Source of the DNA: a virus
Length of the DNA: 64,000 nt
Strand: one strand, 5' to 3'
Virus record (IMG/VR): IMGVR_UViG_3300032294_002706
Location: 1-64,000 of that record
In this document: piece by piece, positions 1 through 64,000 of the stretch
How the letters are laid out: each line of letters opens with the position of its first letter
How positions within the stretch are numbered: position 1 is the stretch's first letter
Notes under the pieces: model-generated
The model's input: the letters and a program-made list of their open reading frames with translations, nothing else
Database searches by the model: none
What the model was told of the DNA's origin: nothing
Program-made: the position numbers and the translations under genes

Positions 1-1439
1 CCTGATGTTCCAGAAGAACCGTCAATTCCGTTGACTCCGCTTGATCCAGAAGAGCCTGAAGTTCCAGAAGAACCTGAAGTTCCACTTGATCCAGAAGAGC
101 CTGAAGTTCCAGAAGAACCTGAAGTTCCACTTGATCCAGAAGAGCCTGAAGTTCCAGAAGTACCTCGAGTTCCACTTGATCCAGAAGAGCCTGAAGTTCC
201 AGAAGTACCTCGAGTTCCACTTGATCCAGAAGAGCCTGAAGTTCCAGAAGTACCTCGAGTTCCACTTGATCCTGAAGATCCTGATGTACCTGATGACCCG
301 CTTGATCCAGAAGTTCCACTTGATCCTGAAGAACCTGATGTACCTGATGATCCACTTGTACCACTTGATCCTGAAGAACCTGATGTTCCAGAAGAACCTG
401 AAGAACCGGCCGGTCCGACTTGAGCAAATGTTGTATGTATGTGTGAATATGAATTTGACGATTGAAAATAAACTTCAGCTTGATGTGAAGATGAGTTTCT
501 ATTTCTAGAGATAACTACGACCAAGAATCTATCATACGCTGAAACATCAATTGGATTTTGAATATACATGTTCAATTGAATCACTTGCGAAGTTGTATGG
601 TCATATAGGTACTGTAAATCTGACCCGTTTGCGACTAGGTTAGTCCAAGCCCCGCCGGATGTACCGCCCAATAGGTAAAATCTTAATCCAATATTGTCAA
701 CATCATTATTAGTATCAGCTTTTGCGTAAATGTTCATTTCCCATATACCTGGAGGTATGATATTCGCAGCAATCGTTGCTGACGGTAAATCACTTTTGTA
801 TATTGCAAACTGAACCAACATATAATCAACTGTGTTGGAGTTATTGGTCGAAAATGTAATGGTTGTTTGGGGGTCAGTCAAATCAGGTAGTATAGCTAAT
901 TGAGATACGTCAGTATTGTTGGTTGGAGAAACCGTTTGTGATGATAAGTTATTGAATGTTGTACCGATTGCAGCATTCAATACTGCATTACTAACTTTCG
1001 CGAGAGCTGGAGAATTATCATCGATATAATTCATGTACAGGACATAACCGCCCGCTCCAGCGCCGTCGGCTCCTGAAGTTCCACTTGATCCTGAACTGCC
1101 AGAAGACCCAGAAGTTCCTGAAGAACCTGAGGTTCCGTCACTTCCATCAACTCCACTTATTCCCGATGTTCCTGATGAGCCTGAAGTACCGGTTGAACCT
1201 GAGCTACCTGATGTACCAGTTGTTCCTGACGAACCGGAAGTACCAGTTGTGCCAGAGCTTCCGCTTGTACCTGACGTGCCTGAAGAACCGGACGTGCCTA
1301 AAGTTCCTGAAGTACCAGTTTGTGGAGAATCATTCCATGAAAGATTTCCATTGGAGTCAATTGCTAGAAATCGGGTCTTAGTATTATCCTGGGTGACCCC
1401 GCTGAGGTCGACTTGTTTTATTTTAATTTTATGAGGCAT
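1..1439 (-). CDS. Gly-Ser/Thr collagen-like repeat protein, putative virion fibre; continues past the left edge (partial)
   Basis: Not in the ORF track because there is no stop in the window. Hand translation from ATG at 1439 gives MPHKIKIKQVDLSGVTQDNTKTRFLAIDSNGNLSWNDSPQTGTSGTLGTSGSSG..., and the same frame still reads G-T-S at position 3. Two G-S/T-S tracts (~1-420, ~1060-1320) flank a globular segment. A late-promoter box lies upstream. Confidence 0.85.
   Translation of the reverse strand, partial: MPHKIKIKQVDLSGVTQDNTKTRFLAIDSNGNLSWNDSPQTGTSGTLGTSGSSGTSGTSGSSGTTGTSGSSGTTGTSGSSGSTGTSGSSGTSGISGVDGSDGTSGSSGTSGSSGSSGSSGTSGADGAGAGGYVLYMNYIDDNSPALAKVSNAVLNAAIGTTFNNLSSQTVSPTNNTDVSQLAILPDLTDPQTTITFSTNNSNTVDYMLVQFAIYKSDLPSATIAANIIPPGIWEMNIYAKADTNNDVDNIGLRFYLLGGTSGGAWTNLVANGSDLQYLYDHTTSQVIQLNMYIQNPIDVSAYDRFLVVVISRNRNSSSHQAEVYFQSSNSYSHIHTTFAQVGPAGSSGSSGTSGSSGSSGTSGSSGTSGSSGSSGTSGSSGSSGTSGSSGSSGTRGTSGTSGSSGSSGTRGTSGTSGSSGSSGTRGTSGTSGSSGSSGTSGSSGTSGSSGSSGTSGSSGTSGSSGSSGVNGIDGSSGTS
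40..264. repeat. 45-bp tandem repeat (5 near-identical copies) within a longer degenerate 9-bp repeat tract encoding (G-S/T-S)n
   Basis: Unit CTTGATCCAGAAGAGCCTGAAGTTCCAGAAGAACCTGAAGTTCCA starts at 40 and 85; a variant with GTACCTCGAG starts at 130, 175 and 220. Confidence 0.9.
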
Positions 1440-1466
1440 TCAACTGGACTTGCATTTTTCTACTAG

Positions 1467-1480
1467 AGTTATTTATCAAC
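1467..1480 (-). promoter_or_regulatory. Putative late promoter (GTTGATAAATAACT)
   Basis: Identical 14-mer also at 4897-4910 and 49967-49980, each upstream of a structural-type gene. Resembles the T4 late promoter TATAAATA; a gp55-like sigma factor is in the window. Confidence 0.75.
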
Positions 1481-1498
1481 CCTAAGCCTAGAAACGAG

Positions 1499-2455
1499 TT
1501 AGCCTCTTTTTTCTCGAGCATATAAAATTGCTTCAACATATTTAGCGGAAGCCGTATCAGGTTTAACAAAACTTAGATCTGCATCAAATGGGCTTGAATC
1601 CCTAAAGTCCGCTTTATAGAATAGCTCAGTAGATCGATCGCCGGTTACTCCAGCATTGTGCATGATGTTACAGCGAGTGTAATCCGAAATTGATGAAGTT
1701 CCCCAGCTAAAATCCAAGTCCGGAGTGACTATTGTTTGAGCTCCCATCTTCCATGCACCCCAAAGAACTGACCACATGTCAGCACACCATTTTTGAACTG
1801 GATTATAGGTTTTCAATTCTTCGGCAGATAAAGTTTTACGTTCCTCATTCTCACGATCTGACATGTACTTGTATAGTAATAATGAGTCTTCCTTGACCTC
1901 TTGCCAGAAATCAGCAGTAACTCCTTTCATTAGATATTGTGCACCTCCTGAGCCTTCCTCGTTCTTATCAACCGTCTCTGGTGGAATTTTTGATAGACTA
2001 CATAGGTCTAGAAAAAGATCATCAGATTTGCTCTTTATGTAGTTCGCACCAATATAGGAAATTGTATCGCTTAGGTACCAATACATATCACTATGCATTG
2101 AATCAAAATCCGGAAGCTGTCTAAAGATAATATCCGAATCATGATAGAAAATAGTTTCACCACGAAGTTCTGGGAATCGTCTAAAGTGTTGTTCTAGAAT
2201 ATCAGGTCTGAGAATTGGAATGTAACCGAAATTATCTTTTACTGTTTTTTCATAGAAAAAAAACCTAACGGTTGGATATTTAGTAGCAAGAGCAAGGCCC
2301 TCGTATGATGGATTACCTGAATAGGCCCAAAGAATTTCAATCCAATTTGGATTAATTCCAAGCTTGATAAAATTATGGATTAGTACTTCAACTTGCCAAT
2401 GAAAGTACGGATGGTCCGGTTGAGCGGACATGAAAATAGTCTTCTTAGTTAACAT
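1499..2455 (-). CDS. GT-A fold glycosyltransferase resembling plant peptidyl-serine O-galactosyltransferase / hydroxyproline O-arabinosyltransferase (GT96/GT95-like)
   Basis: 318 aa; DxD motif (YHDSDIIF). N-terminal YFHWQVEVLIHNF and C-terminal KWCADMWSVLWGA resemble the YFDWQ and W-x-x-EMY blocks of SGT1/HPAT as recalled; late HNAG His motif. Confidence 0.7.
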   Translation of the reverse strand: MLTKKTIFMSAQPDHPYFHWQVEVLIHNFIKLGINPNWIEILWAYSGNPSYEGLALATKYPTVRFFFYEKTVKDNFGYIPILRPDILEQHFRRFPELRGETIFYHDSDIIFRQLPDFDSMHSDMYWYLSDTISYIGANYIKSKSDDLFLDLCSLSKIPPETVDKNEEGSGGAQYLMKGVTADFWQEVKEDSLLLYKYMSDRENEERKTLSAEELKTYNPVQKWCADMWSVLWGAWKMGAQTIVTPDLDFSWGTSSISDYTRCNIMHNAGVTGDRSTELFYKADFRDSSPFDADLSFVKPDTASAKYVEAILYAREKRG

Positions 2456-2460
2456 ACTAA

Positions 2461-2487
2461 ATTATACTAAGAAAGGGGCTGGAGTTT
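2461..2487 (-). promoter_or_regulatory. Putative early/middle promoter AAAC-N16-GTATAAT; possibly a leaderless transcript
   Basis: Minus strand reads AAAC TCCAGCCCCTTTCTTA GTATAAT TTAGT ATG; only 5 nt separate TATAAT from the start codon. Confidence 0.65.
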
Positions 2488-2495
2488 AATCGTTT

Positions 2496-4871
2496 TTATT
2501 GATTTGAGGCTTCGCATGCATCACATGTAATATACGCTCCGTTTATCGGTGGAATCCAGTTGGTAATTGGGTTAGTTGCAACACCTGTCACTGTGTAACA
2601 ACCTGGTGAGTAACCATCGTTCAATCCGCTAAAGTAATACGAGCGGCCTAATATCGGACTAAATCCAGACGTTGCAAAATCAACAGATAGAGTTATTTCA
2701 GGATTTGCACAATTCGCTAGATCAACTTGATCCCCTAATTCAGCGGTCGTCGTAGTAGTCGTTGTATCTCCAAGCACGGTCGTCGTAGTCGTCGTAGGAG
2801 CTGCCGTTGTCGTAGTCGTCGTTGGAGCGATCGTTGTTGTAGTGGTTGTTACTCCATAGCTTGCACAGTTAATTTGAGTAAGAATTTGATTATCGTAATT
2901 AAATTCATAACAGAATTCGCAAACTCCACCGTTTATCACAATTTTAAACTGAATATTTTGAGTTATTCCAGTTACATTGTATGTATCAGGCGTTGAACCA
3001 GCAAAGACCAGGGTATTATCTACCGCAAGTTCGTAAGGAACTCCAGCTGGGCCGGAAATTCCTACTTTTACGTGATCGTAGCTCATAATCGCCGTAGTTA
3101 TTGTAAATAAACTACAGTAATTTGTGGTCGTCGTGGTAGTTGCAGCGGTTGTCGTGGTGGTCGTGGTTGGAGCTACCGTCGTCGTAGTCGTAGTAGGGGT
3201 AGCTATTGTCGTCGTGGTCGTTGTTGGTGCGGCTGTCGTTGTGCTAGTAGTAGATGTGCTAGTAGTCGTTGCAACCGTAGTAGTCGTGGTTGTTGTTGCT
3301 CCAGCTACAACGCTAACTGAGTATTGACAACCGCTCAACGTCGTGAATACATAAGTTCCATATACTGAACTTATTCCAGCGCTCGCGTATTCAGTATCAA
3401 GACGATTGAATATCCATGATAGGCTAATATTTACTCCATGTAATGCAGTTAGATCATAGCTTCCTCCGGCAGTCGGATAGAAAGTTACTGTGTATGGACC
3501 GCTAGGTGTTCCAACGAAGTTTACAATATTTGCATTTATCGCATTAGCAACAATTGAACCAGGAGAACATGTTGTTGTAGTTGTTGTCGGTGCAATGGTC
3601 GTTGTTAAAACTGGAGTTAACGTGGTTGTTGATGTGGTTGTTGTTACAACCAACGGAATCAAAAAGAAAGGACTAAATGATGATACTTGTGCGTATATTT
3701 TTTTGGTTGAATAGTTTGGAGCATAAGGTCCAACTAATACCGTTTCATCAACATAAATTCCACCGACTTCGTGAAATATTCTAACTGCATTAAACGCGGA
3801 AAGGCTTATTGATTGAGGTAGCGTAAATCCAATTATTGCGCCAATCGCCAATGGAGTTGTGATATCGTATGCAAGCAAAGTATTCGTTAAGTAATAACCG
3901 GCAGGCAAGCTTGCACCTGGTGGATTTACGGTAGGTACTGGAACTTGACACACGGTAATTGGTGAACTTGCGGTAACTGCCGTATCTAAAATAGTAGTCA
4001 CGCCATATTGCGGGAACTGCAATGTATCATTCCCAGCAGTTATTATATTGGTTAAGCAACTAATTCCAGCCGCTCCGCAATACGGATCAGCTGATGAATA
4101 TATTAAAGTAACTAGGTCATTTGCATCAAGTCCATAACCAGCAACTGACGTATTCCAATAAAGCTCATCGGTCGAATCGACCAATGAATAATTAGAAGCA
4201 GTTACTCCATTGTCCTTGCTAAAATACGCTGGTGCTAAGTTGTCTCCATTTCCAACGATTATTTGTTGGCCATTCACAAAAAGTAGGTATTCGCTAGTCG
4301 ATAATGGAGCAGGCATTGGTAATAGCCCATCCGACACCAGAGCACCGTCTCCAGTAATAACGTTTGGAACAGCAGATCGTGTGATTGCTGCTCTACATGA
4401 ACCGCCGCCTCCACCTGAAAGTAGAGTCCAACCGGTTGAAACTAAGTATCCGTAAAATCCTTCAACTCTGCCGCTTTGTGCTGTGATGTAAACGATTTCT
4501 CCCGGAATTCCAGTTGGAGGTAAAATTCCATAAACCTTTAGTCTTAATCTTTTTCCCTCTAGTACATCTTCAACAACAACGTTCTTGGCAGTGACTGCTC
4601 CAGTCGGATACAGTTTTATCACTTCCGGATAACTGCCGCCGGCTTGTTGAGCACCGTAAACCGTTAAACCTTGTCTAAGTTTAATCGTGTCCGCTGTGAT
4701 TCCATGAATGTCAACAGTCACGCCAGCCGTCTGGTCGTAGTTTATTGAAGTTAAAAATTCATCGAGTGCTGTCTTTAATGTGTTAAAATTAAGATTAGAC
4801 AGGTCTACTACTGAGCTTAAGCTCGTCCCGTTGATTGATTTTATACTTGAAATTTTTACTTTTACTGACAT
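2496..4871 (-). CDS. Mucin-like Thr-rich putative virion protein
   Basis: 791 aa with three poly-Thr tracts (e.g. TTTTTTVAPTTTTTTTAATTTTTT) separating small Cys-containing beta-rich segments. N-terminal LNFNTL motif resembles that of the neighbouring fibre; late-promoter box upstream. Confidence 0.75.
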   Translation of the reverse strand: MSVKVKISSIKSINGTSLSSVVDLSNLNFNTLKTALDEFLTSINYDQTAGVTVDIHGITADTIKLRQGLTVYGAQQAGGSYPEVIKLYPTGAVTAKNVVVEDVLEGKRLRLKVYGILPPTGIPGEIVYITAQSGRVEGFYGYLVSTGWTLLSGGGGGSCRAAITRSAVPNVITGDGALVSDGLLPMPAPLSTSEYLLFVNGQQIIVGNGDNLAPAYFSKDNGVTASNYSLVDSTDELYWNTSVAGYGLDANDLVTLIYSSADPYCGAAGISCLTNIITAGNDTLQFPQYGVTTILDTAVTASSPITVCQVPVPTVNPPGASLPAGYYLTNTLLAYDITTPLAIGAIIGFTLPQSISLSAFNAVRIFHEVGGIYVDETVLVGPYAPNYSTKKIYAQVSSFSPFFLIPLVVTTTTSTTTLTPVLTTTIAPTTTTTTCSPGSIVANAINANIVNFVGTPSGPYTVTFYPTAGGSYDLTALHGVNISLSWIFNRLDTEYASAGISSVYGTYVFTTLSGCQYSVSVVAGATTTTTTTVATTTSTSTTSTTTAAPTTTTTTIATPTTTTTTVAPTTTTTTTAATTTTTTNYCSLFTITTAIMSYDHVKVGISGPAGVPYELAVDNTLVFAGSTPDTYNVTGITQNIQFKIVINGGVCEFCYEFNYDNQILTQINCASYGVTTTTTTIAPTTTTTTAAPTTTTTTVLGDTTTTTTTAELGDQVDLANCANPEITLSVDFATSGFSPILGRSYYFSGLNDGYSPGCYTVTGVATNPITNWIPPINGAYITCDACEASNQ

Positions 4872-4896
4872 GCAGAGTTACTGTGTTTGGGCTTTT

Positions 4897-4910
4897 AGTT
4901 ATTTATCAAC
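4897..4910 (-). promoter_or_regulatory. Putative late promoter (GTTGATAAATAACT)
   Basis: Exact copy of the 14-mer at 1467-1480, about 25 nt upstream of the ATG at 4871. Confidence 0.75.
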
Positions 4911-4926
4911 TTTGAGTACCCCATCA

Positions 4927-6279
4927 TTATTTTAGGAGTCTCTTACTGCCCTTTGCAGTGCCGGCAATAATCTCTGTTTTATTATCAACTTCTGAGTCTA
5001 GCGCAATTACGCCAGATCTCACAATGCACTCATTTAGATTGGCATAAATGATACTATCCGGAGAACAGTTAATGTAGCTTAAGTCAATTCGGTTTGCGCC
5101 GCCTCTCTCAAATAGGCAATCGTCTAGGTGAGAATATCGGATATCATTATCGGTTAGGATTCGACATTCTGCAATTCTAGAAGATCTAACTTTGCAGCTA
5201 TGTAACATGCAATGAGACAGTTCAGCCTCAATTGAACAATTAATAAAATCTAAATCGTGGAGCGAGAATCCCTCCTTAATGATCGAGTCCTTGACCTGCA
5301 CTCTTTTTGAGTCAGTGTCGTAATTCAATTTGCCCTTTTTCATTTTACCGAAGGTTATTAGGTCAAATAGACTTTCTCTTAAGTTATTATAGTTAGACTC
5401 AACTATTCTAGGATCGTCCTTTAGGTCGATGTAAAGCTCAATATCTGGAAAATTCTTTATGAAATTTTCATAAGTTTTTAGGGCCAACGTATTGTGCCTT
5501 TGTAGCTTAATAACGTCATTGATCTTTTTCTGGTCTTCGATTGAATAGGTGGTATTTGAGGTTAGGGTCTCATATAACTTCTCAGACATGTAATTTATTA
5601 GATTCGTTGCATCAGCTCTACGCGTTTGGTATTCAGGTCCACCGGCATACCTAATCTCAAGATAACCCTCTCTTAACTTTTCAAAGTTTAGGCCAAAGTA
5701 CTTAGATTGAGGAAAGGCAAAGTCCATTGGATTTCCAGGTTTTGCATAAGGTAATGCGTTCTCGGCAACGAATTTATCTTTTGGATAGATGTTACTAACT
5801 GAGTTTTTATAAATTCTCTGAATTCTAGATTTTGCAGTAGGCCACATTTCAAATATCTTTTCCTCGTTAAGAGAAAGGATACACTTGAAAACATTTAGAT
5901 TCTCAAGTCTTTCAGTTAGACCCATATCAAATTCATTAAATGACAAGTTAATGTGAAGTCCAGTACGGTCGGTTGTGAATCCATTCTCATCGATAAAATT
6001 CATCACCTTGTACATGATATGAATTGCTTCAGAATAGGGCATTACTCCAGTTACAAGTTCATTCATTTTGAATCCACCTGAAAAGTCAGCTTCAAGTTTG
6101 AATTGGTCTCTTGACACTGGCAGGTCTGATCGATATTCGTCAGTCCATGTGATATCCTTATTGAGTGCAGTTTTTAATTTCTCTGCAAGCTCTTCTCTTG
6201 GAATCGGCGAAAAAAATTCGAACTCGAATCCTAAGTTAACATTGTCGAAGATTTTTGATTTGGTTAAGTCTTTGTACAT
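4927..6279 (-). CDS. Putative amidoligase (COOH-NH2 ligase / Amidoligase_2-like) with C-terminal beta-helix-like repeat region
   Basis: GFEFE, NELVT, TGLHINLS, KYFGLN and LEIRYAGG motifs in the order typical of phage amidoligase-like proteins; C-terminal Cys/Ile short repeats. Confidence 0.7.
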   Translation of the reverse strand: MYKDLTKSKIFDNVNLGFEFEFFSPIPREELAEKLKTALNKDITWTDEYRSDLPVSRDQFKLEADFSGGFKMNELVTGVMPYSEAIHIMYKVMNFIDENGFTTDRTGLHINLSFNEFDMGLTERLENLNVFKCILSLNEEKIFEMWPTAKSRIQRIYKNSVSNIYPKDKFVAENALPYAKPGNPMDFAFPQSKYFGLNFEKLREGYLEIRYAGGPEYQTRRADATNLINYMSEKLYETLTSNTTYSIEDQKKINDVIKLQRHNTLALKTYENFIKNFPDIELYIDLKDDPRIVESNYNNLRESLFDLITFGKMKKGKLNYDTDSKRVQVKDSIIKEGFSLHDLDFINCSIEAELSHCMLHSCKVRSSRIAECRILTDNDIRYSHLDDCLFERGGANRIDLSYINCSPDSIIYANLNECIVRSGVIALDSEVDNKTEIIAGTAKGSKRLLK

Positions 6280-6283
6280 AATA

Positions 6284-8356
6284 TTATTTGTTTATTGAAA
6301 TGAATGGTACGTTTAATCTTGGTCTAGCATTGTCAATTATTTCAAGCAGAGATTCGTCTCTAACAAAGAGTTGACTCACTATGAATTCATGATCCTCTTC
6401 CTGAACCATTGTGTTGAATAGTCGTATATTTGCAATTGAGTAATTGGCACTAGGTAGGGTCCAATTTTCGGTTGTCTCAAAAGAAAATTGACCAGTCTTC
6501 ACCGAATTTGAATAGACGCTAATTAATCTATTAAAGTTTTTCACGTTTGCCGGATCTTGCCAAAATGAGTAAAAGTTAACTTCAAGTTGACCGTATTGAG
6601 CGGATACTGGAATTATTATTGAATACCACTTGTCATAGTTTAGAGTTCCAACCGGAAATGTGTGATTTGTTCCGTTGATATTAACGTAGGTAGTTACAGT
6701 TGCAGTTAATCCGTCAATGTCAACTAGATTACAGGTAATTGTCATTCCCTTTTCTTGAAAATTATCGAATCCATCGATTAGCTTTATTGATTGGGTGCCT
6801 TTGTTAAATTTGACTAGTGCACTAAAAGTCATGTTTGGAGTATTAACAGTAGATGCAACTGCTTTATAAACTACCGCATTCTCTGACTGCTTGAATTGAA
6901 AAACTCCAGCTGAAAATTCGGTAATGTCTCTACGCTCGCTTGGGTTAAGTCCTAAATTCTTGTAACCTTCAACCGCCACATATTTTCCAGTAGCTGGGTT
7001 ATAGGAATCCTTAGGCCCATTCATTTTAATTGGCAAAAGTTTGCCTGAACTACTTATGGTAGAATCTCCAGTATTCAATTTTCTAGCGGTCCATGCTGTG
7101 TAAATTTCGCTATCTTGATACGCATATAATGTGTAAGGTTGACTAGGCGTGAGCTCCTGATCTGAGCTTGTTCCATTCGATACTACATTATAACTAATAA
7201 TTGCAGGTTTAACTCCACTCATATCATAATAGTACTCAATCAAAGGCGCATAGTTAAATGTGTAATCTAAAATCTTATTGCTTAGATCCGGATGAATTGA
7301 TCTGCGAGTTTCATCGAATTTATGAGATATTGTCTTGTATTGTTTCTTATCAAGAGCGTCCTTCTTTTGAACCTCGGCAGGTTTACCAAATAATTCATCG
7401 CTTGACATGATGATGTTATCTAGGAATCGACGATCCTCAGTTTTCATTAACATATCAATGTTTGGACTGAATTTAGTCAATTGTATTTTCCAATAGAGCG
7501 GCTCCATCATGAATCCTCTAAATAGGTAAGATCCTTGAATCTCGTACATTCTATTGGTTAATGGAAAGTACATGTAGTCTCTTTTGCGAGGCTGTGTATC
7601 CGGTCCAAATATTGACTGAAAGTATATGTGATCAATATGAATCTCAAATGGAATTTCAAAATCAACTCCAAACTCCGTAAAGTTAGGCTTGTTATCTGGA
7701 AAAGTATTATTGGGTACGACGACCTTAACGCATTTGCGATCAGTTGTTTTGAAAAGAGTCCATTCCTTAAATATGAAATCTCCACCGTCTCTATCCGGCT
7801 CAGTTTTAAAGTAGACGACTTCATGTCCAAATAGCTTATTGGTTTGTAGGCTAAGTTCCTTTGCAATACCGATTGCGGTACCAACCTCATACGGCTTGAA
7901 ACTTGCCTCTCTTTCAGCAATAATTGCTGGACATCTTTCGGTTGAACAATAAACGGTTGGCGTGAATAGTGATTCAGCAACGTAAGTACTGTTTAGCCGA
8001 AATTTAACAGAATTGACAGTTAGGGGTGTTGTAATTTGATTATAAGTAGTATCATCATACTCGTACTTTACTTCTAAAAAGACTGGTGCATCTCCGAAAG
8101 TTAGAACAGAAAGTTCGCTTAGATCAGCTGGTGAGAATGGATACCATAGTGACCAATTTCCACGGTCAGAAGAGTATCTCATTTTACGAATGATATTTGA
8201 TGAACTTGCACTACCTAGGTCAAGGTCTTCGTCAAAGCCAACGATATTGAGTGCACCAGGTACAGGTTCTCCAGTAGAAAAAATTCTGTAATTCTTACTG
8301 TAGGTGATGGTGTTTTTCGGAGGCTCCGGAATTACCTTGTAGGTGATTACTTGCAT
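6284..8356 (-). CDS. Neck / head-completion protein (T4 gp14-like core) with extra N- and C-terminal domains
   Basis: FGHEVVYF...FGVD...PRKRDYMYFPLTNRMYEI resembles gp14 (P-x-x-GDLIYFP...FEI). The C-terminus looks like a LamG-like beta-sandwich. Confidence 0.65.
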   Translation of the reverse strand: MQVITYKVIPEPPKNTITYSKNYRIFSTGEPVPGALNIVGFDEDLDLGSASSSNIIRKMRYSSDRGNWSLWYPFSPADLSELSVLTFGDAPVFLEVKYEYDDTTYNQITTPLTVNSVKFRLNSTYVAESLFTPTVYCSTERCPAIIAEREASFKPYEVGTAIGIAKELSLQTNKLFGHEVVYFKTEPDRDGGDFIFKEWTLFKTTDRKCVKVVVPNNTFPDNKPNFTEFGVDFEIPFEIHIDHIYFQSIFGPDTQPRKRDYMYFPLTNRMYEIQGSYLFRGFMMEPLYWKIQLTKFSPNIDMLMKTEDRRFLDNIIMSSDELFGKPAEVQKKDALDKKQYKTISHKFDETRRSIHPDLSNKILDYTFNYAPLIEYYYDMSGVKPAIISYNVVSNGTSSDQELTPSQPYTLYAYQDSEIYTAWTARKLNTGDSTISSSGKLLPIKMNGPKDSYNPATGKYVAVEGYKNLGLNPSERRDITEFSAGVFQFKQSENAVVYKAVASTVNTPNMTFSALVKFNKGTQSIKLIDGFDNFQEKGMTITCNLVDIDGLTATVTTYVNINGTNHTFPVGTLNYDKWYSIIIPVSAQYGQLEVNFYSFWQDPANVKNFNRLISVYSNSVKTGQFSFETTENWTLPSANYSIANIRLFNTMVQEEDHEFIVSQLFVRDESLLEIIDNARPRLNVPFISINK

Positions 8357-8372
8357 TAAAAAAATCCTTTTT

Positions 8373-8385
8373 GTTATTTATCGCA
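8373..8385 (-). promoter_or_regulatory. Putative late promoter (TGCGATAAATAAC)
   Basis: GATAAATAAC core about 16 nt upstream of the neck gene; TGCGATAAATAA recurs at 49909-49920. Confidence 0.65.
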
Positions 8386-8408
8386 GCGGATTCAGGTTTT
8401 AGCCGTCA

Positions 8409-8417
8409 AATAAATAA
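8409..8417 (+). promoter_or_regulatory. Putative late promoter (AATAAATAA), divergent from the box at 8373
   Basis: ATAAATA core about 20 nt upstream of ATG 8437. Confidence 0.45.
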
Positions 8418-8436
8418 TAAGAAAATCGGGGTATCA

Positions 8437-9228
8437 ATGAAACCTTTAAACCCCAAGCTTGTTCTAGACCCAATGTGGCTTTGTCAAGCGAATTTTGTTG
8501 ACTTAGAGTATTACACGTACATTCTCTTGGACGCGAAGCAGAAGTATCTCACTAACTTAGATAGTGACTTTTCCAACTTTTACGAAATAGTTTTCCATTA
8601 CCTAAATTTAAACACTGTAATAGCTGATAAAAAGGTGTACGATTCACATTTGAATGTGGTTAGGTCACACGAAAAGTTAATGGAAATAGTAACTCAATTG
8701 GCCCAGTCGGATGACTCTAATGGGAAGAGTATCGTTAAGGCATGCTCGTCAATCCTGTCTGAGGTAATGGAGTCTTATTTAAAGAAGCAGATTCCTGTAT
8801 TAGAGCATATTCACTTTCATCTAAATAACAATCAAATACACAAGCAAGATGTGATCTATATTGTTAGTAAGTCCACTAAATTGGACAGATATGAAGTTTA
8901 CCGATTAAATCTAAAAAGCAAATGCAATCTAGGTTACTCAATCACAAGAAAGGCAGTATTGGATTTACCGGGTCTAAAGAATTCAGAGTTTAAGGCCAGG
9001 CTGCTTGAGGCAAAGCCTAATTTAAAAGATTTTAATCCTGACCAGAACGTGATAGTTGTTTCAGGCACTGATCATGTTGTGCTATCTGATGGAATTTGTC
9101 TTGCAAAGGACATTATCTTGGTCAATCGCATCATGAAACCAGTCCATGGATTTGACGCTAATGTTCTATTGGATTACAGCCGAATGCTTGAAAAAAAGAA
9201 GGCTATTCCCTTTAAATTAAAGGCTTAA
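8437..9228 (+). CDS. Hypothetical protein (lone plus-strand gene in the structural region)
   Basis: Long ORF filling the gap between two minus-strand genes. ATG 8437 (MKPLNPK) preferred over TTG 8371, which overlaps promoter boxes. Confidence 0.7.
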   Translation: MKPLNPKLVLDPMWLCQANFVDLEYYTYILLDAKQKYLTNLDSDFSNFYEIVFHYLNLNTVIADKKVYDSHLNVVRSHEKLMEIVTQLAQSDDSNGKSIVKACSSILSEVMESYLKKQIPVLEHIHFHLNNNQIHKQDVIYIVSKSTKLDRYEVYRLNLKSKCNLGYSITRKAVLDLPGLKNSEFKARLLEAKPNLKDFNPDQNVIVVSGTDHVVLSDGICLAKDIILVNRIMKPVHGFDANVLLDYSRMLEKKKAIPFKLKA

Positions 9229-12020
9229 GTGGCAGTTTCGTACGTAAAGTGGCATTGAAACTTAATAAGCTTGTCATAATAGTTGCCGTCCGCCGGAGCC
9301 GAAGTTGGAACCCATGATTCGTATAGACAGTCAAGAGCGGTAACTGGACTTAATTTACTAGTACCTGCATTACGACTAGCGAAGCCTGAATTACTAAACG
9401 CATCCACTCCTTTAACATCTCTTTCGCCAAAGAATAGTGCAGCTGGGGAATAGCTTGCTGAACCGCTTGCTGAGCTGTTCTGAACCCTGCCGAGTCTAAT
9501 TTCGGACTTTCCAGTTGGGTTGATTGGTAACGCATTGGCCGTTAGGCCTACAGCGCCAGAGGTTAAAACGGTTCCGCCGGTTACCACACCAGCACTATAA
9601 GTTAGGGGATTCTGATAGAATGCTGGAGACTGTACGACTGGATAAGTTGGGCCTCCGACCACGACCACAATAAGTGGATTCACACTATTGTCTATTTGTA
9701 GATTAAAGCTACCGGCGAGCACAGTGTCGCTAAGACGATCTCCCATTCCGGTGGAAAAGATCGAACCCACTGAACCTCCAGTTGGTTCAAGGTGTGTTCC
9801 AAACGGTAGAGTAAGCCCTATTGCACAGCTATTGAGCCACGTCCCATTTGTAGCATATAAGAAATCACAACGACTTGCATTTGAACCGGCTGCATATACT
9901 GAAGTCGGCGTGTTGGATGCGAATGTTCCAGTATAAGTTGTTGTTATCCAGTTAAATGTGGGGCTAATCGTGAAGTTTACCCAACATGTCACCTTTTTTC
10001 CAATCTTAACGTATCGTGCGTATTCAACTGTGATTGGAATATCACGGTATGTATAGCTTGATCCTGATCCAAGAGGGCCGTACAGTCCTTCTTCTTCAAC
10101 TGTACCGCTTGATGTCCAATATGCTCTAGCTGGATTAGCATAACTAGCTAAGTAACCTGACGTAGTGGTCATAAGTCTCTTAAATGATGGATTTGAGTTT
10201 GTTAGATTTTGTAGGGCTCCACCGTAAAGTGTTGGACTCCATGTGCCTTCTTCGTAATCATCGAGCGTATTTGGATCAGCCGATAGAACTTGAGTTACTG
10301 GGAATGGCAGACCTTGTGCGAGGCGATCCTCTTTTACGACGACTGCATTGTTTAGTGAAATTGTTGCCGCTGCATTTGAGGTTTGAAGTTTAAGGTTACC
10401 GTTAGTTGCGGTAATCGTCCAAGTAACTCCAGTACCGGAGGTATAGTCTATACCGTTTGATTTTATGGTTGAGGTAACGCCAGAACCTAATACAATATTT
10501 TGATTAAAGTTAAAGGTCACTCCACTTGGAGCATCGAAATCAATTGAGTTATTATTCGCTGGATTAAATCCTATTCCAAAGTAATTAACGGCTAAGCCTG
10601 CTCCAAAGCTGATATTTCGTTTAAAGAATAAACCATCAACTGAAACGCCGGCTCCAACTGCAGTAACCTCGGTGTTTGCTAATATGTGCTCGTTCGTCAA
10701 TTTCATTTCAATGGTTCGGCCAACTGACTGCGAAGTACCGGCCTTGTTGATTAACCAACGGTGTTCGCTATTTCTTCGAGGTGAGAATGACTCAGCAACC
10801 TCACTTCCGCTTGAAGAAAGATCATATTCAGCTCGGAGCATATAGTCTCCAGGATTGGCAGTAGTTCCACCACTGATTGTGAATCCGCCTAATCGATACT
10901 TTCTGATTCTTAAGTTTTCAAAGCTTGGACTAATCAAGAAGTTTTGAGAAGTAATTCCATTATAAACAGTAGGTAGAGTATCTAATGAACCTAGTTCAAT
11001 TTGACCTCTATAACCTTTTGATGCTGAATTAGTTTCAAATTCTTTTGCGGCATCCGCTGTGCCGTTAAAGAAAGAGTAAACCGATAAATTTGAAGTTTGT
11101 GGAAATATGCTGTCTACTGAGGCTGGATAAGTTATGAATTTATGAGGAGATCCTGAATTACCTAAACTAGTTAGATCAATTACTGGAGTACCAGCTAAAG
11201 CATAGGCATAGGTTTCACAAAGAGAGAATACTGTTCCACTAGAAGAATACACGTAATATCCTCCATTATTTGTTAATCCGCCGATTGATGTACCGCCCTC
11301 ATTAGAATAGGTTACGAATTGGCCAGTAGTTAAGCCGTGTCCAGCCGAAACAGTTATTTGATTATTAGTCAAACTTACAACCGACGAACTACTTGCATTA
11401 AATGATACTTCGGTTGATGAATTTGCAATCGCTGCAATGTTTGAGGAGACTAATGCTAATGAGCGTGTTTTTAACTCATTGAAATTATAGAGAACTGTTT
11501 GATAATTTGTTCCTAATCCTGGAATTACAAAGTTAGGGTCTCCACTAGTCACGCTATTTGTTAAATCTAATCCTGCTGTAACTCTAGGTTTTACGACTCT
11601 AGAAGAGGCTCCCAATCTAACGTACGGAGAAATATTTGTACCTAGTGCAGTTTGAACTAGCGTATTGAAATCTGTCAATACTTCCCAACCATAGAGATTA
11701 GATCCACTGGTTAATACTTTTTTAAAAACTTTGTCCGCTGTGATTAAAACGTCGCCGGTTCTAATACCAGACGGTGCACCAGATGGTGCGCTTGTGGAGG
11801 CGGTTGCTGGAGTTGTTCCGTAAATAACTGAGCCAGTTTCACCAGTTGGGCCGATTGGGCCGATTGGGCCAGCCGGGCCGATTGGGCCAGTTAGGCCGAT
11901 TGGGCCAGTTGCACCTATGCCGAGTGCAATTAATTGATTAAAGTTGAAGTTTACTTTATTTGAGACATCAACTTGACTATCGGTTGCAAATATCTCCTTT
12001 AAATTTATAATGATTGCCAT
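9225..12020 (-). CDS. Tail fibre / spike-like protein with short collagen segment
   Basis: 931 aa; GPIGPT collagen repeat near the N-terminus; HGLTTGQFVTY...IGGL..YYV module; DPNTLDDYEEGTWSP and YVKIGKKVT motifs common in phage fibre C-termini. Confidence 0.7.
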   Translation of the reverse strand: MAIIINLKEIFATDSQVDVSNKVNFNFNQLIALGIGATGPIGLTGPIGPAGPIGPIGPTGETGSVIYGTTPATASTSAPSGAPSGIRTGDVLITADKVFKKVLTSGSNLYGWEVLTDFNTLVQTALGTNISPYVRLGASSRVVKPRVTAGLDLTNSVTSGDPNFVIPGLGTNYQTVLYNFNELKTRSLALVSSNIAAIANSSTEVSFNASSSSVVSLTNNQITVSAGHGLTTGQFVTYSNEGGTSIGGLTNNGGYYVYSSSGTVFSLCETYAYALAGTPVIDLTSLGNSGSPHKFITYPASVDSIFPQTSNLSVYSFFNGTADAAKEFETNSASKGYRGQIELGSLDTLPTVYNGITSQNFLISPSFENLRIRKYRLGGFTISGGTTANPGDYMLRAEYDLSSSGSEVAESFSPRRNSEHRWLINKAGTSQSVGRTIEMKLTNEHILANTEVTAVGAGVSVDGLFFKRNISFGAGLAVNYFGIGFNPANNNSIDFDAPSGVTFNFNQNIVLGSGVTSTIKSNGIDYTSGTGVTWTITATNGNLKLQTSNAAATISLNNAVVVKEDRLAQGLPFPVTQVLSADPNTLDDYEEGTWSPTLYGGALQNLTNSNPSFKRLMTTTSGYLASYANPARAYWTSSGTVEEEGLYGPLGSGSSYTYRDIPITVEYARYVKIGKKVTCWVNFTISPTFNWITTTYTGTFASNTPTSVYAAGSNASRCDFLYATNGTWLNSCAIGLTLPFGTHLEPTGGSVGSIFSTGMGDRLSDTVLAGSFNLQIDNSVNPLIVVVVGGPTYPVVQSPAFYQNPLTYSAGVVTGGTVLTSGAVGLTANALPINPTGKSEIRLGRVQNSSASGSASYSPAALFFGERDVKGVDAFSNSGFASRNAGTSKLSPVTALDCLYESWVPTSAPADGNYYDKLIKFQCHFTYETAT

Positions 12021-15000
12021 TAAATGAATTTAATTTTTATTTTTGGCACTAGTTTTACACCGGTGTTAGGTTTTATCAAAATCGAGCCTTCTACTAGGTT
12101 TGATTTGGTATTATTTATTTTGACATTTCGAATTAAGCTATAACCTAGATCTCCAAGCAAATCGTAATCTACTTGAATGAAGTTAACTAAATTATTAGGT
12201 ATTGTACTATCATTTAGTGAATAGAACTCGAAACTTTCAATTGAATATAACTTAATTAAGTTAGTAGAGCAGTATTGAGCTAAGTACTGTTCAAAGGTTA
12301 GATCACCAAGAAATTCTGTACTCGTTGTAATTAAGTTGCCAGTCTCATCCTTAAAGAACTTTTGGAATTCAGAGCGAAGACCGTTATCTGATAGGTGCTT
12401 AGTTATTAGGTCAGTTATGTTCAATTTGAAACGAACTTCATTTCCAAAAATCGAATATTCTAAGTTAGAGGTTGTTGCAGTTGAGGTTAAGAAGGTTGGA
12501 TTATCTACCTCAAGTGCAGTGAATGACTCAATTGTAAAACCGGTCGGAACATTGATAAGCTTCGAAATGAACGAATAGTCTTCTGTAACCCTACGGCTTC
12601 CTGGAATTCTAGAGAATGTGTTCTTTTGTGAATACTCAAAATGGTAATTGTAATCCCAGCTAGAAGATAAGATATTTAAAGAGGTTCGGTCAATTGGAGT
12701 TTCTCCAATTAATGGATACTCAGCTGAATAGTTTTGGCTGTTCTCTAAATCTAAAATTGAAGTTTTTGCGTACTTAACAAACTCAAACTCCGGTATTACA
12801 AAGAAATTTTCAACGTGAGGATTTAGGCAAACATTTGCACTAGTTAAGTCATTTTCATTTATTGAAAAATTGTACTTGAATCCAGCGGTCGGTTTAGTTA
12901 TAATATCATATTCGCCAGAGTATCTGTTAACTGAGTAGGCTTGTGAATTAACTTCACTTAGCGTAACTCCTGCAATTTGATTAATTTGACCAGATTGAAC
13001 AGACTCTTGTGAAATCTTAACAATTGTTGATTTTGAAATTTCATCAGCAGCCAGCACCTCCATTGAGAGCTTCTTGACGTTTAGATTAATGCCATCAGTA
13101 TAGGTTTCCCAGCTAATAACTTCTTGTGATTTGTCCAATAGTTGAACAAATTTGGCAAATGAAAGATTTCCAAATAATTTATCAAAGTACTTGACTCCTC
13201 CAAATATTTGAAAGTGTTGAGCTTGCTCTACCCAAGTAGAAGTGATACCATTTGGAATACCCGAATCAGCGTAAGAGAATGAAACTAAGTCCCCTAAATT
13301 AATAGTTGCTGGAATAACGGTCTTAAGCGATTTAGTTGAGCTTTGGGACAAAATGGCTAGATTTTGATTTGCTCCAGCGATTCCGTCCTCAGTCAATGTA
13401 ATATTTGCTAAGTTGGTTGGAGTCGGCAAAACTGGTGTACTTGAAGGACCGCTAACTGTTTGAATTTGTAAAACAATACTCTTTTGACCTGGTTTTATTA
13501 TATAAAATGGAGAAAATCCGATATTTGACTGTTCTATTTCAGAGTCAGCTGCTGAATCATAGTCCAGCAATCCAATAAGCTTGCGAGTTTCAATAGACTC
13601 AGGCAATAGAGTAGCTGTGCTTATATTGATTCCACTCGTAGACAAGTCAACTCCTCTAGACAACTTAATCGTTGAATAGGCGGCTGCTTTATTATTGTAT
13701 TTCTTATTTTTTGCAAAATACAAGAAAGAATGAGTTAAATTAGAAACATTGCTAAATTCAATTCGGTAATCTCCGAATACCGAATCGTAATAAGACACAT
13801 TATGTTCTATTGAAAATTCGTCTAGTGCAGTAGAATTTGAATCAACTGGACTCGGTACAACCCAATTCGATTTGAATAGAACCTCTGTTCCGTTAGTTAT
13901 GCTTGTAGTTATGCCTCCATTAACATAGGCGATTGGTATTGTGAAAACTCCAGAAGAATAAGTAACTGAAGATGATGCTGTGTAAACAACTTCCTCGTAA
14001 CTTGAGTTAGCAATACCATACGCTATTTTAAACGAGTTTCCGCTCTGTAAAATCTGATTTAATTTATAGCTTTGATTAATTGTGCCGTTTGCAAAAAATG
14101 AAGAACTAACAGCTGACACTTGATTAATCGCTAGGGTTCCACCATTTAGGGTATTATTAAAAACTCCCGAACTTGGATCAAGTTGACCTGATCCAGCAGC
14201 GGCAGTATTCAACTCCCAGCTATCTTGGAACTCTGATTGAATTCTAACGCAAGGATATGTTCCTTGATTTAAAATTAGAGGTAGAGCCTGGGAAACACTA
14301 GCGTAAGTTCGCTCTCCTAGTCGATCTCCATTAGATATTAGTCCATTGCTGACATCCGAGTAAACGGTAGATCCAGCCGAAGCAATTATTGAAGAATATA
14401 GAGCAATTGGTGAGCTGGATGGAGAAATTACTGGCGCGTAAATAATATGAACAGTTTGGCCTAGATCGGCTGAGATCAAGGTAGTTCCATTAATTAAGTT
14501 TAGGTAAGTTGTTAAACTTGAAACAGTAATAGTTGCATCAATTGAATATCTAGTTTGAGTTGTCCTAAATGAATTATTGAATAGGGAAGTTTGATTGATC
14601 AAATCGCCAGTTGATGTTGACCAATCTGCAGTTAAGATTGAGTTGTCTAATAATCCTTTATAGCCGATTGCTACCTCTATTAGTACTGTGATCGATTTAG
14701 CATTCGTATTTTCAATCACTCTGTACTTTATAGGTTGCCGAGTTACAGTTGGAATCTCTTTAATTGGTTTAAGTAACACACTGAATTTGTAGTCTTCGAA
14801 TCGAGTTGTGTCAATTATTGAATTCCCAAAATCATCAATTTCATAGAATTTGAATTTGGCACCTTTAAACGTTGTTTCATACTGCTTGGTGAATTGATTC
14901 TTATTTAAAATTGAGTATCTAAATTGAGGCCTATCAACCTCAAATCCATTAACCTTTGGAATGTACGTAAAATAAGTTTCAAAATATTGAGTCGACCCGG

Positions 15001-18000
15001 TCAATTGGTCAATGTCAATTGGAGAATCAAAATACGAAAAGTTATATCGTGCAAGTTTAGGATCATTTAAGTATCCAAACTCTGATTCAATATAGAACCA
15101 CTCATGTGTCAACTTTTCAGGAGTTGGAGAAGTTTCTCGATGAGATGGTCCAAAATTATCCTTGCCAAACATAAGGTCGGAGTTTAATCGATATGGATTA
15201 TCACGGCCATCTGTTGAATCTTCCAGCCCCCATTTAGTTATGTATGGAATTACTCTACCGGTCGAGGCATAGTCTTTATTAAAATTTTCAAGGTAAACAT
15301 GGTATTCACTTGACACATTTCCTAAAACGTAACGATCTCGATTCTCATAAGTCAAATTTTGTTGACTTTGATATGCGTGGTCAGCCTTTAGTGCAAACGG
15401 GCCGCTATAATCTATTAGATCATTAGATTCATCGTAATAGGCTAAGTCTAATCGGTCTGGATATAGTGTACTGATTGGGTCAGTTGTAGTATTTGGTCTC
15501 TTTTTTCCGTATATTAAAATTGCATCTCCTCTAACCACCGTGTACTTTGATAATTGATCTGTATTTTGCCAAACTAGGGGTCTTGGCCCAGTTCCAACCG
15601 AGGCCATATCGTATAGTTGACCATTTACTTCAATGTCGCCATCTCCTATTATTTGGTATGAGTACTTTGTAAAGTCTAACATTGTAACATTTGCTGGAAT
15701 GTAAATGTCTTTATATAGATCAAGTAATAAATTTCTAGAGTATCGAGTTGAGTAAGTTGAAAAATCAATGTCCATTACTTCAAAAATTGAAAGTACTCCA
15801 ATTTTAGGTTTAAATAATTTTCTGATTTCTATTTTATCATAATTAACATTGACCACTTCATCATCGATTAGCTCAAGTGTTGCGTAGTTATTGAAGTATG
15901 AGAGCGCGGTTGCTTGATCAGCATCAGACAGTCCGCTTTTAACTAAATCAACCGCCCTACACACTCGACTAATCTTTGACCAGTTAGTGTTGGTCTTTAC
16001 GACTATATCATCAAGTATTGGAGTCAACTTTTCAATATTTCCAATATCAATGATTGCATGAGGTTTACTTAAAAATCCACAATCTGCCCAAACTAACGAA
16101 CTTGTGGAAGTTCCATTTATTTTAAAAGTTAAGGAAGATGCAGCAATTACCCTAATTTTTAACTCTCCGTAAGTATCTCCAAATTCACGAGACTGTATGA
16201 ATACTGTATCGTTGAATGGTACTGCAATAATAGAGGAGTTTTTTAACTGTATGGTAATTCCATAAATTGCTTGTGTGATTTGACTAATATCTAGGTCCGC
16301 ATTAACGTATATTCTAGAACCGTAAACTCCTTCAACGTATTCAGTTCCATTAAAGTACCACTTGCTGTTATCGATTGTTGAAATGTATTGTGTTCCGATA
16401 GCTGCTGGTGAATATTGTGTGTTGGATGGAGGTACTGAATTTGGATCGAGCGCTGAGAAATTTATAATTGGAATAGTTGGATAATCAACAACGTATGTGG
16501 TTCCAGTAGGCAAGCTTGAAGGTCCGCCAGTAAAGTACGATTTTACAAAAACTATTTCATCGTATCTTCCACCGCTATCATTTACGTCTAGGCAACTTCC
16601 ACTAGGATGGTATATTCTAAGACGATCCAAATGATCGGGCTTATTAACCAATTGTAGAGCAACGGTCGACTTGGTGTCAACCTTTGAAATTGAGGCAGTT
16701 GGCTGAGAAATTAAATCAGTAGGTCCAAAGAATGCACCTAGATCAACGCTAACATCATCTATTTTAAAGGTGACTAGTGTATCGCTTTGATTCCAATCAT
16801 TTGAATTAATTAGATGAAGATCTCCAGTTTTTGACTTGATATATGGAAAGAACAGAGTCTCAGTCGATGTTCGGTTTTGATTTATATCACTAAGGTTTTG
16901 ACCTAGAGCTTTTCCATTAAGCTTAACTCCAGTTGAATTAGTTAAGGTAAGCGAAATATCATCAGCTTGACTGTATTTTACCGGTAACGCTTGATCATTA
17001 ACAAATGGATCAAATACCAGAGTCTCAAGTTCAACCCATGGATCACTAATCGTTGAACTTTGAAGTTCAAACTTAATGGGATTAATATTATTAGCAGTTA
17101 TTGTAAGTTGCGTGCCTTGGGGAAAATTAGTGTATGTTCCAGAAATTGTTAGAACTCCACTACTAAATACGGCATTCGTAACTGAAATATTACCTGATCC
17201 AGTAAATGAAATATTATTGACGCCTAAATCTTCTAGATTAGTACCGGTTACCGATAACGTAAATGTTGAGCTTGGAGATAATGACAGTTGGCTAACTGTT
17301 TCAATAGCAACTACATTTTCGGAAGACTCAGAATACATTCGGTCTAAATCAATTTCAAATTCTTCTAGGTCAATGTCATTACAGTAAAAACCAAAATATC
17401 TATTGAATTCATAGTCATTTGAAGTAATATCGTTAAATAGGAATTCCATATTTAAGATTTTAGGATATACGATCTTATTTCTTTCATATCCTAATGTTAC
17501 AAATTCTTCAACCTTTAAGAGAGGTAGAGCTCTGCTAAATACTGTACTTAACTGCTCAGGAATTTCAACATAAGTACCGGATGAAATTGAAGCTCCACGA
17601 TATAGAGAGTAACCGCCAGTTTTGTGATTAACGTATAACGGTTTTTTAGTGAACATTGGGTTTTTAGCTATATTCTCCAAGTACTGTCCAATCTTTGAAG
17701 TTTTTCCAAGATCAAAAACTTTTACAATGGTAGAATGCTTAAACGCTTCGGTTGCAAATTCTTGAACTGAAATGTTTTGTAGAGTTTTTCCCTGACCTGC
17801 AGTATAGTTTGAGGCTCCAGGTATTTTAAAAATGACAAATTTGGTTGGAACTACTTGATCTAAATAGAGAGGAGCAAAGTAAGAAAATTTCTCAGAGTAT
17901 TGTCTACTCGTTAAATACTTTGCACCACTGGTATACAGATCAAAATCGAATTGATCTTTAAGATCCTTAGCAACAGCATTCTTACCAATGGTTGAACCTA

Positions 18001-18253
18001 CTTGATATGCAATTGACGATGGTGTTTTACCATTATCGTAAAATTTATAGAGATTAATCTCATGGTTTGAATTTTCGTTTATTGCGAATCTCTTATACTT
18101 TTGATCAGCGAGCTGTTCATTTGCATTAATGGAATTTAACCACAGATCTCCACCTGAATCAACGGTTAACTTAATGTTAGTTGTTAATTTTGGGTTAGTT
18201 CTTAATAATTGAAAGCTTACGTTTCTCTCAGCAAGTTGAGTGTATGTTACCAC
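12020..18253 (-). CDS. Very large putative structural (baseplate/tail) protein
   Basis: 2077 aa ORF, S/T/N-rich beta-type composition, 1-nt overlap with the downstream fibre gene; no enzyme motif recognised. Confidence 0.55.
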   Translation of the reverse strand: MVTYTQLAERNVSFQLLRTNPKLTTNIKLTVDSGGDLWLNSINANEQLADQKYKRFAINENSNHEINLYKFYDNGKTPSSIAYQVGSTIGKNAVAKDLKDQFDFDLYTSGAKYLTSRQYSEKFSYFAPLYLDQVVPTKFVIFKIPGASNYTAGQGKTLQNISVQEFATEAFKHSTIVKVFDLGKTSKIGQYLENIAKNPMFTKKPLYVNHKTGGYSLYRGASISSGTYVEIPEQLSTVFSRALPLLKVEEFVTLGYERNKIVYPKILNMEFLFNDITSNDYEFNRYFGFYCNDIDLEEFEIDLDRMYSESSENVVAIETVSQLSLSPSSTFTLSVTGTNLEDLGVNNISFTGSGNISVTNAVFSSGVLTISGTYTNFPQGTQLTITANNINPIKFELQSSTISDPWVELETLVFDPFVNDQALPVKYSQADDISLTLTNSTGVKLNGKALGQNLSDINQNRTSTETLFFPYIKSKTGDLHLINSNDWNQSDTLVTFKIDDVSVDLGAFFGPTDLISQPTASISKVDTKSTVALQLVNKPDHLDRLRIYHPSGSCLDVNDSGGRYDEIVFVKSYFTGGPSSLPTGTTYVVDYPTIPIINFSALDPNSVPPSNTQYSPAAIGTQYISTIDNSKWYFNGTEYVEGVYGSRIYVNADLDISQITQAIYGITIQLKNSSIIAVPFNDTVFIQSREFGDTYGELKIRVIAASSLTFKINGTSTSSLVWADCGFLSKPHAIIDIGNIEKLTPILDDIVVKTNTNWSKISRVCRAVDLVKSGLSDADQATALSYFNNYATLELIDDEVVNVNYDKIEIRKLFKPKIGVLSIFEVMDIDFSTYSTRYSRNLLLDLYKDIYIPANVTMLDFTKYSYQIIGDGDIEVNGQLYDMASVGTGPRPLVWQNTDQLSKYTVVRGDAILIYGKKRPNTTTDPISTLYPDRLDLAYYDESNDLIDYSGPFALKADHAYQSQQNLTYENRDRYVLGNVSSEYHVYLENFNKDYASTGRVIPYITKWGLEDSTDGRDNPYRLNSDLMFGKDNFGPSHRETSPTPEKLTHEWFYIESEFGYLNDPKLARYNFSYFDSPIDIDQLTGSTQYFETYFTYIPKVNGFEVDRPQFRYSILNKNQFTKQYETTFKGAKFKFYEIDDFGNSIIDTTRFEDYKFSVLLKPIKEIPTVTRQPIKYRVIENTNAKSITVLIEVAIGYKGLLDNSILTADWSTSTGDLINQTSLFNNSFRTTQTRYSIDATITVSSLTTYLNLINGTTLISADLGQTVHIIYAPVISPSSSPIALYSSIIASAGSTVYSDVSNGLISNGDRLGERTYASVSQALPLILNQGTYPCVRIQSEFQDSWELNTAAAGSGQLDPSSGVFNNTLNGGTLAINQVSAVSSSFFANGTINQSYKLNQILQSGNSFKIAYGIANSSYEEVVYTASSSVTYSSGVFTIPIAYVNGGITTSITNGTEVLFKSNWVVPSPVDSNSTALDEFSIEHNVSYYDSVFGDYRIEFSNVSNLTHSFLYFAKNKKYNNKAAAYSTIKLSRGVDLSTSGINISTATLLPESIETRKLIGLLDYDSAADSEIEQSNIGFSPFYIIKPGQKSIVLQIQTVSGPSSTPVLPTPTNLANITLTEDGIAGANQNLAILSQSSTKSLKTVIPATINLGDLVSFSYADSGIPNGITSTWVEQAQHFQIFGGVKYFDKLFGNLSFAKFVQLLDKSQEVISWETYTDGINLNVKKLSMEVLAADEISKSTIVKISQESVQSGQINQIAGVTLSEVNSQAYSVNRYSGEYDIITKPTAGFKYNFSINENDLTSANVCLNPHVENFFVIPEFEFVKYAKTSILDLENSQNYSAEYPLIGETPIDRTSLNILSSSWDYNYHFEYSQKNTFSRIPGSRRVTEDYSFISKLINVPTGFTIESFTALEVDNPTFLTSTATTSNLEYSIFGNEVRFKLNITDLITKHLSDNGLRSEFQKFFKDETGNLITTSTEFLGDLTFEQYLAQYCSTNLIKLYSIESFEFYSLNDSTIPNNLVNFIQVDYDLLGDLGYSLIRNVKINNTKSNLVEGSILIKPNTGVKLVPKIKIKFI

Positions 18254-18269
18254 AAGTTTATGTTATATT

Positions 18270-21200
18270 TTAATCAGTTGAACCTACTGCACTAAATGTT
18301 GAAATATCTAATTGGCTAAGTGGAGTAACAACTGCAGTTTCTTTTTCGTATTGAGTACCGACGGTTACGTCAAATGAAAATACTGAACCTGTTGAGTAGA
18401 TGTCTAATCCAATTTTCTTAGAGTACTTAACATTTTTTAGACCAGTTGGATTTGCTACTCTCCAGCCGCCAATGAATCCAAGTTTGTCGCTAGCTCTAAA
18501 TTGGAATATTAACGGAATCTTAATTGCATTAGCTGATCCGTATGCAAGCTGTTTGGTTGCGCCGGATGGGCTTAATCCAGCAACGGATACTGCCGAATAA
18601 GATGATGGTGCCATGTACAAATAAGCTCCACATGTATACTTACCTACTAAAAACTCATCGTTCTTAAGAAATCCATTCTTAATAGGGTATTGATTTTCTC
18701 TTAGCGTAGAAGAGGTTGTTCCCAACGTAACCGTTGTAGGTCTTTGATAGGCCGCTTGTTGCAGATAAGATGCGCCGAATACATTGGTTCCCTCAGACTC
18801 AGTAGTTTCGCAATGAATTGCTTGACTGAATGGAAGATACTTTTGAATGGTATCGGTCGTAAGATATGAAGGTCTTGCTGGAACCCAAGTTGTTTGATTC
18901 CAGGCAGTAGTTATCTCTGGGTGACTTTTGTGAATGCAGAACTCGCTTAATTTACCGTTACCGTTTGGCGTTGAACTAGTTAATGTGCCGTTCCATATAT
19001 TTGAATTAGCTGTCGTAGTATACGGAGTAGCCGATAGAGTTGGGTCAAACGGCACATAGTGACCGTATACATAAGGTACGTAGTTTGAACCTATTTGGAA
19101 TCCGTCGTATGCGTAGTTACCGGATGCCGCATTGACGTATGGATATACTCCTTGATTATCTCCAGCATATAGGTCATTTGCTAATGTAATATCTTTGTAA
19201 CGACTATACATAAATTGACTTTGAACATGAGATGATTGGTAACCGTCCTTTTGTACAAAATTACTAATGGTCTGATCAGTTGAGTTATTAATGCTTAATG
19301 GAACTCTGTCATATCGTAAATTCTTATGATAGTTAGAAGTCGGATATGCAACCGGATCCGATGTGTCAGCCGGAACTCCAATTCCTCCAGCTAAAGTTGA
19401 AATTAATTGTAGTGCAGTTTGTGATGTATTTTGTAATTGTACAATGTATTGTACTGCCACGACTTTTCCATTAGTATATTGTACTGGAGTTACACTAGTA
19501 TCTTTGATTAGATCCTTATAGTATCCAGCAAACAGAGAAATTGAATCTCCATTCTTTACTTCTTTTTCATTACCTAATTGATCAATGATACTTACTTTTA
19601 AAGCGCCGGCTCCAGTAGATATTGAAGTTTGAACTGCCGATAAATCATCAGCAATTGCCTTTAACTTTGTGTAAAGATCAACAACGTTTCCATCAGTTGC
19701 AAAAAATCCACTCGCAACGTCCTCAGCTTTGTGGGCGTAATACTTATCACGAGTCGTGAATGCGGTGGAAAGGTGAATATCTAATCCTTTTGAATTTAAT
19801 TCATCCTGGAAGTTTAAACGTGCCTCATCTGCAAATGCTTGTTGAGATACGATTGTTGCATCTTCAACCGTTTCAATATCAGCTGGGAATTCAACTAGAA
19901 TACTATCAGACCAGCCTGATTCAATTGGAGAATCTGGCCAACCTGCTTCAGATAAACTCTTGATTCTAATTTCAACGACTTCTCCCTTTTTAATTGGAAT
20001 GTCTAATTGATTTGAGTTAACTGTATCTGGATCCGCTAAATTTTCATCTGCCCATTCATAATAACCGGTTGACGTATTTAGCTTTTTAGTTCTGGCTTTA
20101 GATAAGTATTCTCTCCATGGCGAGAAGGCTCCAGTTACTTTATTTCCATTTGCATCAACGAACTCTATTTGATCGGCTGTTTTGCTACTGCCGGTCTTGC
20201 TTAAAGTACGATAAGATATTTTAAATTGAGCTACATTCTGTAATCCATGTAGAGTTTGTCTAGGTTCTGGAATAGCCCAAAATCCTCTAACTCGATATTC
20301 AGGATTCTTTATGAAACTTGGGGTTGATTTGATTGAGGTTGTAATATCGCTTACAACACTTTGTAAAGTTTTAGAAAGAGTTAATCGACGATCAGCATAG
20401 GTCTTTAAGTCTTGTTCAAGTTTTAATTTTTGACCTTCATTCAAAGACGCATTCGTATTTAAGTTAGCACGAGTTGCACTAATCTGCTTGTCAAGTTCAG
20501 ATATTTGAGATGAACTTTGTTCTTTAGATGCAATTTTTTGCTTGATCGCAAGAGTATTATCCGCATCCTGTATATGTTGATCAATTTGAATAACTTTAAA
20601 GTTAGTCGCAGTTGCAACCACTGGATTCGGACTCTCTCCTAATGAGGCTGGTAATTTTTTTTCCTTTGCATAGTTTAAGAAAATAAGACCAAAATCGGAT
20701 ACGAAATTTTGATAGAATTGAGTTAAGGTTAACTCTTTTCCATTTTGCATTGCAATGGTTAGATCATTGGTGTAAATTCCAAAACCTTGAGAGTATTGAT
20801 CAGTGGTTACCGCTAATCTATCACTTACTGGTTTTAAGAAAATTATATCTCTCTCATTATATCCAACATTTAGTTGAACAAGAGTAGATCTTTCAAGAAT
20901 CGGTTTAATTCTTAATTGGGCAGTACCTATTGCAATTCCGCTAGAACCGAAAACTAATTCAAGTATTACAGTGCGAGAGTTAATATCAACCGATTTGACT
21001 AAAAATTCACTATTATCAGCTGCAATTAATTTGTCTCCAGCCTTCAACGTTTTTTCTATTGTTCCGCTTGAAGTACTCTCAGTTAATCCAGAGTATTGTA
21101 GAGTTCCTAAACGGTATTTACGAATGGTTTCAGTTAGAGTTTGTCCACCGACTATTGCAGTTTCGCTATCTTCCAAAATGTCAAGAACATCGAATGCTCC

Positions 21201-21848
21201 TCTAACCGTATTCTTAGCCGGCGAAAGTTCTAATTCCGCAGTATCTTCAAAATATTGAATACCTCGATTGTTTAGATCTCTAATTACTGCAGCATAGGAT
21301 AAATTGTTTTTACCTCGGTATGTGGCATCAAAGTATTGAGTGTCACTAGCTATTTGAGAGGTAATGATTACTCGAATTACTTCAAAACGATTAATATCCG
21401 GATCAGTTGTTATAGTTGACGTATCAATATTAACGTAGAGTAATGGATTTAAGAAAGATTCAAAGAACCAATTCGTTTTGTAGTTGAACGCAGCAGGTAC
21501 TGCAACGCCAGTTGAACTCACTCTTTCTAGATCGTCAATTACTGTAGAAATATCCTTCAATTCAAAAGTTCGTAAGTTGCCGTCTTTGTCTTTTACACCA
21601 AGCTGGTTTGCATTGCCGCTTAATAGACTATTGAACTTCTCTTCAATGTTTTGAATTTGAGTGTTTAGGTAGCCAAATGATGGAATGTTATAGGTTGCAG
21701 TGCTTCCGTCTTGTTTGGTTTGAGTGACACTAACTGAATTAGCCTTAGTGGATAAGGACGTATTAAGCTTTAGCAAGAACTCTTGCATGTTGTTAATATC
21801 AACGCTTAGTTCTGCTAGGTAATCGGTTAGTGATGATTTATCTGCCAT
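18270..21848 (-). CDS. Putative structural protein with central coiled coil
   Basis: 1192 aa ORF in the late operon; coiled-coil stretch (KIASKEQSSSQISELDKQI...) followed by an FN3-like segment. Confidence 0.55.
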   Translation of the reverse strand: MADKSSLTDYLAELSVDINNMQEFLLKLNTSLSTKANSVSVTQTKQDGSTATYNIPSFGYLNTQIQNIEEKFNSLLSGNANQLGVKDKDGNLRTFELKDISTVIDDLERVSSTGVAVPAAFNYKTNWFFESFLNPLLYVNIDTSTITTDPDINRFEVIRVIITSQIASDTQYFDATYRGKNNLSYAAVIRDLNNRGIQYFEDTAELELSPAKNTVRGAFDVLDILEDSETAIVGGQTLTETIRKYRLGTLQYSGLTESTSSGTIEKTLKAGDKLIAADNSEFLVKSVDINSRTVILELVFGSSGIAIGTAQLRIKPILERSTLVQLNVGYNERDIIFLKPVSDRLAVTTDQYSQGFGIYTNDLTIAMQNGKELTLTQFYQNFVSDFGLIFLNYAKEKKLPASLGESPNPVVATATNFKVIQIDQHIQDADNTLAIKQKIASKEQSSSQISELDKQISATRANLNTNASLNEGQKLKLEQDLKTYADRRLTLSKTLQSVVSDITTSIKSTPSFIKNPEYRVRGFWAIPEPRQTLHGLQNVAQFKISYRTLSKTGSSKTADQIEFVDANGNKVTGAFSPWREYLSKARTKKLNTSTGYYEWADENLADPDTVNSNQLDIPIKKGEVVEIRIKSLSEAGWPDSPIESGWSDSILVEFPADIETVEDATIVSQQAFADEARLNFQDELNSKGLDIHLSTAFTTRDKYYAHKAEDVASGFFATDGNVVDLYTKLKAIADDLSAVQTSISTGAGALKVSIIDQLGNEKEVKNGDSISLFAGYYKDLIKDTSVTPVQYTNGKVVAVQYIVQLQNTSQTALQLISTLAGGIGVPADTSDPVAYPTSNYHKNLRYDRVPLSINNSTDQTISNFVQKDGYQSSHVQSQFMYSRYKDITLANDLYAGDNQGVYPYVNAASGNYAYDGFQIGSNYVPYVYGHYVPFDPTLSATPYTTTANSNIWNGTLTSSTPNGNGKLSEFCIHKSHPEITTAWNQTTWVPARPSYLTTDTIQKYLPFSQAIHCETTESEGTNVFGASYLQQAAYQRPTTVTLGTTSSTLRENQYPIKNGFLKNDEFLVGKYTCGAYLYMAPSSYSAVSVAGLSPSGATKQLAYGSANAIKIPLIFQFRASDKLGFIGGWRVANPTGLKNVKYSKKIGLDIYSTGSVFSFDVTVGTQYEKETAVVTPLSQLDISTFSAVGSTD

Positions 21849-21853
21849 TTAGT

Positions 21854-24028
21854 TTATCTAATTATTTTATCGACACTGAACGTTAAAGTTTTAGGATCTT
21901 TACATACTATTTCAATAATAGGTTTGCCAGTTCGACCGTAGGTTGTTGGAAAATCCGCAGCGGTTAATGTTGCAATTATTACACTGTACTGGCTTCCCGC
22001 ATTTACAATATTCTGTGAATCCGTTTTTATGGTTATTGTGTAAGAATTTGGAATGATTTGCGAATCGCAAACAATTTTTAATGATTGACCTGCTTTCCAA
22101 GTATTTGAAGAATCATCAATGAATAGGGTTAAATTACGATCCATTGTCCAAGGAATTGGGCTACCTGATCCGTTAACTTTTAGATGTCGAATTTGAGTTC
22201 CGCCTATTCCTAAGCTTTCAGTTCGTGAACCTAGCGTATTCACGCTAAAGTCTGCATCATTTATCCTAGAGAAAGCTTGAATATCTGAATAGAACGTGAT
22301 TTCTCCAGGAATGTGCTTGTCTAGCGAAACACCATATCCTGATTTAAAGGAGTCGGTGTTATATGTTATTTGTAATGAAGTATTGTTACTTAGTATCTCG
22401 TCAATTCTAGCATTTGCTGAATCGATTAGATCCATGATTGCGGATGCTTCTGCAAATGCAGCGGTTGATGCAGCAACGGTTGTTTCAAGAACGCCTATTC
22501 GTGTAGCTAAACTTTTTAGAGCAGTAGTATTTAATAAAGCATCTTTAGCTAAGTCAACTTCATCTGATAGTGTATTAAGTTCTAAAAGTTTATCATTAAA
22601 CTTTGTCTGTAGGCTTCTCATTTCCGTTAAAACATCCGTGAAAAGATTTAGAGAAAAAGTATTGTAATCATTTATTGATTTTTCAACTGCAACATCTTCA
22701 ATTGAGGTATCAAATTTAACGTTAACCTTGAATGCAAATGAATTACCATTGGTTTTATTGATTGTGTCTGGCTTGTTCTTAGTGATCATTGGAATAATGA
22801 ATTCACTTCCACTTTGAACCACTTTATTCAAGAAATAAACTCCATATAGGTTGGTTACGCTAACTGGTTCAGTTCCAGCCGTTGCATTTGGAGCTGGATC
22901 ATACACGTCATAATAGATTAGGATCGCATTAAATTCAAAATCCTCATTTGTGTAACTGTCATTTAATTGAGCAAATGATTTAATATCTGGATTTTGAGAA
23001 GCAATTAGATAGTTTGAAAGTGAGAAATCAATTACAACACCATCTAGCGTTGAACGTAAGTACTCAACGGTTCTGGTTCCGCTGTTATAGTTCTTGAAAA
23101 TTCTCTGAACTTTAGGCGTTGAACTTGTAACCCCGTATGGAGTTCCAAAGTAGGCAGCTTGGTCCGTATAGTAAGAATTATTAATCGATGAAGCTCCCCA
23201 CCAAAACCCAGTTGTGGTAGGCTGAACTGTTAAAGTATCTGATATTTTTGAACTAACTGTGTTTGTATCTAAATCATAAAATGCTTCAAGATTCATTCCA
23301 GCAAATGGATGAGTATCATTATAGTGTCTACCGTTTAGGTACTCAACATCTAACGGATCTCCAGGTGTATTAACAATTAGCATACCAGGTCCATAATTCT
23401 CATCAGGTTTTGAGTTGAATAGAACAGTTGGAGTTGATCCAACGTTTGTTGGAACATGAATGTATAATTCGCTGTATGAATTATCTTTACTGCGAACTGA
23501 GTTAACTACATCAATTTCGCCAATATACTTAACAACACGGTCATACGTAGAGATTGTTGGATCGTACCAATCTTCCGCCCAGCGTTTTTCACCAGCTGGC
23601 AAAGTTGAAATTACCTCGGAGGTGGTTGCATCTCTCCAACGCACTGCACCAAGCTCCTTCAACCATTTCCAAAAAACTCTCTCAGATACATTTAATTTCT
23701 TTTCACGATTGTAGGTTGATTGAGAAATTAATAAGCTCTCAAAGTTTAGAGCGTAGTTTTGAAAACTATTAGCTAGGTTAATATTTTCATTAGCTGAAAG
23801 ATTATTAAGCAGAGGAGTTTCACCAGGAGCTAGGAACTGGACTTTATTATCAGTTTGCATTGTTGCAGGGATCCCAATCTCTGGAATACGTAACAATGCG
23901 AACTTTGAAAATTTAAACTTATTTGTGTTATTGTTAAAGGTTAAACTTAGGTCCTCAATCGCGCTCTGAAAAGAATAGAACATTCCTTTCTGAGTTTGTA
24001 TGGGTTTTATTAATGGTGCAACTGCCAT
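21854..24028 (-). CDS. Putative structural (baseplate/tail) protein
   Basis: 724 aa ORF tightly packed in the late operon; coiled-coil segment followed by a beta-rich C-terminus. Confidence 0.55.
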   Translation of the reverse strand: MAVAPLIKPIQTQKGMFYSFQSAIEDLSLTFNNNTNKFKFSKFALLRIPEIGIPATMQTDNKVQFLAPGETPLLNNLSANENINLANSFQNYALNFESLLISQSTYNREKKLNVSERVFWKWLKELGAVRWRDATTSEVISTLPAGEKRWAEDWYDPTISTYDRVVKYIGEIDVVNSVRSKDNSYSELYIHVPTNVGSTPTVLFNSKPDENYGPGMLIVNTPGDPLDVEYLNGRHYNDTHPFAGMNLEAFYDLDTNTVSSKISDTLTVQPTTTGFWWGASSINNSYYTDQAAYFGTPYGVTSSTPKVQRIFKNYNSGTRTVEYLRSTLDGVVIDFSLSNYLIASQNPDIKSFAQLNDSYTNEDFEFNAILIYYDVYDPAPNATAGTEPVSVTNLYGVYFLNKVVQSGSEFIIPMITKNKPDTINKTNGNSFAFKVNVKFDTSIEDVAVEKSINDYNTFSLNLFTDVLTEMRSLQTKFNDKLLELNTLSDEVDLAKDALLNTTALKSLATRIGVLETTVAASTAAFAEASAIMDLIDSANARIDEILSNNTSLQITYNTDSFKSGYGVSLDKHIPGEITFYSDIQAFSRINDADFSVNTLGSRTESLGIGGTQIRHLKVNGSGSPIPWTMDRNLTLFIDDSSNTWKAGQSLKIVCDSQIIPNSYTITIKTDSQNIVNAGSQYSVIIATLTAADFPTTYGRTGKPIIEIVCKDPKTLTFSVDKIIR

Positions 24029-24042
24029 AGTACTTAATTAAA

Positions 24043-25110
24043 TTAGTTTACTGTTTTTATGTTATGTGAGCTTGTAATAACGAATCTAGCCGAAGTAACG
24101 GTAGGGCTTCCTATCGTTTCGTATTTTGTTAAGCTAACTGATGATCCGAACTTTCTTAGAGCGGCTCCACCAAGATCAGAGGTTCCTAATGGTGATTGAA
24201 CGTTTCCGTTGAATAATTGAACGTAATGATTTGATGAAAGTGCGGTAATTGCGGCAACCGGCGTAGCCGCAGCGCCTAATGAACTTCCATCTAAAAGAAC
24301 TGGAGTTCCAGTAGCAGAATTTGTGAATCCTGGTACAATTCGAATAGGTCCCCAACTTGCAACAGCCACATCAACGCTAGCAGAGGTTTGATAATCTCTA
24401 ACTACGATTGTGAAAGTTTGTCCTGGATCAGGTCTATCTGCTGGATCTTCATAAACGAATATGATTACCGGCTTTGATGAACTTGGGCTAGTATCCGCAG
24501 ATTTAACGGTTAGGTAAATGAATTGTTTACTTGATTTAGTTAATTTTAAAACTCCATAATAATAATCAACACCGCCAGTATTTAAAGCAGTTGTTGTGAT
24601 TACGGTATTTGTACTACCTTCTGTACTTTGAGTGATTGCTTGCTTTGGAAATGCTGCTTCTCCATAGAATTGTGAAGGAACTGAAACCGTTGAACTTCCA
24701 ACATAAAATCCGTCGGCAGTTACGTTTGCTAATGGAATTCCTACTCCTAATCTTTTAATAGCCATCGTATTTGCTGTACCGCTCATGTCAATTGTTCCAC
24801 CTGCTTGAATTACAAGCTTATCAATTGATAGAATAGATTTGCCGGAGCTCTTGGTTAAGCTACCGATAGTGTTAGTAGAATCCATGAAGGTGATACTATT
24901 TCCAAGAATAACGTTGTTCGTTTTTACTTGATTAAAGTAGTTGTCCACTCCAATGTACTTGTTAGTCAAATCTATCTCAAATGTATTGATTAGATCTTCA
25001 ACCTTTCCTTTGATCACGGAAACGTTAGCGTTTAGGATTAAACGCATGTCTGAGATGAAAGTTGACTCTAATAGAGGTTGTGTGTTTAGAGTTACGTTAG
25101 TAAATGCCAT
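24043..25110 (-). CDS. Putative fibre/structural protein
   Basis: 355 aa; N-terminal helix (MRLILNANV) similar in style to neighbouring fibre N-termini; first gene after a late-promoter box. Confidence 0.55.
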   Translation of the reverse strand: MAFTNVTLNTQPLLESTFISDMRLILNANVSVIKGKVEDLINTFEIDLTNKYIGVDNYFNQVKTNNVILGNSITFMDSTNTIGSLTKSSGKSILSIDKLVIQAGGTIDMSGTANTMAIKRLGVGIPLANVTADGFYVGSSTVSVPSQFYGEAAFPKQAITQSTEGSTNTVITTTALNTGGVDYYYGVLKLTKSSKQFIYLTVKSADTSPSSSKPVIIFVYEDPADRPDPGQTFTIVVRDYQTSASVDVAVASWGPIRIVPGFTNSATGTPVLLDGSSLGAAATPVAAITALSSNHYVQLFNGNVQSPLGTSDLGGAALRKFGSSVSLTKYETIGSPTVTSARFVITSSHNIKTVN

Positions 25111-25134
25111 TTTTTAGGTAGTTTTTTGTCTTTT

Positions 25135-25144
25135 TTATTTATTA
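25135..25144 (-). promoter_or_regulatory. Putative late promoter (TAATAAATAA)
   Basis: ATAAATA core about 25 nt upstream of ATG 25110; same 10-mer at 28542-28551. Confidence 0.6.
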
Positions 25145-25161
25145 AGAAAACCAGGAGGACC

Positions 25162-28100
25162 TTACATTTTGGCCTTTCTGCGGTTTAGTGTGTCCGTTAA
25201 GTATTTCTTATACTCAGGAATTGCTTTTGTATTTGCAGCAAAAAAGTCACGAGTTAATGAGAATACGTTATTATTAACGTCGGTCGCATCAACTGTTATT
25301 GAGTATGCACCAGGTTCGTCAAATCTCCAAATGAAAAATGAGGTTGATTTAATTTTAGCAATTTCTTCCCCAACATGTTTCAAGGTCCAAATACACTCCT
25401 TTTTAGAATCGATATTTGAAATTGCTGCAAATACTGGGTGCTCCAGAGGTACGACTAGACCATCCGATCCAATCTTCAAGTTGGTTAGATTAAAGGTGTT
25501 TTGATCGTAGTTTGAAGGTAAGAATCCTCTAACTGACGCGGACGGAGTTGAGGATGGTCCGCTTGTAGTATTAGTGAATTCAATGAAGCCTTTGTTTATC
25601 CAATAGTTAATGTTATTGGCATTTGCATAGATAGCAGGCTCGAGTGTATTTGGGTTAGAATATTCAAATCGCCATTCGGATACTGAAGTACCGGAAGGAC
25701 CGTATCCATGTGCGGAAATTACAGTAAGAGTTAGTGTATTGAACTCGGAGTTCTGAGTGAATGTTCCCTCTATCCATTTAGTTGGGTCGCTTGCACTTAG
25801 TGCCCTGATCATGGTTCCGCTTTGAAATTCTTTTCTCATGTTTAGAGTGAATGTGAAAACTGTTCCGAAAGAGCTTGAGCTAATTATACCAGGCGTTTTA
25901 GAAACGGCAGTTTCACCAGTCTTTTCTAAAATATCATCAAATGGTGCATTTAAGAAAAGCAGGTCATCGTCTATCCTTCTAGCTATTTGCGAAAGCTGAG
26001 TGTTTAGTCTATCCACTAGATCTCTGGAATAAACTCCAAATGGATAACAAAAAGTTTTTATTCTAAATTCATTCCCTGCTGAAGTTAAGACCTTTAGGAT
26101 TCGGTGAAGTCCCCTGTCCTGTTCAATTGCCCTTGCGTGAACTCGACCGTTTAGTGCAACGTATCGATATTGACTAACTTGAGCATCACTTGCAGAATTT
26201 AATTGATTGGCTAAGTCATCTGCATCAGTATAAGAGGTAACTACGTAGCTATTTAAAATATTCCAGTCTAGGAAATTAATGAAGTTAATTGTATCAAAAC
26301 TATTTGTCATGTTAGGTAAATCCAATATGAATCCGTTTATTCGGTCCGGTACGTAAGAAAAGTCACACATTCGATTCATTACTAATTCTCCAATTGTGGA
26401 TAACCCATAATCTGCTAGGGTAGGCTGGCCGAATTCACCTTTGCCTGTACCCCATTGTATGGCAACGTGATTGTCTGAGTCATCTATCGGCTCAAAACCT
26501 AAGCCTTCAGAATAAACTTCAACCTCTCTTTGTGGATTTCCGACTCCAAAATTATTGGAATAGGTATTCCAGTCAAGATAGTGAGCGGGTAAATCGGTGC
26601 TGGTGCTACCGGCTTGGATAACATTTGCAAATGGCTGATACAATGGGCTTGATGCAAGATCACCTATTGTAACATTATCTAAGTTTCGGAAATCATAGCG
26701 ATTCTTGTCCTGAATCTTAGTAAATATTTGAATAACAGGTTCCTCAGTTATAACGGTTGGGCGTAAGTAACTCACATTTTGTCCACCTTGCATATCGTAC
26801 ACAGTTGACTTGATTGTGTAGCGTCCAATATAGGGTAGAATGTGAGGAATTTTAACTAGGTCCAGCAAATTACCTCTCCAATTAAAAACATAGCCTTGTG
26901 GTCCAGAGATATCCCATTCAATTTCGTATCCATTTCGGTATTTGATATTGCCTATTGTGTAATGAGTTCCGCCAAAGTCAGCAAATTTAGAGCCGTCTAA
27001 TTGAGCGATCGTGAACTCTGGAATATAGGCTTCTAATGCGACCGGACATCCAACCTTTCCGTCAATATCATCGCCGCTGGTGAGTGGATTTGGCTGACCA
27101 TGGTATTGGAACTCGTAGTTATTTAAGTTTTGATAGTAATCTTTGATTGCTACAAGTAATGCAGGAATCTCTGAAACTGGATACTTTTGCGAGTATTGAT
27201 ATGGTTGAGTGGTTGATGTATTGAATGTTATGCTTGGAAATTGCGAAAGCACTGCAGTGTTAGACGGAGGTGCTATGCTAACTGTTTTAGGATATAGGGT
27301 TTTAATATCTCTAATTTGTAATAGTTGAGTCTTTGTAATTGGTGAGTTAATCACAACATTATAGTCATCATTAATCTCTAATGAATTGATATAGGTAACA
27401 TCCGACCAGCTTCTTAGGTTAAATTTATGAAAGTATATGAATTCGCCGATAATGTCCTTAATAACAACGTTTACTGGTAGCATGTCCTGCTTTAACTTAG
27501 TAGAGAGTCGGTTAAGTTTGTAGAATATTTCGTTAACCTCAAATTCAGTTGTGAATTCTACTTCTGGAACCCCGTCATCATCGTAATTATCGCTAGCTAC
27601 TGAAAATTCGTAAGCTAGAGCAAGAAACTCAGTCTTTTTGAATTTACCGCCTTTTTTAATTTGGCCGTTTAGTTCAACTAGATCGATTGAGTCTAGATTA
27701 CCTTGCGTCATCAAGTCTGTGATATCGACCATTGCATACTTTTGGTAATATGCTGAATTTGAATCGCGATCTTGCCAGTATTCTTTGACCCTAAGCACGT
27801 CTCGATAACCTAGAATGTTTATTAGATTAATTAATCCCTTGTAAGTACCAATATACGGATAAATTTGGTCTCGGTTTACAAGTATTTCTTTTCTAGCCTG
27901 ATTAATTTTATTCCAATCGGGTAAACTTTCCTTTAGATCATAGTCCTTAAGTAATAGGGCATCTTCTCTATTGAATTTAATACCGAAGTTTTCAAGCCAT
28001 ACTCTAAATCGGGCATCCTCATCCTCTCCCTCACCGTAAAATGTGATTGTTCCGATTAACTTGGTCTCTGAGGTAGTTTCATAGTAAATGTCTAAGATTC

Positions 28101-28518
28101 TAGTGTATGCAACCTCGTCAGTTGGTGCAAAACCAGCATTGACCTGTAATGGATACGCTAAGTCAAGATTAGTTGAACCGGTTGGATTGATATCAGAATA
28201 GACAACGTCTATTGAGTTAGCTCTATTTAAGAATATGGTTGAATCAGTGTTCTCATCTTCCTTTGATATTGTGAATAGAAAGAACTCCTTTGAGAATTGG
28301 GCAGTACGCCATTTGAATCTCAAGGCAGAACCTGGAGCCAGTGCTGGAAATTTATAGGCCGCACCTACTTTTTCTAGAATAAAGAGGTTAGAAACATCGT
28401 ACAGTGCAGTTGAAACCGGTAAAAAATAGTCAGCTCCTTCCCAAACACCGTTGGTATTCTGCGAAAAGTTATAAGATTCTCCGTTTTTATCAAAAAATAC
28501 GAGATTGTTAATATTCAT
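25162..28518 (-). CDS. Putative baseplate wedge protein with PKD-like domains
   Basis: 1118 aa; IGTYKGLINLINILGY resembles the (K)GT...L..FG baseplate-wedge motif; WRFDEPGAYSITVDATD and LPYIGRYTIKSTVYD are PKD-like. Confidence 0.55.
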   Translation of the reverse strand: MNINNLVFFDKNGESYNFSQNTNGVWEGADYFLPVSTALYDVSNLFILEKVGAAYKFPALAPGSALRFKWRTAQFSKEFFLFTISKEDENTDSTIFLNRANSIDVVYSDINPTGSTNLDLAYPLQVNAGFAPTDEVAYTRILDIYYETTSETKLIGTITFYGEGEDEDARFRVWLENFGIKFNREDALLLKDYDLKESLPDWNKINQARKEILVNRDQIYPYIGTYKGLINLINILGYRDVLRVKEYWQDRDSNSAYYQKYAMVDITDLMTQGNLDSIDLVELNGQIKKGGKFKKTEFLALAYEFSVASDNYDDDGVPEVEFTTEFEVNEIFYKLNRLSTKLKQDMLPVNVVIKDIIGEFIYFHKFNLRSWSDVTYINSLEINDDYNVVINSPITKTQLLQIRDIKTLYPKTVSIAPPSNTAVLSQFPSITFNTSTTQPYQYSQKYPVSEIPALLVAIKDYYQNLNNYEFQYHGQPNPLTSGDDIDGKVGCPVALEAYIPEFTIAQLDGSKFADFGGTHYTIGNIKYRNGYEIEWDISGPQGYVFNWRGNLLDLVKIPHILPYIGRYTIKSTVYDMQGGQNVSYLRPTVITEEPVIQIFTKIQDKNRYDFRNLDNVTIGDLASSPLYQPFANVIQAGSTSTDLPAHYLDWNTYSNNFGVGNPQREVEVYSEGLGFEPIDDSDNHVAIQWGTGKGEFGQPTLADYGLSTIGELVMNRMCDFSYVPDRINGFILDLPNMTNSFDTINFINFLDWNILNSYVVTSYTDADDLANQLNSASDAQVSQYRYVALNGRVHARAIEQDRGLHRILKVLTSAGNEFRIKTFCYPFGVYSRDLVDRLNTQLSQIARRIDDDLLFLNAPFDDILEKTGETAVSKTPGIISSSSFGTVFTFTLNMRKEFQSGTMIRALSASDPTKWIEGTFTQNSEFNTLTLTVISAHGYGPSGTSVSEWRFEYSNPNTLEPAIYANANNINYWINKGFIEFTNTTSGPSSTPSASVRGFLPSNYDQNTFNLTNLKIGSDGLVVPLEHPVFAAISNIDSKKECIWTLKHVGEEIAKIKSTSFFIWRFDEPGAYSITVDATDVNNNVFSLTRDFFAANTKAIPEYKKYLTDTLNRRKAKM

Positions 28519-28541
28519 GTGTGATGCCTAGCTCTTTACCT

Positions 28542-28551
28542 TTATTTATTA
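28542..28551 (-). promoter_or_regulatory. Putative late promoter (TAATAAATAA)
   Basis: ATAAATA core about 24 nt upstream of ATG 28518. Confidence 0.6.
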
Positions 28552-28607
28552 GAACCTTTACTCAGGTTAGGGCCGAATGCGCTATCTATGACTAGGTACA
28601 AAAAGGT

Positions 28608-29027
28608 TCATATCGTGTAGATCTCGCTCTCGCCTGAATAGCTTAACGAAACGAACTCGACTTTCTCGCCCTTGCCAATATGCTTGTAGATCTTTTTATA
28701 TTCCTTGGCATACCCGTTTTTTGCGATCTGAGTAAAGTAAGCAAAGGCATTATTTGACTTTTCTTCATTGAAATTTCGCCAGTATCTCAGCAGATCAAGC
28801 AGAGCTGACTGAATACAGTCCTCTTTGTCTAAAGGGTTACTGAATCTGAGCTTTAAGATTGCACGGTTTGCTAAAATTATAAAATAGTTGATTGCAATCG
28901 GTGAAAGTTCACCAGCTTTGTGTTGATAACCGGTTTCTTCATTTAGAAGTCCGTGCTTACACCTAATTATTTCATTTGTGAAGTCTCTATTGTTAATGTA
29001 GTACTTACTGTCCTTGGCTTTTGACAT
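28608..29027 (-). CDS. gp55: Late-transcription sigma factor (T4 gp55-like)
   Basis: YYINNRDF...EDCIQSAL...NFNEEKSNNAFAYFTQI matches the gp55 signature (YVNN..F...FDPEKS.NPFAYFTQI). Confidence 0.85.
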   Translation of the reverse strand: MSKAKDSKYYINNRDFTNEIIRCKHGLLNEETGYQHKAGELSPIAINYFIILANRAILKLRFSNPLDKEDCIQSALLDLLRYWRNFNEEKSNNAFAYFTQIAKNGYAKEYKKIYKHIGKGEKVEFVSLSYSGESEIYTI

Positions 29028-29030
29028 GAG

Positions 29031-29705
29031 TTATGATTCTTTTAACGACTTGTGTATTTTTAGCACAGCTAAATAAGAATCAATCATGTCCATGAACGGA
29101 GATTTCACGGTTTGATCTTTAAGGATCTGATCCTCGTACTTATTTATCACCTGGTGAAGACTACTGCCGTCAGCAATCATTGGAGTTGATTTGAACTGCT
29201 GGTACACGTCGTATTTGCCAGCATGGCCTTTGGCTCCAATTGCATTCTTAAGCTCCCCAGGTGAGAATATGAACACGCTTTCCTGATGACCGCTCAGAGT
29301 AGTATCCAAGATCTTCTTTCTGAGCATGCCAGTCGCTTGGCATATATCAATCAAGGCATTACCTTGAGCTCCATACGCAACTCCCTCAATCGAAACAATT
29401 AGAGGTTGGCCATTTAGTCCAGGTAAAACAATTTGATTGACTCGGTCTATTAGAGTGTCGACTAGCCTAGAGTAATTCTCTAATTTAGCTCGTTCGGTGG
29501 CCGAATAGGTGTCGTGTTTAAGATTCTTAGGGGGGAGAAAAATGAATTCGAGAGTTGGATGCTCAATTTGAACGTCCTCAAGTAGTTTTCGGTGTGCTTT
29601 GGTTAGATTTGAATTGACACATGCGATCCAGCTAAAACTTTTAAAGTCTTTACTGATACAAACAGCTGGAAACTGTATTGAAAAGTCTATGCCAATTACA
29701 AACAA
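29031..29705 (-). CDS. RuvC-like Holliday junction resolvase / RNase H-fold nuclease
   Basis: IGIDFS, SIEGVAYG, SPGELK and DMIDS supply the RuvC D-E-D-D acidic pattern. Confidence 0.75.
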   Translation of the reverse strand: MFVIGIDFSIQFPAVCISKDFKSFSWIACVNSNLTKAHRKLLEDVQIEHPTLEFIFLPPKNLKHDTYSATERAKLENYSRLVDTLIDRVNQIVLPGLNGQPLIVSIEGVAYGAQGNALIDICQATGMLRKKILDTTLSGHQESVFIFSPGELKNAIGAKGHAGKYDVYQQFKSTPMIADGSSLHQVINKYEDQILKDQTVKSPFMDMIDSYLAVLKIHKSLKES

Positions 29706-29727
29706 AGCTCATTTTGGTGATTTTGAA

Positions 29728-29917
29728 TATTCTACTACTAAAAAAACTTTAGTTTTGCCTAAAACTTTAGTAAAAGTTACTGTAGAATAAGGGTGTTGGG
29801 AGGGTATAGAGCCTAGAGACCTAGTACCTAGTCTACTTATTTAATATAAAATAAAGAATTAAGGTACCTAGTACTAAGAATCTTAGCCCCTAAGCTACTT
29901 TCTACTAATTATTAGTA
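29728..29917. other. Repeat-rich non-coding region at the strand switch; candidate origin or divergent control region
   Basis: Inverted repeat TATTCTAC (29728)/GTAGAATA (29782) encloses two AAAACTTTAGT copies (29743, 29761). Two GTACCTAGT copies (29824, 29864) flank an A/T-rich spacer. Small palindromes at 29874 and 29903. Confidence 0.35.
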
Positions 29918-29944
29918 TATTCTATCTTGTAAAATACAATAATC

Positions 29945-30688
29945 ATGTTTGATCCACATCAATTAGAAAAATTTCTGTTTTTTGACATTGAAACTGCAGG
30001 AGCAGAGTCAAATTTTTCAGAATTATCCCCCAAAATGCAAGAGCTTTGGTCAAAAAGAGCCAAAATCTTAAGAACCCAACTTGGCGAAAAGTATCCAGAC
30101 AACAAAGACAAATCAGACGATGAGCTTTTTCAAATGAAATCTGCTCTTCAAGCTGAATTCGGTAGAGTTGTTTGCATCTCATTCGGTAAGCTCAAATTCG
30201 TTGATGGGGCACCAACCGCTCAAATCGTTTCCTATTCTGGAAATAACGAAATTGACATTCTAAATCAATCGTTCAAGTTAATGACAGGTTTAACAAAGAA
30301 CGGTGTTAAACTTTTTGGGCATAATGTTAAACGATTCGATGTTCCGTTCCTATGTAAAAGAGCTTTCATTCATGGAATTGAGCCAGCAACTCCTCTTCAA
30401 GTTTGGGACAAGAAACCTTGGGAAATATCAATAACTGACACTTCTGAACTTTGGTCATTCGGCGCATGGCAAGAGGGATTTACCTCGCTTGATCTATTGG
30501 CATCAGTTTTAGGCATAGATTCGCCAAAGGACGATATTAATGGGGCAGAGGTTCACGAAACTTTCTATGCTGGCGATTCCGATAGAATCAAAGAATACTG
30601 CCAAAAGGACGTAATTACGCTAATGCAGACAGCTTTAAGACTATCTGGCCTAAACCGAATCGAAAAGTCTGATATAATAATAAAGTAA
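29945..30688 (+). CDS. Stand-alone PolB-type 3'-5' exonuclease (DEDDy)
   Basis: FFDIET (ExoI), GHNVKRFDVPFL (ExoII), EYCQKDV (ExoIII). Confidence 0.85.
   Translation: MFDPHQLEKFLFFDIETAGAESNFSELSPKMQELWSKRAKILRTQLGEKYPDNKDKSDDELFQMKSALQAEFGRVVCISFGKLKFVDGAPTAQIVSYSGNNEIDILNQSFKLMTGLTKNGVKLFGHNVKRFDVPFLCKRAFIHGIEPATPLQVWDKKPWEISITDTSELWSFGAWQEGFTSLDLLASVLGIDSPKDDINGAEVHETFYAGDSDRIKEYCQKDVITLMQTALRLSGLNRIEKSDIIIK
30652..30678 (+). promoter_or_regulatory. Putative early/middle promoter AAAC-N16-ATATAAT
   Basis: Same spacing as the other copies; upstream of groEL. Confidence 0.6.
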
Positions 30689-30704
30689 AATAATCAAATA
30701 ATAA

Positions 30705-32288
30705 GTGAAGCAAACTAAATTTAAGGCAGAAGCCAGACAGCAATTAGCCGCAGGTATTAATGCATTGGCTGAAGCGGTCAAGGTAACTTTAGGCCCAAGA
30801 GGTCGTAATGTTGTTATTGCTCGTGATAACCGTGTTGCAATAACAAAAGATGGAGTAACTGTTGCTCGTGAAGTTCAACTTGAGGACTACATGGAAAACG
30901 TTGGAGCTCAAATGATCAAGCAGGTTGCAAATAAAGTTGCAATGGAAGCCGGCGACGGTACAACCACTGCTACTGTTCTTGCACATGCAATCTTTACCGA
31001 AGGTAACCGATTAATCGAGACAGGCTCTCATCCAATGGATCTTAAAAAAGGAATCGAGCTCGGCATGGAGCATATCATTGCTAATTTAAAAGAACAGGCC
31101 CAAAAGGTTGAGGACTTTGAAAAAATTAGACAAGTTGCAACAATTTCAGCAAATAATGATGAAGAAATTGGATCAATTATTGCTGATGCAATGAAGGCCG
31201 TAGGATTCGATGGAATCATTACTGCTGGTGAAAGTAAGACTGGCGAAACTTTCGTTGAAATCGTTGAGGGTATGCAATTCCAAAATGGCTACTTGTCTCC
31301 ATATTTCATTACTAATCCGGAAAGAAACACGGTTGAGTTCGAGAAACCTTTAATCCTAGTGTATGACGGTAAGATTTCAAATCTATCCGATATGCTACAA
31401 TTCTTAGAGCACTCAAACAAACAAAGACGTCCACTATTAATAATTAGTGATGGAGTCGATGGTGAAGCCCTAAACACTCTACTTGTTAATAAACTACAGG
31501 GCACTTTAAAAGTAGCAGCAGTTAAATCACCAGGATTCGGAGAACAGCGGCGTTTTAAACTACAGGACATTGCTACCTTAACTGGTGGAAAATTAATTTC
31601 TGAACTAGACGGAGTTACTCTTAAAGAGGCAGTTGCCACAGCTTACGTCGGAGGTTGCGATAAAGTTACAATCACATCAGATTCAACCACGCTAATTGGT
31701 GGATTTGGAACAACTGAATCAATTGCTGAATTAACAGATGATCTAAAGTCTCAAATTCAAGCATGTGAGTCTGAAACTACTAAACTCCTGTTAAAGGAAA
31801 GACTTTCTAAATTTGAGGGAGGAGTTGCAATAATTAAAATTGGAGCAACTTCTGAACTTGAAGCTAGAGAAAAATCTGATCGTATCGATGATGCGCTAGG
31901 CGCAACTCGTTCGGCTGTTGCTGAAGGTATTGTTATGGGAGGAGGTCTTGCTCTAGTTAAGGCAGTAAATTCAGTTGAATACGTTTCACCTAACCGCGAT
32001 ATTCAACTAGGCGTAGAACTAATCAAAAAAGCGTGCCACCAGCCGTTCCGTTCTATCTTAGAAAACGCTGGAGTTAATCCGGATATCGTTCTGAGCAAAA
32101 TTAACGAAGGCGCTCCAGGATACAATGCTAAAACTGAGGAATACATTGACATGATCGATAATGGAATTATTGATCCAGTTAAAGTTACTAGAACTGCTCT
32201 AGAGAATGCAGTTTCAATCGCAGGTCTTTTAATCACAACTGACTGCTTAATGGTACAAAAACCCCAAATGAACTCTCAAGTTCAATAA
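30705..32288 (+). CDS. groEL: Chaperonin GroEL
   Basis: VTLGPRGRNV, TKDGVTVA, AGDGTTTATVLA, KSPGFG and GIIDPVKV motifs; lacks the GGM tail. Confidence 0.97.
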   Translation: MKQTKFKAEARQQLAAGINALAEAVKVTLGPRGRNVVIARDNRVAITKDGVTVAREVQLEDYMENVGAQMIKQVANKVAMEAGDGTTTATVLAHAIFTEGNRLIETGSHPMDLKKGIELGMEHIIANLKEQAQKVEDFEKIRQVATISANNDEEIGSIIADAMKAVGFDGIITAGESKTGETFVEIVEGMQFQNGYLSPYFITNPERNTVEFEKPLILVYDGKISNLSDMLQFLEHSNKQRRPLLIISDGVDGEALNTLLVNKLQGTLKVAAVKSPGFGEQRRFKLQDIATLTGGKLISELDGVTLKEAVATAYVGGCDKVTITSDSTTLIGGFGTTESIAELTDDLKSQIQACESETTKLLLKERLSKFEGGVAIIKIGATSELEAREKSDRIDDALGATRSAVAEGIVMGGGLALVKAVNSVEYVSPNRDIQLGVELIKKACHQPFRSILENAGVNPDIVLSKINEGAPGYNAKTEEYIDMIDNGIIDPVKVTRTALENAVSIAGLLITTDCLMVQKPQMNSQVQ

Positions 32289-32307
32289 TCGAATATTAGC
32301 CATCGAG

Positions 32308-32346
32308 GAATATGCGCCTGTTGAGTAATTCTCACGGGCGCTATTC
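32308..32346 (+). terminator. Imperfect hairpin after groEL, probable terminator
   Basis: GAATATGCGCCTGTTGAG-TAATT-CTCACGGGCGCTATTC followed by TGTTT. Confidence 0.5.
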
Positions 32347-32381
32347 TGTTTAGCTGGATCGATAGATAAAATAAAGAGTTT

Positions 32382-35300
32382 TTGCAATTGGACAATCAGT
32401 TTAAGCAACTAATTAACGATATTAAGTGCGGAAGAACAGCCGCTCCGATGTTTACTGAGGATGACTTAGCGAAGGTCAAAGCCTGTTTGCCTGAACCGGT
32501 TGCGCCACCGCCATCCAACGTAAATGTTACTGTCCCAGAGACAGATTCATGCGTAAATGATGGCATTGAAGAAGTTAAAAAGATCATGCTAGATCAACTT
32601 TCTAAACAGGCAACCGTTATTGAACTTGCAACAATCAAAGGTAAGTTAGAAGAGGCCCAAGATCATTATAAGGTCATCTCAGTTCACTATCGAGAACGTT
32701 ATAGATTCTTCAATGATACCATAACAACTTTAGCCCCATTCACATCAGAGTTCCTTTATTGGCAGGACGAATTCAACCGATTGACTCAACTTGAAAAGAA
32801 AATCTATGATGATTATGTTAATGGTAATATAGCTGCGCTTGTAATAGTAACTATTTTAAAGTGGTTTACTGAGATCAATGATAAAACCTTTCTCTTAATT
32901 GTAGGCGGTAACCTTGATGATCTAACTAAATCATTCGGTGCGCTTGCTGTAACATCATTCATGTCATCTGATGTGTATAAAGCCTATTCAACGGCTCGAT
33001 CTGCTAGAATAGCAGCCGCCAACTCTCAAGCTCAATCAAAAGCTGCTGCAACAAATGCCTTAAAAACCAAAATTCAATCAATCCCTAATCTTGGGCTAGC
33101 GGCCGGCGTTAAAGCAAATGCACTTAACACAACCAAAAAAATAAGTGGACAGCTGATCCCAATATTTAATGATATCGATGTGGTTCAACCAGTCACAAAA
33201 TTAGTTACGTCAGCTAGATCATTTGCCTATGAGGTTAGACTTCTTGACCTAGATAACTGCAAAATATCTGTGCCTCAAGTAAAAGCAGACGGATCGTCGG
33301 ATCAAGTCGAAAAGACAATTAACATTAGAACTAACCCTTACCTAAAATTTTCTTCATTTGCTAATACGATAGGAACAGCAATTCAATCTAGAGCATTTCA
33401 GTCGGGTTCTCCAGCTGAAACCGATTATGCGTTCATTCCTGGAGCACTATACAATGAAACAAATGGATATGCTGGCCTCTATAAAAAGTTAGCTAATCCA
33501 GTTAGGTACCTGTACACGCCTGAAGAAAGGGGACTTACGGTTGATCCGAATAAAATAGATCCAGTCATAAATGAAGTAGAGAATGCTCCAAAATCAATAA
33601 CGGAAGAGGGCACAACCTTTTACATTGCCAACCAGGAACAGTACTCTAAATTTTACGAAGATGCAGCAAAAACTTTGCCTACTAAATTAAAAAATGAAAG
33701 AGCCGTTGTTTTTCCAAAGCAGATCGAGAAAAATTTAGAAGATCTTAAGGCACTAGGCCAATCTGAAGCTGCCGACTTCTTTAGAAAAACTACGGATGCT
33801 GAAGTTAAATTAGCTCGTCCATTAACTTACAAAGCAAAAGGTTCAAACATCTATCTTGCCGGAGAATTCAAGTATTCTTCATTAGATAGAGTCGTTTCAG
33901 CTAGACTTGCATACTACACCAAGGCGGCTGACGAAATTGATCAAAAACTTAAGGATATTCAATCAGACATTGATCAGATTTCCGAATTAATAACTCAAAA
34001 TTCAATGGATCCTGACGTTTTAGTTAAGAGGATTTCAGCGGTTGCCTGTTTTAAGGGAGCAGCTGATACCAAAGCAACCGCAAAGGATTGTGAGGCTGAA
34101 ACTGCTGCAAAATTAGGAACTGACCCGTTAATGATTCGTACTTTTTCTGGCACGGATTCAAGTCTGCCGGACATGAACAATCCTTGTTATTGGAAAGAAT
34201 TTGCAAATTCACTAAATAAAGTTAGTATTCTACCTGTGCCTGATCTAACTGCTCCACTATTTAGATATTATCCAATAAACAATATCATTCCAACTCCAAT
34301 AGGAGTGGTCATGATTCCAATGCCTCAAAAATGGAGAGTCCTATTTTCATTATCATCTCCGCTTGGAACATTGGTAACCTTTTTAACTCTGCCTGCGCTT
34401 ATCGTTGGAATTCCATTACCGTCGGTTTACATGTTCTACTTTTCTCCAGACGGTAATAAGTACATGCTACTTGCTCCAAACTTTCCATTAGTATTTACGC
34501 CAGGTGCAAGCAAGTATGGATTTGAGATTGATACGTCCGGTGAATCCAATAATCCAATTGGTCTAAGCAATACAAATCCTCATAAGGGCCAATTAGTCAA
34601 AGGCTCTTTAACTATACCGATTAAACTAGCAGCAAGTTCATCAAAAGCCGTTAGGTTAGCAGCCTTTGCTGCTGATCTAGCTCAAGGTAAAATTCCATCA
34701 ATTAAAACGCCAGACGGTCTCGTAATTAAAGAAATCGATCCACAATTCTACCTACAAAATTATTTGGGACAGTTTGAAGCCTCTGCTGCTGCCCTTGATG
34801 GCGGTGCGGCAGAAGAATTCATTAACATCACTACTAAATTTAAAGCTGATCTCAATGCTCAATTTAAGATTTTAGGGGATATGCAAATAAATGCGGTCAC
34901 TAGATTAAAGGAAAAAACCAGATCAACTAGACAAAAAGGTGTAGTGGGTGCCGAAGATATTACTGACCCTAAGGATAGGCTTGCCGCAAAGGATAAAGCT
35001 CGAGCTCTTGATCCAATCAAATTAACTGAAAAAATTCAAAGCGTTCTTTCCGATTTTGAATCATACATCGATAAGATAAATTTAGGCACAATATCAATCC
35101 CAAAGAATGCTACTCGACTTAACCCTAAATTACCAGGTGCCGTAACTGCAGTACAGCCAATAATAGAAAAAGCCTCTAGGGGAGAACTTATTCCAGATTT
35201 AAAATCTAAAAACTTGATTTCAATAATCAAGAAGTTTGCATCACAAATTGATCCAAGTAAACTTGATATACCGAAGAAAGAATTCAACTTAAACAAATTA

Positions 35301-36740
35301 GAAGACGTTGATGAATTTAAAAAAGCAATAAAGAAATTTGCAACTGACGCATTAGCTCACGCAACTGGAGATAAAACTACAAATGAAGACATTGATCCTA
35401 ATTTATCTGAGGAAAGAAAGGCAGAGATTGCAAAAGCAAATGAACTACGAAAAAAGAGAATCAAAGCAGCTTTCGCATTATCTTCACTTGCATTAACGCC
35501 ACCAACTCTTAAATTATTTGATCCGGCTGCTCCATGTTGTGCAACTGATTCCGCTAAACCAAATAACCTACCTTCTCCTCAAGTGCTGGCCGCAATTGCT
35601 ATTTTTAATGCTTTATTAGATGCATTTTTGCAAGGAATAACGATTGATACCCTAAAGAGCATGTTCGGAGATGCAGTTGACCGTATCGGAATAGACTCAG
35701 TAAAAACGCTATTCGATTCAGCACTATCTGCATTTCCGCCAATTACAATTCCTGAATTACCTGACGTAGTTGCAATATTCAAGACCATGATACTCCCTGT
35801 GTTAACCGCAACTCATATACCGCAAGCGCCCATTCCACTAGGCCCAGTATTTCCAGTGCCGATTGTAATTCCATTAAACGAGATCATAAAACCTTTGCTA
35901 AAAGCGGCAATTGCATATTTACTTGAATTACTATTGAGATTACTATCCGATGCCGGCAACATGCTAGAATTTACAGCAATTAGTATCGATTCTCCAACTC
36001 TTCAGGAAATTATTAAGCAAGTTCCATGTGGCGATTCTCAATTTGCAACAGTTTCTACGACGAATATTTCAAAAACAGTCTCAGTGAAACTGCCGAATGG
36101 AATAGTCTTGACTTTACCAAAGATTCCGAATATTCCATTAGACATTGTCTCTTATTTTGCATTGCTAACTTCTACTGACCTAGTCGAATTAATTAGAGGC
36201 CTGTTATTTGCAGCGATTGATGGAATCCTAGAACCTCTTAAAAGCATTGTTGTGCCAGTTTTAAATATTGCGCAAAGTTTTAAAGACTTATCTCTTAATA
36301 TTATTGAAGCATCAAATCCATTCATTCTACCAATTAAATTAATTATATTAGCTCTACAACTTCAAATTCCAAATTCAGCTAAGACTAGCATTATGAATCT
36401 TGAAGCGATTAACTTAATTAGAGCCGCATATTTACCAGTAGTAACTGCAGCTGAACCAATCTTAAAAGAAACAGCGTATCTTCTTGCAATTCTAGCTCCG
36501 GCTTTTGCAAGTAAACCTGGTGTCAAGATTGCTAGAATTGCAGCAAATCCATTTGTTAATCAGGATGATCTTCCACCATGGGAAAGACTGACTCATAAGA
36601 ATCCACTATTTGCAATTTTTCTAGATGAAATTGCTTGGAGATCCAGTCTAACCTCAACCGGTAGTCTAATATTTGCAACAAAAATGCCAGGAATATTCAC
36701 CGGCGCTAGGACAATTACGTCAGATCCTGGAATCCACTAA
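32382..36740 (+). CDS. Large hypothetical protein with coiled coils and hydrophobic Pro-rich segments
   Basis: 1452 aa ORF with a TTG start; several apolar stretches; no family recognised. Confidence 0.7.
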   Translation: MQLDNQFKQLINDIKCGRTAAPMFTEDDLAKVKACLPEPVAPPPSNVNVTVPETDSCVNDGIEEVKKIMLDQLSKQATVIELATIKGKLEEAQDHYKVISVHYRERYRFFNDTITTLAPFTSEFLYWQDEFNRLTQLEKKIYDDYVNGNIAALVIVTILKWFTEINDKTFLLIVGGNLDDLTKSFGALAVTSFMSSDVYKAYSTARSARIAAANSQAQSKAAATNALKTKIQSIPNLGLAAGVKANALNTTKKISGQLIPIFNDIDVVQPVTKLVTSARSFAYEVRLLDLDNCKISVPQVKADGSSDQVEKTINIRTNPYLKFSSFANTIGTAIQSRAFQSGSPAETDYAFIPGALYNETNGYAGLYKKLANPVRYLYTPEERGLTVDPNKIDPVINEVENAPKSITEEGTTFYIANQEQYSKFYEDAAKTLPTKLKNERAVVFPKQIEKNLEDLKALGQSEAADFFRKTTDAEVKLARPLTYKAKGSNIYLAGEFKYSSLDRVVSARLAYYTKAADEIDQKLKDIQSDIDQISELITQNSMDPDVLVKRISAVACFKGAADTKATAKDCEAETAAKLGTDPLMIRTFSGTDSSLPDMNNPCYWKEFANSLNKVSILPVPDLTAPLFRYYPINNIIPTPIGVVMIPMPQKWRVLFSLSSPLGTLVTFLTLPALIVGIPLPSVYMFYFSPDGNKYMLLAPNFPLVFTPGASKYGFEIDTSGESNNPIGLSNTNPHKGQLVKGSLTIPIKLAASSSKAVRLAAFAADLAQGKIPSIKTPDGLVIKEIDPQFYLQNYLGQFEASAAALDGGAAEEFINITTKFKADLNAQFKILGDMQINAVTRLKEKTRSTRQKGVVGAEDITDPKDRLAAKDKARALDPIKLTEKIQSVLSDFESYIDKINLGTISIPKNATRLNPKLPGAVTAVQPIIEKASRGELIPDLKSKNLISIIKKFASQIDPSKLDIPKKEFNLNKLEDVDEFKKAIKKFATDALAHATGDKTTNEDIDPNLSEERKAEIAKANELRKKRIKAAFALSSLALTPPTLKLFDPAAPCCATDSAKPNNLPSPQVLAAIAIFNALLDAFLQGITIDTLKSMFGDAVDRIGIDSVKTLFDSALSAFPPITIPELPDVVAIFKTMILPVLTATHIPQAPIPLGPVFPVPIVIPLNEIIKPLLKAAIAYLLELLLRLLSDAGNMLEFTAISIDSPTLQEIIKQVPCGDSQFATVSTTNISKTVSVKLPNGIVLTLPKIPNIPLDIVSYFALLTSTDLVELIRGLLFAAIDGILEPLKSIVVPVLNIAQSFKDLSLNIIEASNPFILPIKLIILALQLQIPNSAKTSIMNLEAINLIRAAYLPVVTAAEPILKETAYLLAILAPAFASKPGVKIARIAANPFVNQDDLPPWERLTHKNPLFAIFLDEIAWRSSLTSTGSLIFATKMPGIFTGARTITSDPGIH

Positions 36741-36746
36741 TTTTTA

Positions 36747-36773
36747 AAACCTGAAGAGGTTTCTGTGTATAAT
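36747..36773 (+). promoter_or_regulatory. Putative early/middle promoter AAAC-N16-GTATAAT
   Basis: AAAC CTGAAGAGGTTTCTGT GTATAAT upstream of the S1-like gene. Confidence 0.65.
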
Positions 36774-36803
36774 TAAGTAGTTAATCTCACTAATACAACA
36801 TAT

Positions 36804-37985
36804 ATGCAAAAAAACCAAAACGCTCAAGAAGTTATTGATTTTGATTTGCTATTCAGCCAAGGCAATAGCAAAATCAATCATAGAATTAAATTAACTCCAG
36901 CGGACAAAAAAGCGGGTGTAAGAATCTTTTGTAAAGAACCTTATACTCAAGAACTTTACGACCTTTATTATTCATCAGGTACAATCCTAAAACCTGCAAA
37001 TAAGGACTTTGAAGTCGGACAAGTTTGTAAAGTAACAGCAAAACGTGTTGACTTTGACAATAAAATGATTGAAGCTCAAGACGATGCAACTCTATCTACA
37101 ATCTTCATTCCATTTAGAGAATTTACCGAAGAGCCATCATTATTAGTTCACAATGAAATAAGCGCCAGCTTTAAAATTGTTATCTATAAAGTGGAAGGTG
37201 AAGACTATTTAGGTTCTGAAAAACGTTGTGCAGCATTAACGTACCGTGAAGATCTTGAAGAATTCCTTAAGACTGAAAAATGGTTCTACGTTAAAGTTAC
37301 TAACTTGGTTAAAGGTGGTTACCTTGCTCTTTACAAAGGCACAGTTAAATGTTTCTTACCTGGATCGCATGCAGCAGCTAACGTAATCAGAGACTTTAAC
37401 GAGTACTTGAACAAGGAAATTCCAGTAATGATCGAGAACTACGATTCAGCGAATAAACTATTCATTGTTTCTTACAAGAAGTACATTAAGCAGACATTAC
37501 CACAAAGAGTTCACGAACTTAAATTTGGTGAAAAATACACAGGTATTCTAACTAACAAACCTTATGACTTTGGAATGTTCGTTGAATTCCAAAATTATTT
37601 CACCGGCTTATTGCATAAAACTGAATTTGTCAATTACGAAGAAGTTAGTAGAAACTATAAATCCGGAGATCAGATTGACTTCTACATCAAGGATATCGTT
37701 CTTAAGAAAGGCGAACCTAGAATAATTCTAACTGATTCTCTTGAAAAAATCGGAGAAGATCAACTGATTTGGCAAAGTTTAAAGGACTCAATTGAAGGTA
37801 AAACCTTAAATTTCACTCTAAATAAACAAAACTTTAGCCTAGAGATTCAAATGCCCGATTCAGATCGAGTATTTCACACGGATGTGAACCATCTAAAAGG
37901 CCGAACTCGAATTAACGACGAGGGCCAAATTAAAGTTCACCGAGTCGATACTATCAGAAAACAATTAAAGTTCGACTTTATTTAA
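36804..37985 (+). CDS. Ribosomal protein S1-like multi-OB-fold protein
   Basis: Tandem S1 repeats: VKVTNLVKGGYLA...CFLPGSH, YTGILTNKPYDFGMFVEF...TGLLHKTE, YKSGDQID; shorter than host S1. Confidence 0.8.
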   Translation: MQKNQNAQEVIDFDLLFSQGNSKINHRIKLTPADKKAGVRIFCKEPYTQELYDLYYSSGTILKPANKDFEVGQVCKVTAKRVDFDNKMIEAQDDATLSTIFIPFREFTEEPSLLVHNEISASFKIVIYKVEGEDYLGSEKRCAALTYREDLEEFLKTEKWFYVKVTNLVKGGYLALYKGTVKCFLPGSHAAANVIRDFNEYLNKEIPVMIENYDSANKLFIVSYKKYIKQTLPQRVHELKFGEKYTGILTNKPYDFGMFVEFQNYFTGLLHKTEFVNYEEVSRNYKSGDQIDFYIKDIVLKKGEPRIILTDSLEKIGEDQLIWQSLKDSIEGKTLNFTLNKQNFSLEIQMPDSDRVFHTDVNHLKGRTRINDEGQIKVHRVDTIRKQLKFDFI

Positions 37986-38183
37986 ACCTAAAACCACAAA
38001 GAGTGGTATTTTATATTCGAATAAATAATCAAGATGCAAAGGTCGAATAATAAAATATCACTTTTTTATGTTCGGTGCTCTTTGGGTTAACCATTTAAAC
38101 ACAATAGTTTCTGTTAACCAAGCACACAACACCATAACTCGAACTTTACATCACATTTTACACTTAACCTAATAATAAAGAAC

Positions 38184-39149
38184 ATGATGGAACCTATTTT
38201 ACAAGAGAATCCAAATCGATTTGTTGTCTTCCCGATTCAGCACCATGACCTGTGGGAATTTTACAAAAAATCAGAAGCTTCATTCTGGACAGCTGAGGAA
38301 ATTGATCTAGCTGCTGACCTAGTTGACTGGCGATCTCGATTAAACGATGACGAGCGTCATTTCGTTAAACACGTATTGGCATTTTTTGCCGCAAGCGACG
38401 GTATCGTTAATGAGAATCTTGCCGAGAACTTCGTTAAAGAGGTCCAGTACCCGGAAGCAAAATTCTTTTATGGATTTCAGATCATGATGGAAAATATTCA
38501 TTCTGAAACCTATTCTCTTCTAATTGATACGTACATCACCGACCCAGAAGAAAAAATGCATCTATTTAGAGCAATTGATACTATCCCAGCCGTTGCAAAG
38601 AAGGCCGAGTGGGCCCTTAGATGGATCAAGAACTCTACATTTCAAGAGAGACTAATTGCATTTGCGGCGGTTGAAGGTATATTCTTCTCAGGTTCATTCT
38701 GTTCTATTTTTTGGCTTAAGAAAAGAGGCCTCATGCCAGGACTAAGTTTTTCTAATGAACTTATTTCACGAGATGAAGGTTCTCATACTGACTTTGCAGT
38801 CCACCTACACAACAACCATGTAGTTAATAAAGTTTCAGAAGAAAGAATAAAAGAAATCATATTATCCGCCCTAGAAATTGAAAAAGAATTCATCATAGAG
38901 GCTCTTCCTATTAAATTAATAGGCATGAATTCTGACTTAATGAAACAATACTTGGAATTTGTTACCGATAGATTACTATCTGATTTAGGTTGCTCAAAAG
39001 TTTTTAATTCAACCAATCCCTTTGATTTCATGGTTAACATTGCGCTAAATGGCAAAACTAATTTCTTTGAGAAAAGAGTTGGTGAATACCAAAAAGCTGG
39101 AGTTAAATCTGGAGGAGACGCAGGATTTTCATTAGACGCAGATTTTTAA
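38184..39149 (+). CDS. nrdB: Ribonucleotide reductase class Ia beta subunit
   Basis: [56 protein letters not shown]. Confidence 0.97.
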
Positions 39150-39170
39150 AAAACAGCAAAAACTAAATAA

Positions 39171-41591
39171 ATGAAGGTAATAAAAAGAGATGGCCATAGT
39201 GAAACGCTAAAGCTTGATAAAATCACGAACCGAATTAAAAAACAAACATACGGATTAAATACTGACTACGTTGACGCCCTAGAGGTTGCAACCAAAGTAG
39301 TGTCCGGAATTTACGATGGAATAAGCACGCAGCAACTCGACCTATTAGCGGCAGAAACTGCAGCGGCTTTGACGTATATTCATCCAGATTATTCAATTCT
39401 TGCCGCTAGAATTGCGATAACTCGCTTACACAAAACTACTCATAAATCTTTTAGTGATACGATTGATCACTTATACAATTACATAGATCCAAAGACTGGT
39501 AAGAATGCCTGCATTATCTCAGATGAGACTTATGAAGCTGTTCAAAAGTACAAGAACACACTAAATGAAGCAATCATTCACGATAGAGATCTTAATTTTG
39601 ACTATTTTGGGTTTAAGACTCTTGAAAAAAGTTACCTATTAAAAACTCACGGCCAACCTGCTGAAACTCCTCAGCATCTTTACATGAGAGTTGCCGTTGG
39701 TATTTGGGGAATGGACATTCAAAATGTTTTAAAAACGTATGAATTACTATCCACTCATCAAATGACTCATGCGACTCCAACTCTATTTAATGCTGGAACA
39801 AGAAGACCTCAGCTTTCTTCATGTTTTTTATTAATGATGGATGAGGATTCTATTTCTGGAATCTATAAAACTCTTTCTGATGTTGCTGCCATTTCTCAAA
39901 ATGCTGGAGGTATTGGTATAGCTGTCTCAAACATTAGAGCGACCGGTTCTTACATTAAAGGTACAAATGGTACCTCAAACGGAATCGTTCCAATGTTAAA
40001 GGTTTACAATGAAACTGCTAGATACGTTGATCAAGGTGGTGGAAAACGTAAGGGCTCTTTTGCAGTTTATTTGGAACCATGGCATGATGATGTTGAAGAT
40101 TTTCTTGATCTTAGAAAAAATCACGGTAAGGAAGAGCGCAGAGCAAGAGATCTTTTCTTAGCAATGTGGACTCCTGACTTGTTCATGAAACGCGTTGAAG
40201 AGGATGGAGATTGGACGACTTTCTGCCCAGCCGAAATCGACTGTGAACTTTGGGAAATGTACGGAGAAGAATTCGAAAGTAATTATGTTCGCCTTGAAGC
40301 AGAGGGTAAGGGTCGTAGAACCTTTAAAGCTCGTGTACTATGGCAAAAAATTCTAGAGTCTCAAATTGAAACAGGTACGCCATACATTCTTTTTAAGGAT
40401 TCTGCAAATCGCAAATCAAACCAAAAGAACTTAGGCACAATTAAATCTTCTAACTTATGTACGGAGATTATTGAGTACACATCAAAGGATGAACAAGCTG
40501 TTTGTAACTTAGCCTCAATTCCAGTAAATCAATTTGTTGTCTTAGGTAAGAAAGCCGGTAAATTAAGAAAGCCTACTGCTGAATATAATTATAATGCTCT
40601 ATACGAAGTTGCATATCAAACTACGCTTAACTTAAACAAGGTAATTGACGTCAATTTTTATCCAACTCCTGAGACCAAAAACTCTAATCTAAAACACCGT
40701 CCAATTGGAATAGGCGTTCAAGGTTTAGCAGATACGTTTGCTCTAATGGGATTAGAATTTGGAAATGAAGAGTCTAAAAAATTGAATGAGGAAATCCATG
40801 AAACCATTTATTATGCAGCAATGGACGCCTCAATTGACTTAGCTAAAAGAGATGGAGCGTATTCTTCTTATGAAGGTTCTCCATTAAGCACTGGCCAATT
40901 TCAATTCAATTTATGGGGATTTACTGATGAACAATTGTCAGGCCTCTGGGATTGGGCAGCCTTGCGTAAGAAGTTAATGAAACACGGTGCTAGAAATTCC
41001 CTATTGCTTGCTCCAATGCCAACCGCGTCAACTGCTCAAATCATGGGTAATAATGAAGCGTTTGAGGCATTTACCTCAAATATCGGAACTCGTAGAACTT
41101 TAGCTGGTGAATTCATAACCGTCAATAAACATCTAGTTAGAGACCTTGCTGAACTTGGCCTTTGGTCAGATTCAATGAGAAATCGAATCATCGTAGAAAA
41201 AGGATCAATTCAAAATATTCCTAATATCCCGGATGAGCTTAAACTAATTTATAAAACGGTTTGGGAAATATCTCAAAAGACGATCATTGATATGTCAGCT
41301 GACCGAGGTAAATTCATTTGTCAATCTCAGTCCCTTAACCTCTTTTTTAGAGATGTTAATACTGCCAAATTGACCTCAGCTCATTTCCATTCTTGGAAAA
41401 GAGGACTTAAGACCGGCATGTATTACTTAAGAACTGAAGCTGCTACTTCAGCAATTGCTGGACTGGGAGTAGATGCCTCTACTAAATCACAGCCTGTCAT
41501 CCAGATTGCACAAGGAGAGGCTTTGCAGAACGCAAATGATATAGTCTGTTCTCTTGATAACACGGATGAATGCCTAGCTTGCGGGTCATAA
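39171..41591 (+). CDS. nrdA: Ribonucleotide reductase class Ia alpha subunit with ATP cone
   Basis: VIKRDG ATP cone, ATPTLFNAG, QLSSCF, SNLCTEI, PTASTAQI, KTGMYY, C-terminal CLAC. Confidence 0.97.
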   Translation: MKVIKRDGHSETLKLDKITNRIKKQTYGLNTDYVDALEVATKVVSGIYDGISTQQLDLLAAETAAALTYIHPDYSILAARIAITRLHKTTHKSFSDTIDHLYNYIDPKTGKNACIISDETYEAVQKYKNTLNEAIIHDRDLNFDYFGFKTLEKSYLLKTHGQPAETPQHLYMRVAVGIWGMDIQNVLKTYELLSTHQMTHATPTLFNAGTRRPQLSSCFLLMMDEDSISGIYKTLSDVAAISQNAGGIGIAVSNIRATGSYIKGTNGTSNGIVPMLKVYNETARYVDQGGGKRKGSFAVYLEPWHDDVEDFLDLRKNHGKEERRARDLFLAMWTPDLFMKRVEEDGDWTTFCPAEIDCELWEMYGEEFESNYVRLEAEGKGRRTFKARVLWQKILESQIETGTPYILFKDSANRKSNQKNLGTIKSSNLCTEIIEYTSKDEQAVCNLASIPVNQFVVLGKKAGKLRKPTAEYNYNALYEVAYQTTLNLNKVIDVNFYPTPETKNSNLKHRPIGIGVQGLADTFALMGLEFGNEESKKLNEEIHETIYYAAMDASIDLAKRDGAYSSYEGSPLSTGQFQFNLWGFTDEQLSGLWDWAALRKKLMKHGARNSLLLAPMPTASTAQIMGNNEAFEAFTSNIGTRRTLAGEFITVNKHLVRDLAELGLWSDSMRNRIIVEKGSIQNIPNIPDELKLIYKTVWEISQKTIIDMSADRGKFICQSQSLNLFFRDVNTAKLTSAHFHSWKRGLKTGMYYLRTEAATSAIAGLGVDASTKSQPVIQIAQGEALQNANDIVCSLDNTDECLACGS

Positions 41592-41610
41592 TCCAAACTT
41601 AATTTCAATC

Positions 41611-41637
41611 AAATGGGGGCCTTGTGTCCCCATTTTT
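41611..41637 (+). terminator. Rho-independent terminator after nrdA
   Basis: AAATGGGGGC-CTTGT-GTCCCCATTT followed by a T run. Confidence 0.7.
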
Positions 41638-41641
41638 GGTT

Positions 41642-41649
41642 TATAAATA
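41642..41649 (+). promoter_or_regulatory. Late promoter, exact T4 consensus TATAAATA
   Basis: TATAAATA directly after the nrdA terminator, 8 nt before ATG 41658. Confidence 0.7.
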
Positions 41650-41657
41650 ATACTATC

Positions 41658-42212
41658 ATGGAAATACTATCATTTGACAAATTTAAGTTATTATTGGAGG
41701 CTGACGAGGCAGCTCCACCAGCTCCGGAGCCGGCAGCTGAACCTACTCCACCTGCTGATCCATCCGCATCAGCTCCACCGCCACCTATGCCGGACCTAGG
41801 AGGATCTCCAATGCCCGACCCTTTAGCTGGTGCAACATTACCTCCTGATCCAAATGCTCCAGCTCCAACCGCTGGAACCTCAGTATTTAAAGTCGTATTT
41901 TTAGACTCTGAAAAACCATGGCACTCTAAGTATGCTGACGGCGGCGGAGTTAAGAGGTATAAAGAATACGAAATCACTCAAGGCGATCTAGATAAATGGA
42001 TTACCGACTCTAAGTTAGAAGCAAATAAAGACGCTCTTTCTCAAGCTGTGAGCGGTAAAAAACCTATCGAGAAAACTCTATTTGATAAATTAAAAGCAGC
42101 AGCAACTTCAAATAAACTTGGTAAGGACCGTGGCGACGTTGATGTAGATTATGATACTAAGCAAATCCCATCAACCTCTAAACTTGACCTAATTTTCATA
42201 ACAACCAAATGA
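41658..42212 (+). CDS. Pro/Ala-rich hypothetical protein with capsid-targeting-like leader
   Basis: ATG 41658 (MEILSFDKFKLLLEADE) preferred because 41613 lies in the terminator; low-complexity PAPEP linker followed by a globular domain. Confidence 0.7.
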   Translation: MEILSFDKFKLLLEADEAAPPAPEPAAEPTPPADPSASAPPPPMPDLGGSPMPDPLAGATLPPDPNAPAPTAGTSVFKVVFLDSEKPWHSKYADGGGVKRYKEYEITQGDLDKWITDSKLEANKDALSQAVSGKKPIEKTLFDKLKAAATSNKLGKDRGDVDVDYDTKQIPSTSKLDLIFITTK

Positions 42213-42934
42213 TAAAGCGTTTTAAAAACTTCATATATGAATCAAAGTTTGATTCTCTTTCACTTACTATTGCTCATGATCTATTTGCAATCGTGAAAAA
42301 TACTGCAGGTACCAAACCTGGTAAAGCAGTTCATCGGGAACTAACTTATTCGGAGCCTCTAGAGTTTAGTCTAAATTTTATTGTTAAAAGAGTCGTTCAA
42401 TTTAATCCAAGGAAATCTACTCATTTTAAAACTCTACCTTGGGAAGTTTTGAATTTTGAAGATAATGGCTTTGCGCTAGATGCAAATGCATACATTCCAA
42501 AAGTGTCAGATTACGAGGATCCTGAACTCGAATTAGTTCTCTACATTAGCCCAGATGCTGAACCTGTAAGTTATGAGACACTTAGCCATAAACTAGTTGA
42601 ATACGTTAGGCACGAAATCGAACATCTACTTCAAACTGGACTCAACCGTCGAGTTGGCCACATAATTAAAACTCCAAATAAGGTTAGATCAAAGGCGGAA
42701 ACTTCGTATAAGTACTTTTTATTAGCTGACGAAATTCCAGCAATGGTTGCTGGAATGCATGCAGCGGCAGTCAGAAAGAGAATTCCACTAGATCAAGAAT
42801 TCGAAATTTATTTAAAGCCTTTTCTTAAGTCAGGTTTAATAAATGACGAAGAATTCAATAAGGTCATTAAAACCTGGATAAAATTTGCAAATCAGGTTTA
42901 CCCAGATGCTAAATTTTCTAACAAAGTTTATTAA
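42209..42934 (+). CDS. Putative HExxH zinc metallopeptidase-like protein with capsid-targeting-like leader
   Basis: RHEIEHLLQ plus downstream Y...DEIPA candidate third ligand; N-terminus MIKRFKNFIYES; ATGA overlap with the upstream gene. Confidence 0.6.
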   Translation: MIKRFKNFIYESKFDSLSLTIAHDLFAIVKNTAGTKPGKAVHRELTYSEPLEFSLNFIVKRVVQFNPRKSTHFKTLPWEVLNFEDNGFALDANAYIPKVSDYEDPELELVLYISPDAEPVSYETLSHKLVEYVRHEIEHLLQTGLNRRVGHIIKTPNKVRSKAETSYKYFLLADEIPAMVAGMHAAAVRKRIPLDQEFEIYLKPFLKSGLINDEEFNKVIKTWIKFANQVYPDAKFSNKVY

Positions 42935-42940
42935 TATTTA

Positions 42941-42967
42941 AAACCTGGTGAAATTTTACTATATAAG
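42941..42967 (+). promoter_or_regulatory. Putative early/middle promoter AAAC-N16-ATATAAG
   Basis: Same spacing as the other copies; upstream of the monocistronic Hc1-like gene. Confidence 0.6.
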
Positions 42968-42988
42968 ATACAAAAAATCTTTGAAATT

Positions 42989-43180
42989 ATGACACCACAA
43001 TGGTTAACTGAATTAAAAGAAGCAGTTTCTCAACTTGAAAATGAAACTGTGAAGTTCTACGAAAAGGGTAATAAATCTGCTGGAACTAGAACTCGTAAAC
43101 TTTTGCAAGATATTAAAGCAGTTTGTCAAGCCGGCAGAACTCACGTTCAAGAAGCAAAGACTAACGAGCCAAACGCTTAA
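42989..43180 (+). CDS. Histone H1-like (Hc1-family) small DNA-binding protein
   Basis: KFYEKGNKSAGTRTRKLLQDIK matches the GNxxAGTRxRK signature of Bacteroidota/Chlamydia Hc1-type proteins; has its own promoter and terminator. Confidence 0.8.
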   Translation: MTPQWLTELKEAVSQLENETVKFYEKGNKSAGTRTRKLLQDIKAVCQAGRTHVQEAKTNEPNA

Positions 43181-43204
43181 TCTCTTAATAAAAAGTTCAC
43201 ATTA

Positions 43205-43238
43205 AAGGGCGAGTCTAAAAAACTCGCCCTTATTTTTT
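43205..43238 (+). terminator. Rho-independent terminator
   Basis: AAGGGCGAGT-CTAAAAA-ACTCGCCCTT followed by ATTTTTT. Confidence 0.85.
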
Positions 43239-43239
43239 G

Positions 43240-43266
43240 AAACTACTTACGGTTTTTTAGTACAAT
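43240..43266 (+). promoter_or_regulatory. Putative early/middle promoter AAAC-N16-GTACAAT
   Basis: Directly after the terminator, upstream of the gp32-like gene. Confidence 0.65.
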
Positions 43267-43292
43267 TTTATAAATTAAAATCATTTTTGAAC

Positions 43293-44345
43293 ATGGAAGA
43301 TCTATTCAATCTCAATCTCGATGATTTCTCAGGAAAATCATCATCCGCTGCTCGTAAAGTCGACGAGAACATGTACAATCCCGGTCCAGACCAAGGTCAG
43401 AACGGTATTTACAAATCGGTAATTCGTTTTATCCCATGGGTAACGGATCCGTCTAAAAGCCGCTATAAGAAGTACGCTGCTAAACTTACCAACCCTCTAA
43501 CCAATGAGAAATTGTATGTGGACTGCCCTTCAACTACGGGAGCTTCATCAATTCTTTGGACTTTAGATCTAGAGTTGAAACGTTTGAAAACTGAGGAACC
43601 TCAAATCGTTGAGGAAATCCAAAAATACTTCAATCGTTATTACAACTACTACTCTTGCGTTTACATCAAGAAAGATCCTCAGTTCCCTAACTTAGAAGGT
43701 CAAATCAAAGTGTACTCATACGGTTACACAATTGATAACTTGATTCAACAAGAAATCAATCCAGAATCTGAATTAGTAACGACTCAAAAAATCAATCCAT
43801 TCTCACTTACTCAAGGTAAGGATTTTGTATTGGTTATTAAGCGCAAAACTAAAGCATGGAGAGATTTCAGCTCAAGTAAATTCATGAACGAAGTTAGCCC
43901 ATTGATCATTACTCATGGAGGAAAAGAAATTCCAGTTTCTACCGATCCTAAAGTAATGCAATTCACTAGCGAATACTTTAAAAAGAATTCGCCAGACATG
44001 AGCCAATACTTCTTAAAAGAATGGACTGACTCTGAGTATGAAAAGGTTGCAGACTACATTAAAGCAATCGTTCCTTACAAGCAAATCATTGATAACTTGG
44101 TTTCAAATACAAAGGACGAGAGAATGAAGAAGCACTTCACCAACTCAAAACCAGTAAATCGTTCTCAAGCTCCAATGGGAGAAGATATTGAATTTTCTCC
44201 AGCACCTGCTTCAAAATCAAGTGCAATGTCAATTGATCTTGATGACGATTTCACAAGTGAACCTGCTCCAGCTGCAAAAGCTTCGCCGGCTAAATCAGCT
44301 CCAGCTAAATCTGATGATCTAGACGATTTATTCGCAGACCTATAA
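43293..44345 (+). CDS. gp32: Single-stranded DNA-binding protein (T4 gp32-like)
   Basis: SVIRFIP, DCPST, EGQIKVYSYG, NPFSLTQGKDFVL motifs and acidic tail DDLDDLFADL; ATG 43293 (alternative TTG 43287). Confidence 0.85.
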   Translation: MEDLFNLNLDDFSGKSSSAARKVDENMYNPGPDQGQNGIYKSVIRFIPWVTDPSKSRYKKYAAKLTNPLTNEKLYVDCPSTTGASSILWTLDLELKRLKTEEPQIVEEIQKYFNRYYNYYSCVYIKKDPQFPNLEGQIKVYSYGYTIDNLIQQEINPESELVTTQKINPFSLTQGKDFVLVIKRKTKAWRDFSSSKFMNEVSPLIITHGGKEIPVSTDPKVMQFTSEYFKKNSPDMSQYFLKEWTDSEYEKVADYIKAIVPYKQIIDNLVSNTKDERMKKHFTNSKPVNRSQAPMGEDIEFSPAPASKSSAMSIDLDDDFTSEPAPAAKASPAKSAPAKSDDLDDLFADL

Positions 44346-44360
44346 AAATATCCAAATAAC

Positions 44361-44651
44361 ATGGAAAATAATAAAAACGATAATTCAGAAATCGCTAACC
44401 CAGTTGAAACTCCTCAAGCTGAGGCTCAGCAACCAATTGCAACTCTGCTATCTTCAATAAGTTACACTGACCAAGCAGATTACGAAAAATTCTTGGCAAA
44501 TTTAACTCCTGAACATGCAGTATTGGTGTTAGTTTCATCAGCTAATCACTGTCAAGCAAAAGGTGTATTTAACTTGGATGAAGCCGAGTTAATCGCAAAG
44601 GCTATTAAAACGTTGAGCAAACCTCAACCTAATGTAGAACAATCTAAATAA
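44361..44651 (+). CDS. Hypothetical protein
   Basis: 96 aa ORF packed between gp32 and RNase H. Confidence 0.7.
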   Translation: MENNKNDNSEIANPVETPQAEAQQPIATLLSSISYTDQADYEKFLANLTPEHAVLVLVSSANHCQAKGVFNLDEAELIAKAIKTLSKPQPNVEQSK

Positions 44652-44658
44652 AACTAAC

Positions 44659-45768
44659 ATGAATTTAATCATTGATGGAAATGCCTTTCTTAACGTAGCA
44701 GTTAGCATAGCCAAGAATATCTTAGCTAATGACAAACGAGTGGGCGAAAAGTATTACGTCTCTGATCTGTTGAATGACGATAAATTCATGCTTAAACAGG
44801 CAAGTAAGGATACTTTCAGGGCTTTTTCAGTAAACTACCTTGGAAGTATTCTTGCTCCGTTTAAGGAAAATATCAGTTCTGTATTTTTTGTATTCGACTC
44901 TAAAAGTTGGAGAAAGAAATACATCAAGGAACACTTTGAGGCTCACGGCGACGGAGATTTCTCTTACAAAGGACAACGTAAGTATGACGATAAAATTTAT
45001 CTCTTTTTTGAATACTTCCAAACAGAAATCTTAAACACAATTTCTGAAGAATACGGAATTGTTGTTAACCGGGTTCCTGGAGCGGAAGGTGATGATTTAA
45101 TTGCATACATTTGCGAAAATCTAAGAGAAGATATTTGTATTTGGTCAGTCGACAAGGATTTAACACAGTTGCTTGAAAGCAACAAGCGTAAAGTAATCCT
45201 AATAATGCCAAAGCAGATGACTAAGTACAAAAAGATCTACACTACTGAAGATTTTGGTCAGGTCCAAGAGGCTGAGATTGATCTATTCAATTTTAACATT
45301 GAATCAATCGATAATTCAGCAATAGTTAACATAATTAACGATTTGACCCAAAAAGATTATAAACATCTAACGGTTGATCCAACACTAGACATTCTAACTA
45401 AATGTTTAGGTGGAGATTCCTCAGATAATATTCCAAGAGTTCATCCAAAAATGACTCCAGCTAAGGTAACTAAGATCATTGATTACTTACGTGAATCGTA
45501 TAACTGGAAAGAGATCACTCCTCTAATTGATTCAGGTGATCAAGGTTTCATTGATATTTTACGTGAAGTTACATGTGAAGTTCTAAAGATAAAGGAACCT
45601 GGTGAATGGCAGACGATCGAGAATAACCTTAATCGTAATAAGACACTAATTCGTTTAAGCACTGCAGTTTTTCCAACTGACGTATTAGAATCGATCAAGC
45701 AAAGCGTTGACTTAACAGTAAGACGTAAGTTTAATTATTACAAATTTAAAAAAAATTATAAGAACTAA
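44659..45768 (+). CDS. rnh: RNase H / 5'-3' exonuclease (T4 Rnh-like)
   Basis: LIIDGN, FDSKSWRK, YKGQR, AEGDD, SVDKDLTQL and GDSSDNIP motifs. Confidence 0.88.
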   Translation: MNLIIDGNAFLNVAVSIAKNILANDKRVGEKYYVSDLLNDDKFMLKQASKDTFRAFSVNYLGSILAPFKENISSVFFVFDSKSWRKKYIKEHFEAHGDGDFSYKGQRKYDDKIYLFFEYFQTEILNTISEEYGIVVNRVPGAEGDDLIAYICENLREDICIWSVDKDLTQLLESNKRKVILIMPKQMTKYKKIYTTEDFGQVQEAEIDLFNFNIESIDNSAIVNIINDLTQKDYKHLTVDPTLDILTKCLGGDSSDNIPRVHPKMTPAKVTKIIDYLRESYNWKEITPLIDSGDQGFIDILREVTCEVLKIKEPGEWQTIENNLNRNKTLIRLSTAVFPTDVLESIKQSVDLTVRRKFNYYKFKKNYKN

Positions 45769-46100
45769 TGAGCATAGACGTTCAACAAGGATTTATTCCA
45801 CTATTCGAAAGACTCTTAATTCTACCGGATAGCGTAGAAGTAAAAACTGAGACCGGCATTCTACTTTCAGTAGATGCACGCAAACGTCCCAATACTGGCA
45901 AAGTCGTTGGCCTAGGTCACCTAGTCGCAGACAACTCAAAATGTCCAGTTAAAGTTGGTGATAGAGTTCTTTACCAAAGATACTCAGGACTTGACGTAAA
46001 ATGGGATAGTCAAAACTATCATCTAGTAATGGCAAACGATCTCTTAGCCATAATCAATAAGGATCAAGAAACACAATTTGAATTAAATGAGCAATCTTAA
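45768..46100 (+). CDS. groES: Co-chaperonin GroES
   Basis: PLFERLLI, KTETGILL, GKVVGLG, VKVGDRVLY, DLLAII. Confidence 0.9.
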   Translation: MSIDVQQGFIPLFERLLILPDSVEVKTETGILLSVDARKRPNTGKVVGLGHLVADNSKCPVKVGDRVLYQRYSGLDVKWDSQNYHLVMANDLLAIINKDQETQFELNEQS

Positions 46101-46686
46101 AAGTTTCACGCAATTCGTGAACGAAGAAAAATCAAACGACTTTAGGATCTTTTGTGATCTTGACGGAGTCCTAGTTGATTTTAATAGAGGATTCATTGAG
46201 CTTGCCAGTAATACTGAAAAACTTTCGCCAAAAGCCTATGAAAAGGCTCACGGTAAAGATTCGCTATGGCCGCTAATCGATGAATTGGGAGAATCCTTCT
46301 GGGAAAATCTACAATGGATGAAGGACGGTAGAGAACTATGGGATTATCTTAAGAGATATGATCCAATAATTCTGTCTTCTCCAAGTAAACACCCAGGCTG
46401 TTTTACCGGAAAGGCTAAATGGGTAAAGCTTCATTTAGGAATTGACCAAGATCCAGTAACAGACCCTCAAAATTTTACAAAGGACACCCGATTTATCTTA
46501 GCTAATCGCAAGCACGATTACGTTGAGCCTGCAAAAACTCTATTTAAAAAGAAACCTCTGTTAATCGATGATTTCAATAAAAAACTAGAAAAATGGACTA
46601 ATGCTGGAGGAATTGGAGTTTTACATAACGATTCGACTGATACAATTCGAGTGGTTGAGGAAATTCTAGGCCCAGCTGAAGACTAA
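46087..46686 (+). CDS. HAD-family 5'(3')-deoxyribonucleotidase-like protein with capsid-targeting-like leader
   Basis: DLDGVLVDF, ILSSP, K..W and LIDD motifs; N-terminus MSNLKSFTQFVNEE. Confidence 0.8.
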   Translation: MSNLKSFTQFVNEEKSNDFRIFCDLDGVLVDFNRGFIELASNTEKLSPKAYEKAHGKDSLWPLIDELGESFWENLQWMKDGRELWDYLKRYDPIILSSPSKHPGCFTGKAKWVKLHLGIDQDPVTDPQNFTKDTRFILANRKHDYVEPAKTLFKKKPLLIDDFNKKLEKWTNAGGIGVLHNDSTDTIRVVEEILGPAED

Positions 46687-46687
46687 A

Positions 46688-46734
46688 GTTCTCGGACTTA
46701 AACCGAGTGGTGGAACGCTGACCAACCGGTCGGC
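46688..46734 (+). ncRNA. Candidate small structured RNA element (two GC-rich hairpins); family not recognised
   Basis: CTCGG-ACTTAAA-CCGAG hairpin extendable by GTTC/GAAC, then GCTGACC-AACC-GGTCGGC, followed by a separate terminator. Confidence 0.3.
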
Positions 46735-46740
46735 CTAAAT

Positions 46741-46769
46741 AAAAAAGGACTCGAATGAGTCCTTTTTTT
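46741..46769. terminator. Bidirectional rho-independent terminator
   Basis: AAAAAAGGACTC-GAAT-GAGTCCTTTTTT between convergent genes. Confidence 0.9.
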
Positions 46770-46788
46770 ATTAAGTAGTGTGTGTCTT

Positions 46789-49700
46789 TTAGAATGATGG
46801 AGTAAATCCAGTAGAGTTTGAAGCAAGTTGACCTCCAGCTCTTGTGATTGTGATACGGTTGATGAACTTGTGAATACCTCTTGGGAAATCAACGATAATA
46901 TCAATGATACCAGCGTTATTTTCAAGAACTTCAGTTCCATTGTTTGAATCATCAAATACTACATCGAATGTTGAGATACCTCTAGCGTCTTGAACTGCAG
47001 TTAAGTAGTTCTTAACAAGAGTTTTAACTCTTAATCTAGTAGTAGTATCGTTGAAGTCGAATAGGAAGTTCAATAAGATTCTTTCAATATCTCTTTCAAT
47101 CGTTACTAGAGCTTCTCTTACGTGAACGTTATTTAAAGCTGATTTAACTTTTTGGTATCCAGTGTTGTTTGAGAAAATCATAACACCGAAACCTCTACGT
47201 CTAACGATCAAGTTGAAACCTACTGGCTCCAAGAAGTCTCTATCGTCATTCGTTAAGTCATACTCAACTCCTGTAATTTCTGGTTCAGAGATAATACCTC
47301 TTTTTCCTGCTACGATTGAGAAAGTGTTTCCACTAGAATACTTCTTCATGTAAGTATTCGCAACGTAAGCAGCTGGCGGAATTGATTTATTTCTACCACC
47401 TTCAAAGATTACTAAGTTAGGCATGAAATACGCAGCATAAGATGCGATTGAAATACCATTTTTCTCTCCAGTTGCAAAATTGAACGTGTAAGATGGATTA
47501 GACGATAAGTTACCACCAGTCGAAATGTATTCAGCTGATACTAAATTGGTGTTAACATCAATGAAGCTTGGATCAATTGATTTCTCGTATTGTGCAAAAG
47601 ATGGAGCATTTAGGATAGCTAGAGCTTTTCCGTGATTTGCTGCAAGTTGAGCAAGTTGTTGCTTAGAAGCGCTCCAAATTTGACCTTCATACGAATCAAT
47701 AATGTAACGGTAATCTAGAGTTTCGTTATCGGCTAATGTAGAAGCAATGTTAGTATCATTGAACATATAGTCCAAGATAGTGTTTTGACGATCCGCTGTT
47801 CCGTTAGGATACAATCCGCTTTCATCAACTTGCATTGCTGGAACATAGAATCCTCTAAGATCAGTTACGTAGTTTTTAATTCCTTTGTAAACTGTAAGAC
47901 CTGCGGTTCCGCCTAAAACAGCTGGAGTAATATCGATACCTGTGATATTTGAATCAGCTGCAGTATCAACAGTAACCGTGTATTTTAAAGTTTTAACCGG
48001 TAAGCTAGAAGGACCGTAGTTTACAGTAACTAGTTGACTGTAAACTGATTTAATTCTTAATGCACGATTACGAATTACTTGATCTCCGTTTGTGTCTTTA
48101 ACGATTCCGGCTTTAACCCATTGTCCAACTTTAAAGAATGAATCCACTAGAGTTCTCTTTGTTGAATCGTAAGTATATCCAGTATTTGCAACTTCTTTCT
48201 TAGCAGTATTTCCATAAAGTGAAGGATTCAAAGTAAATACCACTTGATTAGGAGAAAAGAATCTGTAATTGTTAGCTCCGGTAGTGATGAAGTAGCTAGA
48301 ATCAGTCAAATCGAAATCCGCTTTAAATTGAGTAACTGTAGTTGATTTGATATGTAGATAAGCTGGTGCTGGACTAGCGATACCGTCAGTTATGTACTTA
48401 ACGTCAACTTGATTTTGGAATGCTGCATCTTGATAAGCGTAAAACTCGATGTACTTGATTTGACCTGTGCTTTGAGTTTTAACCAAACCGTCAGTCGATA
48501 AGTAAAGAGTAGTAGGCGTGCTAGATGGAGCAGCTAAGTAGTGTAGAGTGTCTCCGGTTTTAATAAATCCATTTGCCCATGCAGTATACAATTTACTTCC
48601 GATTGTTGCAACGATGTACTTATCGCCAGTCGGTAAATTAGATGGACCTGAAAGCTTTTGAATTGTGTAAGTTTCACCAGCCGCATAAGTTGAATTATAA
48701 TCAACGCTGTCTAATGCGAAGTAGTACTCGTATCCAGCTGATTTTCTGTAGCTCAATACATCGATTAGAGCAACTGGATCAACTGTGCTGATTCCGTTAT
48801 CTACTGTGTAAAGTTGCTTAGTGTTATCAGTTGTGTTAAGTTCATCAAACCCGTATCCAACTAGATCAATTCTTTGCTCTGCGATTGGCTCAGTTGAACT
48901 ACCGCTATCGAATGTAGCATTAGTTAAGTCAATCATGTCAACTTTCTTGTAGTCAATTGCGCAAAATACTCCAGATTGACTAAACTTTCTATTAAATAAT
49001 GCGTCGATTGAAGCAACTGCTCCAGTTAAATCTCTAAAATCAGGAATCATTGCTCCGATCGTACGATTTACTACTGAAACTTCTCTCAATGAAAGGAAAT
49101 CATTCATCTTTGCAAGTTCAATACCTGATGGATTAAAGAACTGTGCGTAAATTGGATCTTTTGAAAGTCTGGCGTAATCAGTCCAATCTCCTTCAACTAC
49201 TGCGATTTCAACGAAGTAATCTGCTACGTAATCGTCTGGGTGTAAGAATTCTGGAATTTCTACTTTATCTCCTAGCAGTTTGTAGTATTCCTTAACTTTA
49301 ATGTCGTATCCAGTAGTATCAGCTACTCTAACCCATGCAGTAACAGCTTTCTTAGAAAGGTTAACTAAACTTAAAAGTTTATTAGCGTCTCTGTCCGCTG
49401 TTCCAGTTGCTGGGAATGAGTCACCTAACTGAATGTTTTTGTACTTGTTAACTGCATCAACATCAGCAAACCATAGTTTCTGAGTATTGTAGAAGTGTGA
49501 AAGGCTATCTTGATAAAGATTAGCCGCCCAAGTTGAATTATTTGATGCTGATTCAGTATTGAATGTTGTAAAGTATGCAACGTCCGTGTCTGCAACAGGT
49601 AAAAGATTCAAAGCGTAAACTGGGCCTTGTCTCAAAGCTACTTCTATAGTTCTGTGAAAGAAGCTTCCGTTCTTTTCTAGTTTAGAATCATTTTCTCCGT

Positions 49701-49881
49701 ATACTGTAGTTAATGAACGTAAGTCATTAACTAGTACTACTGAGTTGATAGGTCCCTTTTTGCTAGTTCCTATTACGAGTCTTCCTGTCGATAGAGGCAA
49801 GCTGAGATTAGGGCTTTCGTCGATTTCGACCGTGTAGACACCGCTTGACTTGAATCGGTTCAGATTTAATTTTTCTGCCAT
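46789..49881 (-). CDS. gp18: Contractile tail sheath protein (T4 gp18-like), enlarged
   Basis: N-terminal SSGVYTVEIDES and GTSKKGP; C-terminal AGKRG, SALNNVHVRE, FLFDFND and FDVVFDDSNN; 1030 aa with a large central insertion. Confidence 0.9.
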   Translation of the reverse strand: MAEKLNLNRFKSSGVYTVEIDESPNLSLPLSTGRLVIGTSKKGPINSVVLVNDLRSLTTVYGENDSKLEKNGSFFHRTIEVALRQGPVYALNLLPVADTDVAYFTTFNTESASNNSTWAANLYQDSLSHFYNTQKLWFADVDAVNKYKNIQLGDSFPATGTADRDANKLLSLVNLSKKAVTAWVRVADTTGYDIKVKEYYKLLGDKVEIPEFLHPDDYVADYFVEIAVVEGDWTDYARLSKDPIYAQFFNPSGIELAKMNDFLSLREVSVVNRTIGAMIPDFRDLTGAVASIDALFNRKFSQSGVFCAIDYKKVDMIDLTNATFDSGSSTEPIAEQRIDLVGYGFDELNTTDNTKQLYTVDNGISTVDPVALIDVLSYRKSAGYEYYFALDSVDYNSTYAAGETYTIQKLSGPSNLPTGDKYIVATIGSKLYTAWANGFIKTGDTLHYLAAPSSTPTTLYLSTDGLVKTQSTGQIKYIEFYAYQDAAFQNQVDVKYITDGIASPAPAYLHIKSTTVTQFKADFDLTDSSYFITTGANNYRFFSPNQVVFTLNPSLYGNTAKKEVANTGYTYDSTKRTLVDSFFKVGQWVKAGIVKDTNGDQVIRNRALRIKSVYSQLVTVNYGPSSLPVKTLKYTVTVDTAADSNITGIDITPAVLGGTAGLTVYKGIKNYVTDLRGFYVPAMQVDESGLYPNGTADRQNTILDYMFNDTNIASTLADNETLDYRYIIDSYEGQIWSASKQQLAQLAANHGKALAILNAPSFAQYEKSIDPSFIDVNTNLVSAEYISTGGNLSSNPSYTFNFATGEKNGISIASYAAYFMPNLVIFEGGRNKSIPPAAYVANTYMKKYSSGNTFSIVAGKRGIISEPEITGVEYDLTNDDRDFLEPVGFNLIVRRRGFGVMIFSNNTGYQKVKSALNNVHVREALVTIERDIERILLNFLFDFNDTTTRLRVKTLVKNYLTAVQDARGISTFDVVFDDSNNGTEVLENNAGIIDIIVDFPRGIHKFINRITITRAGGQLASNSTGFTPSF

Positions 49882-49908
49882 CGCTTTTGCGTATTATTTT
49901 GAAGTTAT

Positions 49909-49980
49909 TTATTTATCGCATTAAGTCCAAATTCATACTTTTTGAACTTGGGCTAGTCGCGTCTTTAGTTATTTATCAAC
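49909..49980 (-). promoter_or_regulatory. Tandem putative late promoters for the sheath gene
   Basis: GTTGATAAATAACT (49967-49980) and TGCGATAAATAA (49909-49920). Confidence 0.7.
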
Positions 49981-49998
49981 CGCCAGCATAATAAACTT

Positions 49999-50025
49999 AA
50001 ACTTTTTCCACTTTTGGGGTAAAAG
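49999..50025 (+). promoter_or_regulatory. Putative early/middle promoter AAAC-N16-GTAAAAG
   Basis: Same spacing; the GTAAAAGAT box recurs at 53176. Confidence 0.55.
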
Positions 50026-50046
50026 ATCTTGTAAAACTAACTAAAT

Positions 50047-50526
50047 ATGGCAAATACAGACAATTCCTGCGCAAAATTAGAAATTAATGACCTTTGGTCA
50101 AATCGTACAGAATCCAACACGGACACTCTTGGCGACATTATGAACTTACAAGCCGATACTCAAAAGAATGTTTACGGTTATGACTTCAAAAACATGACTC
50201 TACGTGACCTAATGACATTTTGGCACATGAATAATCATGCAATGATTGATGAGATTCACGAAGCAACCGATGCACTAGGCGGAATCAAGGACGGGGACGG
50301 CAATGCCATCTGGAAAAGATGGAAAAAAGCCCATGAAGGATACTCAGATAAGAAATTCTCAGATTTATCAGAGGAAGACCAACTAGAGTGCAAATTTGAG
50401 GTGATTGACATGCTACACTTCTTTATGAATTACGCAATTTCGATAGGAATGACTCCTCAGGAGATGTACAATATGTACATGTCTAAAAACGAAGAGAACC
50501 GAGCACGTCAACAGAATGGTTATTAA
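50047..50526 (+). CDS. gp56: dCTPase/dUTPase (T4 gp56-like, all-alpha)
   Basis: IDEIHE, AIWKRWK, SEEDQLECKFEVIDMLHF and KNEENRARQQNGY closely follow T4 gp56 as recalled. Confidence 0.85.
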   Translation: MANTDNSCAKLEINDLWSNRTESNTDTLGDIMNLQADTQKNVYGYDFKNMTLRDLMTFWHMNNHAMIDEIHEATDALGGIKDGDGNAIWKRWKKAHEGYSDKKFSDLSEEDQLECKFEVIDMLHFFMNYAISIGMTPQEMYNMYMSKNEENRARQQNGY

Positions 50527-50544
50527 TTGGTAAAATAATAAAAT

Positions 50545-51918
50545 ATGATTGTAAGTACTGAATTTCACACGGAAGACTCAACGCTAGTCATTTCGTATTA
50601 TAAGCCAGATGGAACAATTGGATTTATGAAAAAACCAATTCTACCTCATGACCTTTATAACTGGAACCTAACTCCAACTCCGACCGAGCACCGTAACTGG
50701 GATGGAAAATTTCTAAAAAAGGTTCAAGGTAAATGGTTGAGTCGTTTTAGACTTGAAGAATTGACCCAAATTCGATTAGATCAAACTGAGTTAGATTCAA
50801 TTTATTCAGATGATAGTCCAAAAAAATACTATCTGGATATTGAGATTCAGTTATTATCAACCGACTTTCCGGATCCAAACAAAGCAGCAATGCCAGTTAA
50901 TTTAATAACGTTTGTGAATGAGGATAATATTTGTTTTGTAATGTCAACCATGAAGAACTTAGAGAATCCAGTAATTTCTCAAATGCAAGATGAGGTTAAC
51001 GATTACTTTAAGGCACACGGCCAAGACTTTACTCTTAAGTATCTGTTTTTTGAGACAGAGGAAGAGATGATGACAACCTTTTTCCACAAAGTGCTTCCTA
51101 AAATTCCATTCTTAACCGGTTGGAATGTAATTGGATTTGACTGGTTATACTTAATCAATCGTTGTAAGAATTTAGGAATTGAGCCAATGGCAAAAATGCC
51201 ATCTAAAACATTGATCGGTAAGGCTAAAATGCCAGTTCACATGGGACTTCTGGATTACATGGAAGTTTTCATGAACACAAAGCCGTATAAGGTCGTTGAG
51301 AATTATAAGTTAGACTACATCGCTAATCTTGTGCTTGGAACCACTAAATTACATAGTGAGTATGCGACCATGCTAGAAGCTCAGCAGGACGTTGAGAACT
51401 TCATCAAGTATAACATCATCGATACGATTCTTATCAAGCTAATAGAGGACAAGCTTGGTCTACTTGATGTAGCCTTTGCCATCTCTAAATTTGCGAGAGT
51501 CGATGTTTCTAAAGTATTTTCAGCAGTATTCATTACTGAAACCTTAATGTGTAGAGAATTCTTAGAACGCGGTTTATACATGGCAAACGATCGAAGAGAT
51601 CTTGAAGAGGACGCAACTTACGATGGTGCATACGTTGCAAAACCTGAACCTGGATACTATAAGTACGTATCATGTTTTGACTTTGCCTCAATGTATCCAA
51701 ACATTCAAATTCAGTTTAATATCTCGCCAGACGCGTACTTAGGCAAAAACAAACCTGATCAAGAACCTACTGAAGGCCAGATCCTAACTAAAAACAATAC
51801 TCTATTTACTAAAAAGTTTGATTCAGCAGCTCGCACAATCTTAACTCGTTTGTATAACGGTCGTGTGGACACGAAGAATGAAATGAAAAAATTAGAAGAG
51901 CAACTAAATGCTAAATAA
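50545..51918 (+). CDS. DNA polymerase B, N-terminal half (exonuclease plus motif A); split gp43A-like
   Basis: LDIE, TGWNVIGFD, YNIID exonuclease motifs; YDGAYV and FDFASMYP present; TAA falls in the fingers helix before motifs B and C. Confidence 0.85.
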   Translation: MIVSTEFHTEDSTLVISYYKPDGTIGFMKKPILPHDLYNWNLTPTPTEHRNWDGKFLKKVQGKWLSRFRLEELTQIRLDQTELDSIYSDDSPKKYYLDIEIQLLSTDFPDPNKAAMPVNLITFVNEDNICFVMSTMKNLENPVISQMQDEVNDYFKAHGQDFTLKYLFFETEEEMMTTFFHKVLPKIPFLTGWNVIGFDWLYLINRCKNLGIEPMAKMPSKTLIGKAKMPVHMGLLDYMEVFMNTKPYKVVENYKLDYIANLVLGTTKLHSEYATMLEAQQDVENFIKYNIIDTILIKLIEDKLGLLDVAFAISKFARVDVSKVFSAVFITETLMCREFLERGLYMANDRRDLEEDATYDGAYVAKPEPGYYKYVSCFDFASMYPNIQIQFNISPDAYLGKNKPDQEPTEGQILTKNNTLFTKKFDSAARTILTRLYNGRVDTKNEMKKLEEQLNAK

Positions 51919-51943
51919 TTTCAAAAAAATATTACATAAAATT

Positions 51944-52600
51944 ATGAATGGATACGATATAGAAACACTGATCGCTGTAAAATCAAGTTTTCAAGCTAAT
52001 AAATTTCAGTGGATAAAAACAAATGACCCAAACAAAATGGGTAAAATAGTTGAAGTTAGAGACGTTGTTCCTGGTCGAAATGGTAGATTTCTTGCAATGT
52101 TGTCAGATGGCTCTCAACTTGATACTGATCTAGTTTCATCTAACTTAATGATGATAACTGACGGACAGGACCCACTATCGTTTGATGAAATTCGATCAAT
52201 CAATTACATTCCTTCTCTTTCTGAAGAGGTACAGGTTTCAAGCGATATTCCTGCCGAATTTGCAACAGAAATCAAGACACAGGCAATTCAGTCAGCTCCA
52301 ACGGCCTTTCAACCTGCTCAACTTGCACCAGAACCAGCGAAAATTCAAGCAAGCGTCGATCCAGGCGATCTATTTGGAATGTTTTCACTAGAGGATACTG
52401 ACTTAAATCTGTCAGTCAGAGTTAAGCTACCTAGTAAAACTCTACTAAAGATGATGTATCAGAATTCAAAGAACAAGGAAGAGTTTTTGACAAAACTATC
52501 AAACTATATAAATAATAACGTAACGGTTGATGCTATTAAGAAAACCATGAAAAAGGCATTAGCTGGTGACACTAAAAAGAAGACAACTCCAAATGAATAA
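51944..52600 (+). CDS. Hypothetical protein
   Basis: ORF 51908-52600; ATG 51944 preferred (A-rich leader); no polymerase motifs. Confidence 0.65.
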   Translation: MNGYDIETLIAVKSSFQANKFQWIKTNDPNKMGKIVEVRDVVPGRNGRFLAMLSDGSQLDTDLVSSNLMMITDGQDPLSFDEIRSINYIPSLSEEVQVSSDIPAEFATEIKTQAIQSAPTAFQPAQLAPEPAKIQASVDPGDLFGMFSLEDTDLNLSVRVKLPSKTLLKMMYQNSKNKEEFLTKLSNYINNNVTVDAIKKTMKKALAGDTKKKTTPNE

Positions 52601-53156
52601 GCCCCTAATCTCAAAAGAAACTAGCAAATTCGGTAGATTTAACGTGTTGACCTTAACTAAGGACCAGCATTCAAATCAGTATTTAGCTGATGATCTTGAG
52701 TACATTTGCTTAATTCCATTTGAAAAATCTTCAGAGAACTCAATCAAATCAATTTACGTACTAGATTATCTTAATCCAGTATCGGATTCTCAAACCGAAT
52801 CTTTGATCATCGATACTGTCAACCCTGACCTTGATAAAACTCCATACGATAGCGTTTGTCGTGCTCTAGTTGAAGAAGCCGGTTTAAATATTGACGAATT
52901 GGGACTTACTGAAAATAGTATTTACTATTTGGGAGACATTCAAACAAGTTCACCAATGTCATGTAAGATGCACTGTTACGGAGTTGATACTACAAGCAAC
53001 TCCATTCTTGAATTCACAAGAAATTTATCAAAGGACCATTTCACAAAGGACAGCTCATCAATCAAAAAGGTAGGCTTTCACCAAGTAGTAAATGGCGATT
53101 TTCCGGACTCTACTATTTTAGCAGGGTCATTTTTATTAGTTTCATATTTCAACTAA
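52593..53156 (+). CDS. Nudix-fold protein with degenerate Nudix box
   Basis: PYDSVCRALVEEAGL resembles A-x-RE-L-x-EE-x-G-L, with RE changed to RA and the first Gly/Glu missing. Confidence 0.55.
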   Translation: MNKPLISKETSKFGRFNVLTLTKDQHSNQYLADDLEYICLIPFEKSSENSIKSIYVLDYLNPVSDSQTESLIIDTVNPDLDKTPYDSVCRALVEEAGLNIDELGLTENSIYYLGDIQTSSPMSCKMHCYGVDTTSNSILEFTRNLSKDHFTKDSSSIKKVGFHQVVNGDFPDSTILAGSFLLVSYFN

Positions 53157-53182
53157 ATCCAATTCAGTATCCTTTGTAAAAG
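53156..53182 (+). promoter_or_regulatory. Putative early/middle promoter variant AATC-N16-GTAAAAG
   Basis: Variant of the repeated motif, upstream of uvsX. Confidence 0.5.
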
Positions 53183-53207
53183 ATACTAAAGATTAATTTT
53201 TATACAC

Positions 53208-54398
53208 ATGGCAAAATCAACAATGGACGCATTCGCCAAGTTTAACGACTTGCTCGAAAAGAAAGTCAAATCTAAAATTGAGATCCGCGGATTCTCAGAC
53301 ATCGAAGAGTATATTCCAACCGGAAACTACTTATTAAACGCTCAAATGTCGGGCTCGGTATTTGGAGGTTATCCCAACACTCGAAGCATCGGTATTGCCG
53401 GAGATTCTGGAGCAGGTAAAACATTCCTTTGCCTAAACGCAGTTCGTGAGCTTCAAAAGAAAGACTATATGGTAATCTACATTGATACCGAAGGCGCAAT
53501 CGATTCTAGCGATTACCTAAAGTTCGGAGTAGACTTATCCAAACTAAAGTATCTTCGTATGGGTATGATCAGTGAAGTTAAGTTTTTCGTGAACGACCTG
53601 ATTGAAACAATCAAAGAAAATCCAGGTCTTAAGATTGCACTATTTGTAGATTCAGTCGGAATGCTAGACACTGATAAGAGCAAACGTGATATGGATGCAG
53701 GTAAGAACGCTGCAGATATGGGTCTCCGTGCAAAAGAGATGAGATCCTTATTCAAGTCATTGACTCTAGATCTTTCGAATTACAAGATTCCATTCATCTT
53801 TACAAATCACACCTATGCCTCAATGGATCAATACACTCCAAAGGGTATGTCAGGCGGCGGTGGTCCAGAATTCTCTGCATCAATTATCTTAATGTTGAGT
53901 AAAGGGACACTAAGAGATGAAGCTAAAACAACTACCGGAATTATTGTTCGTTCTAAAACCAAAAAGAATCGTTTGGCTAGACCAATTGATATTGAGTTTC
54001 ATATCTCTTTCCATAAGGGTATGAATCCATTCGTTGGACTAGAGCAATACGTTAGTTGGGAAAATTGTGGAGTCGGTAGAGGTAATAAGCTAACTGAGAA
54101 AGAATTCTCTAAGCTTAAACCTGATGAATCTGAACTATGCTCTAAATTTGAAGTTGATGGTGAGACCTTCTACTTCTTACCTAAAAAATTAGGTAAAACC
54201 TACATCATTAGACATAACGGTGATGCTGTTCCAGTTAAGGAATTTTTCTCAGCAAGACTTTTCACTAACGAGGTGTTAACTGAATTAGATGAAAAGATCA
54301 TCAAACCAACCTTTAAGTTTCCAGAAACTCAGGATGGAATTGATAATATGGAAACCGAAGAATTAGAAGACTTAACTGAAAATGACAATGACCTTTAA
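53208..54398 (+). CDS. uvsX: RecA-like recombinase UvsX
   Basis: PTGNYLLN, Walker A GDSGAGKT, YIDTEGA, VDSVG, FTNHTY, SGGGG. Confidence 0.92.
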   Translation: MAKSTMDAFAKFNDLLEKKVKSKIEIRGFSDIEEYIPTGNYLLNAQMSGSVFGGYPNTRSIGIAGDSGAGKTFLCLNAVRELQKKDYMVIYIDTEGAIDSSDYLKFGVDLSKLKYLRMGMISEVKFFVNDLIETIKENPGLKIALFVDSVGMLDTDKSKRDMDAGKNAADMGLRAKEMRSLFKSLTLDLSNYKIPFIFTNHTYASMDQYTPKGMSGGGGPEFSASIILMLSKGTLRDEAKTTTGIIVRSKTKKNRLARPIDIEFHISFHKGMNPFVGLEQYVSWENCGVGRGNKLTEKEFSKLKPDESELCSKFEVDGETFYFLPKKLGKTYIIRHNGDAVPVKEFFSARLFTNEVLTELDEKIIKPTFKFPETQDGIDNMETEELEDLTENDNDL

Positions 54399-54732
54399 TC
54401 TGAGCTCATTAGCTCCTCTTAAATATTCCCTTGAAGCTCACATTGCCCTGCCGAACTATCCAACTCGGCAGGACTTTGTGTTCGATATCGCTTCATATCT
54501 AATTAGAGTTTCCGAAAGTAAGTCCAGAAAATTGGACCCAGAGGATCTAAAGTTTTCAACAAAAACTCTAAAGTACGTTTTCAATGACAAGATGAACGAT
54601 GATGAATTTCGTGATAGGATAAAACTTATTATGAAAGACATGATAGAAGATGGTAGTTTAGTAAAGGCTGGAGAAAATCTAGTAATTTCTCAAACTGAAT
54701 TTTTAAAAATTTATACAATTTCGAATAACTAA
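54382..54732 (+). CDS. Hypothetical protein (possible winged-helix)
   Basis: 116 aa ORF between uvsX and the helicase. Confidence 0.6.
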   Translation: MTMTFNLSSLAPLKYSLEAHIALPNYPTRQDFVFDIASYLIRVSESKSRKLDPEDLKFSTKTLKYVFNDKMNDDEFRDRIKLIMKDMIEDGSLVKAGENLVISQTEFLKIYTISNN

Positions 54733-54738
54733 AAAAAT

Positions 54739-56262
54739 ATGACGATAGACTTTAAAGAGAACATTGAGCTTCTCGAAAAAATAATCTTTAACTTTGTTTT
54801 GACTGATGACGATGGTGATGTCGTGATAAAGCCAAAGAACTATGATTCAATGGACAAACGCGAAATCCTTCCGCTAGTTAAGGCTCATTATTTTAATGAT
54901 GATACGTTACAGAGAGTCTATCGAGTTGCAAAAAAATTCTTTGTTGAATATTCAAATCTTCCAACTCGAAATGAACTTCGCGAGCTTTGTAATCTTTCAA
55001 ACTTAGATATTCCAGAAGCAAAGTTTAATGCTCTGTTTGCAGTTGATCTTTCTAGTTATAATTACGACTTTCTATTCAAATACACAAAGGCTTTCATATT
55101 TTATAAGAATCTAAATGCGTCAGTAATTGACGTACTTTCTTATTTGAAAACAACTGAAATTAACCCAGAAAACGTTGAACTAATAACCAATGAAGTTAGG
55201 GAAAAATTCAATGAGAAATTAAACGTATCATTCACGAATGCCGAGTCCGGCCTAGATTTCTTTAACCCAGTAGATCACGTTCAATTATCAAAGATCGGTA
55301 ACCCCACTGGATTTAAGTTTTTTGATAAGACGCTGGGTGGAGGTTGGAACCCAAAAACGCTAGTAGTTTTTCAAGGTCGACCTAAGGTTGGTAAATCCAT
55401 GGTACTTTCAAATATTGCAGGTAGAGCATTCGTTTCTGGTTGTAATGTTGGAATCGCAACCCTTGAATTATCTGACCGAAAGTACATGAAACGCTTAGGC
55501 TCTATGATCTTAGACATTCCATTTAAGGATTACGACTCAATGTTGGATAATACTCAAACCGCTGAGGTTGCGAGTAAAATGGTTAATTTAAAGAAGACTG
55601 TTCCGACTCTTGGAGAATTGATTGTAAAAGAATTTCCTACTGGAACCGCGTCAGCTATTGATGTTGAAAACTACTTTCTAAAAGTTCAACAAAATACTGG
55701 AAAGAAATTCACAGTAATCGTTGTTGACTACATCAACTTGATGAGACCTATGAGAGAACAGGGAAATGTTTACGAAAAGATCAAAGTTATTTCAGAGGAA
55801 TTACGAGCAGTTGCAATCCGAAACGAATGGTGTATTATTACTGCAACTCAAATCAAAAGAGATGCAGTAGACGATCAAGACTTAAGCATGTCAGACATCG
55901 CCGAATCTTTCGGTTTAGTGCATACGGTAGATTCTCTATTTGGTTTAATTAGAGGCCCAATGGAAAAACGTATGAAGATCAAGTTAATTGCGAATCGAGA
56001 TGGAGGATACACTGAAAGTTTTAAAATGTACAGAATGAGTTATGAATTCGCAAAATTGACCGAAGAAACCGATCCAGCTTCTGAATTCTATTCGGACGAT
56101 GATGATACTCAGTCTCTTGAAAATCAAATGCGAACTCAATACAATACAGTCCATACAACGACTTTACCTCCAAACCTAATTACAATGGAAGAGGCAATGA
56201 GTCGACCTGCACCTCAATACAAATCTCCAAGCGATTATGATGATTTGCTAAATTCAATTTAA
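54739..56262 (+). CDS. gp41: Replicative DnaB-like helicase (T4 gp41-like)
   Basis: PTGF...LGGG, Walker A GRPKVGKS, TLEL, VKEFPT, VVDYINLM, TATQ, AESFG. Confidence 0.92.
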   Translation: MTIDFKENIELLEKIIFNFVLTDDDGDVVIKPKNYDSMDKREILPLVKAHYFNDDTLQRVYRVAKKFFVEYSNLPTRNELRELCNLSNLDIPEAKFNALFAVDLSSYNYDFLFKYTKAFIFYKNLNASVIDVLSYLKTTEINPENVELITNEVREKFNEKLNVSFTNAESGLDFFNPVDHVQLSKIGNPTGFKFFDKTLGGGWNPKTLVVFQGRPKVGKSMVLSNIAGRAFVSGCNVGIATLELSDRKYMKRLGSMILDIPFKDYDSMLDNTQTAEVASKMVNLKKTVPTLGELIVKEFPTGTASAIDVENYFLKVQQNTGKKFTVIVVDYINLMRPMREQGNVYEKIKVISEELRAVAIRNEWCIITATQIKRDAVDDQDLSMSDIAESFGLVHTVDSLFGLIRGPMEKRMKIKLIANRDGGYTESFKMYRMSYEFAKLTEETDPASEFYSDDDDTQSLENQMRTQYNTVHTTTLPPNLITMEEAMSRPAPQYKSPSDYDDLLNSI

Positions 56263-56277
56263 AAAAACACAAATAAT

Positions 56278-56952
56278 GTGATACCTAGACAACACGAAGA
56301 CAGCTTAGATGATGACGATTTTAAGTCGTTAAATTATCATGAAGATGAAGACTTCTTATTTGAAAGAGATGATGAATTATCAGATGATCATTTGTTAACT
56401 GACGAGTACGATGACGATGAACTTGAAAGACGTAAGTCAGCCTATGCTGATCTAAAGAAAAACGACAAGATATTCAACAACACCTATAATCTTGGACTAG
56501 ACACGTCGGATGATGAAGAAGAAGGTGCTCCAAGAGCCAGCACTTCTGAGATAAAGCTAGATAGCGGATCTCCTGACTACCACATGTACGATCCAGAAAA
56601 GTTCTCAGAGAGCCTCGACCTTAAGATCGTTCAGCGAGACATATATGAATTCATCAAAACCAATCCAAGGGTGAAGGACGTCCTCGGAAATGAACCAGAC
56701 AAAAAGAAATTCACTAAACCTGAAATCAACGAACTGTTTGAAATTCTAAATTTAGGGTTGGCGAATGGAGCAACTGGAAACGTCTTTATAAATCCAATCC
56801 ATGTGCTTGATTCAATCTCTTCATTAATAAACATGGAGTACAAAAAGATATTTGACCAGTTAACTTATGACAATAAGGAGATTTTATTGGTAGAATTAAA
56901 CAATAAGTACGGATTCTTAGACAATACCGGCAAGAACTATAAAATATTCTAA
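56278..56952 (+). CDS. Acidic hypothetical protein
   Basis: 224 aa with a D/E-rich N-terminal half; abuts gp47. Confidence 0.65.
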   Translation: MIPRQHEDSLDDDDFKSLNYHEDEDFLFERDDELSDDHLLTDEYDDDELERRKSAYADLKKNDKIFNNTYNLGLDTSDDEEEGAPRASTSEIKLDSGSPDYHMYDPEKFSESLDLKIVQRDIYEFIKTNPRVKDVLGNEPDKKKFTKPEINELFEILNLGLANGATGNVFINPIHVLDSISSLINMEYKKIFDQLTYDNKEILLVELNNKYGFLDNTGKNYKIF

Positions 56953-58065
56953 ATGAAACTCACAAATATTCGAAAAATAACGTTAGTTGGAGATCTTCAT
57001 CTTGGTATAAAAAATAATTCAGTAGAATGGCTTCAAATACAAAAGGACTTTCTACTGGACTTTTTATTAACAAAGGTTGATGAAGATTTTGACGAAGACC
57101 GAGACATCCTCTTTTTAGAAGGGGACATTTTCCATTCTAGAGAATCAATTAATGTTAGAATTCATGATGAGGCATTAACCATATTCAAGGCATTGTCTCA
57201 AAAGTTTAAGCGTGGAATCTACATTATCATTGGAAACCATGATGTGTATTACAAAGATAGAAATGCCGTGCACTCGCTTAAGGCAATATCTCATATCGCT
57301 GACAACATTCACGTTTTTGAAAATCCTGAAATTCTAACAATTAACGGAACTCACAACTTCTTAATGTTACCTTGGGTTGAGGACGTTCGTCGAATAAACC
57401 AAATCATAACTGACCACCAAGATCTTTGTGAGTACATTGTTTGTCATGCGGACATTAAGGGACTTCGTTTCAATAAATGGACAAAGGTCGAACATGGAAT
57501 TGAAGTGGATATGTTAGGCTCTTACAAAAGAGTCTATGCTGGACATATTCATCATCGTCAAGAATTTAAAAACGTACTCTACACCGGAACTCCATATCAA
57601 ATGGATCGCGGCGATCGGGATAATGTTAAAGGATTTTACGAATTGACCCTTACTAAGGACTCAGTTTCTGAGAGATTCATTGAGAATACGCAATCTCCGG
57701 TTTACAAGAAGTTCGATATTTACGAATTGCTAGAGATGCCAGTAGAACAAGTAGTCTCAAGTCTAAATAATGCTTTCGTTGATGTAATGATAAGCGTTAA
57801 TTTCGTAAATAAATTTCCAGTTACTAGATTCATTGAAGCTGTCTCTAAGTCAACTCACCGAAAGATTGAATTCTTTACCTATGTTGACCAAGTTAAAGAA
57901 GACTCAACTGTCTCAGATTTTAATCCTGAAGATCAATTCAATGTAATCGATATTTTCAAGAGCTTTATTAAATCAAAGGAATATTCTCAAACCTTTAAGA
58001 CTGATCTTGCCCGAAAGTTCGTTGAGATTCATAACTTAGTAAAACAGGATGGATCACATGAATAA
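56953..58065 (+). CDS. gp47: Mre11/SbcD-like nuclease (T4 gp47-like)
   Basis: GDLHLG, GDIFH, GNHD and AGHIH metallophosphoesterase motifs. Confidence 0.92.
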   Translation: MKLTNIRKITLVGDLHLGIKNNSVEWLQIQKDFLLDFLLTKVDEDFDEDRDILFLEGDIFHSRESINVRIHDEALTIFKALSQKFKRGIYIIIGNHDVYYKDRNAVHSLKAISHIADNIHVFENPEILTINGTHNFLMLPWVEDVRRINQIITDHQDLCEYIVCHADIKGLRFNKWTKVEHGIEVDMLGSYKRVYAGHIHHRQEFKNVLYTGTPYQMDRGDRDNVKGFYELTLTKDSVSERFIENTQSPVYKKFDIYELLEMPVEQVVSSLNNAFVDVMISVNFVNKFPVTRFIEAVSKSTHRKIEFFTYVDQVKEDSTVSDFNPEDQFNVIDIFKSFIKSKEYSQTFKTDLARKFVEIHNLVKQDGSHE

Positions 58066-58549
58066 AGCTCCAAAGATATTAAATACCCTTTACATAAAGC
58101 CAATCAATGATAAGGAGTTTGGAGTATTTACTAATGCTCCTCTATACAGAGATTCAATCGTTGAATTTTGTGCTTGGCTGCCAGTAAGCCAAAAGATTCA
58201 AATCCTAATTGACAAGAATGACCCTAGTCTGAGTCAAAAACTATTCATTAATCCAGACGGAATTGAAAAGGAGAGGCAATTCGCAGCTAAGATTGCTGAG
58301 CTTGATTTACAGGAAAGACTAGATCGCGGTTTAATAACTCCTGAACAATTTAAAGCGATTCTAATTGAGGTTGCCAATCCAACTAAATTATTGAGTGTGG
58401 CTTCACATGCAATACTGTTAGGATTCGGATCTCTTTATCGTCGAAGTGAAATGCCTAATATTACTTGGGAATACGATAGTGATTCTAAGTTGTATAAGTT
58501 TTATACAACCCAAGACGTTGCTGCAAACCGCGAACTTACATACTTTTAA
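58049..58549 (+). CDS. SET-domain-like protein, apparently catalytically degenerate
   Basis: FGVFT...IVEFC...LGFGSLYRRSEMPN...DVAANRELTYF aligns with viral/bacterial SET (GVFA...LGFGAIFNHS.DPN...GEEITISY). NH is replaced by RR and the stop precedes the terminal Tyr. Confidence 0.7.
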   Translation: MDHMNKAPKILNTLYIKPINDKEFGVFTNAPLYRDSIVEFCAWLPVSQKIQILIDKNDPSLSQKLFINPDGIEKERQFAAKIAELDLQERLDRGLITPEQFKAILIEVANPTKLLSVASHAILLGFGSLYRRSEMPNITWEYDSDSKLYKFYTTQDVAANRELTYF

Positions 58550-58551
58550 TC

Positions 58552-60213
58552 ATGAAGATACACGAATTTTCTTTTAGAAACATCTGCTCATACGGCAATA
58601 AATTACAAACATTCAAGTTCACAGATGAACCTCGACTGATCCTAGTTCAGGGTAAAAACGGTAGTGGCAAATCTTCAATCTCGGATGCTTTAACCGTGTC
58701 AATATACGGTAAATCTGCAATTCGCAAGACAAAGGAAATCCCTAATCGAATCAATAAGAACGCCTATACTCAGATTAAATTCGTTACCGGAAACGGCCAA
58801 CTTATTGATATTGAAAGAGGAATCGAACCTAACTTTTCAAAGCTTTCAATTGATGGAGTTGAATATAATTTGCCAGATAAACGAAGAGTCGATGAATTCA
58901 TTGAAGACGAATTGACCAAGATACCCTTTAACGTTTTCTCAAATACCATTAGCTTGTCAGTTAATGATTTTAAGAGCTTCGTTAAACTTAGCCCAGCCGA
59001 TAAACGTCAAATCATCGATAAGATATTTGGTCTAGACATAGTTAACGATATGGCTAAGGTTGCAAAGGAAGAATCCAAAAAGATTAAGGGTGATATTCTA
59101 CCTCTTGAATCAGCAATTTCGAGCAATCAAAGATTATTAGAATCTTCAATCTCTCAACTTGAAGCCTTACAGTCTGAAATAAAAACGAGTAATGATGCAA
59201 AAATTGCAGAATTAAACGCGGCGCTTGAACAGTTAGCGACTGATAAAAAAGCAGCTCACACAGAAGCTAGTAGTTTTTCAGGTAAAATTTCTGAAATTAG
59301 ACAAAGTATTAGAGCTGAACAGGAGAAACTAAGCACAGTTAGAGTTAACATTTCTGAAATTCAAAAGAAACTGGACATTTACAATAAGAATAAGTGTCCG
59401 CATTGTCTTTCTGATTTAACTGATGAGGTTCATTCTCAAATCAAAGATAAGCTTGTTGCAAAAAAGACTGAACAAGAATCAGCGTTTCCTGCAATTTCAG
59501 AAAGAATTAAAGTTCATGAGAAAGACTTATCTGCTGTAGAAACAGAATCTAGTGAAGCAAAGGGCAAGTACTATCAAATTGAGGCTCAAATAACTGCAGT
59601 TAAGCGTGAAATATCTGATCTAAGCCGACAGGGTAACCAGGCATCAGATAAACATTTAACTGAGGTCATTAACAATATCAAGTCAGAGATCCAGACCTCT
59701 AGCTCTAGTCTATCTGAAAGACAGGAAAAGTTAAAAGTTTCCCAAGAGATGGAAATGATCTTATCTGATAACGGCATGAAGAAGATGCTAATGAGCCAAA
59801 TCATTCCATTATTGAATAAAAAGATACTAAAGACTGCTAAAGTCTTAGAGTTTAAATTCGCATTCGAGTTTGATCTAGAGTTCAATCCAATAATAACTCA
59901 TTTGGGCATGCAAGTTTCGCCAGATTCATTATCGGCTGGTGAGCAAAAGAAAATGAATCTAATCGTTTTACTGTGCATACTAGAATTAATTAAATTAAAG
60001 CACAATAAGGTGAATCTTCTCTTCTTGGACGAGGTGTTCTCTTCACTAGACGTTGATTCAATCTTTAGAGTAGTTGACCTTTTGAAAACTTTTGCCAAAA
60101 AGTACAACATGACAGTTTTCGTGATCTCCCATGATCCTTTACCTGAAGAGTATTTTGATACCAAGATCCAGGTTGAAAATACTGATCATTTTTCTGACCT
60201 AAAAATCGTTTAG
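58552..60213 (+). CDS. gp46: Rad50/SbcC-like ATPase (T4 gp46-like)
   Basis: GKNGSGKS, CPHC zinc hook, LSAGE signature, LFLDE, ISH. Confidence 0.93.
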   Translation: MKIHEFSFRNICSYGNKLQTFKFTDEPRLILVQGKNGSGKSSISDALTVSIYGKSAIRKTKEIPNRINKNAYTQIKFVTGNGQLIDIERGIEPNFSKLSIDGVEYNLPDKRRVDEFIEDELTKIPFNVFSNTISLSVNDFKSFVKLSPADKRQIIDKIFGLDIVNDMAKVAKEESKKIKGDILPLESAISSNQRLLESSISQLEALQSEIKTSNDAKIAELNAALEQLATDKKAAHTEASSFSGKISEIRQSIRAEQEKLSTVRVNISEIQKKLDIYNKNKCPHCLSDLTDEVHSQIKDKLVAKKTEQESAFPAISERIKVHEKDLSAVETESSEAKGKYYQIEAQITAVKREISDLSRQGNQASDKHLTEVINNIKSEIQTSSSSLSERQEKLKVSQEMEMILSDNGMKKMLMSQIIPLLNKKILKTAKVLEFKFAFEFDLEFNPIITHLGMQVSPDSLSAGEQKKMNLIVLLCILELIKLKHNKVNLLFLDEVFSSLDVDSIFRVVDLLKTFAKKYNMTVFVISHDPLPEEYFDTKIQVENTDHFSDLKIV

Positions 60214-60216
60214 GCT

Positions 60217-60243
60217 AACCTTTTTTCATTTTCTTAGTATTAT
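60217..60243 (+). promoter_or_regulatory. Putative early/middle promoter variant AACC-N16-GTATTAT
   Basis: Variant of the repeated motif; overlaps TATATTTG, which fits the Bacteroidota -7 element TAnnTTTG. Confidence 0.5.
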
Positions 60244-60268
60244 ATTTGAATAGTATTATTTCCGAATT

Positions 60269-61162
60269 ATGATTACATTTACAGGGCTCACTTTTGCACA
60301 AGCATATAAGCATTCAATAGAGTATCTATTGGCTAATGGCATGGTTAACAATGCTAGGGGCACAACAAGTAAAGAATTGCTTGATGTTGCAATAGTGGTT
60401 GAGGATCCGACTCAGTGTCTATATGATAATGAAGTTAGAGGTTCTCAGCAAAAATATATTGCTGCCGAATTTTTATGGTACTATGCTGGTCGAAATGATG
60501 TTGCTTTCATTTCAAAATGGGCAAAGTTCTGGGAAACCATTCAAAACCCAGACGGCACTGCGAATTCAGCATACGGAAACCTGATCTTTAATGAGAAGAA
60601 CCAATACGGCCTTACTCAATATCAATGGGCAATTCAAAGTTTAATGAATGATTCTAGCACAAGACAAGCAATTCTTCATTTTAATAAACCTTCTCATCAA
60701 TATTTGACCAATAAGGATTTCGTATGTACAATGTACGCAAATCTACATATTCGCCAAAATAAGTTATACATGAGCGTCTACATGAGAAGTAATGATGCAA
60801 TTTGGGGTACTTCGACCGATGTTGCCTTCTTTTGTTCGTTACAAATGCAGATTCATGCTCATCTAAAGGAAATTTATCCAGATCTTGAACTTGGGACCTA
60901 CACTCATGTTGCAAATTCATATCACGTTTACGATAGGCATTACGATCTAGCGCAAAGAATGATTAATTCAGACTTTATCCCGGTCAAATTACCTTCAATT
61001 ACGACTGATTTGATAGACATAGACGGTTCGTCAAGTCAAGATTTTAATATTGTATTTGCAGCATCTACTGGCCAGACTGATGAACTTGTGTTATTTCAAC
61101 AAGATAACGATCTTTTGAAATGGATTTTTGAAAAATTAAAAGAGGATAAGAATGTCATTTAA
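60269..61162 (+). CDS. Thymidylate synthase superfamily enzyme, dCMP hydroxymethylase (T4 gp42)-like
   Basis: ANSAYG, TRQAI, DFVCT, MRSNDAIWGTSTD and SYHVY; Asp at the specificity position where ThyA has Asn. Confidence 0.75.
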   Translation: MITFTGLTFAQAYKHSIEYLLANGMVNNARGTTSKELLDVAIVVEDPTQCLYDNEVRGSQQKYIAAEFLWYYAGRNDVAFISKWAKFWETIQNPDGTANSAYGNLIFNEKNQYGLTQYQWAIQSLMNDSSTRQAILHFNKPSHQYLTNKDFVCTMYANLHIRQNKLYMSVYMRSNDAIWGTSTDVAFFCSLQMQIHAHLKEIYPDLELGTYTHVANSYHVYDRHYDLAQRMINSDFIPVKLPSITTDLIDIDGSSSQDFNIVFAASTGQTDELVLFQQDNDLLKWIFEKLKEDKNVI

Positions 61163-61625
61163 TTCAGTTAGCACACAGCGTCAACACCTAATAGATGTTA
61201 CCTACATCAAGATGGCCCAAACTTGGTCAGGTCTTTCTCATGCGATCCGTAAAAAAGTTGGAGCCCTAATCGTAAAGAACAATACAATCATTGCTGATGG
61301 GTATAATGGCACTCCTTCCGGTTTTGAAAATGAATGTGAGATTGCAATAAGCCATGAGGATGGTTCATTCAAGGAATATCAAACTAAATGGTACGTTTTA
61401 CATGCAGAATCTAATGCACTTGCAAAGGTTGCCAAATCAACACAAAGTAGCGACGGGGCTACTCTTTATATTACCTACTCTCCATGCACAGATTGCAGCA
61501 AATTAATTTTACAGGCAGGAATCAAGCGAGTTGTGTATTTAGAAGAATACCGAGATATCGCCGGCCTTGACTTCTTAAGAAGAGCTGGCGTTGAAGTTAA
61601 AAAAATCGACCCAGAAACACTATGA
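61152..61625 (+). CDS. dCMP deaminase
   Basis: KVGALIV, GYNGTP, HAESNA and SPCTDC zinc motifs. Confidence 0.93.
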   Translation: MSFNSVSTQRQHLIDVTYIKMAQTWSGLSHAIRKKVGALIVKNNTIIADGYNGTPSGFENECEIAISHEDGSFKEYQTKWYVLHAESNALAKVAKSTQSSDGATLYITYSPCTDCSKLILQAGIKRVVYLEEYRDIAGLDFLRRAGVEVKKIDPETL

Positions 61626-62023
61626 TCGATTCATTAGAAAGAAAGCTTGAAATCGTTTTCGTAAGAGATCAAAAACAATTCATTCAAGCTTTTAATAAAA
61701 AGCAGAAGTGCGATTATTTACTAAATGTGAATAAAATAATAAAGGAAAAGTTCGATCACGAAATTCTTGTGCCGAACAAAATCCAAGCGTTCCTAATAAA
61801 TTATGAAATTAAGAAATTAATTGACAAAGCGATTAATGTTAGGAATCGTAAATACAATCGAATAATCTACGTTAATGCTGGTCTCAGCGTTAGTAACATC
61901 AATAATACTGTCAAGTTTCTGAATACTGCATACGGAACAATTGAATTCGTTCCTAGCTTAATAGACGGAGATTTTGAAATTGGCGAACTTACTGGAGTAG
62001 AGACAATAAAAAAGGGGCATTAA
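61622..62023 (+). CDS. Hypothetical protein
   Basis: 133 aa ORF with ATGA overlap; ends in a terminator. Confidence 0.65.
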   Translation: MIDSLERKLEIVFVRDQKQFIQAFNKKQKCDYLLNVNKIIKEKFDHEILVPNKIQAFLINYEIKKLIDKAINVRNRKYNRIIYVNAGLSVSNINNTVKFLNTAYGTIEFVPSLIDGDFEIGELTGVETIKKGH

Positions 62024-62032
62024 GCCCCTTTT
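62010..62032. terminator. Bidirectional terminator
   Basis: AAAAGGGGC-ATTAA-GCCCCTTTT between convergent genes. Confidence 0.8.
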
Positions 62033-62040
62033 AAGTTTTA

Positions 62041-62160
62041 TTAGATAAAGTTTTCGAAGTTCTTTTCGCTTTCATTATAAAATCCGTAAAATCGATACTC
62101 GGTTCCGTCAAATATACAGATGCCTGGACTATTAATGGAAAAATCTATTCCTATATTCAT
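62041..62160 (-). pseudogene. 39-aa N-terminal fragment of a RuvC-like nuclease
   Basis: Hand translation MNIGIDFSINSPGICIFDGTEYRFYGFYNESEKNFENFI*; IGIDFSI..P..CI matches the start of the 29031-29705 protein. Confidence 0.6.
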
Positions 62161-62214
62161 TTATTTCTGGTTAAGAAGTCCTATTTAAAATTTCAAATAC
62201 TTTGCGTTGTTCAT

Positions 62215-62955
62215 CTAGATATACATAGTTGCCTCGTTTAAGGCTGACTCATTAGTTTGTAATATTGATTTCAGAATTGATATAAATTCATTTTTTCCGA
62301 AAGTTTTGTATCGTAATGGTTTAAATATCTCATCTGAATCATATCCCAATACAAAATAAGTTGGACCATCTCCTTCATCTGTAATTGCGTCAAACGATAA
62401 ATTAACCTTTCTGTCCTTTAAATCTATCTGAGACTTGTAACCTATGGTCCACTTTCTGCCATTTCTTTGCATTGCATGTTTTCCATCCATAGTTAATGCA
62501 TTACCATTATGTGGTAAGTAAGTTATGTCATTTCCAGAATCTAAGATTGCTTTAGAAATACTTCCAACAAATCGGTTATTAAGTTTTTTACCACCTAGTC
62601 TTGTCATTTTTTCAATAAAAGAAAGGGGGGCCTCTGTAGTATTATATAATTCTTCAATCTCTTCAGGAGTTGCTCCTAATTCAATCGCTTTGTTTCCAAG
62701 ATCTGAGAATTGGGACTGTCTGTAAGGCGATGTTCTGCTAGAACTATCGTATTTGAGAGGTGCTCCTGCGAGTTTTAGACCAGCAATAAATCTAGATATA
62801 GCTTTTTCCTTATCTTTAATAAGCTTAGCCGCTTTTTCTCCTTCATCGTTTTTCATAACAAGATCTAACATACGATCCCAGTCCTTTGTCTCTACTCGAG
62901 CAGCTTCGTTTACCGAGTTTATAAATTCTTCAAATAGTTTAAGTTTAAATTTCAT
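62215..62955 (-). CDS. Hypothetical protein with capsid-targeting-like leader
   Basis: 246 aa; MKFKLKLFEEFINSVNEA at the N-terminus and NESALNEA near the C-terminus. Confidence 0.7.
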   Translation of the reverse strand: MKFKLKLFEEFINSVNEAARVETKDWDRMLDLVMKNDEGEKAAKLIKDKEKAISRFIAGLKLAGAPLKYDSSSRTSPYRQSQFSDLGNKAIELGATPEEIEELYNTTEAPLSFIEKMTRLGGKKLNNRFVGSISKAILDSGNDITYLPHNGNALTMDGKHAMQRNGRKWTIGYKSQIDLKDRKVNLSFDAITDEGDGPTYFVLGYDSDEIFKPLRYKTFGKNEFISILKSILQTNESALNEATMYI

Positions 62956-63113
62956 AATTTTAAATTTTTTTCAGGAGTAAGTTCTTCTACTGAATAAATA
63001 TCTCCTCCTGAACTAAGTTTCATCTTATTCCAGATATCGGTTTCAATTTTCATCAAACGGTTTAAAGTTACTTTACCCGAGGCTTCATTTACAAATTGAG
63101 TAAACTTCTTTAT
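62952..63113 (-). CDS. Small 53-aa ORF with ATA start and capsid-targeting-like leader
   Basis: (I/M)KKFTQFVNEASGKVTLNRLMKIETDIWNKMKLSSGGDIYSVEELTPEKNLKL*; overlaps both neighbours by 4 nt (ATAA and ATGA). Confidence 0.5.
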   Translation of the reverse strand: MKKFTQFVNEASGKVTLNRLMKIETDIWNKMKLSSGGDIYSVEELTPEKNLKL

Positions 63114-63457
63114 GATTTAGATTTCTCAACCTTTCCTGAATAGATCAATGCATCTTCTGGTTTGTTTTGGTCATTAACCGCGACAATATCAAAATCTCCA
63201 TCCTTATCCGCTTTTGGTGAAATTGCAATGATTGCACCAGCTTTAATGCTAGGATTAGTTGATTTACTCACATTGAACGAAATCATTTCCTTGGTCGTGA
63301 ATTCGCTATCGCTAGTTCCTTCAACTCCAAAAGATTTTCCGTCCGCTGTGATGTTGAGAGTATACGAACCGGGTTTCGCAGCAGTAGTCGGCTCCTCCTG
63401 CTTTGGAGCAGTTGCCAGGTCTTCCTCAGCTAACCATTGTTCAAATAACTTGATCAT
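63110..63457 (-). CDS. Hypothetical protein with capsid-targeting-like leader
   Basis: 115 aa; N-terminus MIKLFEQWLAEE. Confidence 0.7.
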   Translation of the reverse strand: MIKLFEQWLAEEDLATAPKQEEPTTAAKPGSYTLNITADGKSFGVEGTSDSEFTTKEMISFNVSKSTNPSIKAGAIIAISPKADKDGDFDIVAVNDQNKPEDALIYSGKVEKSKS

Positions 63458-63464
63458 TCTCTAA

Positions 63465-64000
63465 TTATGCGTTTTCGTCTTGGTCTTCGTCGTCTCCGAT
63501 AGCGTTATCGTCGTCGTCTTGGTTTTCGTCTTCATCACTTTCTTCTGTGCAAAGTTTCTTAACTGCTGCACATACTAGATCGCAAATGTCTTCTTTTGTC
63601 ATTTCCATCTTTTCAGCGATATCTTCAATGATGTCTTTAAGATCATCTCCGAACTCTTCCATTAAAGTGGCTAATTGTTCTTCGTCGATTACTGGCTCGT
63701 CAGACGGCATATCGTCATCGTTTGCTGGCATATCGTCGTTTGCTGGCATTTCTTCTTCTGCCTCAGCGAACATGTTAAAATCTTCGTTAACGAATTGTTC
63801 AAAGCGAAGGATTTTTCCTTCTTCAACAGCGTCAACTGTTGCAATTGTTGGTTTTGCGTACATTGGGTTAAATGGTTTTTTCTTTGCCGTTCTTGAAATA
63901 AGGTCACGAGTTACCGCCTTCCATGTTGGGTCATAATTGTGGTTGAATTTTCCACCTTCAAAATCGGCATTTCTGTCAATCACTCGTTGATAGCCTTTCA
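63465..64000 (-). CDS. Highly acidic protein, possible prohead core/internal protein (5' end probably beyond the window)
   Basis: Frame stays open from GTG 63983 to the window edge (..KGYQRVIDRN); internal KILRFEQFVNED followed by a D/E-rich tract with a MPANDD duplication. Confidence 0.65.
   Translation of the reverse strand, partial: KGYQRVIDRNADFEGGKFNHNYDPTWKAVTRDLISRTAKKKPFNPMYAKPTIATVDAVEEGKILRFEQFVNEDFNMFAEAEEEMPANDDMPANDDDMPSDEPVIDEEQLATLMEEFGDDLKDIIEDIAEKMEMTKEDICDLVCAAVKKLCTEESDEDENQDDDDNAIGDDEDQDENA

What the first reader, a model, noticed from the sequence alone, without database searches (positions are those of the whole stretch)
1..4910. Candidate phage-encoded protein O-glycosylation module: plant-type peptide O-glycosyltransferase between a mucin-like and a Ser/Thr-collagen-like gene
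Seen: a DxD glycosyltransferase (1499-2455) has as its two neighbours a protein with long poly-Thr tracts (2496-4871) and a protein of (Gly-Ser/Thr-Ser)n triplets (1-1439). Both neighbours sit under the identical late-promoter 14-mer, while the transferase has its own promoter of the other class. Known: its YFHWQ / DSD / WCADMW blocks resemble, from memory, plant SGT1 (GT96) and HPAT (GT95), which glycosylate hydroxy-amino acids of repetitive proteins rather than DNA. Inference: the phage pre-makes a transferase that glycosylates its own fibres, giving a mucin-like glycan coat and possibly stabilising a Pro-free collagen helix. Alternative: the enzyme glycosylates modified cytosine or host surface glycans.
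Basis: partly seen in the sequence, partly recalled or inferred. Interest (0 to 1): 0.85.

Follow-up and report, generated by a model that had tools for sequence, protein, structure and literature searches.

The report
Phage sugar-transferase paired with poly-threonine fibre
A large T4-like phage, probably of Bacteroidota, carries an unnamed sugar-adding enzyme right after a fibre-like protein full of threonine runs, and across many unrelated phages this enzyme appears where such runs are present, so the virus probably sugar-coats its own particle proteins, which has been shown by experiment only for mycobacteriophages.

Summary
On the minus strand lie a 791-aa protein with 12 oligo-Thr blocks (2496-4871), a 318-aa GT-A glycosyltransferase with an invariant DSD motif (1499-2455), and a Gly-Ser/Thr-Ser collagen-like protein (3-1439, cut by the contig end).

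The enzyme belongs to an unnamed family (phrog_4417, no Pfam or NCBIfam hit). Its fold is closest to retaining GT8/GT24-type enzymes.

In 22 of 28 dereplicated viral lineages, a protein with an S/T run of 7 or more lies within three genes upstream, against 8 of 444 background ORFs. Among relatives anchored on a neighbouring gene the split is 17/0/0/16. An apparent exception genome has its poly-Thr proteins elsewhere. The sister branch of the family sits in bacterial RiPP clusters beside double-glycine-leader peptides.

Best reading (about 0.7): it O-glycosylates the oligo-Thr tracts of the upstream late protein.

Caveats:
- The evidence is all comparative.
- The phage also has a cytosine-type hydroxymethylase that co-varies with the enzyme in this lineage, so DNA glycosylation is not fully excluded.
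- The collagen link is lineage-specific.
- The GT95/96 resemblance is only a lead.

This scan has noted the same family with poly-Thr tags before on other DNA. I found no paper on it.

The parts
2496..4871 (-). 791-aa mucin-like late protein and proposed acceptor. Residues 1-405 are a poorly modelled region (all-beta where modelled), followed by small Cys-containing domains joined by oligo-Thr linkers (T6-7 blocks separated by x-A-P; 12 S/T runs of 4 or more).
1499..2455 (-). 318-aa stand-alone GT-A glycosyltransferase of an unnamed family (phrog_4417), with an invariant D106-x-D108 and H266.
3..1439 (-). Collagen-like protein with Gly-(Ser/Thr)-Ser triplets, N-terminal 479 aa only because it is cut by the contig end. 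A possible second acceptor, not shown to be one.
   Evidence: Pfam Collagen 7.4e-32 and tail-fibre PHROGs. Triplet make-up. S/T-rich collagen-like proteins occur in 17 of 17 transferase-bearing anchored loci and 0 of 16 transferase-less ones, all within one lineage.
4897..4910 (-). 14-mer with an ATAAATAA core upstream of the poly-T gene (core 35 nt from the start codon). Late-promoter-like.
   Evidence: Exact copy. The ATAAATAA core lies 12-72 nt upstream of 20 of 121 ORFs in the record, including the neck-like, sheath and two further large ORFs in the tail region.
1467..1480 (-). Second exact copy of the 14-mer, beginning about 40 nt upstream of the collagen-like gene's start codon.
2461..2466 (-). 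TATAAT hexamer ending 5 nt before the transferase start codon. A possible separate promoter, function unproven.
   Evidence: Exact TATAAT lies within 70 nt upstream of 10 of 127 ORFs, among them two sugar-nucleotide genes of the record. The consensus scan found no -35 partner.

Best explanation
The 318-aa protein is a soluble, metal-dependent GT-A glycosyltransferase. It transfers a sugar from a nucleotide sugar onto the hydroxyl groups of the oligo-threonine blocks (T5-8 separated by x-A-P) of the 791-aa late protein encoded directly upstream. This would happen in the infected cell before or during assembly, and would turn that protein's linkers into mucin-like glycosylated stalks on the virion.

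What is shown:
- The fold and the conserved DxD/His residues.
- The membership in an unnamed family.
- The statistical, cross-lineage coupling of that family's stand-alone branch to poly-Ser/Thr tracts in otherwise unrelated phage proteins.

What is inferred:
- That Thr is the acceptor.
- That the linkage is alpha, because the nearest folds are retaining enzymes.
- That the 791-aa protein is in the virion.
- That the phage's own amino-deoxy-sugar genes and a second GT2-type enzyme supply and extend the glycan.
- That the neighbouring Ser/Thr collagen-like proteins are further acceptors.
For: (1) It is an enzyme of the right kind.
- pLDDT 97.2 GT-A model.
- D106, D108 and H266 are invariant in 46 homologues.

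(2) Neighbourhood in viral loci. Among 84 loci (80 IMG/VR plus 4 annotated phages), 81 have an upstream gene.
- An S/T run of 7 or more is at position -1 in 61 of 81 and within -1..-3 in 64 of 81.
- After dereplication at 70% identity, it is within three genes upstream in 22 of 28 clusters and at -1 in 19 of 28. Downstream the figure is 2 of 28.
- Background is 8 of 444 ORFs.

(3) The partners fall into at least 11 homology groups once the tracts are masked. They include the annotated tail-tube proteins of phiFL1A and phiCTP1, which end in poly-Thr tails with the transferase gene immediately after.

(4) Natural knock-out. Loci were anchored on the amidoligase-like gene and required at least 6 kb downstream.
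- Transferase and tract 17; transferase only 0; tract only 0; neither 16.
- Whole-record searches found the enzyme in 0 of 5 transferase-less records and in 5 of 5 positive controls.
- A 1343-aa protein of transferase-less phages is 45-50% identical to 1680- and 1795-aa proteins of transferase-bearing phages. Their S/T tracts lie only in the extra C-terminal part.

(5) The exception cluster (0 of 12 with adjacent tracts) is not a real exception. Its complete 67-kb genome has four poly-Thr proteins elsewhere.

(6) T5+ runs in open frames of 100 aa or more: 10 in G000 (all in the 791-aa protein), 23 in G015, and 0 in 321.8 kb of two transferase-less records.

(7) Replication in prokaryotic genomes.
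- Stand-alone forms: 17 of 30 at -1.
- Fused forms: 2 of 49.
- Background: 16 of 475.

(8) The sister half of the family tree lies in RiPP clusters.
- The clusters hold radical SAM, LanC-like and C39-ABC exporter genes.
- They sit beside double-glycine-leader precursors. Of 4 precursors scanned, 2 pass curated cut-offs (TIGR04149 and the pinensin leader).
- Peptide acceptors are therefore plausible family-wide.

(9) The gene lies in the late structural block, 40 nt after the poly-T gene, with no terminator found.
Against: - No experiment exists. Nothing shows sugar on any of these proteins.
- The phage encodes a thymidylate-synthase-family enzyme that matches (d)CMP hydroxymethylases better than true thymidylate synthases and carries the cytosine-specifying Asp. 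Within this lineage that gene co-varies with the transferase: it is absent from all 5 transferase-less records, and a weak TS-family gene of the same size and score class is present in 3 of 3 close transferase-bearing records. The knock-out comparison therefore does not separate a DNA role here.
- The 17/16 table is not phylogenetically independent. It reflects a few lineages, with one informative closer relative, L135.
- S-rich runs of 7 or more do occur without the enzyme: 2 in 320- and 500-aa open frames of G002, and 2 in short frames of G004.
- 6 of 28 viral clusters and 12 of 30 stand-alone genomic loci show no adjacent run of 7 or more. Only one such genome was checked in full.
- The virion location of the 791-aa protein is inferred from position and motif only. 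Its fold gave nothing.
- Whether the enzyme starts the glycan on Thr or extends a sugar put there by another enzyme cannot be told from sequence.
Confidence: 0.7

Rival explanations
1. The enzyme glycosylates modified cytosine in the phage DNA, as T4's glucosyltransferases do. Its position next to the poly-Thr gene would be incidental.
For: - The window encodes a TS-family enzyme at 60269-61162. Its best solved relatives are CMP hydroxymethylase MilA (6.3e-20) and T4 dCMP hydroxymethylase (1.9e-14), ahead of true thymidylate synthases (2.5e-10 or weaker). It has Asp at the T4 D179-equivalent position.
- A dCMP deaminase lies next door.
- Close transferase-bearing relatives have both a true ThyA and this weaker homologue. 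The 5 transferase-less records lack it.
- The phage makes its own nucleotide sugars.
- GT-A enzymes that glycosylate 5hmC are known (passages of bioRxiv 10.1101/2023.12.21.572611).
Against: - The family occurs in phages with no TS-family gene at all: phiCTP1, phiFL1A and the 100%-complete G015, plus the incomplete G011, G013 and G014. It also occurs with only a strong true ThyA in MA9V-3, G010 and G012.
- The gene lies about 58 kb from the hydroxymethylase, inside the late structural block. Published DNA-glycosylation genes cluster with their base-modifying enzymes.
- The coupling to poly-S/T tracts across at least 11 partner families would be unexplained.
Confidence: 0.08
2. The enzyme belongs to the virion-glycosylation system but is not the initiating peptide transferase. 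It would extend a sugar that another enzyme (host or phage, for example the GT2-type 678-aa protein) first puts on Thr.
For: - The nearest folds include enzymes that act on protein-bound glycans rather than on the peptide (UGGT, XXYLT1, Skp1 alpha-GalT, LARGE1).
- The record has a second glycosyltransferase and a methyltransferase.
- 91 of 150 family representatives are 450 aa or longer. Of 10 such fusions scanned, 3 carry a further GT domain above Pfam's cut-off (lengths).
Against: - This domain is the constant element that travels with the tracts.
- Small temperate phages such as phiFL1A and phiCTP1 show only this one gene next to the tagged tail-tube gene within the 12.9-kb stretches read.
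- In the fusions this domain is the conserved part and the partner varies.
- Glycogenin and GlyE-type relatives do act at or near the protein.
Confidence: 0.12
3. The enzyme modifies a host envelope glycan (O-antigen, capsule, teichoic-acid-like polymer) during infection, for example to block superinfection. The poly-Thr tracts would be mere flexible linkers.
For: - WbbM and LgtC, which build LPS glycans, are among the nearest folds.
Against: - The model is a single compact high-confidence domain (310 of 318 residues at pLDDT 90 or more) with alternating strands and helices. No dedicated transmembrane or signal-peptide prediction was run.
- The gene sits in late structural modules next to tail-tube or fibre genes in very different phages.
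- This reading does not explain why tracts vanish when the gene is absent.
Confidence: 0.04

Closest known systems
Mycobacteriophage virion glycosylation (Che8 gp108-110, Corndog gp38, Myrna; Freeman et al. 2023, Cell Host Microbe). The paper is not held here; I saw only passages in citing papers.
   Same: Phage-encoded glycosyltransferases that modify the phage's own capsid and tail-tube proteins, giving a glycan coat.
   Different: - No detectable homology. hhalign of the 46-sequence family profile against Che8 gp108, gp109 and gp110 gives probabilities below 1%.
- No mycobacteriophage appears among the 10 first words of organism names that tally the 77 phage records matched.
- Here the acceptor signal appears to be a portable oligo-Thr tag or linker, and the hosts are Bacteroidota and Bacillota.
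- Nothing has been shown by experiment for this family.
GT8/GT24-type retaining GT-A enzymes (glycogenin, LgtC, UGGT catalytic domain, Skp1 alpha-galactosyltransferase Gat1, GlyE of the pneumococcal serine-rich-repeat protein pathway)
   Same: - A DxD motif and a conserved His.
   Different: - Sequence identity is 6-12%.
- No Pfam GT8 or GT24 match, even at E up to 10, in any of 46 members.
- Foldseek TM-scores are only 0.4-0.5.
Plant hydroxyproline O-arabinosyltransferase (HPAT, GT95; Pfam PF23452) and peptidyl-serine alpha-galactosyltransferase (SGT1, GT96)
   Same: - They would share the job of putting the first sugar on hydroxy-amino acids of repetitive structural proteins.
- The nearest named clusters in the ESM Atlas feature search carry PF23452 in 10% and 58% of members, at score 0.96.
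   Different: - HMMER does not connect them. There is no match for the window protein, and 1 of 46 relatives matches at E=0.23.
- No solved structure or plant sequence was available here, so neither fold nor profile-profile comparison could be run.
Phage DNA glycosyltransferases (T4 alpha/beta-GT, GT-B; JGT/TarP-like GT-A enzymes acting on 5hmC; bioRxiv 10.1101/2023.12.21.572611, passages read)
   Same: - A phage-encoded sugar transferase in a phage that probably hydroxymethylates or methylates cytosine.
- GT-A fold, as in one published class.
   Different: - Not GT-B.
- DSD, not DDD.
- Not beside the base-modifying gene.
- The family also occurs in phages without any TS-family gene.
Glycocin-type RiPP glycosyltransferases (SunS/GccA/ThgS; abstracts seen)
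   Same: The sister branch of this family lies in bacterial RiPP clusters with double-glycine-leader, Cys-rich precursors and C39-ABC exporters. This is the same genetic logic as glycocins.
   Different: - Known glycocin enzymes are described as GT2-type (recalled).
- This domain has no GT2 Pfam match.
- The window's enzyme is in the stand-alone phage branch, not the RiPP branch.

Membership tests
GT-A fold nucleotide-sugar glycosyltransferases | Single Rossmann-like alpha/beta/alpha GT-A domain | tested here: met
   [not shown]
GT-A fold nucleotide-sugar glycosyltransferases | DxD metal/nucleotide-binding motif | tested here: met
   D106 and D108 are invariant in 46 homologues that share 34-95% identity with the window protein.
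phrog_4417 (unnamed phage protein family) | Full-length HMM match | tested here: met
   E 1.3e-62, residues 8-311 on profile positions 3-289 of 293.
CAZy GT8 / Pfam Glyco_transf_8 | Sequence-profile match to the family | tested here: not met
   No Pfam family at E<=0.1 for the window protein. GT8 is not among the families hit by any of 46 relatives at E<=10. Only the fold is similar.
GT95 HPAT (Pfam PF23452) | Profile match over the curated cut-off (23.9 bits) | tested here: not met
   No match in the window protein or the whole record at E<=10. 1 of 46 relatives matches at E=0.23.
GT95 HPAT (Pfam PF23452) | Remote relationship (fold or profile-profile) | tested here: inconclusive
   The Atlas feature search puts it beside clusters with PF23452 in 10% and 58% of members, at score 0.96. 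No HPAT sequence or structure was at hand for hhalign or a fold comparison.
GT96 SGT1 / SERGT1 | Any sequence or fold match | not testable with these tools
Mycobacteriophage virion-glycosylation enzymes (Che8 gp108-110) | Homology to the characterised transferases | tested here: not met
   hhalign probabilities 0.02%, 0.05% and 0.28%.
Mycobacteriophage virion-glycosylation enzymes (Che8 gp108-110) | Glycans shown on capsid or tail proteins | not testable with these tools
   Needs mass spectrometry of virions.
Phage DNA glycosyltransferases | GT-B fold (T4 type), or a JGT/TarP-like GT-A with the DDD motif | tested here: not met
   [not shown]
Phage DNA glycosylation gene clusters | Gene clustered with the base-modifying enzyme | tested here: not met
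   The transferase is at 1499-2455 and the hydroxymethylase-like gene at 60269-61162. The neighbours are late structural genes.
Collagen triple-helix repeat proteins (for the 3-1439 ORF) | Long uninterrupted Gly-X-Y repeats | tested here: met
   Pfam Collagen 7.4e-32. 29 and 46 triplets. Whether a triple helix forms without Pro is not testable here.

The most novel reading that the evidence does not exclude
An uncharacterised, widespread family of peptide O-glycosyltransferases reads short oligo-Thr (T5-8-x-A-P) tags as a portable 'glycosylate here' signal.

Phages of Bacteroidota and Bacillota graft these tags onto capsid, tail-tube and fibre proteins to sugar-coat their virions. Jumbo phages like this one pair the enzyme with mucin-like stalks, giant Pro-free Ser/Thr collagen fibres (up to 727 triplets in relatives) and their own amino-deoxy-sugar pathway.

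A sister branch of the same family tailors ribosomal peptides (RiPPs) in Bacteroidota. The family may be the prokaryotic/viral counterpart of the plant HPAT-type enzymes.
Probability: 0.35. Interest if true: 0.85.

Novelty: new variant of a known kind. Interest (0 to 1): 0.7.

Why it matters
Virion glycosylation in phages has so far been shown only for mycobacteriophages. There it shields particles from antibodies (passages).

If this unrelated enzyme family does the same through poly-Thr tags, several things follow:
- Glycan coats would be common among phages of Bacillota and Bacteroidota, including phages of Enterococcus, Staphylococcus, Lactobacillus, Lactococcus and Clostridium. That bears on phage therapy pharmacology, on adhesion to mucus and on host recognition.
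- The tag-plus-enzyme pair would be a compact tool for site-directed O-glycosylation in bacteria.
- The sister branch points to a class of glycosylated RiPPs in Bacteroidota for which I found no paper in the one search run on it.

For this window specifically, it offers a testable explanation for a mucin-like protein and giant Ser/Thr collagen-like proteins in a roughly 270-kb phage.

Tried and rejected
- Sequence searches of the solved-structure bank gave nothing usable. The single protein's best E was 0.4. The profile hit only TAL-effector repeats through one short repeated segment, which I judged spurious.
- Megablast of window 1-12000 against the phage collection found no match.
- I could not obtain plant HPAT or SGT1 sequences or structures. 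PF23452 rang in neither the record nor the 14 control genomes. The GT95/96 question stays open.
- I tested whether transferase-less relatives keep the hydroxymethylase, hoping to exclude the DNA rival. They lack it (0 of 5), so this test failed to discriminate.
- I looked for homologues of the fusion partners of the 91 long family members among this record's ORFs. Only the transferase domain itself matched.
- The consensus promoter scan found fewer sigma-70-like sites than shuffles (14 against a mean of 23.5) and none upstream of the transferase.
- Literature searches for this family or for poly-Thr tags on phage proteins and for the RiPP-side enzyme found no paper describing them. The held library lacks most subscription journals.
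- Freeman et al. 2023 is not held. What I say of it comes from passages in citing papers and from recall.
- Supplementary files were not requested. Table S1 of the DNA-glycosyltransferase preprint might list fold matches relevant to the rival.
- I did not use sequencing-run tools. Expression was not tested.

Full report
WHAT IS THERE.

Window 1-8400 is read on the minus strand. In order of transcription it holds five ORFs:
- A 690-aa protein with weak neck/head-closure matches (6284-8356). T4_neck-protein scores 0.0024, below its cut-off, and phrog_679 scores 1.8e-06.
- A 450-aa protein with a borderline Amidoligase_2 match (4927-6279).
- A 791-aa protein (2496-4871).
- A 318-aa protein (1499-2455).
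- A collagen-like ORF (3-1439) that runs off the window start.

The window start is also the start of the contig. The record (G000) is a 129,692-base viral contig estimated at 48% complete, so the phage genome is probably about 270 kb. This agrees with the 252-271-kb contigs that carry close homologues.

The rest of the window encodes T4-like functions:
- gp32-like, UvsX/RecA-like, DnaB-like, gp46/47-like and a PolB fragment.
- GroEL and ribonucleotide reductase.
- A 1030-aa protein with a sheath C-terminal domain, just below Pfam's cut-off (25.4 against 26.9 bits).

The second half of the record holds the gp23-like capsid, gp20-like portal and prohead protease.

The nearest transferase homologue in an isolate is from Chryseobacterium phage MA9V-3 (41% identity). 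The closest hit in prokaryotic assemblies (77%) lies on a 254-kb contig binned with an uncultured Bacteroidetes MAG. A Bacteroidota host is therefore likely, though inferred.

THE THREE GENES.

The 791-aa protein has 12 S/T runs of 4 or more residues. Most are T6-7 blocks separated by x-A-P. They are grouped at residues 410-434, 526-583 and 675-709, between small Cys-containing segments (14 Cys in all).

The collagen-like ORF has 29 and 46 Gly-X-Y triplets, with X and Y almost entirely Ser or Thr. It matches Pfam Collagen at 7.4e-32 and tail-fibre PHROGs.

The 318-aa protein has no Pfam hit at E<=0.1, no NCBIfam hit, and no solved relative by sequence. It matches phrog_4417, 'unknown function', at 1.3e-62. 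Its relatives are many:
- 1607 proteins at E<=0.001 among 2012 candidates in the word-indexed search. None of the 120 listed carries a name other than 'hypothetical protein'.
- 849 cluster representatives at E<=0.001 in the exhaustive search.

THE ENZYME.

With 46 homologues (34-95% identical to the window protein), AlphaFold2 gives a pLDDT of 97.2 and a pTM of 0.93. The fold is GT-A.

Foldseek against the PDB lists WbbM, UGGT, XXYLT1, the Skp1 alpha-galactosyltransferase, LARGE1, LgtC and glycogenin, at E 3e-7 to 5e-5 and TM 0.4-0.5.

|---|---|
| Glycogenin | 14.9 |
| Skp1 alpha-GalT | 14.5 |
| UGGT | 14.3 |
| LgtC | 13.9 |
| WbbM | 13.6 |
| LARGE1 | 13.3 |
| GlyE | 12.8 |
| PBCV-1 A64R | 10.5 |
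| TarP | 9.3 |

D106, D108 (the DSD motif) and H266 are invariant. I infer that these three form the metal site, as in GT8 enzymes. I did not verify this geometrically.

91 of the 150 listed representatives are 450 aa or longer. I scanned 10 such fusions:
- 3 have a further glycosyltransferase domain above Pfam's cut-off: GT2 in two of them (one of which also has a DXD sugar-binding region) and GT6 in one.
- 2 have sub-threshold matches (a methyltransferase, GT25).
- 5 have nothing.

THE COUPLING TO POLY-SER/THR TRACTS.

I took the 80 best IMG/VR loci that encode a relative (597 of 600 candidate stretches were confirmed), plus four annotated phages. I called ORFs mechanically and measured the longest run of consecutive S/T in each neighbour.

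Of the 84 loci, 81 have an upstream gene. The results were:
- Position -1 has a run of 7 or more in 61 of the 81, and positions -1..-3 in 64.
- After single-linkage dereplication of the transferase at 70% identity, there are 28 clusters.
- 22 of the 28 have such a run within three genes upstream, and 19 have it at -1. Only 2 have one within three genes downstream.
- Among ORFs of 100 aa or more that lie beyond three genes from the transferase, 8 of 444 have such a run.

With the tracts masked, the 83 partner proteins fall into at least 11 BLAST homology groups. The association is therefore with the tract, not with one protein family.

Two partners are annotated tail-tube proteins:
- phiFL1A gp50 ends in ...GTTTTTSTTTTTTSSTTTTTTTQASSK.
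- phiCTP1 gp18 ends in ...EETTTTTNAPITTTTTTV.
- In both phages the transferase gene follows immediately, ahead of the tape-measure gene.

Chryseobacterium phage MA9V-3 has runs of 21 and 41 at positions -1 and -3.

NATURAL KNOCK-OUTS.

I anchored on the 450-aa amidoligase-like gene (129 of 214 candidate stretches confirmed, best 80 kept). I kept only loci with at least 6 kb downstream. The table is:

| | Tract present | Tract absent |
|---|---|---|
| Transferase present | 17 | 0 |
| Transferase absent | 0 | 16 |

Further checks:
- Whole-record searches with the family profile found the enzyme in 0 of 5 transferase-less records (33-85% complete). It was found in 5 of 5 positive controls, one copy each.
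- The 1795-aa and 1680-aa partners in loci L019 and L026 are 45-50% identical over about 1340 residues to a 1343-aa protein of transferase-less phages.
- Their S/T tracts begin at residues 1403 and 1482, in a C-terminal extension that the shorter protein lacks.

These comparisons involve only a few lineages and are not independent trials. The most telling single case is L135. Its anchor is 55% identical, as close as several transferase-bearing loci, yet it has neither the enzyme nor a tract.

EXCEPTIONS AND CONTROLS.

One viral cluster (12 loci) has no adjacent tract. I read one of its members in full, the 100%-complete 67-kb record G015. The transferase is at 13.8 kb. Four poly-Thr proteins lie elsewhere:
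- A 725-aa protein with 18 S/T runs of 4 or more, mostly poly-Thr.
- A 1363-aa protein.
- Two small proteins ending in T5-6-A-A-P repeats.

T5+ runs in open frames of 100 aa or more:

| Record | Transferase | T5+ runs |
|---|---|---|
| G000 | present | 10, all in the 791-aa protein |
| G015 | present | 23, in 4 frames |
| G004 (230 kb) | absent | 0 |
| G002 (91 kb) | absent | 0 |

Ser-rich runs of 7 or more are not exclusive to carriers. G002 has two, in frames of 320 and 500 aa. G004 has two, in short frames. VPE25 and phiCTP1 fall below my threshold, with runs of only 6.

REPLICATION, AND A SECOND BRANCH.

In the prokaryotic genome collection, 125 of 134 candidate stretches were confirmed and the best 80 kept. 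The results split by protein form:

| Form | Loci with an upstream gene | Run of 7+ at -1 | Run of 7+ within -1..-3 |
|---|---|---|---|
| Stand-alone (400 aa or less) | 30 | 17 | 18 |
| Fused | 49 | 2 | 3 |

The background is 16 of 475 ORFs. Many of the stand-alone cases are Bacillota prophages, where the partner is a protein of about 205-215 aa, the size of a tail-tube protein.

The fused forms sit in Chitinophaga, Pedobacter, Sphingobacterium and Mucilaginibacter chromosomes. I scanned the neighbours in two such loci. They include:
- A radical-SAM enzyme.
- A LanC-like protein.
- A thioredoxin-like protein.
- A weak GT1 match, below its cut-off.
- A 728-aa C39-peptidase/ABC exporter.

A leader profile built from three small ORFs found double-glycine-leader ORFs in 22 loci at E<0.05. 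Their cores are Cys-rich and usually begin with an S/T-rich stretch. Some contain poly-Thr.

I scanned four of these ORFs against NCBIfam:
- One reaches the TIGR04149 cut-off (27.5 against 25 bits).
- One reaches the pinensin-leader cut-off (38.9 against 24 bits).
- Two are sub-threshold TIGR04149 matches.

A FastTree of 109 transferase domains splits into two halves with local support of 99 each:
- 52 rows, of which 48 are fused and 4 are stand-alone bacterial forms.
- 57 rows, of which 56 are stand-alone, and 41 of the 57 have an adjacent tract.

The window's enzyme lies in the second half, in a 9-row clade where 8 have a tract. Both branches therefore sit next to peptide or protein substrates. 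This is circumstantial support for a peptide-acting family.

THE DNA RIVAL.

The ORF at 60269-61162 is labelled thymidylate synthase by Pfam (8.2e-21) and PHROGs. Its best solved relatives tell a different story:
- CMP hydroxymethylase MilA, at 6.3e-20.
- T4 dCMP hydroxymethylase, at 1.9e-14.
- True thymidylate synthases, at 2.5e-10 or weaker.

In the printed alignments, the residue aligned with T4 D179 is Asp. By recall, that position is Asn in thymidylate synthases and sets cytosine specificity. A dCMP deaminase follows it. This phage therefore probably puts a modified cytosine in its DNA.

Evidence that keeps the rival alive:
- Two close relatives (G006, G009) carry a strong ThyA plus a weak TS-family gene of the same size and score class as this ORF. 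I take that gene to be its homologue, but identity was not tested. A third relative (G008) carries the weak gene alone.
- The 5 transferase-less records lack this homologue.
- Within this lineage the two genes therefore co-vary, and the rival cannot be excluded by that route.

Evidence against it:
- phiCTP1, phiFL1A and the complete G015 have the transferase and no TS-family gene. MA9V-3, G010 and G012 have only a strong true ThyA.
- The gene is about 58 kb from the hydroxymethylase, among late structural genes.
- Published 5hmC-glycosylating GT-A enzymes resemble JGT/TarP/A64R, carry DDD, and cluster with their base-modifying genes (passages read).

I put this rival at about 0.08.

THE SUGAR TOOLKIT.

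Outside the window, the record encodes the following:
- A 678-aa protein with a GT2 domain (71478-73514).
- An FkbM-type methyltransferase (74209-74832).
- A DegT/DnrJ/EryC1 aminotransferase (89185-90480).
- An RmlD-like reductase fused to DUF3431 (90477-91748).
- A 4,6-dehydratase/epimerase (105500-106393).

The 85%-complete transferase-less relative G004 shares the anchor, neck, portal, sheath and dCMP-deaminase genes. It lacks the 318-aa enzyme, the poly-T protein, the hydroxymethylase homologue, the GT2 protein, the FkbM gene, the RmlD-DUF3431 gene and the epimerase. It has only a 24%-identical DegT-like match.

The toolkit thus travels with the module. Whether it serves the protein glycan, a DNA glycan or both is unknown.

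PROMOTER CLAIMS.

The 14-mer is exact at three places, upstream of the collagen-like, poly-T and sheath genes.

Its ATAAATAA core lies 12-72 nt upstream, mostly 25-35 nt, of 20 of 121 ORFs in the record. This accounts for 23 of the 43 occurrences on both strands. The 20 ORFs include the neck-like gene, two further large ORFs in the tail region, and the GT2 protein. The core resembles the T4 late promoter consensus (recalled).

The transferase has no such core. It has a TATAAT ending 5 nt before its ATG.
- Exact TATAAT lies within 70 nt upstream of 10 of 127 ORFs.
- These include GroEL, the ORF preceding DegT, and the epimerase.
- By my own arithmetic, about 3 would be expected from the 90 genome-wide copies.

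A separate promoter class shared with the sugar genes is therefore possible. But the gene is also only 40 nt behind the poly-T gene, with no terminator found, so read-through from the late promoter is equally possible.

COLLAGEN-LIKE PROTEINS.

In this lineage, every one of the 17 evaluable transferase-bearing loci has a collagen-like protein with 52 to 727 uninterrupted triplets, in which 70-100% of the X and Y positions are Ser or Thr. None of the 16 transferase-less loci has one.

This fits a gained or lost block made of the poly-T gene, the transferase and the collagen-like genes. However, in the 84-locus viral set the only Gly-X-Y repeats outside the close relatives are 11 triplets in L035. 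The link is therefore not family-wide.

That O-glycosylated Thr can stabilise a collagen helix is known from the Riftia cuticle collagen (recalled). Whether it applies here is speculation.

COMPARISON WITH WHAT IS KNOWN.

The only phage virion glycosylation shown by experiment, as far as I could find, is in mycobacteriophages Che8, Corndog and Myrna (passages; the primary paper is not held).

The family here shows no profile similarity to Che8 gp108, gp109 or gp110. Five literature searches found nothing on this family or on poly-Thr tags of phage proteins.

Earlier notes of this same scan describe the same family with poly-Thr tags in Enterococcus, Clostridium, Lactobacillus and crAss-like phages. 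I reached the reading before opening those notes, and I re-derived the evidence on my own loci. They are not independent support.

What this window adds:
- A T4-like jumbo phage of probable Bacteroidota host.
- Internal mucin-like linkers rather than terminal tags.
- The block with giant Ser/Thr collagen-like proteins.
- A phage-encoded amino-deoxy-sugar pathway.
- The hydroxymethylase caveat.
- The RiPP-associated sister branch.

VERDICT.

The most likely mechanism is O-glycosylation of the oligo-Thr tracts of the upstream late protein (0.7). I class it as a new variant of a known kind, namely phage virion glycosylation by a different enzyme family with a portable Thr tag. The evidence is entirely comparative. 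Interest 0.7.

Noticed in passing
window 60269-61162 (+) and 61152-61625 (+): A 'thymidylate synthase' that matches CMP/dCMP hydroxymethylases better than true thymidylate synthases and has Asp at the cytosine-specifying position, followed by a dCMP deaminase. The phage probably makes 5-hydroxymethyl- or 5-methyl-cytosine DNA. Close relatives also carry a separate true ThyA.
   Followed up: partly
G000 71478-76480, 87599-91748, 105500-106393 (outside the window; loci L085-L087): A phage-encoded sugar toolkit: a 678-aa GT2-domain protein, an FkbM methyltransferase, a DegT aminotransferase, an RmlD-like reductase fused to DUF3431, and a 4,6-dehydratase/epimerase right after the portal gene. All are missing from the transferase-less relative G004, apart from a 24%-identical DegT-like match.
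   Followed up: partly
loci L199, L220, L224, L235, L251 and 17 others (prokaryotic genomes): Fused forms of the same transferase domain lie in Bacteroidota RiPP-type clusters (radical SAM, LanC-like, thioredoxin-like, C39-ABC exporter). Beside them are double-glycine-leader, Cys-rich precursors whose cores start with S/T-rich stretches. These are candidate glycosylated RiPPs.
   Followed up: partly
loci L125, L128, L106, L015 and others: Relatives encode giant collagen-like proteins with up to 727 uninterrupted Gly-X-Y triplets in which 70-100% of X and Y are Ser or Thr, and almost no Pro.
   Followed up: partly
window 4927-6279 (-): A 450-aa protein with a borderline Amidoligase_2 match at its N-terminus and a faint pentapeptide-repeat signal at its C-terminus sits in the late structural block. 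It is conserved in relatives with and without the transferase (33-99% identity).
   Followed up: no
window 2461-2466 (-) and G000 ORF starts at 30705, 36804, 87599, 105500, 109529, 113258, 115104, 126710: An exact TATAAT, often as AGTATAAT, lies 5-30 nt upstream of the transferase, GroEL, two sugar-pathway genes and several small ORFs. It may mark a second promoter class distinct from the ATAAATAA late-type core.
   Followed up: partly
window 30705-32288 (+); window 50545-51918 (+) with a further PolB piece in L085-L087: The phage encodes a GroEL-type chaperonin (phrog_5725, 2.3e-159). Its family-B DNA polymerase appears to be in at least two separate ORFs.
   Followed up: no
G006 C1:141067-142212: In a complete 271-kb relative, the true thymidylate synthase matches the Pfam model in three separated pieces within one 392-aa open frame. 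This suggests inserted segments.
   Followed up: no
G000 64-130 kb (alignments A2, A3): The record also holds a TnsA-like endonuclease domain, a tyrosine integrase-family protein, a ClpB-like AAA+ protein, two GIY-YIG endonucleases and a DnaJ-domain protein.
   Followed up: no
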